The notes beneath the pieces are model-generated. The model was not told the origin of the DNA. It ran no database searches and was given only the letters and a program-made list of their open reading frames with translations. Source: Squalus acanthias (Eukaryota). From it: 64,000 bases of DNA. How positions within the stretch are numbered: position 1 is the stretch's first letter; each line of letters starts with the position of its first letter. The translations under genes and the position numbers were made by a program. Below, in pieces: positions 1 through 64,000 of this stretch. The stretch covers positions 94,054,001 through 94,118,000 of the forward strand of contig CM059437.1 of NCBI GenBank assembly GCA_030390025.1, given 5' to 3'.

Positions 1-389
1 ACCAACTCACTCAAATCCCTCTTCTCTCCAAATCAGCCGGTGTGACAGAAATGCTGGTGATCCCATGTCATTGACCACTACACGTGCTACCTAGCAAACG
101 GGGTTAGGCTATAGGTTTTATATTTTAAAACAGATCAGATTGTTGATGGTAGGATTACAACATTAGGGATTCTATTGTCAACACTAACAGATATACTGCT
201 GTTCTAACATGTTACTTCTTTCAGAACCTCAAAATATTTGCATTGAGCCTTTTGCAGGAATAATGACTTGTTAAAAAACAGGTGGAGCAGGATCAAAATT
301 GAACTTTGTTAAAGGCTATACTCTCATGCAAACAACTGCCATTAGTCACAATATCCTAGCACAGTTCGTTGATGGGGTTTAGTTTTTAC

Positions 390-527
390 CTCAATATTTT
401 GGAGGTGCATTGCAATACGCTCCTTTTCCTTGATGGATCTCTGCTGAGTGTCTGTAAGTTGTTGAGACAGAGATACATTCTCGATCTTCAGGTGCTCCAG
501 CATTGCTACTTGGGTCATGTGCCCAGC
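390..527 (-). CDS. GOLGA3: GOLGA3 coiled-coil exon (AGHMTQVAMLEHLKIENVSLSQQLTDTQQRSIKEKERIAMHLQNIE); gene continues beyond the window start
   Basis: Not in the ORF track. Acceptor ttttattcacag, donor GAG|GTAAAA, 138 nt, phase 0 to 0; matches human GQMTQAGLLEHLKLENVSLSQQLTETQ. Confidence 0.95.
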
Positions 528-603
528 CTGTGAATAAAAAAAAACATACCCAAATCATTGTGAAACATTATAACTGCATAAACACTAAGCTTAGCATGAA
601 ATA

Positions 604-1031
604 AGAACATAAGAAAACAGGAGCAGGAGTAGGCCAATCGGCCCCTCGAGCCTGCTCCGTCATTCAACAAGATCATGGCTGATCTTCTACCTTAACTCCA
701 CCTTTCCGCACTATCCCCATATCCCTTCATATTCAAAAATCTATTGATCTCTGTCTTGAACAAACGACTGAGCCTCCACAGCCCTCTGGGGTAGAGAATT
801 CCAAAGATTCACCACCGTCTGAGTGAAGAAATTTCTCCTCATCTCAGTCCTAAATGGCCGACCCCTTATTCTGAGACTGTGACTCCCCAGCCAAGGGAAA
901 CATCTTCCTAGCACATACCCTGTCAAGCCCTGTAAGAATTTTATATGTTTCAATGTGATCACCTCTCATTCTTCTAAACTCTAGGGAATGTAGGCCTAGT
1001 CTCCTCAATCTCTCCTCATAGGACAATCCCC
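604..1031 (-). mobile_element. CR1 (HER1-like) LINE 3' fragment
   Basis: C-terminal ORF2 peptide RNFFTQ.VVNLWNSLPQRAVEA and a (TTCTTATG)-type 3' tail. Confidence 0.9.
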
Positions 1032-1407
1032 CCTATGAATAAAATAGTAGTTTTAAGTGTACTGTATATTATTCTTTACTTGGTTTCACTACAAGCTGTA
1101 GTTTACTTCAGAGAAACCATTTTCTAAGAGTCACTAACTAAGTTTTGTACACATTTATAGACAGGCCAAGGTAAAACAATAGTAGCCACATGTTTGAAGC
1201 GTACAATTTAAAGTGAGCCAATTAAAAAAAGATATCACTAAACTTGGAATGCGAAAGGAGCCAAACTGGATTGATTTGAATTCTCAATAAAATTTGGCAG
1301 ACTCCAGTGTGTCTGTTTCTCTTCCTGGTGGCAAAGTAGCACCATAGTTTACGCTCAGTGGAACACGGGTGCCGCCTAAGGTTCGAAAATCTACCACGGT
1401 GCCTTAC

Positions 1408-1610
1408 CTGCACGTTTGCCATTTCGCTCTGTAACCGAACCCTTGCCTCTTGAGCCAGTACCAGTTGCTGCTGGTACCACTGCCTGACCTGCTGCAGAGA
1501 AGTTATTTCAGACTGGGATGTCTTGAGCTGGCTCGTCAGAGTGGCACGGTCCAACTGTGCCTGCTGAAGCTGGCTCTGTAGGCCTGTCATTTGTTGTCGA
1601 ATTGCATGAA
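1408..1610 (-). CDS. GOLGA3: GOLGA3 coiled-coil exon (VHAIRQQMTGLQSQLQQ...RQWYQQQLVLAQEARVRLQSEMANVQ)
   Basis: Acceptor atattttcag, donor CAG|GTAAGG, 203 nt, phase 1 to 0. Confidence 0.96.
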
Positions 1611-2539
1611 CTGAAAATATAAAAATTAAAAAACACTTTAGAATAATAATCTGTAGGTTAGTTTCCTACATTTTGTGAAGGTGATTGCTTTAAAACAAGG
1701 TCCAGGAAGATGTAATTGGACTAGACAAGGGCAAACAAAATGACTCCACCTTATATGGTCAGCCGATGGGATTACTCGTGCTAACACGTTAATCATTTTT
1801 ATGTGAATATCAAAATCGTCCATGTATGAACATAACTTGGTGAGGATAGGTTTAAAGAAGGACAGCCATTACTAGCTATCCAACGAGAACAATGATGTCT
1901 AAAAAGCAACGCTAATCAAAAACAGATTTTGGAAAATAAGTTTGAACAAATATGTAACTAGTTATGAAATTATACCTTGATAATCCTGAAAGACCAATTT
2001 CCTCTTGAAAATTTCAAAAATATTTTAAACAGTTTAAATAAATAATAAAATGTTCAATCTTCAAAATCAGCCAAATAAGGAAAGCTCAGCAGATCATTAC
2101 AAAACCAAACTACTCAAAATAAGTTAAAACTAGCTGCAAAATCCAACCGAACCCCTGCAAGCATTCCCAATGATTTTGCATCATCAGTCACATCCATATA
2201 GAATTACCATACTGCAAAATCATTATATTTAAAAACTTGCACAATCCAGGAGATAGAATGGACACATGACAGATTAGACCAAGGTAATTTAAAAATGCTA
2301 CAACTAGCAACAACCTACATTTGTATGGTGCCTTCAAAGTAGCAGACAACCTAGGCTCTACACAGCTGGGGAATCAGCTCCCCCAACAGCTCAAGAGGTC
2401 GGATTCCCCATCTCTGTTGAATTAGCTATTCCAATAGTTGGGGATACAATGGCCTCACTGCCCCTGGGCTGGTAGAAAAAGGAGGGGGAAAAAAAGCTGT
2501 GGCTCCCAATTCAGATACTGGGAAGCGAGTGAGAGAGAA

Positions 2540-2668
2540 NNNNNNNNNNNNNNNNNNNNNNNNNNNNNNNNNNNNNNNNNNNNNNNNNNNNNNNNNNNNN
2601 NNNNNNNNNNNNNNNNNNNNNNNNNNNNNNNNNNNNNNNNNNNNNNNNNNNNNNNNNNNNNNNNNNNN
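2540..2668. other. Assembly gap (129 N) between (GA)n and (CA)n
   Basis: Run of N. Confidence 0.99.
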
Positions 2669-2857
2669 CACACACTGTCTGGGTTCACACATCAAAAAGA
2701 AAATTTGGGCAAGTTAATGGTTGGCTGCAAGCACCCACGAAACTGTATCCCAGCAAGAGTCAGTACATCAAGGCGAGGAGGGGAGAAGACTAAAAATAAA
2801 AAGGTTATAAAATTCTCCAACAGAGCTCAGATTCGAACACTCCATAAAAAGACATAC

Positions 2858-3164
2858 CTGAATTATCTCTGCTACAAATTGCCTGCTGCATTTCCTCAAC
2901 CTTTCCCATCAGTCTGCGATACTGCTCCTCAGCCACCTGAAGATCATTGTTTAGTCCAGCTAAACCGGCATTCTTGGCCTCGAGATTGGTCTGCAGCTCA
3001 GTCATGGCCTGTTCCAGACTGGAACACGTTTGCCGTAAGGTGCTCACTTCAGAGTTCAACATGCTTTGTCTTTGCTCACTGAGCACCTTCTGCTCATCCT
3101 GCGCCTGCAGTCGTGCATTTAAAGCTGCCAATTGGGCCTGCAATTCAGTCTTCTCCTTCAAACC
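2858..3164 (-). CDS. GOLGA3: GOLGA3 coiled-coil exon (GLKEKTELQAQLAAL...NNDLQVAEEQY...SRDNS)
   Basis: Acceptor ctttaacttctaag, donor G|GTATGT, 307 nt, phase 0 to 1. Confidence 0.96.
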
Positions 3165-3993
3165 CTTAGAAGTTAAAGAGAATGGCAATGATGACCTTTT
3201 TTCAATTTACTAAGGAATGGTTATGCTTTTTCCTAATTGCTCTACATTCTGCTTTGACATCAATGCTGGAATACCTGAGGACGAGCATATCACTTCCTTT
3301 AAAGAAAAATTACACAGAAACTCAGTTCACATGGACACAAAGACCTTCACAGTTTACGGAATTGGAAAAAAAGTCTAAAAACCATATAATCAACTGAGTG
3401 ATATTTTGAATTTGTACTTCACCTGTGGGAGCTATAGAGAGGGAGAAAGCGCTGCCACAAATATTTTTACATTACCATGAGCAGTCCAAAACTTACTCTG
3501 ACAAGACCTGGATTATACTAGATAGGCAATGGACATCAAAAACTAAAACAGACACACACAAATTACAAGATAGGGTTTTTTCTTTGTAAATCAACCGCGA
3601 GGTACAATGTTATGTTTGCAGTGTAGGTCCTGTTCACTCAAAAGATACCATGGGCTCTCACAATTTAAAGACAGTTATAGAAATTTAGAAGTAGCATTAC
3701 TTCCACGTGGTCTTTTGATATATATATATTATATAAAATTCAACAATAGATCTGGTGGATTAAAGAAGTCTTGCTTTGTCTCGTGGTTTTCATTGATGAA
3801 GGCACACCAAAAATGGAGGCGCGAGTTAATTGGAAAATGCTCGTGAGTACAGACCAACGGGGGGACAATGATTAAAAACAGATTGGGATAACTGAATCTT
3901 TCTACATTTCTGTAATATTTACAGTAGTGACTAATGTCATTTAATTTTTTTTTTTAATGCTAAGCACAGATCAACAGGACTAATATTTTTCAC

Positions 3994-4105
3994 CTCATTC
4001 GCTTCAGAAGACAGAGCTTCCAACTGTCCCTCAAGCCGCATTTTTTCTTTAAGAATCTGCATAAGGTCATCATGGGATTCCATCACGGAGCTTTCCATGG
4101 AAACA
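3994..4105 (-). CDS. GOLGA3: GOLGA3 coding exon (SVSMESSVMESHDDLMQILKEKMRLEGQLEALSSEANE)
   Basis: Not in the ORF track. Acceptor ttttgttctgcag, donor GAG|GTGAAA, 112 nt, phase 2 to 0; LKEKMRLEGQLEALS is conserved. Confidence 0.95.
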
Positions 4106-5874
4106 CTGCAGAACAAAATTACAACACAGCAGAGCTGAACACACCATACACAACACAGTCAACATCAAATGAAAACCAACTCCAGCAACCCCATTTGATC
4201 TGGAATTCATGTGCGATCTGCAAATGCTGTGTACTAATCTGTGAACCATTTATTTGTGGTAAATGGATGTATTTGCTCCACTAATGAAAATCAAAACTTT
4301 TGCTAAGTTGTTCTCAAAGCAATTATTAAAGTACGACGAACCACAAATCTGATCACAATGCAAATCTAGCCATCAGTTAAACCATTATTTTCCTGAGCTA
4401 TTGGCCGAACGCATACAAATTAATAAAGTAACAGAATCAACAATTTCATTTACTTTGCATGCCCTTCTGTACTCTTTGAATAAAGCAAACCTTTTATAAT
4501 GGGGAGAAATGTGGCCAGGTCACTACACGGGCTGCAGCGGTTCAAGGCGGTGGCTCACCACCACCACATACTCGAGGAAAATTAGGGATGGGCAATAAAT
4601 GCTGGCCTTGCCAGCGGTGCCGACATCCCATGAATGAATTTTTTTTAAACGTTGCCAGTGAAGAGATTCACCCTGGGTGCAGTCCTTTCAAGACTTTGAC
4701 AATGCCAGGATAAGTTTCAATTCATTGGGGCTTTTTTCCCCCCCATTAGAAATTCTGAAAGGATGGGACAAGGTAGACAGAAACTCGCATGGAATCCTCG
4801 TACAGTGCCTTGCAGTCCCACAAACTTCAATGATACTGCCCAGCCGAGAGTAAAACTCCTTTTCTGGTGTAGCGTTTTTACCTTGCATCTGTTACATATA
4901 AAACACAATTAAAGAATAGAAAAGGTTGCAAGCATAAAGCATTATTGCCGTGGTTCCTGTAGAATAGTCCAATCCAGCAGTCAAAGGATGGGGCGGAGCT
5001 GGGGTCTGCCTGCTCCCTCACGTGGCAATTTGAGGCTTTCAAGCTGCAGCCCAACTTTCTAGTAAATATTTTTAAGGACTGGACTGATATGACTCCAGAG
5101 GGGCTCAAACACCAAGGGACAGCTTCCTGCTTTACAAGAAAAAGAAAGGCCTTCATTGCTATTTCATCCACACAAAATAGACAGCACCTCTGTCTCTACA
5201 ATTACAGGGGGGGGGGGGGGTGCTTAGCAACAACCGAGAGCAACTTTAACCCACCAACCCCCACATTAGCTCATTTAGAGGGAAAATACCAACCTCAATT
5301 TAGGAGTGGATGAGGCAAGGCAAGGACACACTGCATCTCAGAACTTGGAGAAATCAACAATTTCAAATCTTTTAGTTGATTTTAAAAAAAACTAGGAAGT
5401 GCTGATGGCTGTGCTTGTTTGAGAGAGTTGGGGCAGTGGGGAGGGAGAAAGGGAGCGAAAGGACAAAAACAGAATGGACTTTGAGGAGTTCCTGAGTCTG
5501 CCCACTTAAGGTAGCCATTTTTAAATCACTATGGGTTAATGACTATGCACACAGTGCTATTAACCTAGCTCCTTTATATTGTTAGACTTAGCATCTTTTC
5601 TAAAGAAGCTATCAGGCATTATTATTAAAACAAATTTCCTTAATAGACATTAAGGTTATTTGGAACTGCAGCCTTAAAAAAAGATCCTGACTGCAACGCT
5701 CAATCCTTAAAAGCACCAATCAATATTTGATTCCATTAAGAATTCACAGCTCATTTTTACAGAATGGTATCTTGTGCCAACAGGTGCCCAATAAAACAAC
5801 AGTTTCAAATTCTGAAGTTACTTTGAACAGCTCCCGAGTAAGGCTACTTTAATTGTATTCGGCGGCGGAATTAC

Positions 5875-6569
5875 CTGCTGGAAATGCTGTCTCTGCGGCT
5901 CTGCACTGCTCCATTCACTTCCTGCTGCTCACTCTGATGTTCTGCTGCTGCAGCTTGCAAGACCTCCCCAATGGAAGGGAAGTGCCCCATAGCATCTGAT
6001 GAAATTTCTTGCCCTTCAACCATGTACGTGTTTTTTTGCCTGGTGTCCAGTGAGGGCATGGTGCCATAGATACCGGTGGTAGATACACTGCTGTATGAAG
6101 AGCTGTCACTTTCATTCTCATCTTGCCTCGCTCCCAGCTCGCTGCCATCTATCTCAGAGTTATTGTCCTCTATGTGTAACGAAGCCTCCAATTTATCTTC
6201 ATTTTCTGATGCGAAGCCTATTTCAGATATGACCGATGTGGATGAGCCAGTCCTGTTCTGTGTAAGGGATCCCAATGTTTCCGCACTGGAAGACCTTCCA
6301 ATACTACTCATGGCCTCTGAACTATCAGTTTTATAATCCGCAAGGGATCTTATTTTGCTGGACTTGGAACTCTTTGTAGTCTTTTCGTCTTTGGAAATGC
6401 TTGGCATTCCAAGGCTACCCACCTTGGGTCCTCGTGGAACGCTAGTCCTCAGGAACGAGTATTCCTTAGTCAAGGCGAGGGTACTAGCTCGTGGAAGTAC
6501 TTCTGGGTGGAACATCAACTCTGGGTCCAAAGTACTGGTGAGCCGATTTTTTGGTGTCGATTGCTTAGA
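5875..6569 (-). CDS. GOLGA3: GOLGA3 coding exon, head domain (SKQSTPKNRLTSTLDPELM...KEYSFLRTSVPRGPKVGSLG...SRRDSISS)
   Basis: Acceptor ttatctttcag, donor AG|GTAATT, 695 nt, phase 0 to 2; TKEYSFLRTSVPRGPKVGSLG matches the golgin-160 head motif. Confidence 0.97.
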
Positions 6570-6767
6570 CTGAAAGATAACAGTAGAAATATCATTCGAA
6601 ATAGCTGTTCCTCAACAAGACAGGGATTTGTTCTGTGAAATACATACAGGAGGCTTCTCAAACATTGCTATTCATAATATAGACTATCTTTCACGCTCAG
6701 TAAAATGGAAACTTTAATAGTAATTGCGGTTAGCATAACAGAAGAAAAAAAATCAGGAGCTGCATAA

Positions 6768-8508
6768 CTCAGGCATTCAATAGTAGAGAGGGCTTTAAAC
6801 TAAATAGGGGGGGGGGGGAGGATCCAGATGAGCGTGAATTTAAAAAGTCAATGAGAAATGAGAAAACAAAAGAGCAGGATAGAGATGGGGGAAATAATAA
6901 CCAGAGTGTGACAGGAAGGGACAGAATGTTTAAAAATAAGAGCGCAACAGAAAATGGGGCCAAAGCAAGGAGAAATGGTAAAAAGATAAAGTTAAAAACT
7001 CTATATCTGAATGCATGCAGCATTCGTAACAAGATAGATGAGTTGACGGCACAGATACAAATGGGTATGATCTGATTGCCATTACAGAGACATGGTTGCA
7101 AGGTGATCAGGGCTGGGAACTGAATATTCCAGGGTATCTGACAATTCGGAACGACATTGGGAAAATGCTGGAGTCCTTCATTAAGGAAGCAGTAGCAGGG
7201 CATTTGGAAAATCATAATGCAGTCAGGCAGAGTCAGCATGGTTTTATGAAAGGGAAATCATGTTTAACAAATTTGCTGGAGTTCTTTGAGGATGTAACGA
7301 GCAGGGTGGACAAAGGTGAACCAGTAGATGTGGTGTATTTGGATTTTCAGAAGGCATTCGATAAGGTGCCACAAAAAAGGTTACTGCATAAGATAAGAGC
7401 TCACGGAATTGGGGGTAATATATTAGCATGGATAGAGAATTGGCTAACTAACAGAAAGCAGAGAGTCGGGATAAATGGGTCATTTTCCGGTTGGCAAACG
7501 GTAACTAGTGTGGTGCCACAGGGATCGGTGCTGGGGCCTCAACTATTTACAATCTACACTAATAACTTGGATGAAGGGACCGAGTGTAATGTAGCCAAGT
7601 TTGTGGATGATACAAAAATGGGTGGGAAAGCAAGTTGTGCAGAGGACTCAAAGGGATATAGACAGGCTAAGTGAGTGGGCAAACATTTGGCAGATGGAGT
7701 ATAATGTGGGAAAGTGCGAGGTTATCCACTTTGGCAGGAAAAATAAAAAAGCAAATTATTTTTTAAATGGAGAGATTACAAAATGCTACAGTTCAGAGGG
7801 ACCTGGGGGTCCTTGTGCATGAAACACAAAAAGTTAGCATGCAGGTACAGCAAGTAATCAAAAAGGCAAATGGAATGTTGGCCTTTATTTCAAGGGGGTT
7901 GGAGTATAAAAGCAGGGAAGTCCTGTTACAACTGTACAGGGTATTGGTGAGACCACACCTTGAGTACTGTGTACAGTTTTGGTCTCCTTATTTAAGGAAG
8001 GATATACTTGCATTGGAGGCAGTTCAGAGACGATTCACTAGGTTAATTCCAGAGATGAGGGGGTTGACTTATAAGGAAAGGTTGAGCAGGCTGGGCCTAT
8101 ACTCATTGGAATTTAGAAGAATGAGAGGTGATCTTATTGAAACATAAGATACTGAGGGGGCTCGACAAAGTAGATGCAGAGAGGATGTTTCCCCTCGTGG
8201 GGAAATCTAGAACTCGGGGGCACAGTTTTAGAAAAGGGTTGCCCTTTTAGAACTGAAATGAGGAGGAATTTCTTCTGAGGGTCGTAAATCTGTGGAATTA
8301 TCTGCCCCAGAGAGCTGTGGAGGCTGGGTCATCAAATACATTTAAGGTGGAGATGGACAGATTTTTGCAAGATAATGGAGTGAAGGGTTATGGGGAGCGG
8401 GCGGGGAAGTGGTTTTGAGACCAAGATCAGCCATGATCTTATTGAATGGTGGAGCAGGCTCGAGGGGCCAAGTGGCCTACTCCTGCTCCTATTTCTTATG
8501 TTCTTACG
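6768..8508 (+). mobile_element. CR1 LINE, internally deleted (endonuclease start fused to RT at ~7155), frameshifted
   Basis: LYLNACSIRNK..AITETWL endonuclease start; QHGFMKGKSCLTNL, YLDFQKAFDKV, PQGSVLGP and FVDD RT motifs; TTCTTATGTTCTTA tail. Confidence 0.95.
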
Positions 8509-9227
8509 TAATAGGTAGAACATTTCCTCATCTCGCATCATTGACAGCTCTTTGCCCACCTCCAACCCCACTAATGTCCGCTTTCTCAGTAAAACCTAAC
8601 TCCCCCTGTTCTAACCCTCCCTAGGACATTGCTGTCTCATTCGACCTGCTCAACAGATCTAGTTTCGACCTTTGATGCCTCTTTCGCCCAGTACAACTCC
8701 TATAGTCGCATCCTAAAATCTGACGGCTGCAAGCTTGAGCACACAAGGCTCAAGGTTTACCACCACCACATCAAGCAATAACATCTCATCCTCTCCACAA
8801 TAAATTCCTCAATACAAGCCTGGAGGATAAGGCCAATCCCAAATTTTTTTTTTTCCCCTCTCCAAAAATTTGGGATCCAGTCAGTATTTGAGTAATTTGA
8901 GACATGACATGTGGTGAGAGTAGCGTGCTCGGGAGGAACAGGTGACTTTGGACCTATGGTTCCCAAAGCTCTCCACCACTCCTCGCCTCATGTCTGGGTC
9001 TGTTGTAGACTAATTGATAGAGATTAGCCAAGAAATACATTATCGTTGTATTATGTGACTACCAGGATGGGAGAAGGCAAAATAAATGGACTGTGGTCGT
9101 TTTTCATCTAGCAATTCCTATGCTATTAAATCAGTTCCTTCAAGCCTCTTCTCTGCCCCTCCACCGTTAACTCATGGATTTCTTTTGCTCTACAACCCTT
9201 GTTTACAGTTCCCTTATGGCCTACCTA

Positions 9228-10148
9228 ACATAAGAACATAAGAAATAGGAGCAGGAGTCGGCCATTTGGCCCTTCGAGCCTGCTCCGCCATTCAATAAGA
9301 TCATGGCTGATCTTCTACCTCATCTCCACTTTCCTGCACTATCCCCATATCGCTTGATTCCTTAATATTCAAAAATCTATTGATCTCTGTCTTGAATATA
9401 CTCAACGACTGAGCCTCCACAGCCCTCTGGGGTAGAGAATTCCAAAGATTCACCACCCTCTGAGTGAAGAAATTTCTCCTCATCTCAGTCCTAAATGGCC
9501 AATCCCTTATCCTGAGACTGAGACCCCTGGTTCTACACTCCCCAGCCAGGGAAAACATCCTCCCTGCATCTACCCTGTCAAGCCCTGTAAGAATTTTGCA
9601 TGTTTCAATGAGATCACCTCTCATTCTTCTAAACGCCAGAGAATATAGGCCTAGTCCACTCAATCTCTCCTCATAGGACAATCCCCCCAACCCAGGAATC
9701 AGTCTGGTGAACCTTCGCTGCACTCCCTCTATGGCAAGTATATCCTTCCTTAAGTAAGGAGACCAAAACTGTACACAATACTCCAGGTGTGGTCTCACCA
9801 GGGGCCGATATAAAATTGCATTAAGACGTCTTTACTCTTATACTCAAATCCTCTTGTAATAAAGGCCAACATACCATTTGCTTTCCTAATTGCTTGCTGT
9901 ACCTGCATGTCAACTTTCAGTGATTCATGTACAAGGACACCCAGGCCCCTCTGAACACCAACATTTCCCAATCTCTCACCATTTAAAAAACTCTGCTTTT
10001 CTATTTTTCCTACCAAAGTGGATAACTTCACATTTCTCCACATTATATTCCATTTGCCATGTTCTTGCCCACTCACTTAGCCTGTCCATATCCCCTTGAA
10101 GCCTCCTTGCATCCTCCTCACAACTTACATTCTCACCCAGCTTTGTAC
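9228..10148 (-). mobile_element. CR1 LINE 3' fragment
   Basis: [39 protein letters not shown]; ACATAAGA repeats (tail in reverse). Confidence 0.95.
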
Positions 10149-10584
10149 CTTAGCCCTACAGCTATAATCCCTTTCAGCCCTATGTCTCAGATCGAACCAT
10201 TCACCCCTCTGACTCCAGAGTACTGTGCATCCATCCTTCCCTCTTCACCACCATCAGTGACAGAGCCTTCAGCTACCTCAGGAACCTCTTTGCCTTGCTA
10301 CATTCATCCGAACAGGCAGATGGGGCCTCAGATTAATGTCTGACCGGACACCTCCACCCATGCAGCGCTCCCTCAGTACGGCACTGAAGTCTCAGCCTAG
10401 ATGATGTGCTGAAGACCTGGAGTGGGGTTTGAACCCACAACCTTTTGACTTCGACGACTGCCATCACTGAGCCAAGCTAATACAGGTTAATTACTACAAG
10501 GTGTGTATAATCACAACCGAGTTGAAACAAAGATGAGCTGTATCTCTCGTCCCTCTCCCACCTGCTGTATCCAGACACACTTAC

Positions 10585-10697
10585 TCTCTGCTGGTGCCTT
10601 TGTACTCTGTACTGTTGGAGTTGCTCTTCAAGACGCCGTCGAGCCTGTGAACGTATCTGTTCTTCATTCTGTTCTTTCAAACAAGGGTCCACAGTAC
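10585..10697 (-). CDS. GOLGA3: GOLGA3 coding exon (TVDPCLKEQNEEQIRSQARRRLEEQLQQYRVQRHQQR)
   Basis: Acceptor gttttgaaatcag, donor AGA|GTAAGT, 113 nt, phase 1 to 0; matches human EEQVRLQARKWLEEQLKQYRVKRQQER. Confidence 0.95.
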
Positions 10698-11879
10698 CTG
10701 ATTTCAAAACAAAATCATAATTTCAAACCATCAACATAAATCTTTTTATAACTCTACCTATAATAAAAACCAGCACAGCAATTACAATTACATGATAAAA
10801 GATCTCGGTTCTTAACACTGCTTATTTATAAAATGTCGTCAGAGGGTTCACAAATTAATTTCCTAAAGCTATAATCATTTTGTCACAAAAGGCCCAGTCA
10901 CCTGAAGCACTTGTAAATACTTTCCACTTAATCTTTTCTATACTTTCATCTTGCCATGGAAACTACAATTTCCCAATCTAGACTTAACTACCACTCTTCC
11001 ACAGACAACCAGCCTCACTTGACCTGGGCCATGTATAAATCCCCCTTCCACTTGTAAAATTCTCTTTCCCTTCATTATAGCCACCTCTCTATCCCCATCG
11101 CATTCCATGTACCAGGCTTTAACCAGCAGGCCGGTTCCAATTCCTCCGCCAGTGCCAGTCACCAATCGATCCAACACACTGATCAAGGTTGACTTGCCTT
11201 TAGAGTCCCCCCTCCTTCCTTATCGAGTATTCATCCAATTCCCTTTTGAAAGTTACTATTGAATCTGCTTCTACCACCCTTTCAGGGAGTGCATTCCAGA
11301 TCACAACAACTCGTTGCGTAAAAAAAATTCTCATCTCCCCGCTAATTTCTCTTAAATCTATGTCCTCTGGTTACCTGCCCACCACCAGTGGAAAGAGTTG
11401 CTTCTTATTTACTCCATCGAAACCCTTCATGATTTTGAGCACCTTTATTAGATCTCACCTCACCACAAAAAAAAAATCACCCAATATTATCAGAATCTAA
11501 AGCTTACCATTATGTCAGCATGCACAATCTGGTCAGGTCTTGTTTTACAGGAAACACCCGACACGGTTTCAACAAAAAGTAAGAATTTTGAGTCTTTATT
11601 CCATTAGTGGGGCAGCCGATGTGAGTCAGATGAAAACGAGCAGAGACTCACTCAGCATGCCAGCTCATTACAATAGTCATTACACTTAGTTAATTTAACG
11701 TAGAACATAGAAAATTCATTACAATATAAATGGATTGCAAAAAAAAAACTTGGTCATAATTGGATAGCTGTGAAAAGATTTGTTGCACAAAAGCTCACCT
11801 CATTTTATGTAACAATTTCTTACAGAATCTCACGTTAGGCATGGCAAGAACTAACTTGCAAAGCAGAAATTTAAAAAAT

Positions 11880-12808
11880 TCAGGCTGTGGGATGTGGGTG
11901 ATGCTGGCAAGGTTGCATTTCTTGTCCATCCCTAGTTGCCCTGAGAAGACCTTCTAATGAGATGGTACTGGTGGACCTTCTGCTTTGTAGCAATCGTTCA
12001 CACAACTGAGTGGACTGCAAGGCCACTTTATTAAGAGACAACCACATATTGTGGAACGGGGTCACGTGCAGGCCAAATCGGGTAGGATAGGAGATTCCTT
12101 TTCCTGAAGGATATTAGTGAACCAATTGGGTTTTTACGACAATCCACTTATCTGAGGTTAGGCCATAAATTACCAAATTTATTCAATACAATTTCACAAC
12201 TTTTCACCCAGAGGGTGGTGGGGGTCTGGAACTCACTGCCTGAAGAGGGTTTCTGCCTCTACCACCCTATCACATTTAAAAAGTAAAGTAAACTCTTTCT
12301 TATCCGGCACCTATGGGACCAGGATGGTGCTGGTTGATGAAAAATTCGGGATAACAGAGAGGTATACCTAACCAAGGCAATTTTTAACACACACAAAAAT
12401 AAAAAAATCAAGAAATGTACTGTATAATTGGGTACTCACCTACAGAATGTTCCGTTAAATGTATGGTAGAATCGGCAAGATTACCGGTTATTGAGGTGTT
12501 GTTTTGTCTTGAGATATATCTATTTTGCCGGTTATTAAAGTATTCCGGATGATAAAGTGCCGTTTAAACAAGAGTTTACTGTACTTGGATATGCACCTGA
12601 AGTGCCATAACCTACAGGGCTACGGACCAAGAACTAGAAATTGGGATTAGGCTGGATAGCTCTTTTTCGACCGGCAGAGACACGATGGGCCGAATGGCCT
12701 CCTTCTGTGCCGTAAACTTCTATGATTCTATTACTTGCCATGGTGAGAGTTGCACTTACAACCTCTGGGTTACTAGTTTAGTACCACAACTATCGCCACT
12801 ACTGTACC
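11880..12808 (-). mobile_element. tRNA-headed SINE (11880-12201 + 12733-12808) interrupted by a CR1 fragment (12202-12732, +)
   Basis: The two halves join into the same element seen at 17680-18090 and 51405-51645; the CR1 piece has FTQRVVGVWNSLP and a TATGATTCTA tail. Confidence 0.75.
12286..12581. mobile_element. Tc1/mariner-pogo (Tigger-like) MITE, 296 bp
   Basis: Imperfect ~25-bp TIRs (aAGTAAACTCTTtcTTAtcCGGCAC / CAGTAAACTCTTgtTTAaaCGGCAC) and a TA duplication (12284-85, 12582-83) that splits the CR1 sequence AAAAGTA|CTTGGATATGCAC. Confidence 0.85.
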
Positions 12809-13127
12809 CTACGACCAGGCCACTGTGGAAAGCTGCCTGGTAACTAGCATAAGGGCAGCATGGGTGGCACGTTACTCACTCTTTCCGCTGTAGGTAGTAT
12901 GGCAACATCACAAAGTAAAAGTTAACAAAGCAATAAAAACAGTGAATTGAGATTCCAGTAAGGATAAGGTGGCTCTCTGGATGGACTAGTAGGTAAAGGA
13001 AATGTAGGACTAAGCCACAGGGATCAGAATGTCCTCGGATCAATTCTCAGCGTGTGCTGATTTTGCTCATCATCGCAGGGCAAGAGGTAGGAAGTTATAA
13101 TTGGCCTTAGCACTACAGAGCTTTGGT

Positions 13128-13159
<32 letters not shown>

Positions 13160-15812
13160 GAAAGAGAGGAGGAGGAGAGAGCGATTAATAGCAAATCAGC
13201 CAGGGCTCCGATCCTGGATTATTATCCATTGACACATATGGACATCAAGTGAGGAGAAGGTGAATTCAGCTCATGGAAATTTAGCTGACTACGCTCGCAG
13301 AGCAAGATAGGCTACTTGGGCAAGCAGTCACCTGTACAACCAAATCCCAGTAAAAATAAATGGGGAGCCAGGGTCACTGCAGCAAAACGTGTAATGCAGC
13401 AGGAACTGGCCTGCTGGAAGTGATGGGGTACATACAGCACCTCTGCCCATATCTAGGTGGGCAGATTGAAACGTCATGCCAATGGCACGTCACCTGTTTA
13501 TCCTTGGTGTTCAGTGATGCTATCGGCTGCGGGGGACTGTTAAAATTTAATAGGCTAAAAAGTCCAATCAATCAATCGCATAGGCTTAAGTGCCAAGTTA
13601 TATTTTTTCTTTACAAACCAGCAGCACAGTGGCTGCCCAGCCACGCTACCCCCACCCCTCCACTTGGCAATCCTTAAAGCCCTACACAGCCAACCTCCCA
13701 ACATGATGTTAGGCTGAACAACTGGCTGCGATTGGGGCACCTCCTTGTGGTGTGGACAAATGCCACCGTCCCACACATTCGCCAACTCAACGGCTAAGCT
13801 GAAGATCCAGGCTAATGAGTTTGACAGGAGGGGAGAAAACTGGGAATTTTCTCTGACTGGTACATTAAACAGGTAACCCACTGCACTATACACAGCCTAC
13901 AATCACCAATGCATGCTGAACTTGGTATAGGAAATAAATTCAATCTTTATCCACAATTCCAGCAAGCAGGAATTGATAGTGACGGCAAAATCCAAAGGAT
14001 TCTGAATCTCTCAATTACCATACACAGGAAATATCGATACATCGAATCTGGATACAAAGCATTTTCATTAATACCAACATTGAACTCACATTTGCATAGA
14101 TACACAAACAAGAAACGTAAAGCTGGAGCGCAGTGCAGAAGAACTGATAAAGGCAGCAGGTTTTAAGAGCAGCAGCATAAAATGGTAGACAATGTTGGGG
14201 GGGAGGGGGGGGGATTTGTGCTTATTGCCCACTTACATTCAAAAAACTAAAACAAACCACATACAGGTTTCTGTTGGAATTCTCTGCTCCATCCCTCACC
14301 CCTCTATTTCCTTCAACTGAATATGGATGGCGGGGTAGGAACGTTTGCACAGCTCCCATCGACACCGTCCCCCATAATCTAAAGAGGTAAAGAAAGTGAC
14401 CCCTGCAGGCTGAGGCTGCTCTTGAAGCCTATTCTCTTCCCCAATACCATGACGAAACATTAGGTGGCAGCGACGAGTTCTATCCAAGCCTGCACGAACT
14501 GGAAAAGCTTACAGGAGGCTGAATAACAATGGGGGGGGGGGGGGGGGGGAGGGAAGAGAAGGTAAACACAATTTTCTATAAATGTACAAGTTTTGTAAAA
14601 GTAACAAGGGTCTGTATGGGTGAACACCCCTAAATCTGCAGTGCCATAACTAATTTGGTATGCTACTTTGTCACCATTTTTAAGAATGCGGGTAAGTTAC
14701 ACGGCAAACAACCGGAGGAGAGCGGATTTCCCAGTCTATTCTCCGAGATTTATTTTTTAAGTTAGATTAATGCCGGTTTTATTAAACTGCAGTTTTATTT
14801 GCTCACCTCACTTTATTAACTCTTGTTACTTAAAAAATCTGCAGAGTGAAGAGATACAGGAGGGGGGGGATCAGTGCCCAAAACGGGTGTACAGCAACTG
14901 GGCAGCTGTGCAAAAAAAAACGACTCTGGAAAATGAGAGATAATTTATATTTTGGTGCATGTCATTACACAGTTAAGGGAGCACAATTAACATGTACCAG
15001 CAAAAAGACATGCACGACTGTAGAGCAAAAGTTGAAAGTGGCATCAGACTGCATCATGGCAACCGTCACAACAAACAAACACAAACTCCAACCGGTCTAA
15101 AAATCCTGCCGCCTACATGTCTGCATTAAACTCCACTTGACCCTTACTTCACTAACCTTTAGCTCCCTGTCGTACAACAGATTTAAATCTAAAACTCACT
15201 TGCAAATCCCTCTATGGCTTCATGCCGCCCTACCTCTGCAACCTCCTCCAGCCCTACGTCCCAGTCTGTGCTCTGCGGGTCACCAATTCCAGCCTCCTCT
15301 GCATTCTGCTTCCAAACCTGCTCTTAGTGGGGCAGGGAGTGGGGAAATAAGTTTTTTGGGGGGCGAGGGGAAAGAGGAGACACGGTAATAGTTTGCAAAA
15401 ATCATGAATGGAGATTGACCTGGACAAATTATTTGTACTGAAACAGAAAAGAACCTAGCGACATGTTGCTGATAAGTTCCAGTTTAAAATGTAAACTACA
15501 TCACTCCTAACTTATCCACTGCGCTACCAACCAGCAAGTTCAGATCCAAAAAGGATGGGCCCCTTATTCTTGCAGATATCAGTTGATATCTGTAAACTTC
15601 ATTTTTTGGCCATTGGAATAGAAGAGCTTTTCATCTCCCAATTTTTTCTTAAAAAAAGACATTCTCTATGGTAGCACATGCACAGAAAAAGACAGCACAT
15701 GGAGTTGCCAGCTGGATCGTTAAAGCTTAAAAAGCAAGCCAATTTTGGCAAAGAGGAAAATTCAAAAAGAGGAAGGACGGTGGAAGAGCCACCGCTGTAA
15801 ATAAATGCTTAC

Positions 15813-16202
15813 ACAAATCGGTTTCTTGCATAGGAAGACTTAGAATGAGCGACTGCAAAGCTTCACTTTTTAGAACAAGTATCTCAGAGTTAGCTTCCTG
15901 AGACGTCTTTAAGTTGCCATGGAAACCATCCACACCTGGGGAAGGCTTTTTGCTCTCATCTGATCTGCACTTTGGTGGCTGACTTTCTGGTGAGTTCGAG
16001 ACAGCCTGGGGAATGCCAGAAGGCCCAGTGGACCTGTAAAGGGACTTAGATCCATTCTGACAACCGTCTCCTTCACCGCCAGCACCTTTAACACTGGAAG
16101 CACACTGCTGCTGGATGTGGCCCTCATGTTTGCCTGAGACACTGCTGGCGTCCATAGCTGTTCCACTGTTTGGCACTTTATCAGTACTGTTCACATAGGC
16201 AC
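15813..16202 (-). CDS. GOLGA3: GOLGA3 coding exon (GAYVNS...SPGVDGFHGNLKTSQ...EALQSLILSLPMQETDLC)
   Basis: Acceptor ttcatttttcatag, donor T|GTAAGC, 390 nt, phase 1 to 1; its C-terminal part matches human golgin-160 as recalled (SPGVAGFHDNLRKSQ...EALQSLRLSLPMQETQLC). Confidence 0.92.
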
Positions 16203-17679
16203 CTATGAAAAATGAAGCACAGTTAGCAACCAATACCACCCTATTCTACCACTTACTCTTTGACACTAGCTGAAAAGCAAAGTCCTAATCTTATTTTTCT
16301 CATCAGTCTTCTAACTGTTAGCAAGCTTATGGCATTTTTTTTTAAGCATTCCATCACTTTGGCATTCTAGATTGAGCAATGCAATGAGGGGGGGTGAGGA
16401 AGAAAACTGACAGAAAACAGGAAGGAAGAAAAATGATGACAACTGAAATAAGTGAAACACAAATTTTCTTTCAGCTCATTGAACCCATCGGCCCAAATTC
16501 AGATTTTTTTTTTGTTTCAACAAGGATTGAAAACCAAAAAATACTTTTACTCATTACAAATATAACCTTAAAAAAGGAGGGCAAAGTCTTGGAATAAATT
16601 CTTTTGTTTTGTTTTGAAATGCTCGTCTGGCGCACACTGGAAGGAAAGTTTCAGAGCATAAAAACATAGCTTGGTGCCACAAGTTGGAGGTTTTCCAACG
16701 TACAGCTATTTTTAGGGTGGTTCTACATTTTCTCCCCGAGAATTCTCTCCTCTATTCAACTTCCTTTTAGCTCGTAGTGTAGACAAACAAGCCAATGACT
16801 TATTGTTGACTTTCAGTGCCAGCACCACTCTCAACTTATCTTCTTATAAAAAAAATAAACTACATACTGTGGTGTTGTCAGGGTGAGGGACCAGGCTACG
16901 CTCGCCCAGAATTAGGAACTGGTAATTAATCACAAACTGGGAGCACAAATGTTACCATTCTCCTTTGAGAAGCACCACTGACATTCCAAAAGTCACAATA
17001 AGGCTCTTTAAAGTTTGTTCCTACAAAGAGAGGGTTTTGAAAATAACACATCATCTCCATTAGTTTGTTGGGCTGGGCTTCTGCCCGTACCCATTCAGCA
17101 CTGAAACTTAAATGTTAAGGACATTTTGGCAATTTTATTTTAATCAATGACCATTTTTTGATGAATATTTGTTCCCTTTCCTCTCTTTTCCACCCCCCCC
17201 ACACCCGACCCACAAACACTTCTGCTTTTCCCAGACCATGCACCAATCGTGAGCAAGGGACAGCTATCCTTTCCAAGGCCAATACATATGCTGCTCAAAC
17301 TGGCACACAGATGTGAAACAGAAGCCTGATTATGGGCCCCTCTTTAATTTTCTCCCCCACCCCCCCTCCATTGAAAGGTACCCAAGCTTTGATCAGTGCT
17401 TTCCCACAATGGAACAACCATGGTCAGCAGTAGGAGAAACATGCAGGCGTGAATCCACCATTCACTGCAGTACAATGTGTTACAGTTCCAGAGTCCAAGG
17501 GCTACTATGAATATCATTCCACAACCAGCCAACAGGAGGTAGTCTTCTGCAAGATTAGACTAGTCTTACTAGATTTCTCGCTCTTCCAACTCTTTCTTTC
17601 TCCCTTCTCCTAAAATGGCCCCTTCCAACGTGTCAGCTGTACAGTCGGCCTAAGCTCCAATTTGATTTTGGTTCATCTC

Positions 17680-18090
17680 GGGATTTGAGCATCATGGGCA
17701 AGGCCAGCATTTACTGCACATCTTTAGTTACCCTGAGGCAGTGGTGGTGTGCCATCCTCTTGAACCGTTGCAATCTTTGTATTGGTTTGATACAACCGAG
17801 TGTCTTCTAGGCCACTTCAGAGGGCAGTTAAGAGTGAGCCACGTTGGAGTGCGACTAGAATCACATATAGGCCCAGACCGGGTAAGGACGGCAGGTTTCC
17901 TTCTCTGAAGGACATTAGTGAACCAGTTGGGATTTACGACAATCCAAAAGCTTCATGGTCACTGTTACTGACACCAGCTTTTTATTTCCAGATTTGTTTA
18001 TTTACACTGAATTCAAATTCTCAAACTGCCATGGTGGGAGATGAATTCGAGTTCTCCAGATTACTGGTCCAGTAACATTACACTAAAGTA
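17680..18090 (-). mobile_element. tRNA-headed SINE sharing head and tail with the 25072-27930 LINE
   Basis: Shared blocks GGTTCACTAATGTCCTT..GGTCTGG.CCTATATGTGA and tail ..ATAAATGCTGGCCTTGCC. Confidence 0.75.
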
Positions 18091-19494
18091 TCCCCACTCA
18101 CAACGAGGGAGTTAAACTGACCAAAGGGAGACCAGAACTCAATCCTCTGACTGCGCATCCAATCTTATACCACTAGAAAATTCTGTCCCTCTTCAGTCTG
18201 CAATCTATTGATTTATTGTGGACAAGAAAAATGCCACTAGGAAAATCAGTCCACTTTTTCTGTCAACCACAATTTTAGTTTCTTAAACTTCTGGACACTC
18301 CTTGCTACAATTTTTCCTTGTACATTTTCTGCTCAGACAAGCAGAAACCATCCAGCACATTAAGTACACCCATTAACAACGGTACATTAAAGCGAGCGGG
18401 ACTAGTACTTGATCATAATGAAACTAATTTGACGCGGCCTCACACTGTACATGCAGTTGTCACACATGACAGCGAGGTGAACAGAACTGTTCATTACTCA
18501 TGCCAAAACACACTCCCTCATTTTCTCTCTCTTCCTTCTCCCCATCCAAACATTCTAGGTACAGTACAATAACAGGGCAACTTCCAGCCAATGACTTTGG
18601 CACTTAATGAATAATGCAGTTAATATTGATCACCCCCACACAGACACACCCCCACACAGATACTAAACTAAAACTGAGACACATACAAAGCAATGATTAG
18701 TAAAAAATAAATTAGTGTTTCCAAGGAGAATGAAATTGGCCAGTAGATCAATTTCGTACATCTACACAACAACTTTAATGCACAATGATTGTGTTAAAGG
18801 AATACTTTGTCAGGTTTACAGTTATTGCATTTCAGAATTTTACCCTGTTACCTGGAATTTCTCAAGATGAAAAAAAATTAAGTTTATATCTGAACCAATC
18901 TTGCATATTTTACTTTGATATCTAAAACAGCCATTCTAAGCAACAGAAACAATGCAGCGATTGCCGGGGAAAGACAACTTAATTTGTCAAAAATAATGAG
19001 ATGCGGGGGAAGAATAACAGGAAATCACAGGCACCTATGGCACAAAGCATCAGCAAAACCTGGTGCTGTATTACACTGGGCTGCTCACATTTTTCATGAG
19101 ATCCACCAAGAGCACAAGTTACTTTACGACAATACTGGGGACCAAGGATAAAGCTCCAACTGTTGCATTAGTACAAAGCAGTCTTGCTTCACACAAACAC
19201 TAAATTTGTATAATTGATCCAGAGTCAGGGCCCCACACTATATTTACTTTCCATAATATGCTTATCTGAAAGATATACGGATTTTTTTCTGCCTACAAGC
19301 GGTTTCCCTCCTTTACCAATCTTTACAGATACTTAGTTTGCCCGGTTTTGTAAAAAAAAGGCTTCGAGTATATCTACATCTATCTATATTTTTAACGGCA
19401 AACTTTGCAATTTTACTCCGTGGATAATCCCCATTACATGCAATCTTTACAAGTTGCATACGTCACAAAGGAAATGTTTCTCTGGTTTCTTGCT

Positions 19495-19905
19495 TTGGTG
19501 GTCTAGTGGTTATGGCAATGGTCCAGCAACCCAGAGGTTAGGAGGTCAAAACCCAACAGGGTAAGTTGTAAAACCAAATTCAAAAATCTGGTAATTCTTG
19601 GCCTGACACCAGAGAAATAACCGTGAAAGCTTCCAGATTGTTATAAAAACCCAAATGGCTCACTAACGTCCTTCAGGGAAGGGAGCCTGCCACCCCCCTA
19701 CTTATGAGTCCAGTGACACAAATTATGGTTGACCCATAACACCATTTGAAGCAACCGAGGAAGCTGTGAACAATCATGGCGAAGGATTTACCGCATGGAC
19801 TGCGACAGTTCAAGCCAGCCCATCACCACCACCTTCTCTGAGCAACGAGGGATGGGCAATTAATGCAGCCATGCCAGTGTCACCTACATCTACCGAACAA
19901 GTAAA
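19495..19905 (+). mobile_element. tRNA-headed SINE, diverged copy of the same family
   Basis: TGGTCTAGTGG A-box-like start, AAAAACCC..GGCTCACTAACGTCCTTCAGGGAAGG body, GGGATGGGCAATTAATGC tail. Confidence 0.7.
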
Positions 19906-20044
19906 AAAAATCATTTTTTTCCCCTGTTGAATCATTTTCATGCACTAATTTCAGAGAAAATCTGTATGTCATTTAAAGTAGCAACTAGGGATGGGCAATA
20001 AATGCTGGCCTTGCCAGCGACACCAACATCCCACGAACGAATAA

Positions 20045-20459
20045 AAAAGACTTGCATTTCTGTAGCACCTTTCACGACCTCAAGGATGTCCCAAAGCGCA
20101 TTACAGCCAATGAAGCACTTCCGAAGTGTAGTCACTGTTGCAATGTAGGAAACATGGCAGCCAACTTGCACACAGCAAGCTCCCACAAACAGCAATGACC
20201 AGATAATCTGGGATTTTTAAAAAAAATTTTTAATAAAGTGATGTTGGTTGAGGGATAAATATTGGCCAGAACGCCAGGGAGAATTCCCCTGTTGTTCTCT
20301 GAAATAGTGCCACGGGTTCTTTTACGTCTACCCGAGAGGGAAGACAGGGCCTTGGTTTAACAGCTCATCCGAAAGTCGGCATCTCGGACAATGCAGCACT
20401 TCCTCAGCACTGCACTGGAGTGTCAGCCTCGATACTGTGCTCAAGTCTCTGGAGTGGGG
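20045..20459 (-). mobile_element. DeuSINE (SacSINE1/AmnSINE1-like) copy
   Basis: Deu-domain-like body (GATGCCGACTTTCGGATGAG..TTAAACC) and L2-type tail. Confidence 0.85.
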
Positions 20460-21999
20460 CATCATTTATACATAAAGGTAGCTGCATTTGTTCACCTTTA
20501 GGGCAGTTAACAGTTAGGACGATGAATCATCAATCTGACAACACCCTTTGGTTCTGGTCAAACCCATGCAGATGACTGAACCACACCAAAATAAAAACTC
20601 AGCAGATTATTGATTATATAATCAGCACCATCCCCACCCCCAGCCAGTGCTCTGTGATTCCACAGCCATGGAAAACACCACAGAATGTTTTGCATTCCAG
20701 GTGCTAGGGTGGGGAAACGGCATCTGCTGTGGCTGTGACTGGCTCCGAGAGCAGCCACAATTTCACCAGTGCAGTCTGCAACGCAGCGAGTGGGAGGTGA
20801 ACACAAAGGGACAGCAATGGTTTGAGGTACAAGATTTTCAGGTCCGATTACCCATCACAATTTGCATAAAGCTGTATGTGAAGACATTTCTTATCTGCAA
20901 TCTTTCGCTCCACACTTTTCAAACTAGGTCATTTCAATCATGTCATATATTAGCTTTCTGACAATCTGCAAGGAGCAAGTGCGGAGGAGATTTTAGAGTT
21001 TGCAAATGTTTTGCCCATTTCTTCAAAATTCTTTGGTGTTTTCTGAAATAGTGCTGATGCCGTGACGATTACTGTACTTTTTTGTCCTTATTTTTATTTG
21101 TCCTATTTTTTTCACATGGTTATTACCCCATTAAAAAAAGTGCCCCCATTCCTCTTTAGACATCAGTGCACTGCTGCCATTTCTCTGCGGATAGGCTCCC
21201 GACCCCCGTCCCGCGACCCCGTGCCACCACCCATTCCCCGGCAGGCGTGTAAATTCTGTGTGCATATCCACCCAGGGTTGGGCTGTCAAATGTCAATTGC
21301 CACAAAATTCGATTGGACCTGCTGCAGAAACTGGCCTCGAGGTGCTCCAGAATTCCATGGGCGTACTTATATCGCAGTCATCACTGGGAATGGCTTTTAT
21401 TTTCAACCAAGGTCATTCTGGGAAGGCTTAAAAAAAACCCGCAGGTACTGCAAATTCAAATGTACTGTCCATCAACCAAGATCCTTTACCCTGCACAGAT
21501 TTTCGGTAAATTTTAAAATCAATCTTGAATTTTAATTCCTCCTCCCCCCCCCCCCCCGAAATGAAGCTCTGAAGAATTGGGCTAATGCAGCGATTTTACC
21601 GAAAACTTATTGCTAATAAATAAAGAAAAGTTAAAAGGAGGGAACTCCACCATCAAACAACCTTTAAAAGTCAAAGTCTCAAATAGTGGCATAGCATGTT
21701 GGAGTTTATTGAAGTGGAAGGGAATATTGTCTCCAGGCCATTCTTGAGACTCCCAGCAGTTAGCTCGCGAGTAACACTGGTCTCGACATTTAGGAAGCCG
21801 CCTACCCTGCCACAGGAGCAGCACGACTCATTCTGACCAGAATGGAGACACAAATCAGAGGGCAACATACCCTTAAAAAAAAAAATGAACTGCATTACCC
21901 TTACAACAACATGCATTTATACAACATCTTTAATGTAACAAATGTCTCACGGCTCATCGCAGAAAGCCACAAGGAAAATGGACACGGAGCCAGGATGAG

Positions 22000-23200
22000 A
22001 ACTTAGGAGCGGTGACCAAAAGCTTGGTCAAAGAAAATTTTTTAAGCAGATTTATATATTTATTAAAAAAAGAGGCGGAGGAGAGGCGAAAAAGGTTTAA
22101 ACAGGAAACTCCACAGAGTTGATGGGCCAAATGAAGGGGAGATGCACAGAAGGCCAGAGAGAAAATTGCCGAGATAGGAAGGAGTGAGGCCATGGAGGGT
22201 TTTTAGGGAAAAGGATGTTAAATTCAATGCATTGGGGAACAGGGAGCCACTTTAGGTCAGCAAGGACGGTGGGGGGCGTGCAGGACAGGATACATCCAAT
22301 GGAGATTTGGACAAGTTGGAGAGTGAAGGATGCGAGACCAAAGAGAAAAAGAAAAGAACTTGCATTTCGATAGCGCCTTTCACAACCTCAGGACGTCCCA
22401 AAGCACTTCCCAGCCAATGAAGTACTTTTGAAGTGTAGTCACTGTTGTAATGTAGGAAACACAGCAGCCAATTTGCGCACAGCAAGCTCCCACAAACAGC
22501 AATGTATTAATGACCAAATAATCTGTTTTAGTGATGTTGATTGAGGGATAAATATTGACACCAGGAATAACTCCCCTGCTGCTCTTTGATCTAGTGCCTT
22601 GGGATATTTTATGTCCACCTGAGAGGGCAGACGGGGCCCCGGTTTAACGTCTCATCTTAAAGACCAGCAAGAACAGAAGTGGAGCAGTCGAGTCCAGAGG
22701 TGACAACGGCAAGTACAAAGGCTGAAGTTGGGGCAAAGGTGAATAAAGTTGAAGAGGTGGAAGTGGTCTGTGTGATGGAAAGGATACGGGATCCGAAACT
22801 CAGCTCATGGTTGAGCAGGATACGAAGATTATAAACAGTTTAGCCTAAGATAGTGGTTGGAGACACAGCGAGGGAGCAGAGTTTGTGGCAGGGGTGCTGA
22901 AGATTACGGCTTTGGTCTTCCCAATGTTTAACTGGAGGAATTTATGACTCATTCACAATAGGATGTTGGACAAACAGTCTGACAGCAGAGGTAGTGCAGG
23001 AGTCTAAAGAAGTGGTGGAGCGGTAGAGCTCAATGTCACTAGCGTGCACGCAAAGCTGACTCTGTGCCTGTGGGTAATGTCACTGAGGGGCAGGATGTGG
23101 ATGAGGAAGGGGAGGAGGGTGGGAAGCCAAGGATCTTTGAGGGACTTTGGAGGTGAAGGGAAAGGAAGAGAAGATATCACTGGGTCACTGCCTATGCTCA
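22000..23200 (-). mobile_element. Old L2 LINE remnants with an inserted DeuSINE (~22350-22660)
   Basis: Degenerate L2 ORF2 similar to 53298-53550 and 42575-43300; DeuSINE body and tail. Confidence 0.65.
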
Positions 23201-23792
23201 GATAATGCATGGATGTTCCCCTTCAATATTTACTTCAAACAGGGAGTGCTCATAACATCACGATCGCCTGTATATAAACTAGCAGTGACATCTGCAGCCC
23301 TGGGTTATTGACTGTATTTCTGACGGTTAATTTCATTTAGTCACATTGTTCGACTCAGTTCATCAGCAGCACTCCCTGTGTAAAGAAGTCACAATATAAT
23401 AATAAATAAAAAGCATGACTCTTTACAATCGGAATTTGAGAGAGTACTGAAATTGAGATACTCCCCTTAGAACTACAACACAATGATTTAACAATGGTTG
23501 TACTTTTCCAGAAAGGAAACAAGCACAATGGAAGAAGCACACACTGAATTTATATACACAAGTACTTTAAAACAAACAGCAACTTCACCTACTCAGAATA
23601 ACAAATGCTGGCACTGGCACCTCCGATTAACAGCTCCTCTCATTAGATGCATCTTTACATTTGTAAACTTAAAATTATAAATATTTTAGTAAATAAATAC
23701 AATTCAAACAAAACAGCCCATGTCAAGCTGCCATGGGAAGTACATTTCTGGAGAGAATTTAACAAAATTACACGTTGGTATGGATTACTCAC

Positions 23793-23928
23793 CGTTTATA
23801 TCGACTCCTGTGCCAGATGACCCAGACATAGCCGCATCGTCGGGAAGCTCTTCTTTGCTCCCAGTGGCTATGCTGTATGTCGAATTAGCCACCAAGACAT
23901 CCTGTGTATGGGACGGGGCTTCCATCAT
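23793..23928 (-). CDS. GOLGA3: GOLGA3 first coding exon (MMEAPSHTQDVLVANST...GVDIN-G); whole exon probably 23793-24164 including 5'UTR
   Basis: ATGATG at 23928/23925 with an in-frame TAA shortly upstream; donor G|GTGAGT after 23793 (phase 1) matches the phase-1 acceptor of the next exon; acceptor tattgtctttccacag before 24164. The N-terminal sequence is divergent, so the call rests on splice logic and position. Confidence 0.75.
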
Positions 23929-24939
23929 TCTACAAACCTGGCAGTAAGCGATAACACTTTACAGGGCTGCTCACGGTAAGCCAAAGGTTGCTTTGTGCCA
24001 TTAAAATGAAATGCGTTCTGCTCAGAGGATAGTTCAAGAGATTGCGTAGAGTCTGAAATGCAGCACCACGATCGGTCAACTGGGAGCTGTAGCATTTGGC
24101 AGATTCCAATGCGTCGAGGAATGAGGCCTTTCCTACACGACCCGTGAGTCAGATATTACAGGCACTGTGGAAAGACAATACATTAATCAGTACTTACAGT
24201 ACGAGGCTGAAAGACATCAGGAATATCATGATCGGCATAAAAATACATAGCAAGGAAATAAAATGCAAGGAAACCCGATTGTAGTCCTGCTGGTGAAACA
24301 GGGAAGGAGAGCACACTGCTGTTGAAAGGTGGAAGATAACACAATGTCTTGTTTTAAACCTCTTCACTGAACGGATTTAGACTGGCGTCGAAATCCCTGC
24401 ATTACAACAGCAACTACACTTCAAAAGTACTTTATTGGCTCTAAAGCACTTCGGGACGCCCCAAGGTCATGACAGGTGCTATATAAATACAAGTCTTTCT
24501 TTCACTACCATAAGCTCAGTTTGTAAAGCAGGGAATAATTGTTATTATAAGCACTGTACTCAGCACTAAGCGGGTCCAATACAGATTAAAGTGGGTTTAA
24601 AATAATTGAATTAACCAGAGTAGCTTCTCGTTCCTCCCTCGATTCCACTAACAAGAATCTAAAAATATCAAACAAAATTCAGCTATGGTGCTATACATGC
24701 ATGTGTTTTGAATGTAACATTTAAATATATTGACCTAAATTAAGTTTGATATCAGCTTGAAAGTATAATTAATACATTGGCAAAGAAAGCTTTAGAAACT
24801 GAGAAAATACTGGCGCAAAACATACTGAACACGCATAACTACGGCAGAAGAATGCAGTCAAGATTTCAACATTTTGATGGTTGCAAATAATTAAAAGCTT
24901 TAAACAGTCATCAGCACCTACACGTGTTGAATAACAACG

Positions 24940-25063
24940 TGTCGGCCGTGGCTCAGATGGTAGCACTCTCGCCTCGGAGTCAGAAGGTTGTCGCTTCAAG
25001 TCCCACTCCACAGACTTGAGCACAAAAATCTAGGCTGACACTCCAGTGCAGTACTGAGGGAGT
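24940..25063 (+). mobile_element. DeuSINE 5' tRNA-derived head (truncated)
   Basis: TGGCTCAGATGG A box, CTTCAAGTCCC B box; same head as 39497 and 45768. Confidence 0.8.
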
Positions 25064-25071
25064 CACCAAGA

Positions 25072-27930
25072 ACGGTAGCATAGTGGTTATATTGCTGGAC
25101 TAGTAACCCAGAGTCCTGGACTAATGATCCGGAGATGCAAGTTCAAATCCCATTTCCCACTGCAGCTGGGGAATTTAAATTCAGTTAATTAAATAATCTG
25201 GAACAAAAAGCCAATATCAGTAATGGTGACCATGAAACCATCACATTGTCGTAAAAACCCATCTGGTTCACTAATGTCCTTACCTGGTCTGGCCTATGTG
25301 ACTCCAGACCCACAGCAATGTGCCACAGAATCATACCCTTCAGCCAATGTCCCAGATTCCTCCATCACCAGACCTGGGTATGTCCTGTCCCACCAGCAGG
25401 ACAGACCCACCAGAGGTGGCGGCACAGTGGTATACAGTCAGGAGGGAGTGGCCCTGGGAGTCCTCAACATTGACTCCGGACCCCCATGAAGTCTCATGGC
25501 TTCAGGTCAAGCACGGGCAAGGAAACCTCCTGCTGATTACCACCTACTCCCCTCCCTCAGCTGATGAATCAGTATTCCTCCATGTTAAACACCACTTGGA
25601 AGAATCACTGAGGGTAGCAAGGGCACAGAATGTATGCTGGGTGGGGGACCGAGCTGGCCGAGTCCTGAAGGACATAGCTGCCAGACGGTGAGAGAACCAA
25701 CACGAGGGGAAAAACCTACTTGACCAATCTACCTGTCGCAGATGCATCTGTCCATGACAGCATTGGTAGCAGTGACCACCGCACAGTCCTTGTGGAGACG
25801 AAATCACATCTTCAGAGGACACCCTCCACCGTGTTGTGTGGCACTACCACCGTGCTAAATGGGATAGATTCAGAACAGATCTAGCAGCTCAAAACTGGGC
25901 ATCCATGAGGCTCTGTGGGCCATCAGCAGCAGCAGAATTGTATTCCACCACAATCTGTAAACTCATGGCCCAGCATATCCCTCACTCTACCATTACCATC
26001 AAACAGGGGACCAACCCTGGTTCAATGAGGAGTGCAGAAGAGTATGCCAGGAGCAGCAACAGGCGTACCTAAAAATGAGGTGCCAACTGCAACACAGGAC
26101 TACATGCATGCTAAAAAGCAGAAGCAGCATGCTACAGACAGAGCTAAGCGATACCACAATCAACGGATCAGAACATAGCTCTGCAGTCCTTTCACATCCA
26201 GTCGTGAATGGTGGTGGACAATTAAACAACTAACGGGAGGCGGCGGCTCCAGGAATATCCCCATCCTCAATGATGACGGAGCCCAGCACTCGAGTGCAAA
26301 AGCCAAGGCTGAATCGTCTGCAATCATCTTCAGCCAGAAGTGCCGAGTGGATGATCCATATCGGCCTCCTCCTGAGGTCCCCACCATCACAGAAGCCAGT
26401 CTTCAGCCAATTCGATTTACTCCACATATCATCAAGAAACGGCTGAGCGCACTGGATACAGCAAAGTATATGGGCCCTGACAACATCCTGGCTGTCGTGC
26501 TGAAGACTTGTGCTCCAGAACTAGCCGCGCCTCTAGCCAAGCTGCTCCAGTACAGCTACGACAATGTGGAAAACTACCCAGGTATGTCCGGTCTACTCCA
26601 ATCTGGCCAATTACCGCCCCATCAGTCTACTCTCAATCATCAGCAAAGTGATGGAAGATGTCGTCGACAGAGCTATCAAGCGGCACTTACCAATGACCTG
26701 CTCACCGATGCTTAGTTTGGGTTCCGCCAAGATCACTCGGCTCCAGACCTCATTACAGCCTTGGTCCAAACATGGACAAAGGAGCTGAATTCCAGAGGTG
26801 AGGTAAGAGTGACTGCCCTTGACATCAAGGCAGCATTTGACCGAGTGAGGCATCAAGGAGCTCTAGTAAAATTGAAGTCAATGGGAATCAGGGGGAAAAC
26901 TCTCCACTGGCTGGAGTCATACCTAGCACAAAGGAAGATGGTTGTGGTTGTTGGAGGTCAATCATCACAGCCCCAGAACATTGCTGCAGGAGTTCCTCAG
27001 GGCAGTGTCCTGGGCCCAACCATCTTCAGCTGCTTCATCAATGACCTTCCCTCCATCATAAGGTCAGAAATGGGGATGTTCGCACAGTGTTCAGTTCCAT
27101 TTGCAACTCCTCAGATAATGAAGCAGTCCATGCCTGAATACAGCAAGACCTGGATGACATTCAAGCTTGGGCTGATAAGTGGCAGGTGTCAGGCAATGAC
27201 TATCTCCAACAAGAGAGTCTCTAATCACCGCCCCTTGACATTCAACAGCATTACCATCGCCGAATCCCCCACCACCTGGGGGTCACCATTGACCAGAAAC
27301 TTAACTGGACCAGCCACATAAATACTGTGGCTACAAGTGCAGGTCAGAGGCTAGGTATTCTGCGTCGAATGTCTCACCTCCTGACTCCCCAAAGCCTTTC
27401 CACCATCTACAAGGTACAAGTCAGGAGTGTGATGGAATACTCTCCACTTGCCTGGATGAGTGCAGCTCCAACAACACAAGAAGCTAGACACCATCCAGGA
27501 CAAAGCAGCCCACTTAATTGGCACCCCATCCACCACCTTAAATATTCACTCCCTCCACCACCAGCGCACCGTGGCTGCAGTGTGTACCATCTACAAGATG
27601 CACTGCAGCAACTCGCCAAGGCTTCTTCGACAGCACCTCCCAAATCCGCGACCTCTACCACCTAGAAGGACAAGGGCAGCAGGCGAATGGGAACACCACC
27701 ACCTGCAAGTTCCCCTCCAAGTTACACACCATCATGACTTGGAAGTATATTGTTGTTCCTTCATCGTCACTGGGTCAAAATCCTGGAACTCCCTCCCTAA
27801 CAGCACTGTGGGAATACCTTCACCACACAGACTGCAATGGTTCAAGAAGGCAGCTCACCAGCACCTTCTCAAGGGCAATTAGGGATGGGCAATAAATGCT
27901 GGCCTTGCCAGCGACGCCCACATCCCAGGA
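25072..27930 (+). mobile_element. Near-complete decayed non-LTR retrotransposon (CR1/L2 superfamily, APE + RT) preceded by a tRNA-like head
   Basis: APE motifs (PGYVLSH.QDRPTRGGG.VVY, TYSPPS, VGD); RT motifs (NYRPISLLSIISKVME, LDIKAAFDRV, GVPQGSVLGP); many frameshifts; tail CTTCTCAAGGGCAATTAGGGATGGGCAATAAATGCTGGCC. Confidence 0.9.
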
Positions 27931-27954
27931 ACAAATATTTTTTTTAAAATCAAA

Positions 27955-28185
27955 TCGGGAATTCTTTACCTAGAGAGTGGTGAGAATGTGGCGCTCCCAC
28001 AGGGAGTGGTTGAAATGAATAGTATAGATACATTTTCGGGGAAGCTAGATAAGCATGTGAGGGAGAATGGAATAGAGGGTTATGCTGATGGAGTTAGATG
28101 AGGAAGGATGGAAGGAGGCTCAAGTGGAGCATAAATGGACTGTTTGGGCTGAATGGCCTGTTTCTGTGCTGTATATTCTGTGTAT
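27955..28185 (+). mobile_element. CR1 3' fragment
   Basis: FFT.RVVRMW-like end and GGGCTGAATGGCCTGTTTCTGTGCTGTA tail. Confidence 0.75.
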
Positions 28186-29539
28186 TTCAGCTTGAGATAG
28201 AGCTACACAGCAGTGATGTGAATGCAACAGCCAAACACACAGTCACTTCAGTTTACTCCTGAGAGTGGAGTCACTTTTTTCCACTAAGAAAAATGGAATG
28301 ATTCAACAATTTGAATTGAGCAATGTAAATAATACAGCAAAGTGGGAGTTTATTACTGGAACAAATGAATCATCAGAGAGTAGTAATGAAGTGACTTTGA
28401 ATTAAGAGTAGTCTGTACTTCTTGCACAGGACACCAACCAAGCGGAATTTCTGTCTGGACTGGCAGGCCATCTCCTGCTCCTCGATTGCTCTATAGAAAT
28501 GGAATTTTTTGAAAAAGCTACGAAGTGCGCCGCAGAAAAGTTTAATCTATAACTTTGGAAGTAAAAAGAAAATTAATTAAAGATACTTGCTATATCCAAC
28601 TTATAAAAATAAAAAGTTTATGGAGATTGGTTACTGAAACTTCCCTTGGCCCAAAGTTCAGGAGTCTATATTGGGACTTGATGCTGGGACACTGGAAGTC
28701 TATGGGTCTACCTCAGAAAACTGTGGACTGATCAAAAAAATCCTAAGTTTTAACTGCTTGAGGAGGTGTCACCTTCTTCCTTCCTATTTTAGTCTCTAAA
28801 GGCTGCACCCTAAAACCAAGGAGGACAAGGAACATGCTCCTGACAGCTACCAAAAGCCTGCTGCCAAGAGGCATGCGATAGTGGCCCAATAAAGACTCTC
28901 TACATATTTATTCTTTCCTTTCTCCTTTTTCCCCTTATATTTAGTCATCTGGCCTGTCGCAGGCTCATCACTGCCTGAGAGCTGAGATTGTGAACCCAGA
29001 GTGGAGGGGCAAGGAGGAGAACACCATCACTCCACCAAACCACCCAAAAAATTTTAAAGCTACAGAGCGCAAATCCTCATTTGCAAGCTACATCAGCACA
29101 AGATAATGTCATCACATTGTGCTCTTGATTTACGATTGTTTTAACAGTATGTTGGAAACCGATGATAACCTTTGCATTTGCTGCATATTTCTGCTGGACA
29201 ACTTTCTGCAATGTATCTGGGATTCCCTTCTGTCTTGACGCTACAGCAACTGGTCACCTCAAGAATTCATGTAACAAAAGTTGTATTGGAAACTGTCCTT
29301 ATTACCCTTCAAAAAAATCTTTTAAATTGGCGACGTCCCATGAGCAACCTAATTTTTTTTTAAACCCTGGAATTTCCAGTAAGAACTTTGTTAAATGTGA
29401 TACAATATTCTCAACATTTTATGCTCAAATCAAGATGGTTGAACTTAGACAAAACGGGCACAAAAACTGATCCACATCGGCGATGGTCAACACTGGCCTC
29501 GTCTTGCCACATCAGAAGATAATGTTGCATTGGAACAGT

Positions 29540-29935
29540 AGGGCTATTCAGCCCCTCGAGCCTGTTTCACCCTTCAATTAGATCACGATTGATCTGTATT
29601 TCAACTCCACTTACCCGCCTTAGCTCCCTATCCCTCGATACCCTTACCCAACAAAAATCTAGCAATCCGTCTTGAAAGCTCCAATTGTCCCCCAGCATCC
29701 ACAGCCTTTTTGGGGGGGGGGGGGGGGGGGGGGAAGAGAATTCCAGATTTCTGCTACCCTTTGTGTAAAAAAGTGCTTCCCGATTTCCCTCTTGAATGGC
29801 CTAGCTCTGGTTTTAAGATTATGCCCCCTCGTTCTTGATTCTCCCATCAAAGGAAATAGTTTCTCTGTATCTACCCTATCGAATCCTTTTAACATTATAA
29901 AACACCTCGAGCAGATCACCCTTCAAACTTCTCAT
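29540..29935 (-). mobile_element. CR1 3' fragment
   Basis: GFDRVDTEKLFPL.GESRTRGH..FFTQRVAEIWNSLP. Confidence 0.85.
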
Positions 29936-31949
29936 GAATAGGTATTGCACAGTTTGTCTGTAGCTCCATCAATCATTGACTTAGTCATGTGTGCAAGTTG
30001 TATAACACAGATCTTTTGAATACCGGGGACACGTGTATTTTTACAACCAGATTTGGATATTAAAATCTGCAATGACATCAAAAAAGCTCCATTGCCTCTT
30101 CTTGGTGAGCAATCAGCTTGGTTTTAAAATCAAGAACAAAACCGGAGTGGCTTTCAAAAACATTCAACTTCTAACACAAAGTCAAATAAAAGTAATGGAG
30201 AACAAGACACTACGGAAATGCCACACCCAAATCCTAAACAAGTTAGGCAGACGTCATGACTCTGGTTAAAGAGCTTTCACCGCCTTCTTACCCATTGCGC
30301 CATTCTAATCTGTACACAAGTTTGAACATCAATAAAAATGGCCTTGGAATTACTTGGACAGTCCTGGGAGGGTGAGATTCAACTGTGAACCAATAGTTCT
30401 GAGGGGACAGTTTGTGCCAAACATTGGCAAGATAAAAAATGTATTTGGACAGGAAGTTGGCGCAAGGTCTACCATCCTGCTCAGTTTATTCATCAGTAGG
30501 GGACACCCGACAATATGCCCTTTACAACAAACAGAAATCAGATTTCGGTGCTGCTTATCCTCCTCTTCGCTTTGATTTATCAATTTACCTCATGTCAGAT
30601 GGCGAATGGAGGAGTGTAGGGTTTCAATCAAACTAGTTATACCAACTGGCTTTGAATATGCTGCACTTCAGACTGGATTTAAATTAATAATGAGGCTGGA
30701 GCACTTAAATGTGCAACTGATAACTAACCCAAGTCAATTCATACTTCGTACAGGCTGCTCTTCATTTCTGGAAAACTAAATCTACAAGCACAAACTGCAC
30801 AGATTCAGATTTAATGGTTTTAAAAATCCTGTCCTTTAGGCCATAGAATATTGATTTAAGTGGAGTGCAGTCCAGTGTTAATGGACCCTCGGCACTTGCC
30901 TCCAGACATATAAAAGGGCTGAGTTCCAAACCTCCAGACATATAAAGGGCTTTTAGTTCCAAAGAACAATGCGAGCCTATTACCTTGATCAAACATAGTT
31001 GCCCTTTCTTTACTTTCAGCTACTGCCCCACCCTTTTAAAACAAACAGCAAATCGAAACACAAAAAAAGGAATCATATTTTGTTACAACAAAAAGGCAAA
31101 AGACATTCAAGATGCATAACTCCCTACTAAATTATAAGTACTTCACTAACAATTGTGGAGTTTAGTTTCGCATATATTGTTTATTATATGGAATGGCTTC
31201 TAAAGATAAATAAGGATTATTTGTAAAGTGATATTTTCTGAACAAAGGATGGCTGTGATAAAAATAAGGTTAATACTTGGTTCAAATGTGAAAAATGAAA
31301 AAAATGCAGTTGTAAAGGCCAATCCTTTTAGCTGAGATGCACAAACTGATCCACAACCAGTCAGTCACATTATTAAATAAATATCTGTTAACTGGTTAAA
31401 TAGATTAATAAGGTTTCTAAACTCAAAACGTAGCAGTTAACTGCTAACCTGTCCCACTAGGGATACTCATGTACCAAGGTTTCCGATCAATTAACCCACT
31501 TACTGGAGAATGCAGACTCTGATCTCCAGATTCTGCCCCGGGAAACAATGAGCAGGAAGAAAGAATAATTATCTATATAGATTGGGTTTTTGGAGCTGGG
31601 AGACACTTAATTATAATGCACTCGGAATGTGTAAGTTGCAATTGTGATAGATCTATGTCTTATGGTGCATTTATACCACATTGGTGCAAAGGGGTTCACT
31701 TTGCACGGACACTACAGCTATAGTGTAAATGCAGCCTGAATCCAGAGTCCTTAGTAAACCTCCCTGGAGAAAAGCATCTCACTCTGCTCCTGGAGTCAGT
31801 TCAGTTTTCAACACCACATTTACACTACACAAGATGAGCATTGGTGTGAAGCCAGAACTACTTTGCAGTGATGCAAAACTTAGTGTAATTGCACACAAAA
31901 GAACAGAAAGGCTTCTTCCCTGACAGCTCAGAGGTAAAGCCATAGTCTC

Positions 31950-32150
31950 CAAGTCATACCTTTCTTCTTCGTCGTCACTGGGTCAAAATCCTGCAACTCC
32001 TTCCCTAACAGCAGTGTGAGAGTACCTTCACCACACGGACTGCAGCGGTTTAAGAAGGTGGCTCATCACCACCGTCTCAAGGGCAAATAGGAATGGCCAA
32101 TAAATGCCAGCCTTGCCAGCAACGCCCATATCCTAAGAATGAATTTAAAA
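31950..32150 (+). mobile_element. 3' tail of the 25072-27930 LINE family (further tail copies at 4520-4645, 19980-20045 and 41235-41470)
   Basis: GTCACTGGGTCAAAATCCTG..CTGCAGCGGTT.AAGAAGG..CTCAAGGGCAA match. Confidence 0.8.
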
Positions 32151-34069
32151 TATACAGACTACAAAGACAGCAGCTTGCTATGTCTGATCTCAGATAGCAG
32201 CAGGCACGCGGCAGTTGGCCAAAGCTCTCTTGAATTAGACACAGCAGGGGCTTGAGGAGGGATGAGGAGGAGGGTGGGGGGGGGGGGTGGAAAGAACAGG
32301 AATGTAGCGATCTCTCTCGATCACTACACAGTGACCCGTGTGTGGACGTCTGCTGACAAATTGTGGCTGGGATGGGAGATGCTCCACAGCCAGATGATAT
32401 ATCAACACTTGCCGTCAAGGCTCACAGATGAATAATTGCCATTTGAATGAGGTTATCGGAGGCCATGGGCTGCCTATGGAACAATAAATGAGTCAATAGC
32501 TTCAGGAGAGGTAAATAGACCCAGCTATCAAGCTAATACTACATTCTACAAAGACCAGTTGAATTCCACTGATAACCTTCCTCAGCTCCCAAAGAACTAG
32601 ACCTACAATGTTTGGTGGATAACTGGATCATCTATCTGCATTTATTCTTACAACAGAGATGCCGAAAGTTTTGGAAACTCAAAAGGGAAAAGAAATTCAG
32701 GCGCCACGTTTTACTGAAAAATGTGGAAAATATCTACAAAATACTGCAAGTGGGTATCTCTGCATAAATCTTCAATGCTTTTCTTAATCATCTATTTTGA
32801 TAGGGGTATATTGCAGATTTTTTAAATTAAAGGAACCAAAACGTGAAGGGTGAAGGCCCATATTGCGGGACAGAGTAATGTTGAAAGGGGTGAAAAAGAC
32901 AAAGTAAATCATAAAGTAATGATTTAGTGGCATCAAGCTAGGGTTTTCAAAAAGCCTGAAGATGGCAGGAGGAAGGCGAGAAAGATTGTTCAGAGACACT
33001 GTAAAGAAAGAGTTACAGTAGGAGACTGTGCGTTGCGTGAGGGTGTGGGGAGGAGAGTGTATGTGGAGCCTGGGAGGAACAATCCACACCACTAATACGA
33101 GGGTGCAGGGGAACACGTCTTCTAATCTCACTTGAAGCTTGCGGATTTGTCCCATCGCCACTGTCCTGTGACTGTAATAACCTGCTACATCCACATTATC
33201 TTAGCTTTTCAGCATTTAAAAAGACTTGCATTTATACTGCGCTTTTCACGACCTCCAGACGTCCCAAAGCTCTTCACAGCCAATGAAGTGCTTTTTGCGT
33301 GTAGTCACTGTTGTAATGTAGGAAACATTTTTTAAAAGCCTTGCCCCTTCCTCAATAAGAACAAAAAAAACCATCTCGTGTTGTCACTGGGATTTTAGAT
33401 GTGTCAGATTTTCATACCGAGTCTACTCAGTCCGTGAAAAACAGCCTGTGGTACAATTATACATTTTGACTTTCAAATACTACTTGACGTCTGAAAATGC
33501 ATTTTGAACTAATACATAGCATAAAGGTCAGTTTTGTCAGTACACTGTGGCACTGAATTATTTAAACTTGAAAGGGTTTCTGTGGTGGCTACAGTGTCAC
33601 TGGTGGTGGAAGTGATGAGGTGATAAAATAAGCATTACATTATATTAGTACAAGTAATTTTTTTGCAATACGCTAAATAAGACAAAACTGACTTCTGTCT
33701 GCCTACCTGCATGTAACTTATTTTGTCGAAGCCCTAGACTATTCTTTTCAATCAGGAAGACAAGCCAATAAAAACTCAAAACAGGTCAGTTTATCCATAA
33801 ATGCTCATCAACTGGATCCCTAGGTCTGTGCAAGCAAAGTACTCGAACTCCTCTTTCATCATTAACAGAAACCCTTTCAGGTTTAAATAATTCAGTGCCA
33901 CAATATACTGACAAAGCTGGCTGGGAACATCAAGGACAATCAATCAATAACAAACCGGAGCCAAATTGCCATCAAACAGGATACTCAAAGCAGCAGAGAC
34001 AATGGCTAAAATCCAAAAGCCACCTCACCTTTCACTGAACATACGTTTACCCTGTTTCTAGCATCACTT

Positions 34070-35352
34070 GGCGACCAGATTAAGAAGAACCACCATTCCA
34101 AATGGATGGCGAAAGATAGAGAGTAAGTTGAAGCAGAAAAGGGGGCGTATGACAGATGTCAGGTCGGGAATATATGAGAATCAGGCTAAATATAGAAAGT
34201 TCAGAGAAGTGAAAAAGAAAAGAGGGGCAAAGAGCAGGTATGGGAATAGAATGGCAGCTAACATAAAAGGTAATCCAAAAGTCTTCTATAGGCATATAAA
34301 TAGTAAACGGGTAGTAAGAGGAGGGGTGGGGCCGATTAGGGACCAAAAAGGAGACCTACGCATGGAGGCAGAGGGTATGGTTGAGGTGCTAAATGAGTAC
34401 TTTGCATCTTTCTTCACCAAGGAAGATGATGCTGCCATAGACATAGTGAAGGAGGAGGTAGAGGAGATACTGGATGGGATAAAAATTGATAAACAGGAGG
34501 TACTAGAAAGGCTGGCTGTACTTAAAAGTAGATAAGTCACCAGGACCAGATGGGCTGCATCCTAGGACGCTGAGGGAGGTGAAAGAAGAAATCGCGGAGG
34601 TACTGGCCATAATCTTCCAATCCTCCTTAGGAACGGGGGTGATGCCAGAGGACTGGAGAATTGCAAATGTTACAGCCTCGCTCAAAAAAGGGTGTAAAGA
34701 TAAACCCAGCAACTACAGGCCAGTCAGTTTAACCTCAGTAGTGGGGAAGCTTTTAGAAACAGTAATCAGGGACAAAATTAAAAGTCACTTGGATAGGTGT
34801 GGATTAATTAAGGAAAGCCAGCACGGATTTGTAAAAGGCAAATTGTGTTTAACCAACTTGATCGCGTTTTTTGATGAGGTAACAGAGAGGGTTGATGAGG
34901 GCAATGTGGTTGACGTGGTGTACATGGATTTCCAAAAGGCGTTCGACAAGGTGCCACATAAATAGGCTTGCCAGCAAAGTTGAAGGCCATGGAATAAAGG
35001 GGACAGTGGCAGCACGGATACGAAAGTGGCTAAGTGACAGGAAACAGAGAGTAGTGGTGAACGGTTGTTTTTCGGACTGGAGGAAAATATACAGTGGTGT
35101 TCCCCAGGGGTCGGTACTAAGACCTCTGCTTTTCTATATATATGACTTGGATGTGGCTGTACAGGGCACAATTTCAAAATTTGCAGATGACACAAAACTT
35201 GGAAGTATAATGAACAGTAAGCAGGATAGTGATAGACTTGAAGAGGACAGACAGGCTGGTGGAATGGGTGGACACGTGGCAGATCAAATTTAACACAGAA
35301 AAGTGCAAAGTTATACATTTTGGTAGAAAGAATGAAGAGAGGAAATATAAAC
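34070..35352 (+). mobile_element. CR1 LINE ORF2 fragment, running into an assembly gap
   Basis: NIKGNPKVFY, PEDWRIANVT, NYRPVSLTSVVGK, YMDFQKAFDKVPH and KFADDTK motifs. Confidence 0.95.
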
Positions 35353-35383
35353 CAAAGTGGGATGGGGGGGGGGGGGGGGGGGG

Positions 35384-35883
35384 NNNNNNNNNNNNNNNNN
35401 NNNNNNNNNNNNNNNNNNNNNNNNNNNNNNNNNNNNNNNNNNNNNNNNNNNNNNNNNNNNNNNNNNNNNNNNNNNNNNNNNNNNNNNNNNNNNNNNNNNN
35501 NNNNNNNNNNNNNNNNNNNNNNNNNNNNNNNNNNNNNNNNNNNNNNNNNNNNNNNNNNNNNNNNNNNNNNNNNNNNNNNNNNNNNNNNNNNNNNNNNNNN
35601 NNNNNNNNNNNNNNNNNNNNNNNNNNNNNNNNNNNNNNNNNNNNNNNNNNNNNNNNNNNNNNNNNNNNNNNNNNNNNNNNNNNNNNNNNNNNNNNNNNNN
35701 NNNNNNNNNNNNNNNNNNNNNNNNNNNNNNNNNNNNNNNNNNNNNNNNNNNNNNNNNNNNNNNNNNNNNNNNNNNNNNNNNNNNNNNNNNNNNNNNNNNN
35801 NNNNNNNNNNNNNNNNNNNNNNNNNNNNNNNNNNNNNNNNNNNNNNNNNNNNNNNNNNNNNNNNNNNNNNNNNNNNNNNNNNN
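35384..35883. other. Assembly gap (500 N) after a poly-G run
   Basis: Run of N. Confidence 0.99.
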
Positions 35884-38499
35884 GGTGGGTGGAGAGGAGG
35901 GATAGAGGGGGAGGGGGACTTCTATTTCTACAGCGCCTTTCAGGACCTCAGGACGTTCCAAAGCACTTTACAGCCAATGAAGTACTTTTGGAGTGCAGTC
36001 ACTGTTGTAATGTAGGAAACGCAGCCTCCTTCTGCACTGTAAAACTATAATTCTATACGGTGACAATCATCACGTGTAATGTAGGAAACATTAATATCCG
36101 AACTTGATACTGAAAATATGCTTGTTGGCTCATGGAGGGCAGTGTGACATTCCACAATGCTGCCCAAAATAACCACTGATGTGGCGTATATACTCACATC
36201 ACACACTATTTCAGAAAGTGCCCGAATACCGAGAAATTCAAGCCTAATGGATCCCACTATAAACAGCCAGCACGTTTTTGTTGACTCCCTAACTCAGGAT
36301 TTCTTCATACAATTTGTGATCACTTCATTTATGAAATACTACCACTGTAATCTTAATTTAAGATGCTGTATTAAAGCCTCAATGGTTCCTTGAGTTTATC
36401 CAGTGAGTAGCGGATCCAGACAGACCCGCAAGGTCCCAAGTATGATCCTCAACCTGCGCGGAGTTACTTGATCTCGACCAGCAGGCTGCAGGAATGCTGT
36501 AATTAACCTCAGTCCCTCTCGATTTTGAAAGGTGGGAGGAAGTAATCAACCAGACATTCTCAATCCCGATCACTCTACAGCAACCCTGCTGGAAGTGCTC
36601 GTGTGTGAACAAGATCAGGTTCAGCGGCAATACTCCCACAGTCAAATAGCCTGTCGACACGCACTGTCAACATCACACAAATAATGGCCATTTGGGGATG
36701 AAGGGCAGTAAATTGAGAGCTTAAAACCGAGAAAGGGGGAAAAAAAACAGAATGGGAAGAGAGTGAGTGAGAGGGGAGACACTCGTCAGACAAGAGGACA
36801 AGTGAAGTGTTTGAAGAACCTCCCAGATATAGGACCAGTATGAGGCGTGAACAGACTTGGGCTTTAAAGTGTTAAGAATTATTGAAGAAAACTAAACTTC
36901 CTCGATGCAGCAGCAATGGAGATGTCGACTTTAATTTGAGGTTACAGGAGAAAGAGAGGTTAAGAGTGTTGGCAGATCAAGGAGGACGAAGGGTGGGACA
37001 AAAAGGTAAGAGGTGATAGCCGCCGGATATATTGAAGAAGCATGAAGAAACATTGAAGAACTGAACGAAACAAGATTTTCATTGCACTACTGAAGGCATA
37101 GAGAAGATCGAGATGTGTTGGGTCAATACACTGAGGGGGGGGGGGGTGGGGGCTTCAGGTTGTAAATACTGAGGGAGTGTGACCTGAAAGAACTTGATGA
37201 ATCTAGAGTATAATCATCAACAAAACAATGGCTAGGGTCGGATAATGAATCAAGCAGATTATTGATGTGAAGGAGGAGCAAAACGGCAGAGACAGCAGAG
37301 ACCTGGGAGCCCGGTTAATGGTAAAAGGGCAGTCATTAACTACAAAACACACAAAAGAAACCAACTCAAATAGAAATGAGATAGTCATGAATATAACATA
37401 GAAAACAGAAAAATAGGAGCAGGAGTAGGCCATTCAGCCCTTCGAGCCTGCTCCGCCATTCAATATCATGGCTGATCCTCTATCTCAATACCATATTCCT
37501 GCTCTCTCCCCATACCCCTTGATGCCTGGAGGGTGATTATATGATAAGTTGTTTAGCAGCGCACAGTGTCTGCCTCACCCTCTGAACGCCAGTGAGACAG
37601 CTATGCTGAAAGCTGTACTGGTTTCATGGATTACTCCAGGACTTTCAAAGTGAGGAATAATTTGAAAATTAAAAACAGCTTCCAGAACTAGAAGCTAGAA
37701 ATAGTGCTGAAGAGGAGACGACAGGTTCAGAGTATTCTTCTAGATAGGAGACAATGGTCAGAGACAGTACAAGAGTTAGAATTGGAGGGGAAGGAAAGTC
37801 CTACATTATCTGATTTCAGGGTAAGACTAAATGATGAGTTGTTAGTCATTCAGGTTGACAATGCCTGTGTTAGCTGGATCAGCACAGGCAACGCTGATGG
37901 TGAGCACTGAAGTCATCAAAAGGAGAAATTAAAAATTGATAGGATTAAATTGTTTGAAATCAATATTTAAAAGGACAAATATAGATATAATTAATGAGGT
38001 GGGAGGGCAGATAAAATCTTAGCCACATATCAAAGTATGATTCAAAGGAGCACAGCAAGCACATCAGAACATAAACAAAGACTCACACATTGGAAGGTAT
38101 AACAGAAAGTCCAAGAAGGAAATCACTAAAAAAAACAATGCAATTTGATAAACAATTGGCCACAAATCTGATCCAAACAAAACATATTTTGGCATTTTAA
38201 AATCTATATAGAAAATCATAAAAATTATATACATTAATTCATGTAAATATCTACATAGCTATATAGATAAATAATGTGCAATAGTTCAATAATCAGGACA
38301 TTAATGGAAATAGTTAGAAACCCAAACAGCAATGTGACCCGCACAATGCTCATTTCTTTCCTATTTTCTTGCCCATTGCCTCCCTCCCTCCTTCAGCCCT
38401 TCTTACAAGCTTTTAAATCCCGAGCTTGGTCACTAACACTCGACCTTCCCTCCTGCTATTCGCCATTCTGCTGTGGAAAACCTTCTCCCACCAGACACA

Positions 38500-39170
38500 G
38501 ACACAGAGTCTGCTGCTGTGGCCGAGGGACGGGGCGGGATTCACCCCCACAGCGACAGGGGAGAGAGAAAGGGAGACAGACCGACCCTCTGGAGCCCCTC
38601 ACCCAGCCCCAGCCCCAGCCTCTCCCTACCCTACCCCCAGGCCCCGGCGTTAGGCCGCAACAAGGTGTGTGTGAGGGGTGAAAAATAATTTTAAAAGCCG
38701 CCGACCCCTCTCCCCGCGACGGCAGACGGCCGAGCAGAGCCGCTCCCCGGTTCGCCGCCGTCCTGAAGCCCTCCCGCGGCGCCGACATTTACCGTCCGGG
38801 CGGTCCGGCCATACGTGGCTTGTTTGCTCCGTCAGCATTGGCCTTCCCCCGTCCCCTGGATACACGGGCCCTCCCGCTGTTGATGCGCAGCCTCCGCCAA
38901 CAAACACTGGCTTATTTTAAAATATAAAATAATTAATAACCGGAAGAGTTTGCAATCGATTTTATTTTTCAAATACCTGCAATAATCATTTTATTATTTT
39001 TAAAAAAGGTTCTTCTTTTCCTTGCACCCACCTGGGGGGAAATCCAAGCCACCGGCTGACTGAGGAGGACGGACCTTTCCGGTTGAGGCTGCGCTGTGAT
39101 TGACAGGTGGAGGGAGCCCAGTTTCTGCTCCAGTCCAGCAGCCTTGACAAGGCTCAGCCCTATCAGTGGC
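38500..39170 (-). promoter_or_regulatory. GOLGA3: CpG island; probable GOLGA3 promoter and non-coding exon 1
   Basis: Sharp GC/CpG-rich island in AT-rich DNA; minus-strand donor candidates CG|GTAAAT (38792) and GG|GTGAGG (38602); CCAAT (~38836), ETS-type CCGGAAG (~38940) and TGATTGACAG (39097-39106, PBX/PKNOX-type). The TSS cannot be determined from sequence. Confidence 0.65.
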
Positions 39171-39496
39171 AATGATGAAACTCAGTTGGGGTTTAAAGAT
39201 GCAGAGAGAGAAAAATGTATTTCTTTCAATGGGCTTTATGCATTCATACCAACCTGCAAAACTAACTAAAGCTGACTAACAGCTTCAAAAAAGTGATACA
39301 GTCCCTGCAAAGCTGACAACTCAACAACAGCCCTTATCATAAGTCGTTGCACAGACTTTGTAACTTGTAGGTTTAGCCTACTGGTATTGAAGTTTTAAAA
39401 AGTCATTAATAAAAGGAAAAACAAAGTTTCGTTTGGATTTTTAATAGACCGACTAAACCATCACTTCCCCAAAGTCAACTCAACAGTTAATCTTCA

Positions 39497-39950
39497 TGTC
39501 AGCTGTGGCTCAGTGGGTAGCCCGTCTCGCCTCTGAGTCAGAAGGTTGTGGGTTCGTAGTCCCACTCCAAGAGACTTGAGCATAAAAAATCTAGGTTGAC
39601 ACTCCAGTGCAGTGCTGAGGGAGTGCTGCACTGTCAGAGGTGCCGTCTTTTGGTTGAGACGTTAAACCGAGGCCCTGTGTGCTCCCTCCAGTGGACATAA
39701 AAGATCCCATGGCACTATTTCGAAGAAGAGCAGGGGAGTTCTCCCCGGTGTCCTGGCCAATATTTATCACTAAAAACAGATTATCTGGACATTATCACAT
39801 TGCTGTTTGTGGGAGCTTGCTGTGCGCAAATTGGCTGCCATGTTTCCTACATTACAACAGTGAATACACTTCAAAAGTACTTAATTGGCGTAAAGTGCTT
39901 TGGGACATCCTGAGGTTGTGAAAGGCGCTATAGAAATGCAAGTCTATCTT
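39497..39950 (+). mobile_element. DeuSINE, near full length
   Basis: tRNA head (A/B boxes), GAGGTGCCGTCTTT..GAGACGTTAAACCGAGG Deu domain, GGCGCTATAGAAATGCAAGTCT tail. Confidence 0.9.
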
Positions 39951-40619
39951 CTGGGCCCTTTCTGTTTGTTTCCACACTTTCTGTCATTTCTCTTTCTCGC
40001 CAAGTGTCTCCCACACATTTTCTTTCATTGAATGACTTTCTTTGTCTCTGCCTTTTTCTCTCTTTGTCTCTGCCTCCTTCTATGAGTTAGAGGTGTTGAT
40101 CCTGCTGCCTAGGGCCACGTACACCCCCAATCCCTGGTAATTCAATCCTAGTTGTTCTTTTCTTATTTGCTGGTTCCTCCAGTTTGAATTTTACGGGTCT
40201 GCTGGCCTGGAAATGGCTTTTAGCACTTTGAATAAATCCTGAATCAGAACAGCCAGATCTGTTAGCATTACAAAATAATTACAGATGAGGAAGGCCATTC
40301 AGCCCATCTTAATTCATCCATCCAGTGGGATCCTAATGCTCTCCCCCGCACCCCCACCTCCCCGTAACATCCAATTGCTCTTAAATGATTGCAGGGATTT
40401 TGCCTCTGGAAGTTTTCCCACACGTTGATCACTCTAGTTGTGAATAACAATTTCCTGATAGTTATCCTAAAAGTACCTTTTATTGGTTTGAACTGGGTCT
40501 ACATCCACAGTTTAATTTAAAGTAACATTCTGCATTAAAGAGCAGGATGTGGATACCCCGAGAGCACAAAGCACAGCTTTGAAGCCAAAGTCAACCCTGG
40601 GACCCCTGATAGAGATTTA

Positions 40620-40930
40620 ATGTGATAATGACCAGATCATCTGTTTTAGTGATGTTGGTTGAGGGATAAACGTTGGCCCAGGAGACCGGGGAGAACTCCC
40701 CCTGCTCTTATTCAAAATACCAGAATGGCATCTTTTACATTCACCTGAGAGAGCAGACGGGGCCTCAGTTTAATGTCTCATCCTAAAGACGGCATCTCCG
40801 ACAGTGCAACACTCCCTCAGCACTGCCCTGGAGTGTCAGCCTAGATTTTTGTGCTCATGTCTCCAGGAGTGGGTTGTGAACCCACAACCTTCTTGACTCA
40901 AGAGGTGAGAGCGCTACCCACTGAGCCACG
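40620..40930 (-). mobile_element. DeuSINE, 5' two-thirds
   Basis: Reverse complement of the same head and Deu domain. Confidence 0.85.
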
Positions 40931-42047
40931 AAACACACACACAGTTACATAGAGATATTTTTGGAAAAAGTTAGATGGAGTGCTTAACCCATTAATTCAT
41001 CCCACTGAAATTTATTTCTGCAATGTTAGAACTTTGATTTCAATAGCTTTGAAATTATTGTCTCCTTTTTGCTCATTTAATCTATCTCAGTGAATTTTTC
41101 TCAGTTATCCTGTGCTTGAGTCTATCAGACTAGGTATTCACTGGTGTAAAGGACCTCACGCACAGCATGAGAAGCATTGATTTGATTCCTCTCTCCATAT
41201 TAAAGCTCACTCTGTGTCCTGAACCTCCACAAGAGCTCCCCTCCAAGTCACACACCATCCTGACTTGGAAGTATATCGGCTGTTCCTTCATCGTCACTGG
41301 GTCAAAATCCTGGAACTCCCTCCGTAACAGCACTGTGGGAGCACCTTCACCACACAGACTGCAGCGGTTCAAGAAGGCGGCTCACCACCACCTTCTCAAG
41401 GGCAATTACGGACAGGCAATAAATGCCGGCCTTGCCAGCGACGCCCACATCCCGTGAATGAATTAAAAAAAGATAGTTACTTCACAAGGAAGTACGTCAC
41501 TGAGACTCACCTTTACTTGCTTATCTGCCTTTCCTCCAGCAGTGGGCGCTGATTAATCTCTCAGAACTGCCAGATGGTCCCATGATATAAACTGGTAAAA
41601 TGCTGGGAGAGGGAATAAGAACATAAGAATTAGGAGCAGGAGTAGGCCATACAGCCCCTCGAGCCTGCTCGGCCATTCAATAAGATCATGGCTGATCTTC
41701 GACCTCACTTTCCCGCCCGATCTCCATATCCCTTGATTCCCCTTAGTGTCCAAAAATCTATTGGTCTCAGCGTGAATATACTCGACAAATATCAACCAGG
41801 ATTTACAATCCTGATTTCTCTACCAGTGACTCTGTGCTAGAAAGTATGCATGTCTGGACCTTGGGTGGAGATGGGATGAGGCTCACTTTTGGCACCCCTC
41901 CACAGCTGTCAAGACATTTGACTCACACATAAAGAACAGTCACTTGGCTGAGGTGTTGGAGAGCTGCCTGCAGCCATCGAACGTCAGCCCAGCACAAGTC
42001 TGCACATTCGAGAGAGGAGGAGAGAAAACCAGAATGTTAAAAAGGAA

Positions 42048-42470
42048 AATATTTGCATTTATATTTAGCTCATTTCACAACCTCAGGATGTACCAAAGCG
42101 CTTTACAGCCAATGAAGTAAATTTTTTTTTGAAGTGTAGTCACCGTTGTAATGTAGGAAATGCGGCAGCCAACTTGCGCACAGCAAGGTCCCACAAACAG
42201 CAACGTGATAATGACCCTAGTGACGTTAGTTGAGCGATGAATATGGCCAGGACACTGGGGATAACTCCCCTGCTCTTCTTCGAAATAGTGTCATGGGATC
42301 ATTTAAGTCCACCTGAGAGGGCAGATGGGACATTGATTTAATGTTTCATCGAGAAGACGGCACCTCCGACGGTGCAGCACTCCCTCGGTACTGCACTGGG
42401 AGTGTCGGGCTAAATTTCGTGCTCCAAGTCTCTGGAGTGTGGCTTGAACCCCCGACCTTCTGCCTCAGAG
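42048..42470 (-). mobile_element. DeuSINE
   Basis: Same family, reverse orientation. Confidence 0.88.
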
Positions 42471-42571
42471 TAAAAAGATTTTGGGTCAGATTCTCCTGTT
42501 GTTGCTCTTAGGCATATTGGACCACCTGGGAGCAGCACATCGAGGAAAAGCCGACGGGGTACATCTTACAA

Positions 42572-43300
42572 CATCAACAACAACTTGCATTTATATAGCG
42601 CCTTTAATGTAGTAAAATGTCCCAAAGCGCTTCACAGGAATGTTATCAAACAAAATTTGACACTGAGCCACATAAAGAGATACTAAGACAGTGAGAGGTA
42701 GGTTTTAACGAACGTCTTAAAGGAGGTTTAGGGAGGGAATTCCAGAGCTTAGGTCCCAGGCTGTTGAAGGCACGGCCACCAATGGTGGAGCGATTAAAAT
42801 CGGGGATGCACAAAAGGCCAGAATTGGAGAAGCGCAGAGATCTCAGAGGGTTGTAGGGCTGGAGGAGGTTACAGAGATAGGGAGGGATGAGGCCACGGAA
42901 GGATTTAAAAACAAGGATGAGAATTTTAAAATCAAGGCGTTGCTGGACCGGGAGCCAATGTAGGTCAGTGAGCACAGGGGTGATGGGTGAACGGGATTTA
43001 CATAAGAACATAAGAAATAGGAGCAGGAGTAGGCCATTCGGCCCCTCGAGCCTGCTCCGCCATTCAATAAGATCATGGCTGATCTTCTACCTCAACTCCA
43101 TTTTCCTGCACTATCCCCATATCCCTTGATTCCTTTAATATCCAAAAATCTATCGATCTCTGTCTTGAATATACTCAACGACTTTGGTGCGAGTTAGGAT
43201 ACGGACAGCAGAATTTTGGATGAGCTCAAGTTTATGGAGGGTGCAAGGTGGGAGGCCAACCAGGAGAGCGTTGGAATAGTCGAGTCCAGAGGTAACGCCA
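42572..43300 (-). mobile_element. L2 LINE 3' part with a nested CR1 tail (~43000-43182)
   Basis: ITPVLTDLHWLPVQQRLDFKIL..GGRAF..GPKLWNSLP (L2 C-terminus); (GTT)n tail; the ACATAAGAACATAAG CR1 insert splits GGGACTT|GGTGCGAG. Confidence 0.9.
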
Positions 43301-43494
43301 GTAATGGACCTCAGTCAGGCACAATAACAGGACAATCAGCCAGCGTCTCTTAGCGGCTGGTTTCAGAATTAAATGAGCAGCGCCCTGGAAGCAGGCAGAC
43401 ATTAGAAAGGGTAAATACTTTCAAACTAAAAATATAACAATGAGAGCACTGTATTTTGAATTGATTATTTCCTATCATTTTCATATCATATCAG

Positions 43495-43895
43495 AGACCT
43501 GAGCACAAAAATCTGGGCTGACACTCCAGTGCCAGTGCTGAGGGAGTGCTGCACTGTCGGAGGTGCCGTCTTTCGGATGAGACGTTGAACCGAGGCCCCG
43601 TCTGCTCTCTCAGGCGGATGTAAAAGATCCCACGGCACTATTTCGAGGAAGAGCAGGGGAGTTATCCCCGGTGCCCTGGGCCAATATTTATCCCTCAATC
43701 AACATCACAAACACAGATTATCTGGTCATTATCACTTTGCTGTTTGTGGGAGCTTGCTGTGCGCAAATTGGCTGCCACGTTTCCTACATTACAACAGTGA
43801 TTACACTTCAAAAAGTACTTCATTGGCTGTAAAGCACTTTGGGACGTCTGGTGGTTGTGAACGGTGTATATAAATGCAAGTCTTTCTTTCTTTTT
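43495..43895 (+). mobile_element. DeuSINE (5'-truncated)
   Basis: Deu domain and TATAAATGCAAGTCTTTCTTT tail. Confidence 0.9.
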
Positions 43896-44663
43896 CAGAT
43901 TTACTAACGGACATTAAATTGCTGTGTTGACAAGTGGCTAAGCTCTCTGAATGTACCCAGTGCCTGTGGAACTATGCCACAGCACCTTCCTCCTGCCTCT
44001 GATGTATGTTTAATAATCTTGTCCTTCTTCCCTCTCCTCGCAGACTCACACTGCAGTACACTCAAAGAGACATCAGACCCATTAAAGCCTGGCCCACTGT
44101 CCCGCCGGCTCCAGGGAGTGGCAGCCTCTTTGGGAGCTCACCACAGTGGCTGTTCATCGCGACAGTTAAAACTTCATTTGCGAAATTTGAGAAAGTATAG
44201 AATATTTATTAGTTGTGGAGCAGATTCAAGGGATGTTAGTGGTGAAAAAGGACTAAATAAAACCAAAGGAAAAGACATTTCAGTAAAAACAAAGTACCGC
44301 TATGTGAGGGAATTAACTCGACAAACTCCATTGTTTAGTAAAATTGATACGTGATCAACAGAGAATGGGAGATAATGAGATCTAAAGTAATTACTGTGTG
44401 CTGGGGGAAGGTGAAATCAGAAAGAAATGGTCAGATCTAATCAGTTGGATGAGATTTTGCCTCTCCCAGGAGAGTATACAGTTGTGGGGTGGTTGGGGGG
44501 GCGTGGCGGTAGGATGTGTCTAGTCATGATGCTCCAGCCATTATGAGTGAGGGCAGGATTGATAGACCAGCCTGCCTGTCATTTTCGGATGTTTGTAAAA
44601 GAAAGAAGGGAACCAGTTTTAGACAGAGGAATTGAAAGTCTTTTGCATTTTAGTGAAAAAGAA

Positions 44664-45108
44664 AAAAGAAAGATTTGCATTTATATAGCGCCGTTCACAA
44701 CCACCGGACGTCTCAAAGCGCTTTACAGTCAATTAAGTACTTCATTTGAAGTGCAGTCACTGTTGTAATGCAGGAAACGCGGCAGCCAATTTGCGCACTG
44801 CAAGCTTCCACAAACAGCAATGTGATAATGACCAGATAATCTGTTTTAGTGATGTTGATTGAGGGATAAATATTGGCCAGGACACTGGGGATAACTCCCT
44901 TGCTCTTCTTCGAAATAGTGACGTGGGATCTTTTACGTCCACCTGAGAGAGCAGACGGGTCCTCGGTTTAACATCTCATCCGAAAGACGGCACCTCCGAC
45001 AGTGCAGCGCTCCCTCAGCACTGCACTGGAGTGTCAGCCTGGATTTCTGTGCTCAAGACTCTTCCGACCCAGAGGCAAGGGTGCTACCAACTGAGCCATG
45101 GCTGACAC
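44664..45108 (-). mobile_element. DeuSINE, near full length
   Basis: Same family, reverse orientation. Confidence 0.9.
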
Positions 45109-45767
45109 AGTGAGCTGGCTGTACCTGGTATAGCAGTAAAAAGAGAAGAGAAAATGCTGGAAATACTCAGCAGGTCAGGCAGCATCTGTGGAGAGAGAAA
45201 CAGAGTTAACGTTTCAGGTCGATGATCTTTCGTCATGGTGGTATGACCTGGTATAGGAGTGTTGGATACTGAAGGGAAAGATGTGACATATCAGTAAAGG
45301 GAGCTGAACTCCAGTGTCCAAAGTGCTCTGAGTGATGGCTGTTCCTCACGTGAGTTTGGGCTATCCGTGTTAGCAGACTGTGGGGTCATCACAGCCGAGG
45401 TCAGTCCTGTCCTTGCGTCATATCCACAGACCTGGACTTTCAACTGGGTTACTTAGATATTAATGATCAGGAGTGCAAACTCTTGCTGATTTTGGCCTTC
45501 TGGAGCCCTGGGAAACTGAGGCGAACTGTAACACCCCAATGAGTTTGGAGCATTTAATGACAAGATCTGATTTTGTCTCAGAATTTATAGTGCAGGTGTG
45601 GAGAATTGTTTGTGAAACAACTAGTCTGGAAGTAGTTTATGCATCAGCAATTTAGTCCCAGGTTTGAACTGTACTTATTTATTTGTCTGATCACACTGCT
45701 GTGAAGCGCCTCGGGGCACTTTACTACATTAAAAGCGCTATATTAATGCAAGGTTTTGTTGTTTTAA

Positions 45768-46235
45768 GTGCCAGCCATGGCTCAGTGGCCAGCGCTCTCA
45801 CCGCTGAGTCAGAAGGTTGTGGGTTCAAGTCCCACTCCAGAGACTTGAGTACAAGAAACTAGGCTGACACTCCAGTGGGTTACTGAGGGAGTGCTGCACT
45901 GTCGGAGGTGCCGTCTTTCGGATGAGATGTTAAACCGAGGCCCTGTCTGCTCTTTCAGGTGGACGTAATAGATCCAGTGGCACTAATGCGCAGAAGAGCA
46001 GGGGAGTTATCCCTGGTGTCCTGGCCAATATTTATCCCTCAATCAACATAACTAAAACCAGATTATCTGGTCATTGTCACATTGCCTTTTTTGGGAGCTT
46101 GCTGTGCGCAAACTGGCTGCCGCATTTCCTACATTACAACAGTGACTGCATTTCAAAAAGTACTTCATTGGCTGTAAAACGCTTTGGGACATCCGGTGGT
46201 CATGAAAGCTGCTGTGGAAATGCAAGTCTGTCTTT
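45768..46235 (+). mobile_element. DeuSINE, full length
   Basis: TGGCTCAGTGG A box, GGTTCAAGTCC B box, Deu domain and tail. Confidence 0.9.
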
Positions 46236-46465
46236 GTTTTCTTTACAGTTTGTGGGTCCCACAATACCGACTCCCTCTCCCCTCCCCAGACAATGTAACA
46301 AAGGCAGTGATACCAAGGTCAGGCCACTGTGGCAGATTGCAAACACACATTGCATTTTTGAAGACAGAGAAATGTTACATTCATCACAACAACAGGAGAA
46401 ATAACTGTCCCTGGAAATACAAAGTGGGGGTGCAAAGCAACAAAGTGATCTGCAGTGAAGGTGAC

Positions 46466-46830
46466 TGACCTTCAACCTAAACAGGACTTCCACTATTTGA
46501 AGGGGCTGCTCCTCGATTTTTGGCTGCACTTCAGTCCCCATGCTCCTGATCTTTGGTCACCCGGTGTGGCGGGGGGAGCGGGCAGATCGGGGAGACCTCC
46601 TCATGGGACTGCTCCTGGGCCTGGCCAAAGTGGCCATCAACTGGTCCAGGCAGCGGGCGGTCGAGGGGGGTCGTTCGGCCCGACTGCCTGCCTCTCTTCC
46701 ACGGCCACGTTCGCGCCCGGGTGGCCCTGGAGACGGAGCTTGCGGAGCACACGGAGCACGCTCGAGGCCTTCCGCCACCGGTGGGCACCGCAGGGACTGG
46801 AGTGCATCATCACCCCGGACAAACAAATTT
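46466..46830 (+). mobile_element. L1/Tx1-clade LINE 3' fragment
   Basis: Frameshifted peptide FHYLKGLLLDFWLHFSP-LLIFGHP..LLLGLAKVAI..SRQ..AFR.RWAPQG, resembling a Tx1 ORF2 C-terminus. Confidence 0.7.
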
Positions 46831-47089
46831 TAATTTAATTTAATAGCAAAATACTGCGAATGCTGGAAATCTGAAATAACAACAGAAAATTTTCTGTTGT
46901 TATTTTTAATTTAATTTGTTAAGTTTCATTTGATGTATTTGTGTTAAGTCACAGCTTTTGTTGATCGCACCAAAAACAGCTTAAACCTAAACAGGCCTTT
47001 CAAGGGGGCGGGAGGGGTGGGGACCACCACCACCACCACCACCTTGCTTTGTTTTGGCAATGTCAAGCAGATTGTTGCCGTTTTAAGAA

Positions 47090-47265
47090 AAGCCTTGTCG
47101 GACGCGCGCCTCCCAGGCGTGTGCATGTGTGTGCGTGCGCGCCCCCTTCCTGGCCGGAGCGCGCCTCAGCTCTTGCCCCATCTGCACAGACACATACACA
47201 CACACACACACAGGTGAATGAAGTGGCGGCGCTGAGCAGCGACCGGGCTCAGTGGCTCCGCGACC
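47090..47265 (+). promoter_or_regulatory. CpG-rich promoter/5'UTR of the CUB gene, with a (CA)n microsatellite and a 5-codon uORF (47218-47235, MKWRR*)
   Basis: CpG/GC-rich stretch directly upstream of the Kozak ATG; CA repeat at ~47190-47212. Confidence 0.6.
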
Positions 47266-47361
47266 ATGGCGGAGAGCTGGCCGGGCAAGCTGCTGCTGCC
47301 GATCCTCGCCACTTTGGTGACAACTTGTAGCATCTGGAGTGCGGAGGCTGCGACCCGCAGG
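47266..47361 (+). CDS. Exon 1 (signal peptide MAESWPGKLLLPILATLVTTCSIWSAEA|ATRR) of an unnamed CUB-domain type-I membrane protein
   Basis: Strong Kozak GCGACCATGG within a CpG island; hydrophobic core plus an A-x-A cleavage motif; donor AGG|GTAGGT (phase 0) fits the phase-0 acceptor at 59822. Confidence 0.8.
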
Positions 47362-48762
47362 GTAGGTGGCAACAACAACAACAAAAAAGCTTTAGCGAAA
47401 ACTGTAACTGGAAACACACACATTAATCAAAAAAGATGCACATTTTGAACGCGGCTGCAGAGCAGTTTAAACCGAGTGCATTGTGCAAAAGAAGGTGCTT
47501 GTGTCACACCGTTCACACTGCAAACGGGTCACAATGCACAATCTTTGCATTTTGTGATTTTTTTTTTTGCATTATTGACTGTTCATCCAAAAACAAAACA
47601 TTTTTGCAAAGTTTGATCTGCATTTTGGGGGGGGGAAGCATTGTTTGAGCAATTGCAAAATAAAACAAAATTCAGTTCGTTATTGTAATCTATTTACAGT
47701 AAAACAAAGTTTGTGTGTTAAACAATCGTGCACCTGGGAACATATATATTTAGCTCTGAGAGGGGAAAATGGTTAAAAGATCTGCACATAGGTCCGGGTT
47801 TATTATTGATCGAATCACTCGACTCGGTTATATTTTTAAAAAATAAATCTGTATGAGACCCCAACTCATAATTTCCATTTAGTCTTAAAAATTAGAGGGT
47901 TTTTTTTTGGCTTTTAAATAACAATTTTTTTTCTCCCTGAAAAAAAAGTTAGCCCTAATATCCAGCCCATCCACAACCAGGAACCGGGAAAGGTTTTAAT
48001 TATTGCCACAGTTTGGACTGTGCACAACATCTGTAAGCTGTGAGTCTGAGAGCCCAGACTGACTGTAGTCCGTGACTGTGTTTATAATGACTGGTTCACG
48101 GGAGGACAATGAAATGCACACTGGGCTGTGAAATGCCCAGCACCGGGGGCTCATTTCCAGGGCAGGAGAGGGCTGATTCTCTGAGCTGTAAAGGTGTTGT
48201 GTACATTTGCCAGTCCCGCTTTTTAAAAAAAAATAAATGAAGCTTTTGTAACGCGTTTTAAAACACGAACAGGAGGGGGAACAGCATATCAAATGACCCA
48301 ATTTTAATGGCTCGCTTTGCTTGTTCGTTTTTTTTAACCATCTAAACCTCCTCCTCTGCAATTATCTGCCTGAAGGGGCTGTGATAAATGTTGCCTTTGT
48401 CTCAGTAACATTGAGATTCTGGGTTAGTGTCCTCGGCCCATGGGATCCGAGGGTTGGTGTTTTTGTTGCGTTCATCCACCCTCCTTGCAGCCTGTTCCTC
48501 CCGTGTTAAATCCGCTAGCATGCTGGACACGTGGAGATGTTGACATGACGGGGGAATTGATGCCATCAACATCAACATAAACTGCGGCTGTGGCGACAGG
48601 CTGGCCAATGGACCTCTCCCCTCCCTCCCACCCCGGCTCAAAGAGCCATCCCAGCACTATTGTTTTTCAAGAGCTGATCTCATTAAAAAGTGGAAACGTT
48701 AATCTGTTCAGGGACTGAGTTTAAACGTGTCTTAAGACATTTCCATAACCTTGTCTATTTAT

Positions 48763-48929
48763 GATGTGGAGATGCCGGCGTTGGACTGGGGTGGACAAAA
48801 ATGAGAAGTCGCACAACACCAGGTTATAGTCCAACAGATTTATTTAAAATTAAATTAAATTAAATTAAAGTAAAATTAAATAAATCTGTTGGACTATAAC
48901 CTGGTGTTGTGCGACTTCTCATTTTTGTC
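48763..48929. repeat. Perfect 54-bp inverted repeat in a probable Penelope-like terminal fragment
   Basis: Arms 48794-48847 and 48876-48929 are exact reverse complements around a 28-nt AT-rich loop; 12-bp flanking direct repeat TTGTCTATTTAT. Confidence 0.85.
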
Positions 48930-49269
48930 TATTTATAAACAGTATTTCTGAGAGTGTAGCTGAGAAAAGTGCACTGTAGAGAATATATGGAAGATTCCTT
49001 TCCAATTCTTGTTTTAAACCGCTTTTTTTGATGTTCCGAAAAGCTGTTTCCAAATGGATACAATCACAAGTCATGTAAATTTAGCGGGAGCCGAAACAAG
49101 TATAATTAACCCTTGCAACGCCGCTGAATGATCTCTTATAGGGAGTTATCGTGCTCCTGGTAACTTCTAAAGTAATAGGACTACTTTAGGTAATTGGCAG
49201 CAGAGGGAGGGGGGGGGGAAGAGGCGGAGATTTAAAAAAAAAAAATTTTTTATTGGAGATTTTTTTTGA

Positions 49270-49490
49270 ATGTAGCAGCGAGTTGTGATCTGGAATGCGC
49301 TGCCTGAAAGGACGGTGGAAGCAGATTCAGTAGTAACTTTCAAAAGGGAATTGGATAAATACTTGAAAAAGAAAAAATTGCAGGGCGATGGGGAAAGAGC
49401 AGGGGGAGTGGGACTAATTGGAGAGCTCTTTCAAAGAGCCGGCACAGGCATGGTGGGCCGAATGGTCTCCTGTGCTGAAGGATTCTAATA
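49270..49490 (+). mobile_element. CR1 3' fragment
   Basis: IWNALPERTVEADS..FKRELDKYL. Confidence 0.85.
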
Positions 49491-49659
49491 GGACTAAGGG
49501 ACTCAGGAAAATTTACAAGAACATGTCAAAGAATTTTTAAAAATTAGAAAAAAATCTTGAATAGAAGGTGGTTAGAAATTACAATTCTCAATCGCAAGCC
49601 ATTGTGGAAACAGTGTCTTAAAAGAGAATTGGATAGTTGCGTGTAAAAACAAGAATATT

Positions 49660-50222
49660 AAAAGTAAAGCAAAATACCGCAGACGCTGGAAATCTGAAAT
49701 AAAAACAGAAAATGCTGGAAACACTCAGCAGGCCAGGCAGCATCTGTGGAGAGAGAAACAGAGTTAACGTTTCAGGTCGATGACCCTTCGTCAAAACTGG
49801 AAAAAGTTGGAGGTGTAACAGGTTTTGAGCAAGTACAGAGGCAGGAAAAGGGGGGAGGGGAGGAAAGAACAAAAGGGAAGGTCTGTGATAGGGTGGAAGG
49901 CAGGAGAGATTAAATGACGAAAGGGATGATGGTGCGAGGTGAAAGGGGGTGGTAATGGGACATGTAAAAAAACAAAAGATTAGTCTAGAGGAGGTGTAAA
50001 TGGCAACACCAGAATCATTACCAGCGCCTGCTGTCTGGAAAAAATGGGAGCTGTGGTTGTGATCTGAAATTGTTGAACTCGATGTTGAGGCCGGAAGGTT
50101 GTAAAGTGCCGAATCAAAAGATGAGGTGCTGTTCCTCGAGCTTCCGTTGAGCTTCATTGGAACAGTGTGGGAGGCCGAGGACGGAGAGTTCGGAGTGGGA
50201 CAGAGAATTAAAATGACAGGCG
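49660..50222 (-). mobile_element. Penelope-like element 3' fragment (GIY-YIG C-terminus + terminal repeat); terminal pieces also at 45146-45236 and 46842-46905
   Basis: Minus-strand frame reads ACHFNS..LSVLGL.HCSNEAQRKLEEQHLIF*FGTLQPSGLNIEF, a PLE-type endonuclease end, followed by a hammerhead-like motif. Confidence 0.85.
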
Positions 50223-50656
50223 AAAATGACATGATAGTAAAAGCTCAGGAGAGTGGGTTCAGATTAGGGTGCTTGTGGAGACAAACACTGTGCAGACTTT
50301 GAACAAAATGGAGTGTTTCTTTGTCTGTCTCTACAGTGTGGACCCTCCTAGCTTTCCAGTCAACTAGAGGCCGAGTTTGATATTAATCCCACTTCCAAAA
50401 TGGCTGAAGGGCCCAAAGGCTCAAGCAAGCAAGTGAGCGAGAGCATAAAATAATTAGTAAAGCTTAAAAAATATTACAAATAATATTTTAAAGAATGGGA
50501 GGGGAATGAAGATAGTTTGAGTGGTTTAAGACTTTTCATTTAAAAGTGTATATTTTAGTTGTACAAGGTTAAAATTGCAGCAACCTGTCAGCAGCTATTT
50601 ACAAAAAAGTTTCAGAAATCAAACATTAATGAAGTTAGCAATTCGAAACAGTGAAT

Positions 50657-51075
50657 CAACAACAACAACTTGCATTTATATAGCCCCTTTAACGTAGTAA
50701 AACATCCCAAGGCACTTCACAGGAGCGATTATCAAACAAAATTTGACATCGAGCCACATAAGGAGATATTAGGGCAGATGGTAGTTAAGGGAATGGAAAA
50801 AGTGAACCCAGAATATTACTTTAAATTAAAGTTGCAGGAGTAGAACCAGAGGACACGGATTCAAACTAGTAAACGGTAATTTTAAACTCTCCACCTCTTT
50901 TTCCTCCTTTAAGACGCTCCTTAAAACCTTCCTCTTTGAGCAAGCTTTTGGCCACCTGTCCTAATATCTCATGTGGCTCGGTGTCAAATTTTGTGTGTTG
51001 ACGCTCCTGTGAAGCACCTTGGGACGTTTTACTATGTTAAAGGTGCTGTATAAATACAAGTTGTTGTGGTTGTTG
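50657..51075. mobile_element. Two L2 3' tails in opposite orientation (50657-50780 -, 50885-51075 +)
   Basis: TGTGAAGCACCTTGGGACGTTTTACTA..TAAATACAAGTTGTTG tail. Confidence 0.8.
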
Positions 51076-51404
51076 TTAGGTCAGTTTGTGAGACGCAGTA
51101 TATATAATTGGTTAGTGGATCAGAAGAAGGTTTTTCCGTGAAATGATATTTGAATGTATCCATGATATTGGATGAAAGGGTTATTTCCATATAAATGCAG
51201 AATATGTTAGAAAAATATGACTGACCAGAAATCACGTGGATAAAAAATTTCCATAGATCTCAAAATTGGGATTCTAGAATCACAGATCAGCAGCACCAGT
51301 TTACCAACATCATTTCTCAACACTGGTTTACCAAAAATCATTTCTCTTTTATATAAAATGTTTTCTTCTCTGCCAATGTCTTGCTCCTTTAGTCCCAGTT
51401 TTGT

Positions 51405-51645
51405 TATTTTTTTTTGTTCACGGGATGTGGGCATCGCTGGCAAGGCCCATCCCTAATTGCCCTTGAACAACTGAATGGCTTGTTGGGCCAGAGGGCAGTT
51501 AAGAGTCAACCACATTGCTGTGGATCTGGAGTCACATATAGGCCAGACTGGGTAAGGACGGCAGATTTCTTTCCCTAAAGGACATTAGTGAACCAGATGG
51601 GTTTTTACGACAATCATGGTCAACATTACTGATACTAGCTTTTTT
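51405..51645 (-). mobile_element. Short element joining the 5' body of the 25072-27930 element directly to its 3' tail
   Basis: Reverse strand reads ..GTGACTCCAGATCCACAGCAATGTGGTTGACTCTTAAC..TTCAAGGGCAATTAGGGATGGG..CCCACATCCC. Confidence 0.85.
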
Positions 51646-51848
51646 TCTCTACCCAGTCTTAAAAGGACAATTACATCCATCATTGATTTACATGAGCAGT
51701 TCCTTTACTTAAAAGAAAACCAATACTAACTGACTATCTTACAGTAAAGCCGTACTTTAATCTGTGTTGCATTCCTTTTTACAAATAGCTGAAATGAAAC
51801 TTGCTATCATTTTTTATCACTTTTTTAAGAGCTCAGAGGTTCAAGGGT

Positions 51849-52915
51849 AGAATCATAGAATGGTTACAGCGTGGAAGACGGCCATTCGGCCCATCAAGCC
51901 CGTGTCGACTCTCGGCTAGTCCCACTCCCCAGCCCTTTCCCCGTAGCCCTGCAAATTTCTTTCATTCAGATACTTATCCAATTCCCTTTTGAAAGCCGTG
52001 ATTGAGTCTGCCTCCACCACCCTTTCAGGCAGTGCATTCCAGATCCTAACCACTCGCTGCGTAAAAAAGTTTTTTCTTGCGTCGCCTTCGGTTCTTTTGC
52101 CAATCACCTTAAATCTGTGTCCTCTGGTTCTCGACCCTTCTGCCAATGGGAACAGTTACTCTCTATCTACTCTGTTCAGACCCCTCATGATTTTGAGCAC
52201 CTCTATCAAATCTCCTCTGCTCTAAGGAGAACAACCCCATCTTCTCCAGTCTATCAACATAACTGAAGTCCCTCATTCCTTGAATCATTCTCGTAAATCA
52301 TTCCTGCACCCTCTCTAAGGCCTTCACATCCTTCCTAAAGTGTGGTGCCCAGAATTGGACACAGTACTCCAGTTTGGGGCTGAACCAGTGTTTTATAAAG
52401 GTTCATCATAATTTCCACACTTTTATTACTCTATACCTCTATTCATGAAGCCCAGGATCCCGCAAGCCTTTTTAACTGCTTTCTCAACCTGCCCTGCCAC
52501 CTTCAATGATTTATGCACACATACCTCCAGGTCTCTCTGTTCGTGCACCCCCTTCAGGATTGTACCATTTAGTTTATCTGTCCTCGCTTCATTCTTTCTA
52601 CCAAAATGTATCACTTTGCACTTTTCTGCGTTAAATTTCATCTGCCATGTGTCCGCCCATTTCACCAGCCTGTCTATGTCTTCCTGAAGTCCATCACTAT
52701 CCTCCTCACTGTTCACTATACTTCCAAGTTTTGTGCCATCTGCAAATGTTGAAATTGTGCCCTGTACACCCACGTCCAAGTCATTAATATATATCAAGAA
52801 AAGCAGTGGTCCTAGAGCCGACCCCTGGGGAACACCACTGTGTACCTTCCTCTAGTCTGAAAAACAAGCGTTCACCACTACTCTCTGTTTCCTGTCACTT
52901 AGCCAATTTCGTATA
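51849..52915 (-). mobile_element. CR1 LINE 3' 1 kb
   Basis: IYINDLD..FADGTK..WQMKFNAEKCKVIHFG..FFTQRVVRIWNALP; TATGATTC tail. Confidence 0.95.
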
Positions 52916-53893
52916 GGGTGAATCAAGTTTCCATTCAAACCAGAAATTAGTGAGTGTTTTTCAGTAAACTTTGTCTGGCTTCAGTATCGAGAGATCAGGT
53001 TTTGTTTACCTTTTTACCCAAACAGCTGTGTGTTGGATTTAAAAGGTGACCTGATCTTAAAATTCCACAAAAAGAATTCATCTCGCTTCGAATATTCCCA
53101 CTATTTCTAAACCAGGAGAGAAGGTCGATTTGGCAAGTGTGGCTGTGCCATTTATTGTATTTAGGAATAAGTGGGCATGCCAACCAAATATGTGGTATTA
53201 AGCTTTGATTAAAGTAGGTATTCAGACAGTGTTAAGAAGTGCTGGAAATGCAGGGTCATTCTAGTTTTTAAAAGTAAGCTTAAAGGTGAAACATGCCTAA
53301 GACAATGGCCGGGGAGGGGGATGGAAACGGGGGGCGAGGGAACAGTGTTTGTGGCGAGAATGAAGACAATGGCTTTGGTCTTCCCAGTGTGTAATTGGAG
53401 GAAATTGAGGCTCGTCCAGTGATGGATGTAGTCTGAGATCACCGAGGCAGTGGAGGGGTCGAGAGAGGTGGTGGAGAGGATGCACTGGGCATCGCCAGCG
53501 TACATGGGGAACCCGACGTGTTTTTGGATGAAGACACTACGCGGAGCTTGTAGATCAGATAGAATCATAGACATTTACAGCACCAAAAGGAAGCCATTCG
53601 GCCCAACGTGTCCGTGCCGGCCGAAAAAGATCTACCCAGCCTAATCCCACTTTCCAGCACTTGGCCCGTAGCCCTGTAGGTTACGGCACTTCAAATGCAT
53701 ATCCAAGTACTTGTTAAATGCGGTGAGGGTCTCTGCCTCTACCGCCCTCTGGGTGGAAAAAGTTCTCCTCAACTCCCCTCTAATCCTACGACCAATGACT
53801 TTAAAATGCATCCAAGGGGAAGCTAGATAAGTGCATGAGGGAGAAAGGTACGGAAAGATATGCTGATATAGTTAGATGAAGGAAGGTGTGGAG

Positions 53894-54056
53894 CAATGTT
53901 CCCATTAAGCTGCGTGGCCGCGCAGCGCTCTGGAGGTCCCGTGCAGGGCGTTCACCAGCTTTTCAATAGAAGTAACCGCGCATGCGCAAAAAATTGATTG
54001 GTCCACGCAGCCAGTTAAAGGGCCCACGCACCCCAAAAAAAGGACAGGTAACATTG
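53894..54056. mobile_element. hAT-type MITE (163 bp) inserted in a CR1 tail
   Basis: 8-bp TSD GTGTGGAG (53886-93, 54057-64); TIR CAATGTTCCC / reverse complement CAATGTTACC. Confidence 0.85.
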
Positions 54057-54834
54057 GTGTGGAGCCGAAACACCGGCATGGACCAGTTGGGCCGAATGGC
54101 CTGACTCTGTGCTGTAAATTCTATGTAATTCTGCGCATTGCCTCCAGAAGGATACCTCAAGAAACTTGCATCTGGAAGAGGTGAATGCTCTTGCTGGTAT
54201 TACTGATCCCCTCTCTAGTGCCCCAGAGTGTGTAACTTTACAACATTGACGCTGCCAAGGTCACACCACAGTGCCATTCATGCTGCATTCGCTCTGGTAT
54301 GAACTTGGCAACATGTAAATACAGTGCAAGTCATCCTTGTGGAAACACGGCCGTTTACTCAACGTTTTTACTTTCCCCTCTGATCTCTGCCAGCTTGGCA
54401 ATGCAACAGAGGGAGTCTTTAAGGCAGTGTGTGAACAGTAACTGGCAGCCCTTGGTGTGAAAAAAGCTTTGATCCAAAGTTATTTCACGGACTTTAAAAT
54501 CCAGTTTACTGAACAAACTTCTCTTTTGGCAAATGAGATTCAAGTGAAAGTCCACTTCAGAGAAACAGGTTTGCTTTTACTTTTTAACTCACACAATGAC
54601 CACAGGCAGAAGTTCCATTGGAAACTGATCGCAACACAGCATGTTCGGGCAGCTGAAAATGAGACTCGACTCTGGTCATTTGGCTTTGTAATTGCGCCTG
54701 TTACAAGGTGTCATTATTAAATCAGTTGGATGTTGGGAGTTCTGTTTGAAAGCTCTCATGAGATTCATTATTGAATCTATGGCTTGTGCAGTTGCAAATT
54801 ACAGTTAAAATTGGCCACTAAAAGCATTTGTAAT

Positions 54835-55270
54835 TCATAGAATCATAGACGTTTATGGCACAGGAGGCCATTCGGCCCATCGTGTCCGTCCCGGCTGACA
54901 AAGAGCGATCCAGCCTAATCCCACTTTCCAGCTCTTGCTCCGTAGCCCTGTAGGTTACAGCACTTCAAGTGCATATCCAAGTATTTTTTAAATGTGGTTA
55001 GGGTTTCTGCCTCTACCACCCTTTCAGGCAGTGAGTTCCAGACCCCCACCACCCTCTGGGTGAAAAAAATTCTCCTCAAATCCCCTCTAAACCTCCGACC
55101 AATTACTTTAAATCTATGCCCCCTTATTATTGACCTCACTGCGAAGGGAAATAGTTCCTTCCTATCCACTCTATCTTGGCCCCTCATAATTTTATACATC
55201 TCAATAAGGTCTCCCCTCAGCCTCCTCTGTTCCAAAGAAAACAGCCCCAGCCCCAGCCTATCCAATCTTT
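54835..55270 (-). mobile_element. CR1 3' fragment
   Basis: LFSLEQRRLRGDLIE..FFTQRVVGVWNSLPE. Confidence 0.92.
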
Positions 55271-55959
55271 CCTTTGATACAGAACAGGCACTGAAGTGTG
55301 AAAGGCAGCAAACAAATTACAATTAGTATTTTTTTAAATTCTTCCTCTGCTCTTTTTCCATCTTTATGTTGACTCTTGTTAATCGTCCACCAATGAAAGC
55401 TGCTTCTGTTCCATTACTACTTGACCGTGGTGGTCAAAACAGCTGTAAACCAGGAATCCCCGCTGCAAGTATTGGCAAGTGGAACTGATGCTGGTGACAA
55501 CTTACAGCGACACCATAGGGCCTAAAATCTTCCTAATCTGCCGCCGTATTCCTGCAATCCAGTCCGGAGGGAGTGCGGAAGAGGGGATCCGAAATAGGCC
55601 GCTGATACTGGATACACCAGGTCCCCAGCAGTTTCCGCGGTGCCTTGTTTGGGCTGGAGCCTCCACCTGCCTCAAAGGACACTGAGTTAAGAGGGGCCGA
55701 GGCCAGCAGAGGGAAGTTTCCTCGTCCCTGGACTGGCCGCGACTGGACGTGCTGGTGCCACCATCCGGGAGATGTGGGACCCACCTGGGGAAGGGAGGGA
55801 GGGAGGTCCACGGCTAGACCCCCAAAGAGGTTCCAAATTTCAAGAGGATTTGCTGGCCCCCAGTTTACCTCACACCCCATCACTTGTTTCCGCTTCCTTG
55901 GACAGGTGGGCACCCAAGAGGCATCCCTGTTGGCGCAGGCACATACCTGGGTTATTTAA

Positions 55960-56957
55960 TCGAGGCAATGCCTCGATTTTAAAATTCTCATTCTTGTGTC
56001 CAAATCCCTCCATGGCCTCACCCCCCCCCCCCTATCTCTGTAACCTCCTCCGGCCCTACAACCCTCCGAGATCGCTGCGTTCCACTCATTCTGGTCTCTT
56101 GCGCATCCCCGATTTTAATCGCTCCACCATTGGCGGCCGTGCCTTCAGCTGCCTAGACCACAAGCTCTGGAATTCCCTCCCTAAACCTCTCCGCCTCTCT
56201 ACATCTCTTTCCTCCTTTAAGACGCTCTCCAAAACCTACCTCTTTGACCTGGCCTAATATCTCCTTGTGTGGCTGGGTGTCAAATTTTAGAATCATAGAA
56301 TGGTTACAGCACAGAAGGAGGCCATTCGGCCCGTCGAGCCCGTGCCGGCTCTCTGCAAGAGCACTTCAGCTAGTCCCACTCCCCCGCGCTTTCCCTGTAG
56401 CCCTGCAAATTTTTTTCCTTCAGGTACTTATCCAACTCCCTTTTGAAAGCCGTGATTGAGTCTGCCTCCACCACCCTTTCAGGCAGTGCATTCCAGATCC
56501 TAACCACTCGCTGAGTAAAAAAGTTTTTTCCTCCTGTCACCTTTGGTTCTTTTGCCAATCACCTTAAATCTGTGTCTTCTGGTTCTCGACCCTTCCGCCA
56601 ATGGGAACAGTTTCTCTCTATCTACTCTGTCCAGACCCTTCATGATTTTGAACACCTCTATCAAATCTCCTCTCAACCTTCTCTGCTCTAAGGAGAACAA
56701 CCCCAGCCTGTCCACGTAACTGAAGTCCCTCATCCCTGGAATCATTCTCGTAAATCTTTTCTGCACCCTCTCTAAGGCCTTCACATCCTTCCTAAAGTGC
56801 GGTGCCCAGAATTGGACACAATACTCTAGCTGAGGCTGAACCAGTGTTTTATAACGGTTCATCATAACTTCTTTTGTTTGATAATCGCTCCTGTGAAGCA
56901 CCTTGGGATGTTTTACTACATTACAGGCGCTATATAAATGCAAGTTGTTGTTGTTGT
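55960..56957 (+). mobile_element. L2 3' part interrupted by a CR1 (56289-56870, -)
   Basis: L2 STIGGRAFS..KLWNSLPK; GGTGTCAAATTTT|GTTTGATAATCG is split by the CR1 with a TTTT duplication. Confidence 0.9.
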
Positions 56958-59322
56958 AGGTGACCGCGCCCTGAACTCGCCAACGTTGGCGGGGTCAGCG
57001 CCGGAGGTGACTGGCAGGCAAATCCCAGCACTTCCCCTGGGATGGACGGCCCCTGGATTTTGCTTTACCTCCTTTCCCTCCCCACCATGACCAGTTTGAC
57101 CCAGTGCTCCACTTCAGAAACTGAAAAGGTGAAATCGTCCTGAAGAATTTTTATTTAAGGGCACACTGTTGCTCAAAAATGAGAAACAGACCAAACTGAT
57201 TTTATATTTACGTAGCTTGTTTTGGAAATGTAGAAGAATAACTAGTCCTAGTTATTATCTCGGCTAGATCAGAGAGTGCTCCAATTGCTTGTTGAAGTCA
57301 GCTCCTTTAATGTGGTGACAAGTGGTTTAAATTAAAATGGGACTTTGAAGGAACCCTGGTATGCTTTAAGACTGAAGATTAAAGTTGACGTGCTGGGATT
57401 TGTTCTTTAGGAGGTTTTCCCAGCACATCTGTCACATCTGGTAGTCGTAAACTTCATTTTTAAGTATAGTGAAATTTTAAAATAATGCAATGGAAAAATG
57501 TTAATAGTTTCAAAATGTGTTCTTTTATTGGTTTGTATAAGTTTACACCTCGGGTCGTGGTTTGATACAGAGCGCACGCTACGTTACCAATAGTTGTGAT
57601 GGGAACACTCCTTCCATGGCCGTAACCATCTATATACCAGTCGATAGGGGGGATAGTCCTGTGCGGCGGGAGGGTTTTCTGGGCTCCCCCACCCATATGA
57701 TGGGGGCGCCACCCACACCCACCAGATGCGTTTGTCCCGCTGGATGTCAACCCAGAATTGAGAGCCGGAGCTGCGGTCCCCACTCACCTGGACTGTCAGA
57801 GACCAGGGGCTGGATTTTGCCAATGGGGAGCTTTTGGAGGCGGGACTCCCACTTGTCGGGTTTTAGTCCCGCCTCCATCGACTTCTGGCCAACCCACGCT
57901 ATTTTCCCTTGATTGACCTTGTTAAGCCCGCCCAGCGGGCTTAGCAGGCCAATTAAGGGGAAGCTGGTTACAGAGAACGTCAGCGTATGACGTTTCATCT
58001 GTCAAAAATTTTTGACAGATGAATTGTCATCGTTTGACAGCTCTGTGAAGCTGTCACACACTGACATTCTCTGTAGTTTGATGAGTTCTTGTACTCAATA
58101 CTCACCAAACCTCGTTCTTTAGCAGAAATTAGATGGTTGTTGCATTGGGAATGCAGCAGCCATCTGTCATCTCTGCCATGGAGATGCGAGACTCTCCGCA
58201 TCCCCAACCATTGAAGTCTGCAGGAAGAAACAAAGGTAAGCAAACTTTTTCTAACACTTTCCACTTACCTCACATACTCACCTCTCCACACTTGCACCCA
58301 TCACTTACCTTCACAGCGCACTTTTGCACCCCGCAGACCCCCGCAGACCCACTACTCGCCTCGGTGACCCTGGCGGGGTTTGCAGCCTTCGGGAAGCCCG
58401 CACTTGTGTGGGTAAAATGGGGATAATCCTCTTATCTGCCTGTTAACTACCTGTTAACAGGCAGTTAAGTGGCTGTAATCCCCTTCCCGCCTCTAGGCGA
58501 TGGGACCCGACGTGGGACGGCTACCCGCCTCCTGAGAAGTTGGCACGAGGCGGGTTGGGTACCCACCCCCAGATTCTGCCATTTTCCCGGCAGTCCCACC
58601 TCCCCAGGGTTCGAACTATGCACCCTCTGACTCGGAGGCGGGAATGCTACCACTAAGCCAAAGGCTCGCTCCTATCTGTAGCTATTTACTTAGGGTGGGA
58701 TGCTTGGTGATAGGATGGTACAATTAAAAACAATTCCCTTGGTCTCCCTGAGCCACTCACCAGCTGTGGCCACGAGGACAGATGTGTCTCCAGCAAAGCC
58801 GCTCTGCATTATGGGGGTGCCTGTTATAAAGGTAATGTTATATGAGCAGTGAGGGACAGGTAAAGACCCTCTGGTCCATCCAGCCTGTCCCACACAATTG
58901 TGATACCTCCACCCCACCCAAAACGATGTGATCTCCTGGGCGAGGCCAAATACCAGATTTAAAAACCCAGGCCAATTTGATGGGGAAATCTGGGAAATTC
59001 CTCTCTGACCACCCCCCCCCAAGGCAATCAAAACTAGTTCAGGAGATCACTCTGGCCCCGATAATTCTATGCAGTACCTCCCTTCTGCACAAGGTGATCT
59101 CCGCCCCAGCCAGAAACAGCCAGCTCTCGCTTGAAGGAATTCAGCAAATTGGCATCCACCGCACAAGCCAGCAGCCTGTTCCAGAGGTTATACTGTAACC
59201 AGCCTTAGACAGGTAGCTCTCACTGAGCATTCAGACAATACCCAGCGTGAGGAAAAACACCAAAATTACACAACAATAATGACATTTGTGTCCTCCATCA
59301 ATATCTCCGCCCCCCCCTATCT

Positions 59323-59641
59323 AGGGGAAATCTAGAACTCGGGGGCACAGTTTCAGAATAAAGGGGTCGCCCTTTTAGAACTGAGATGAGGAGGAATTTC
59401 TTCTCTCAGAGGGTCGTAAATCTGTGGGAATTCTCTGCCCCAGAGAGCTGTGGAGGCTGGGTCATTAAATACATTTAAGGTGGAGATAGACAGATTTTTG
59501 TAAGATAAGGGAGTGAAGGGTTATGGGGAGCGGGCAGGGAAGTGGCTTTGAGCCCAAGATCAGCCATGATCTTACTGAATGGCGGAGCAGGCTCGAGGGG
59601 CCAAGTGGCCTATTCCTGCTCCTATTTCTTATGTTCTTATG
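59323..59641 (+). mobile_element. CR1 3' end, very similar to 8200-8508
   Basis: Long identical blocks and a TTCTTATGTTCTTATG tail. Confidence 0.92.
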
Positions 59642-59821
59642 TCCTTCCTGTTTGGTTAGACATCCAGCTGTTCTATGTTGAGTCCAATTCATTAAAATTA
59701 TTTAATAATATCTTTGGGTAAGCTGGTACAAATAGGAAAGGGAATTGGCGCTGGGGAGTAGAGGAAGGAGTTGAGAAATCATGTGCTGTCTTGGTGATCT
59801 CCTCCAATATTTTGTTTCCAG

Positions 59822-60873
59822 GTCTATTGTTCGTGTGGAGCCATTGTTGATTCGGAAGCTCGAGGTATTATACTGTCACCTGGCTTCCCCACCAGTTACA
59901 TTCCAGGCACGCATTGTGTGTGGCAATTCTTCATCCCGGCTGGAGTCCATCTCATTTTGGAAGTTTTCGATTTTGATGTGTTTGAGAATCCACGTAATGG
60001 TAAAACCCTACTTGGCGACCATTCAGCCCCTGCGATGGTCGATGGGGAGAAGTCTGTTTCCGGTTCACTGAAGAATGGGGGCGCTGTACAGAGTCGAGAG
60101 TCCAACAACCTGTATTCCCATACGAAGGAGTCCCGTCAAGATGGAAGAATAAAGGTGTCGTTTAATGAGACCAATGTGTCTAACTCCAAAGTTTTTGATG
60201 TTGATTACCAGGATTTCTCTGTGACCCAACCCGATAAAGCTGAAGACCAATGGGTGGTGGCACAGGAAGAGTCCGCACAGCTAGAGACGGTTAAGATGCC
60301 ACCGTTGATGCATGATACCTCAGTGACTGACTCTCCACTTGATGTGGATAAGGATGATTCTACAGAGTCAAATTCAAGTGATCCTCTGGCCGGTTTTGGT
60401 GATTCCAAAGACATCAATGTGGACCCACAATACAACAGTGAAAAACAAGCTGGGAAGAGGCTGGAAATTGACCATCTTGAATTGCAAGAGGTAAATGATT
60501 CAACTGTAGCCACAATGATCCCTGAGACAAAAGCGACGCCCTTCGCACCTCCTGAGGTCTGCCCGAATGATGTTTTATATATTTCGGATCTGATCACATT
60601 CTCTGCCCGCTTTTGCGGGGCCAACTCGCCCGTGAACAAGACATTGACGTTTGGTTCCTCCCTGGAGATGGTGGAGGTCGTGGTGGAGCTGATCACCACC
60701 ACAGACCGCGGGCGTGGCTTTATTCTTCTCTACCAGTTTAAAACTGGCGTAGATGCCGACCTCCGGACCCTGATGAAGCACAGGGGCCAAGACAACCTGA
60801 TCCATTTCTTGGTCATCGCTGGTGTTGCCCTCTTATCGGCGGTGCTTTTGACTGCGCTCTGTCGGACCTGGAG
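59822..60873 (+). CDS. Exon 2: split CUB domain + ~190-aa insertion + transmembrane helix; cytoplasmic exons not found in the window
   Basis: Acceptor tattttgtttccag; 350 open codons: VYCSCGAIVDSEARGIILSPGFPTSY..HCVWQFFIPAG.HLILEVFDFDVFE [insert] CPNDVLYISD...RFCG..SP...RGFILLYQF, then FLVIAGVALLSAVLLTALC; perfect donor AG|GTGAGT after 60873. Confidence 0.9.
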
Positions 60874-61079
60874 GTGAGTTTAAACTTCTTTCAGTTGTCC
60901 CTCTGGTTCCTCAAACATATGCAGGATCTGTCCTAGAAACTAAACTTTGTTCCAAAACTTGTTACTGTTTAAGAGGGAGATGTCTTTCGGGGTTCAGCTT
61001 AAGACTTGTAACAACTATGCATTCTATATTCTTATTCAAATAAAATTTGAAAAAATGCACCATCGAAGAACGAAAGAGT

Positions 61080-61516
61080 AGAATTTCCATTTATATAATG
61101 CCTCAGGACATCCCAAAGTGCTTTACAGTCAATTAAGCACTTTTTGAAGTGTAGTCACTGTTGTAATGTAGGGAAAAGCGGCAGCCAACTTGTGCACAGC
61201 AAGCTCCCACAAACAGCAATGTGATAATCTGTTTTGGTGATGCTGGTTGAGTGATAAATATTGGCCCAGGACACCGGGGTGAACTTCCCTGCTCTTCTTT
61301 GAATAGGGCCCTGGGATCTTTTACGTCCACCTGAGTGGGCAAACAGGGTCTCAGTTTAATGTCTCATCAGAAAGACGACATCTCCGACACTGCAGCGTTC
61401 CCTCAGTACTGGAGTGTCAGCCTGAATTTGGTGCTCAAGTTTCTTGGAGTGGGACTTGAACCCATGACCGTCTGACTCAAGAGGCGAGAGTGCTACCCAC
61501 TGATCCAGACCTGACA
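61080..61516 (-). mobile_element. DeuSINE
   Basis: Same family, reverse orientation. Confidence 0.88.
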
Positions 61517-61837
61517 CCCAATCTACTGCAAGGACTCCATGGATTCTGTGACCCCTCACATCACTGTGACAATGTTTATGCATCAGTCAACCTTCCCTTC
61601 CCCTTAAACGTGATAATTTTATCTGGAAAATGCACCTGGCTAAATTAACAGTGTGGGAAAAAGTCCGATGTTTAAGGTTACTATGAATGGCGGTCATTGT
61701 ACGCCCTTTGTAATGTTGGTTTCATGGTATGGACATGAATAAAGGGGCATCTGTTATAAGAACACATTGAATTATCACAGTTCCACACTTTTGAATTTTT
61801 GATGTAAATTGGACTGTGCTAGCAATCTTGTTGGTTT

Positions 61838-62290
61838 ACATAAGAACATAAGAAATAGGAGCAGGAGTCGGCCAGTCGGCCCCTCGAGCCTGCTCCGCCA
61901 TTCAATAAGATCATGACTGATCTGATCTTGACCTCAACTCCACTTTCCCACCCGCTCCCCATAACCCTTGACTCCCCTGTAGCTCACAGATATGTCTATC
62001 TCCGCCTTAAATATATTCAATGACTCCGCCTCCACAGCTCTCTGGGGTAGAGAATTCCAAAGATTCACGACCCTCTGAGAAGAAAAAATTCTTCCTCATT
62101 TCCGTCTTAAATGGGCGACCCCTTATTCTGAGACTATGCCCCCTAGTTCTAGATTCCCCCACGAGGGGAAACATCCTCTCAGCATCTACCCTGTCCAACC
62201 CCCTCAGAATCTTATATGTTTCAATAAGCTCCCCTCTCATTCTTCTAAACCCCAATGAGTATAGGCCCAACCTGCTCGACCTTTCTTACA
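61838..62290 (-). mobile_element. CR1 3' fragment
   Basis: GLYSLGFRRMRGELIETYKIL..GESRTRGHSL; ACATAAGA repeats. Confidence 0.92.
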
Positions 62291-62603
62291 TAATCTGGTT
62301 TTGGTAAACAGATTTTGCCATTTTATACACAATACATCAACTTCTACATTAAGTTTCAAAATAAAATTGGCCACCGGGTTTCTTCACATTAATGTCTGTA
62401 ACAAGGGCTGGTAGCTCTTCAACATTCTGTGGCAGTCAGCAATCCTGACGCAAAATGAGGCAAATCTCTGTATTACAGTGGAAGGTAAGGTTACTGGGAC
62501 TGGAGGCAAATCACAGATTTCAGACCATCTTCAGCAAGAGCTTTCCACAGGTCATCCAAAGGATAAGTCAGTGTAAGACCTGTTAACATCTCTAACCTTT
62601 TCC

Positions 62604-62640
62604 AGTTCTGACGAAAGGTCATCGACTTGAAACGTTAACT
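62604..62640 (+). ncRNA. Minimal type-I hammerhead ribozyme motif in a Penelope terminal repeat (~62585-62740)
   Basis: AGUU-CUGACGA-A-[AGGUC/AUC/GACUU]-GAAA-CGUU-AACU: intact core, 4-bp stem I, palindromic AACGUU stem III. Activity is untested. Confidence 0.65.
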
Positions 62641-63023
62641 CTGTTTCTCTCTCCCCAGATGCTGCCTGACCTGCTGAGTATTTCCAGCACTTTCTGTTTT
62701 TATTTCAGATTTCCAGCATCCACAGTACTTTGCTTTTGTAAGTAGTTTACACATTGACTAGGGTTTCTCTGTCTAGGCCGCCCTGTGTCATGTGTTATCC
62801 CCGGCCCAGATAGTGCCCTGCCTCCAGGCCTCTGTAAATGCCTCTCTGTAACCAGCTGCTGTGTGATGTGTGAGAACGGCCTCTGTGTGGTGTATATTCT
62901 CGTTACTCCCTGTGGAGAAGCACCAGGGATTTGTTTGGGGTCTTCTCCTGCCCAACACCCTGCCACCATAAGAATATCTAACTTAGGGTGGGCCTATTTT
63001 CTAAACCAAATCCAGGGACACAC

Positions 63024-63755
63024 TGGGCTGGATTTTGTCTTGGGGTCGTGTAATCCGAATTTCGTGTTTCCCCCCCCAACTCCAGATTAATGTGGATGAA
63101 TGATGCAATTTTCACTTAATTGGGCAATTGAGTTGCAGCATGTGGGAACCCATGAACTAATTAGTGGTTTCAGTCTGAAACCCGCCTCTGATGATGTCAT
63201 CATTGCTGCCTGCCTGCTCTCACAGATTGTCTGGCTACTGGTGAGAGAGGACCTGTCTGCATTGCTTCTGATGTGAGTGGACCTGGATATGTCAGAGAGA
63301 GAGAGAGAGAGAGAGATTTTTGCATCCAAGTCCTCTTACACCAAATGCCATGACATTGAATGTAGCAGTATCAGAGGTGACTTTCACACCTAATACTACT
63401 ACTACTACCTTCATCACATCTCCGTTGTAATAGTGGACTTGCAGCCGATAGTCAGCTATCCACTTGTGCTCCCGCCAGGTTTCACTGGAGTGTTTCACAT
63501 CAGGCGTACTTCACGTCAGAAAAGGGTTAAACTAGCTAAAACGTTTCAAAATAGCATTACAGACCCAATTTAGGGCTTGTTAAGGACTTTAATGGCCTCT
63601 CCCGCCTCTTGGAGGCGGGAGAGAGTCGGGAACCCCGCGACTGATTTAGTCAAAATTGCGTGAAGTCGGGATGGGGTCGGGACCCCTGACCCTGCAAATT
63701 TAACCCCCCACACGCCTCCAAACCCGACTCCATGGGTCATTCAAAATCCAGCCCA
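63024..63755. mobile_element. Putative non-autonomous DNA transposon (~730 bp, possibly PIF/Harbinger-like)
   Basis: Perfect 14-bp TIR TGGGCTGGATTTTG / CAAAATCCAGCCCA; imperfect TSD (CAC/CAG); the same left terminus recurs at ~57807. Confidence 0.6.
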
Positions 63756-64000
63756 CAGGGTGGGGAGCACAGCAAAGTAGCCAGGACAGAAGATGTAGGT
63801 TGCGCAGCGCAGCGAGGCAAATTTCTTAGCAGCCTAGATTTTAACAGTTGCACGTATACACTACAAATGTGCATATAATTACCGCGGATGTGACGTCACT
63901 CTATTGACGCGCACTCAGACACCGTTTAGAAATAATACACTAACACTGTTCAGTCCCCTGACCTGGAACTGTGATTATGTCTAACGGTATGATATGCATA

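Follow-up and report, generated by a model that had tools for sequence, protein, structure and literature searches.

Can a CUB domain be interrupted by a translated stretch of 191 residues and still close into a single fold? This question is raised by a gene of Squalus acanthias, located in a window of 64,000 nucleotides (GCA_030390025.1, contig CM059437.1, positions 94,054,001 to 94,118,000 of the forward strand). The insert-bearing, split CUB domain that a preliminary description had reported from this window is confirmed as a real feature of the shark gene. The encoded product is very probably a type I membrane protein with a split CUB domain from which the translated insert is looped out.

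The 5′ end of the gene is covered by a CpG island (46501..47500; GC 0.53-0.57, CpG observed/expected 0.74-0.76). All coding features lie on the plus strand. Coding exon 1 (47266..47361) comprises 32 codons specifying a signal peptide with a hydrophobic core, to which residues 1-31 of the orthologues match. Its start codon lies in a good Kozak context downstream of an in-frame stop, and the exon is followed by a phase-0 GTAGGT donor. Intron 1 (47362..59821), a GT-AG intron of 12,460 nt in phase 0, leads through a TTTCCAG acceptor into exon 2 (59822..60873), whose 1052 nt encode the whole split CUB domain, the stalk and the TM helix and which is followed by a phase-2 GTGAGT donor at 60874. The proposed in-phase splicing of a signal-peptide exon to a 1052-nt exon is thus borne out by the splice sites and by tBLASTn of four named cartilaginous-fish orthologues, whose first ~31 residues match exon 1 and whose next ~350 match exon 2; over exon 2, the Heptranchias orthologue is 82% identical (tBLASTn). 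The stalk (60740..60805) is short and variable, with a median identity of 0.10 over residues 307-327. The TM helix, previously placed at ~60803-60862, indeed spans about 60806..60862 (residues 329-347, Kyte-Doolittle 2.66) and ends in a Cys conserved in 104 of the 110 alignment rows. Orthologues possess a long conserved cytoplasmic tail, which in the shark is encoded beyond the window: tBLASTn detected no tail exon inside the 64 kb, where 176 named orthologues matched only exons 1-2. Fourteen candidate acceptors for a third exon within the window were tried as well, and yielded only short unrelated peptides.

The CUB N-half (59822..59986) contains the C5-C32 pair, Y26 and E55 and is recognized by Pfam PF00431 (E 2e-6), by alignment to residues 1-53 of cubilin 3kq4_B and by its conservation. 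The C-half (60560..60739) contains the C247-C265 pair, D250 and the invariant E285, E289, T292 and T294, and is identified by its fold match; its residues 247-306 align to cubilin 3kq4_B 54-110, weakly when taken alone (phmmer). CUB domains pair their cysteines C1-C2 and C3-C4. The four CUB cysteines are invariant wherever the residue is present (C5 100/100, C32 106/106, C247 and C265 both 110/110). An extra Cys at codon 3 of the shark N-half occurs in no other alignment row. The two partial domain matches that had been anticipated reduce to one, as PF00431 scores 28.4 bits against a gathering cut-off of 21.4 on the N-half only (residues 5-60, model positions 1-55 of 110), and the C-half alone has no Pfam match at E<=1. 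Conservation divides the protein as was expected beforehand, i.e., into conserved halves (~70% identity across orthologues) and a variable insert (13%). Median identity to the shark protein is 0.69 for the N-half, 0.13 for the insert and 0.73 for the C-half, and at least 90% conservation is reached by 57 of 115 CUB positions vs 1 of 191 insert positions.

That both halves close into one CUB fold round a disordered loop, as initially proposed, is supported by structure prediction. When a template-free AlphaFold model built from 110 sequences was compared with 48,161 chains, CUB domains alone filled the top 13 places, with Z scores of 9.0-10.1, an rmsd of 2.6-3.4 A and alignments of 98-109 residues that span both halves. 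The quality of this model is moderate (pLDDT of about 55-89 in the CUB blocks, pTM 0.45). A weaker model from 25 sequences agrees with the CUB fold (Z 5-6.4); Foldseek on this first model returned nothing at E<=0.001, and a non-significant match covered one half only. Folded as separate chains, the halves are weakly predicted to associate (0.49 vs 0.00 for the best control), with runs agreeing in at least 96% of contacts and a partner pLDDT of at least 69. Of the solved pairs, 51 of 78 reach the mark for this comparison, as do 2 of 108 mismatched ones (in eukaryotes, 39 of 65 solved pairs and 2 of 126 unrelated ones do), yet scores of 0.60 or less comprise only 5 of the 78 solved pairs and all 4 passing mismatches of 180; moreover, the predicted association can be explained by likeness to solved CUB domains. 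Sequence and prediction together demonstrate a translated insert that, in the model, leaves the CUB sandwich as a loop between the Glu55 strand and the Cys-x-x-Asp250 segment, with the halves predicted to fold together.

The insert itself (59987..60559, plus strand) consists of 191 residues that are disordered in the model, net-acidic (35 D/E vs 18 K/R, besides 34 S/T) and free of Cys. A recount reproduces its length, the lack of Cys and the four N-glycosylation sequons NET, NVS, NSS and NDS. No strand and only a single 5-residue helix, at the start of the insert, are present in the AlphaFold model. In intron 1, 23,770 windows read in a fixed frame include 18 that stay free of stops for 191 codons, against a theoretical 1e-4. 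Among 144 named sequences examined, 16 were missed by the search pattern, and all 128 measurable ones, from chimaera to birds, carry an insert of 87-199 residues. It is likewise present in 110/110 alignment rows and in the 25 of 33 additional sequences that were measurable. Two annotated models are shorter because parts of the insert are missing: Latimeria H3BEH6 with 114 residues (179 in the NCBI model) and Lucifuga with 120.

Across the family, the composition of the insert is variable. In turtles it carries almost no net charge, and a sequon is lacking from 20 of the 110 inserts, although sequons are enriched overall (220 observed vs 160+/-12 in shuffled sequences; the rows are not independent). 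Mucin (PTS) domains reach an S+T content of at least 40% over a long stretch. The label 'mucin-like' that was given earlier has to be dropped, as S+T is at most 24% in any 50-residue window of the shark insert and 0/110 inserts reach 40%. A proteoglycan core was considered and rejected, Ser-Gly sites not being enriched (99 observed vs 117.5+/-10 shuffled in 110 inserts); Fam20C-type S-x-E sites are not enriched either, and an MG4 Pfam match (E 0.08, below cut-off) was taken as chance. One short motif stands out within the insert (60236..60295, plus strand; residues ~139-158), which is V-x-Q-E-Q-S-T-like in fishes. The nonapeptide VVVQEQSTK is identical in chimaera, bowfin and a killifish, and insert-only BLAST of chimaera vs bowfin gives an E of 2e-4. 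The strict pattern occurs in 19/110 rows, all of them fishes, and the motif is eroded in tetrapods and catfish.

The CUB fold is a compact beta-sandwich of about 110 residues in which the calcium loop is the binding site. The Glu strand and the third Cys, which a short loop joins in canonical CUB domains, are separated by 191 residues in the shark protein and by 87-199 in its orthologues, whereas these segments are contiguous in cubilin 3kq4_B. As had been suggested, the loop borders the calcium and ligand site, the insert being located between the ligand positions Glu55 and Asp250. Of the signature Tyr-Glu-Asp-Asp of calcium-binding CUB domains, as given in the available parts of PMC10850435 and bioRxiv 10.1101/805515, the first three residues are retained: Y26 in 106/106 rows, E55 as Glu in 90 and Asp in 12 of 108, and D250 in 110/110. 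By phmmer, the final ligand is D295, a column in which 61 of 110 rows have Asp, 27 Asn and 17 His, while in a less-gapped alignment it coincides with a near-invariant Thr (292-293). In either alignment register, the last Asp is not conserved as Asp.

Judged by best-match similarity, the same exon layout and a species-tree-like phylogeny, the shark gene is the orthologue of zebrafish si:dkey-112e17.1 (ENSDARG00000093201), chicken LOC771494 and Xenopus tropicalis LOC100495295. In a quick tree of 40 named rows, the main groups follow the species tree. The sequences indicate a single-copy family of jawed-vertebrate type I membrane proteins; the 19 orthologues that were scanned have one CUB domain and lack LDLa, except for the tandem-copy model P0276. 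As was noted earlier, there is no well-characterized named orthologue; databases label the family 'uncharacterized' or 'CUB domain-containing'. The names 'F-box only protein 6' in Platysternon and 'CUB and sushi domain-containing protein 2' in Varanus look like errors, because Pfam shows a half CUB only. More generally, profile searches detect only half of the domain, and the protein is therefore mislabelled or ignored. An Atlas search with exon 2 had as its top match a 743-residue arthropod CUB cluster (0.88, 164 shared features), below the 0.9 lead line.

No mammal, monotremes included, is among the named matches listed (best 120 of 131, best 120 of 267 and best 120 of 213). A query with the turtle tail reaches chimaera and bichir among the matches listed, yet no mammal. 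The gene was thus probably lost in the mammalian line. In zebrafish it adjoins chfr, with golga3 1.1 Mb away, according to the supplement of PMC5690287 as far as available. Searches for the gene names and identifiers gave no relevant match in the main texts covered. The literature searched yielded no ligand, partner, localization or phenotype for the family, nothing relevant on interrupted or insertion-bearing CUB domains among the matches listed, and nothing on si:dkey-112e17.1 or LOC771494 in lists of mammal-lost genes; the searched supplements of PMC8517238, PMC6363392 (in part) and PMC8405809 do not contain the gene. The family may already be among the 147 chicken orthologues of mammal-lost genes listed in the supplement of PMC3296468. 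PMC10416458, in its accessible part, concerns amniote losses and is not relevant to the present case.

How could such a protein work? The best overall explanation, with about an even chance of being right, is a receptor or co-receptor that is sorted through the endocytic route and whose CUB face is modulated by the loop; the more detailed functional model of a partner-binding CUB, a tuning loop and an adaptor-sorted tail falls slightly short of even odds. The very conserved CUB surface would bind a protein partner, either a ligand or another membrane protein. Beside this face, the tethered, acidic and usually N-glycosylated loop, for which shielding or gating had been proposed at first, would tune access by steric and charge effects, and its short conserved motif would serve as a docking site. 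The tail motif D-x-Q-P-L-V would recruit the adaptors AP-2/AP-1, by which the protein would cycle between surface and endosomes. It would act as a sorting receptor or co-receptor, for which LRP10/LRP12 and NETO-type accessory proteins are the familiar parallels. An acidic dileucine-type motif, D-x-x-P-L-[VIL], mostly ending in Val, is found in 117 of 119 named orthologues of at least 600 residues; in the same set, a D/E-E-V-F-V-I type motif occurs in 107 and R-x-R-x-W-S in 103. Counting against adaptor binding, the motif ends in Leu-Val instead of Leu-Leu/Ile and has Asp at -4, a residue that in OCA2 eliminated the binding of AP-3 and weakened that of AP-1/AP-2 (PMC3418312, available in part). 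The turtle tail had no usable match in the Atlas, and Pfam found no significant family outside the CUB domain.

Alternatively, the insert could be a surface loop whose expansion was tolerated and mostly neutral, e.g., an old intron turned coding, with the CUB domain and tail doing all the work. The single well-conserved insert position, a more than twofold variation in length, the drifting composition and the lack of significant BLAST similarity between the shark insert and that of chicken or frog would fit, but the loop is never shorter than 87 residues in the named orthologues examined across jawed-vertebrate lineages, and both the nine identical residues common to chimaera and ray-finned fishes and the excess of sequons speak against neutrality, which makes this reading rather unlikely. 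In another reading, the insert is an optional intron (exitron), by which splicing would toggle between a split and a near-canonical CUB domain. Three features seem to favour it: a pyrimidine-rich (12/14) phase-0 AG just before the third Cys, with position 60557 as the first of the resumed exon; weak GT sites in phase 0, at 59978 and 60038; and the two shortened models of Latimeria and Lucifuga. However, this AG is preceded by G and lies within a Glu codon, which is Asp in 77 of 110 orthologues and then cannot provide an AG, the best donors score 5-6 of 9, the frame is open throughout, and every named sequence examined has the insert. The cryptic acceptor is present in the shark and not conserved; this highly improbable reading was rejected.

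It is also conceivable, though improbable, that the loop is a protease bait and that the cut CUB domain stays two-chain, unmasking its face or letting force or a ligand detach the N-half, as in SEA domains, which are cleaved yet still associated (bioRxiv 10.1101/805515, in its available part). By the usual CUB pairing, the two disulfides each lie within one half, on opposite sides of the insert, so a cleaved domain would be held only by strand pairing. The predicted disorder and the weak association of the halves are compatible with this, as are KR/RR pairs in 54 of 110 inserts (37+/-4 shuffled) and a K-R site after the insert motif that is common to many teleosts, gar and bowfin. Nevertheless, no basic site is position-conserved across all lineages, R-x-x-R occurs in 8/110 inserts (12.3 expected), and proteolytic clipping, an earlier suggestion, finds no backing as a conserved furin-type event in the strict R-x-K/R-R sites (2/110 vs 1.2 expected). 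With equally little probability, the CUB domain has a built-in switch, in which the loop motif masks the face and regulated cleavage yields a two-chain CUB. Finally, an egg protein, serving oocyte uptake or as an egg-surface receptor and lost as mammals gave up yolky eggs, has a small chance only. The endocytic-type tail motif and the lack of mammals among the matches listed would suit it, and, in the available parts of these sources, the zebrafish mRNA belongs to cluster 3, labelled 'maternally supplied and then degraded' (PMC5690287), and is present in oocytes and eggs (PMC7924785 supplement). Yet the mRNA is scarce (in the supplement rows, wild-type oocytes show about 3-9 cpm and eggs 13-23 cpm), the gene is missing from the searched ovary single-cell supplements of PMC9191896, the neighbours chfr and ankle2 are likewise in an early, pre-zygotic cluster (PMC5690287), and monotremes are equally absent from the matches listed.

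The loop-modulated, sorted receptor is therefore retained as the preferred reading. At present, the locus offers a clearly delimited peculiarity that lends itself to testing, namely a loop of 87-199 residues at the CUB calcium site, kept in the examined jawed-vertebrate lineages except, among the matches listed, mammals. No prior description of a CUB module regulated or re-purposed by such a loop was found in the literature searched. Beyond the preliminary description, the analysis adds the existing database identity of the gene in the si:dkey-112e17.1 family, the orthologue tail with its acidic dileucine-type motif, the insert motif, the maternal zebrafish mRNA and the apparent absence from mammals. 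Mammals may have lost an entire receptor with this gene, and its orthologues in zebrafish, Xenopus and chicken are at hand for testing. A true switch would add a cleaved-but-assembled module of a type hitherto known from SEA and GAIN domains, serving a receptor pathway of non-mammalian jawed vertebrates that mammals discarded.

Compared with known systems, the si:dkey-112e17.1 family shares the signal-peptide exon and split CUB domain of the shark gene without structural difference. LRP10/LRP12/LRP3, NETO1/2 and Kremen are CUB-bearing single-pass receptors or accessory subunits, the LRP3/10/12 and NETO families having two CUB domains plus LDLa repeat(s). They resemble the shark family in being type I proteins with a CUB ectodomain, whereas the latter has a single split CUB, no LDLa, kringle or WSC, and a tail in which no relative was detected. 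LRP10 (LRP9) uses proline-preceded dileucine motifs, according to the available part of PMC3418312. In SEA domains, as far as the accessible text goes, a loop-cleaved fold can remain assembled; cleavage of the shark loop is hypothetical. In the CUB domain of BAI3/ADGRB3, extra sequence matters for binding (PMC12749725, in part), but as a C-terminal extension and not as a mid-domain insertion. With the calcium-binding CUB domains of Gpr126/Adgrg6, MASP-1/3, TSG-6, neuropilins, cubilin, PCPE-1 and Kremen, the shark domain shares the predicted fold (Z 9-10), the four Cys and, through Tyr26, Glu55 and Asp250, the first three signature residues, the final Asp not being conserved. The Glu and Asp of this signature are 8 residues apart in Gpr126 (E89 and D97, in the available part of bioRxiv 10.1101/805515) and 195 in the shark protein.

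The shark gene starts with a coding exon of 32 codons for the signal peptide (47266-47361, + strand), ending in a phase-0 GTAGGT donor, and continues after 12,460 nt with a coding exon 2 of 1052 nt (59822-60873, + strand) that closes on a phase-2 GTGAGT donor. These coordinates and splice sites match the preliminary description, in which a signal-peptide exon was spliced to one 1052-nt exon. Support for the start codon comes from its good Kozak context, an in-frame stop further upstream and a CpG island. A five-codon upstream ORF (~47227-47244, + strand) lies in the same frame, with its stop seven codons before the start, and could dampen translation. Exon 2 encodes a single CUB domain, divided by a long insert and followed by a TM helix (~60806-60862). 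The tail exons are located past the window end; full-length orthologues are mostly about 630-830 aa long, several hundred residues of which form the cytoplasmic tail.

The split CUB domain is real, and its architecture is backed by sequence and prediction. The Pfam CUB match covers residues 5-60 only (counted from the exon-2 start; model 1-55 of 110) and the C-half (60560-60739) alone gives no Pfam match, so that of the two partial domain hits foreseen earlier only that in the N-half (59822-59986) appeared. With phmmer, cubilin 1-53 aligns to the N-half and 54-110 to residues 247-306 (the second piece being weak alone), which argues that the two halves follow one another within a single domain. 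An AlphaFold model of the full exon-2 protein including the insert, built without templates from 110 sequences, has strands on either side of an unstructured insert (mean pLDDT 59.9, CUB blocks about 55-89, pTM 0.45). Set against 48,161 solved chains, it matches CUB domains in all 13 top places (Z 9.0-10.1), each alignment taking in 98-109 residues from both halves; among these domains are those of MASP-1/3, Gpr126, Kremen, MAP-1, neuropilins, TSG-6, C1s, cubilin and Neto2. The predicted fold agrees with the earlier proposal of one CUB formed by two halves around a disordered loop. A first, shallower model gave the same CUB picture (Z 5-6.4), and Foldseek found no significant match to it. Folded as two chains, the halves scored 0.49, and the best of three controls 0.00 (at least 96% agreement in contacts, partner pLDDT at least 69). 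A pass at or below 0.60 was seen for only 5 of 78 solved complexes, and the 4 mismatches that passed, out of 180, all lay in this range. The score weakly supports pairing of the predicted halves and can be explained by likeness to solved CUBs.

The zebrafish orthologue of this gene is the uncharacterised si:dkey-112e17.1. Among the matches listed, the named relatives belong to sharks, rays, chimaera, bichir, sturgeons, gar, bowfin, teleosts, coelacanth, lungfish, amphibians, turtles, alligator, birds and squamates; of these, the closest are the proteins of Heptranchias, 82% identical across exon 2, and Pristiophorus, at 79%. The main groups of a rapid maximum-likelihood tree, drawn from 40 named rows, follow the species tree, which fits a single orthologous gene. 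The database names F-box protein 6 and CSMD2, carried by two relatives, are without domain support. No mammal occurs among the 25 named in the best 120 of 131 matches, the 118 named in the best 120 of 267, or the 118 named in the best 120 of 213 obtained with a turtle tail, a query that ranks through amphibians and lungfish down to bichir and chimaera. The named rows among the matches listed leave room for a diverged mammalian or jawless relative. An Atlas search with 59822-60874 gave as top feature match (0.88) a CUB cluster of 743 aa with 72 members, mostly from arthropods, similar in length to the family and possibly its invertebrate counterpart.

In zebrafish, ENSDARG00000093201 (chr5:17,318,219-17,372,713) is separated from chfr by 9 kb and from golga3 and ankle2 by 1.1 Mb (excerpt of PMC5690287). 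The window holds a divergent multi-exon coiled-coil gene (~1225-16245, - strand; stop-free stretches 1225-1665, 2808-3206, 5874-6611, 10480-10722 and possibly 15730-16245; CpG island 38501-39000). We take it to be GOLGA3 and assume that in human GOLGA3 lies right beside CHFR; together with the zebrafish linkage, this fits loss of the gene from between GOLGA3 and CHFR. The window also contains reverse-transcriptase-like ORF pieces (7042-9831, 26179-27882, 34062-35293, 52426-52851, 54915-55316 and 56500-56994), presumably degraded CR1-type LINE copies, and two N gaps (2540-2668 and 35384-35883).

The insert (59987-60559) is a conserved feature of the orthologues. It was found in all 128 measurable sequences (87-199 aa, median 171; 144 examined, 16 missed by the pattern), in 110/110 alignment rows and in the 25 measurable among 33 additional named proteins. 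The shark insert is 191 residues long and free of Cys, with 35 D/E against 18 K/R, 34 S/T and four sequons, a count agreeing with the preliminary description; a stop-free run of 191 codons is uncommon by chance (18 of 23,770 windows of intron 1). The expected pattern of conserved halves and a variable insert also held: median identity to the shark protein is 0.69 in the N-half and 0.73 in the C-half against 0.13 in the insert, and 57 of 115 CUB positions versus only 1 of 191 in the insert are at least 90% conserved. Net charge is negative in 126/128 inserts, Cys occurs in three of the 128, and both composition and the AlphaFold model indicate disorder. The term mucin-like had to be dropped, as none of 110 inserts reaches 40% S+T; an excess of Ser-Gly or S-x-E is likewise absent. 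Sequons are enriched (220 observed versus 160±12, in rows that are related) and lacking in 20/110 inserts. A VVVQEQSTK stretch is shared without change by chimaera, bowfin and a killifish; coelacanth, gar and sharks have close variants of it, and in tetrapods and catfish it has eroded. The Coryphaenoides gene model P0276 (1144 aa) contains the split CUB twice in tandem, with changes in the C-half of the second copy, reflecting either tandem duplication or a fused model.

It is very improbable that the insert is an exitron, an optional intron inside exon 2. A cryptic phase-0 acceptor (60554-60557, + strand; 12/14 pyrimidines, GAG) adjoins the third CUB Cys, with restart at 60557, weak donors occur close to the insert start, and two annotated orthologue models miss parts of the loop. 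However, the cryptic AG lies within a Glu codon, Asp stands there in 77/110 orthologues, and the acceptor is present only in the 33/110 rows with Glu; moreover, no loop-less sequence occurs among the named orthologues examined, the records behind the insert counts being mostly gene models. An Aquarana protein (745 aa, 155-aa insert) is also carried by the Logan source, and an Iconisemion UniRef entry, which we take to be transcriptome-derived, holds a 155-aa insert; indirectly, both may point to spliced transcripts with the insert.

That the insert is a neutral loop is rather unlikely, and cleavage of the loop into a two-chain CUB is unlikely; a conserved furin site was not found in the inserts (2/110). 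An egg receptor, lost along with yolk, seems quite unlikely. The zebrafish mRNA of this gene is of maternal supply and is degraded afterwards (excerpt of PMC5690287); its level is low, about 3-9 cpm in oocytes and 13-23 cpm in eggs in the excerpted rows, and the transcript is called UP in ski7 mutants in 3 of the 4 excerpted oocyte rows (excerpt of PMC7924785).

In our best reading, the shark protein would instead be a sorting receptor or co-receptor. A partner would bind the highly conserved CUB surface, a loop that is tethered, acidic and glycosylated and carries one docking motif would modulate the CUB face, and the tail would link the protein to clathrin adaptors, probably also to kinases. 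Of 119 named sequences at least 600 aa long, whose tails correspond to the part beyond the window, 117 carry D-x-x-P-L-[VIL], 107 a D/E-E-V-F-V-I type motif, 103 R-x-R-x-W-S and 100 a motif of the P-V-F-V-I-S-E type. A Cys within 12 residues past the TM helix, present in 85/87 sequences, may be palmitoylated. The two V-F-V-I-S motifs beside acidic runs presumably resemble SUMO-interacting motifs, and R-x-R-x-x-S, by the consensus we assume, an AKT site. No relative of the tail was detected by Pfam domain scan or Atlas search. The shark-form motif DRQPLV resembles ERQPLL of mouse tyrosinase. In OCA2, Asp at -4 abolishes AP-3 binding and reduces AP-1/AP-2 binding (excerpt of PMC3418312), which by analogy predicts endocytosis or endosomal cycling more than targeting to melanosomes.

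Calcium-binding CUBs carry a Tyr-Glu-Asp-Asp signature (excerpt of PMC10850435), in Gpr126 Y61, E89, D97 and D134 (excerpt of bioRxiv 10.1101/805515). Y26, E55 and D250 are retained in the shark-gene family, which places the loop between two calcium ligands: the second and third are 8 residues apart in Gpr126, whereas the loop separates their equivalents E55 and D250. The final Asp maps to D295 (Asp in 61/110) or to a near-invariant Thr, so the last ligand is not conserved as Asp; E47, E285 and E289 are other acidic CUB residues, invariant or nearly so. Judged from these residues, the CUB has a remodelled binding face, and it is uncertain whether it binds calcium. Exon-2 codon 3 (59828-59830, + strand) is Cys, where 93/100 rows have Tyr/Phe; it could be a fifth, unpaired extracellular Cys, an allele or a sequencing error.

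In the literature searched, most subscription papers lying outside it, the gene is named in no main text, though present in databases, and a precedent for an interrupted CUB domain was not found. The nearest case is BAI3, whose CUB is extended C-terminally (excerpt of PMC12749725).
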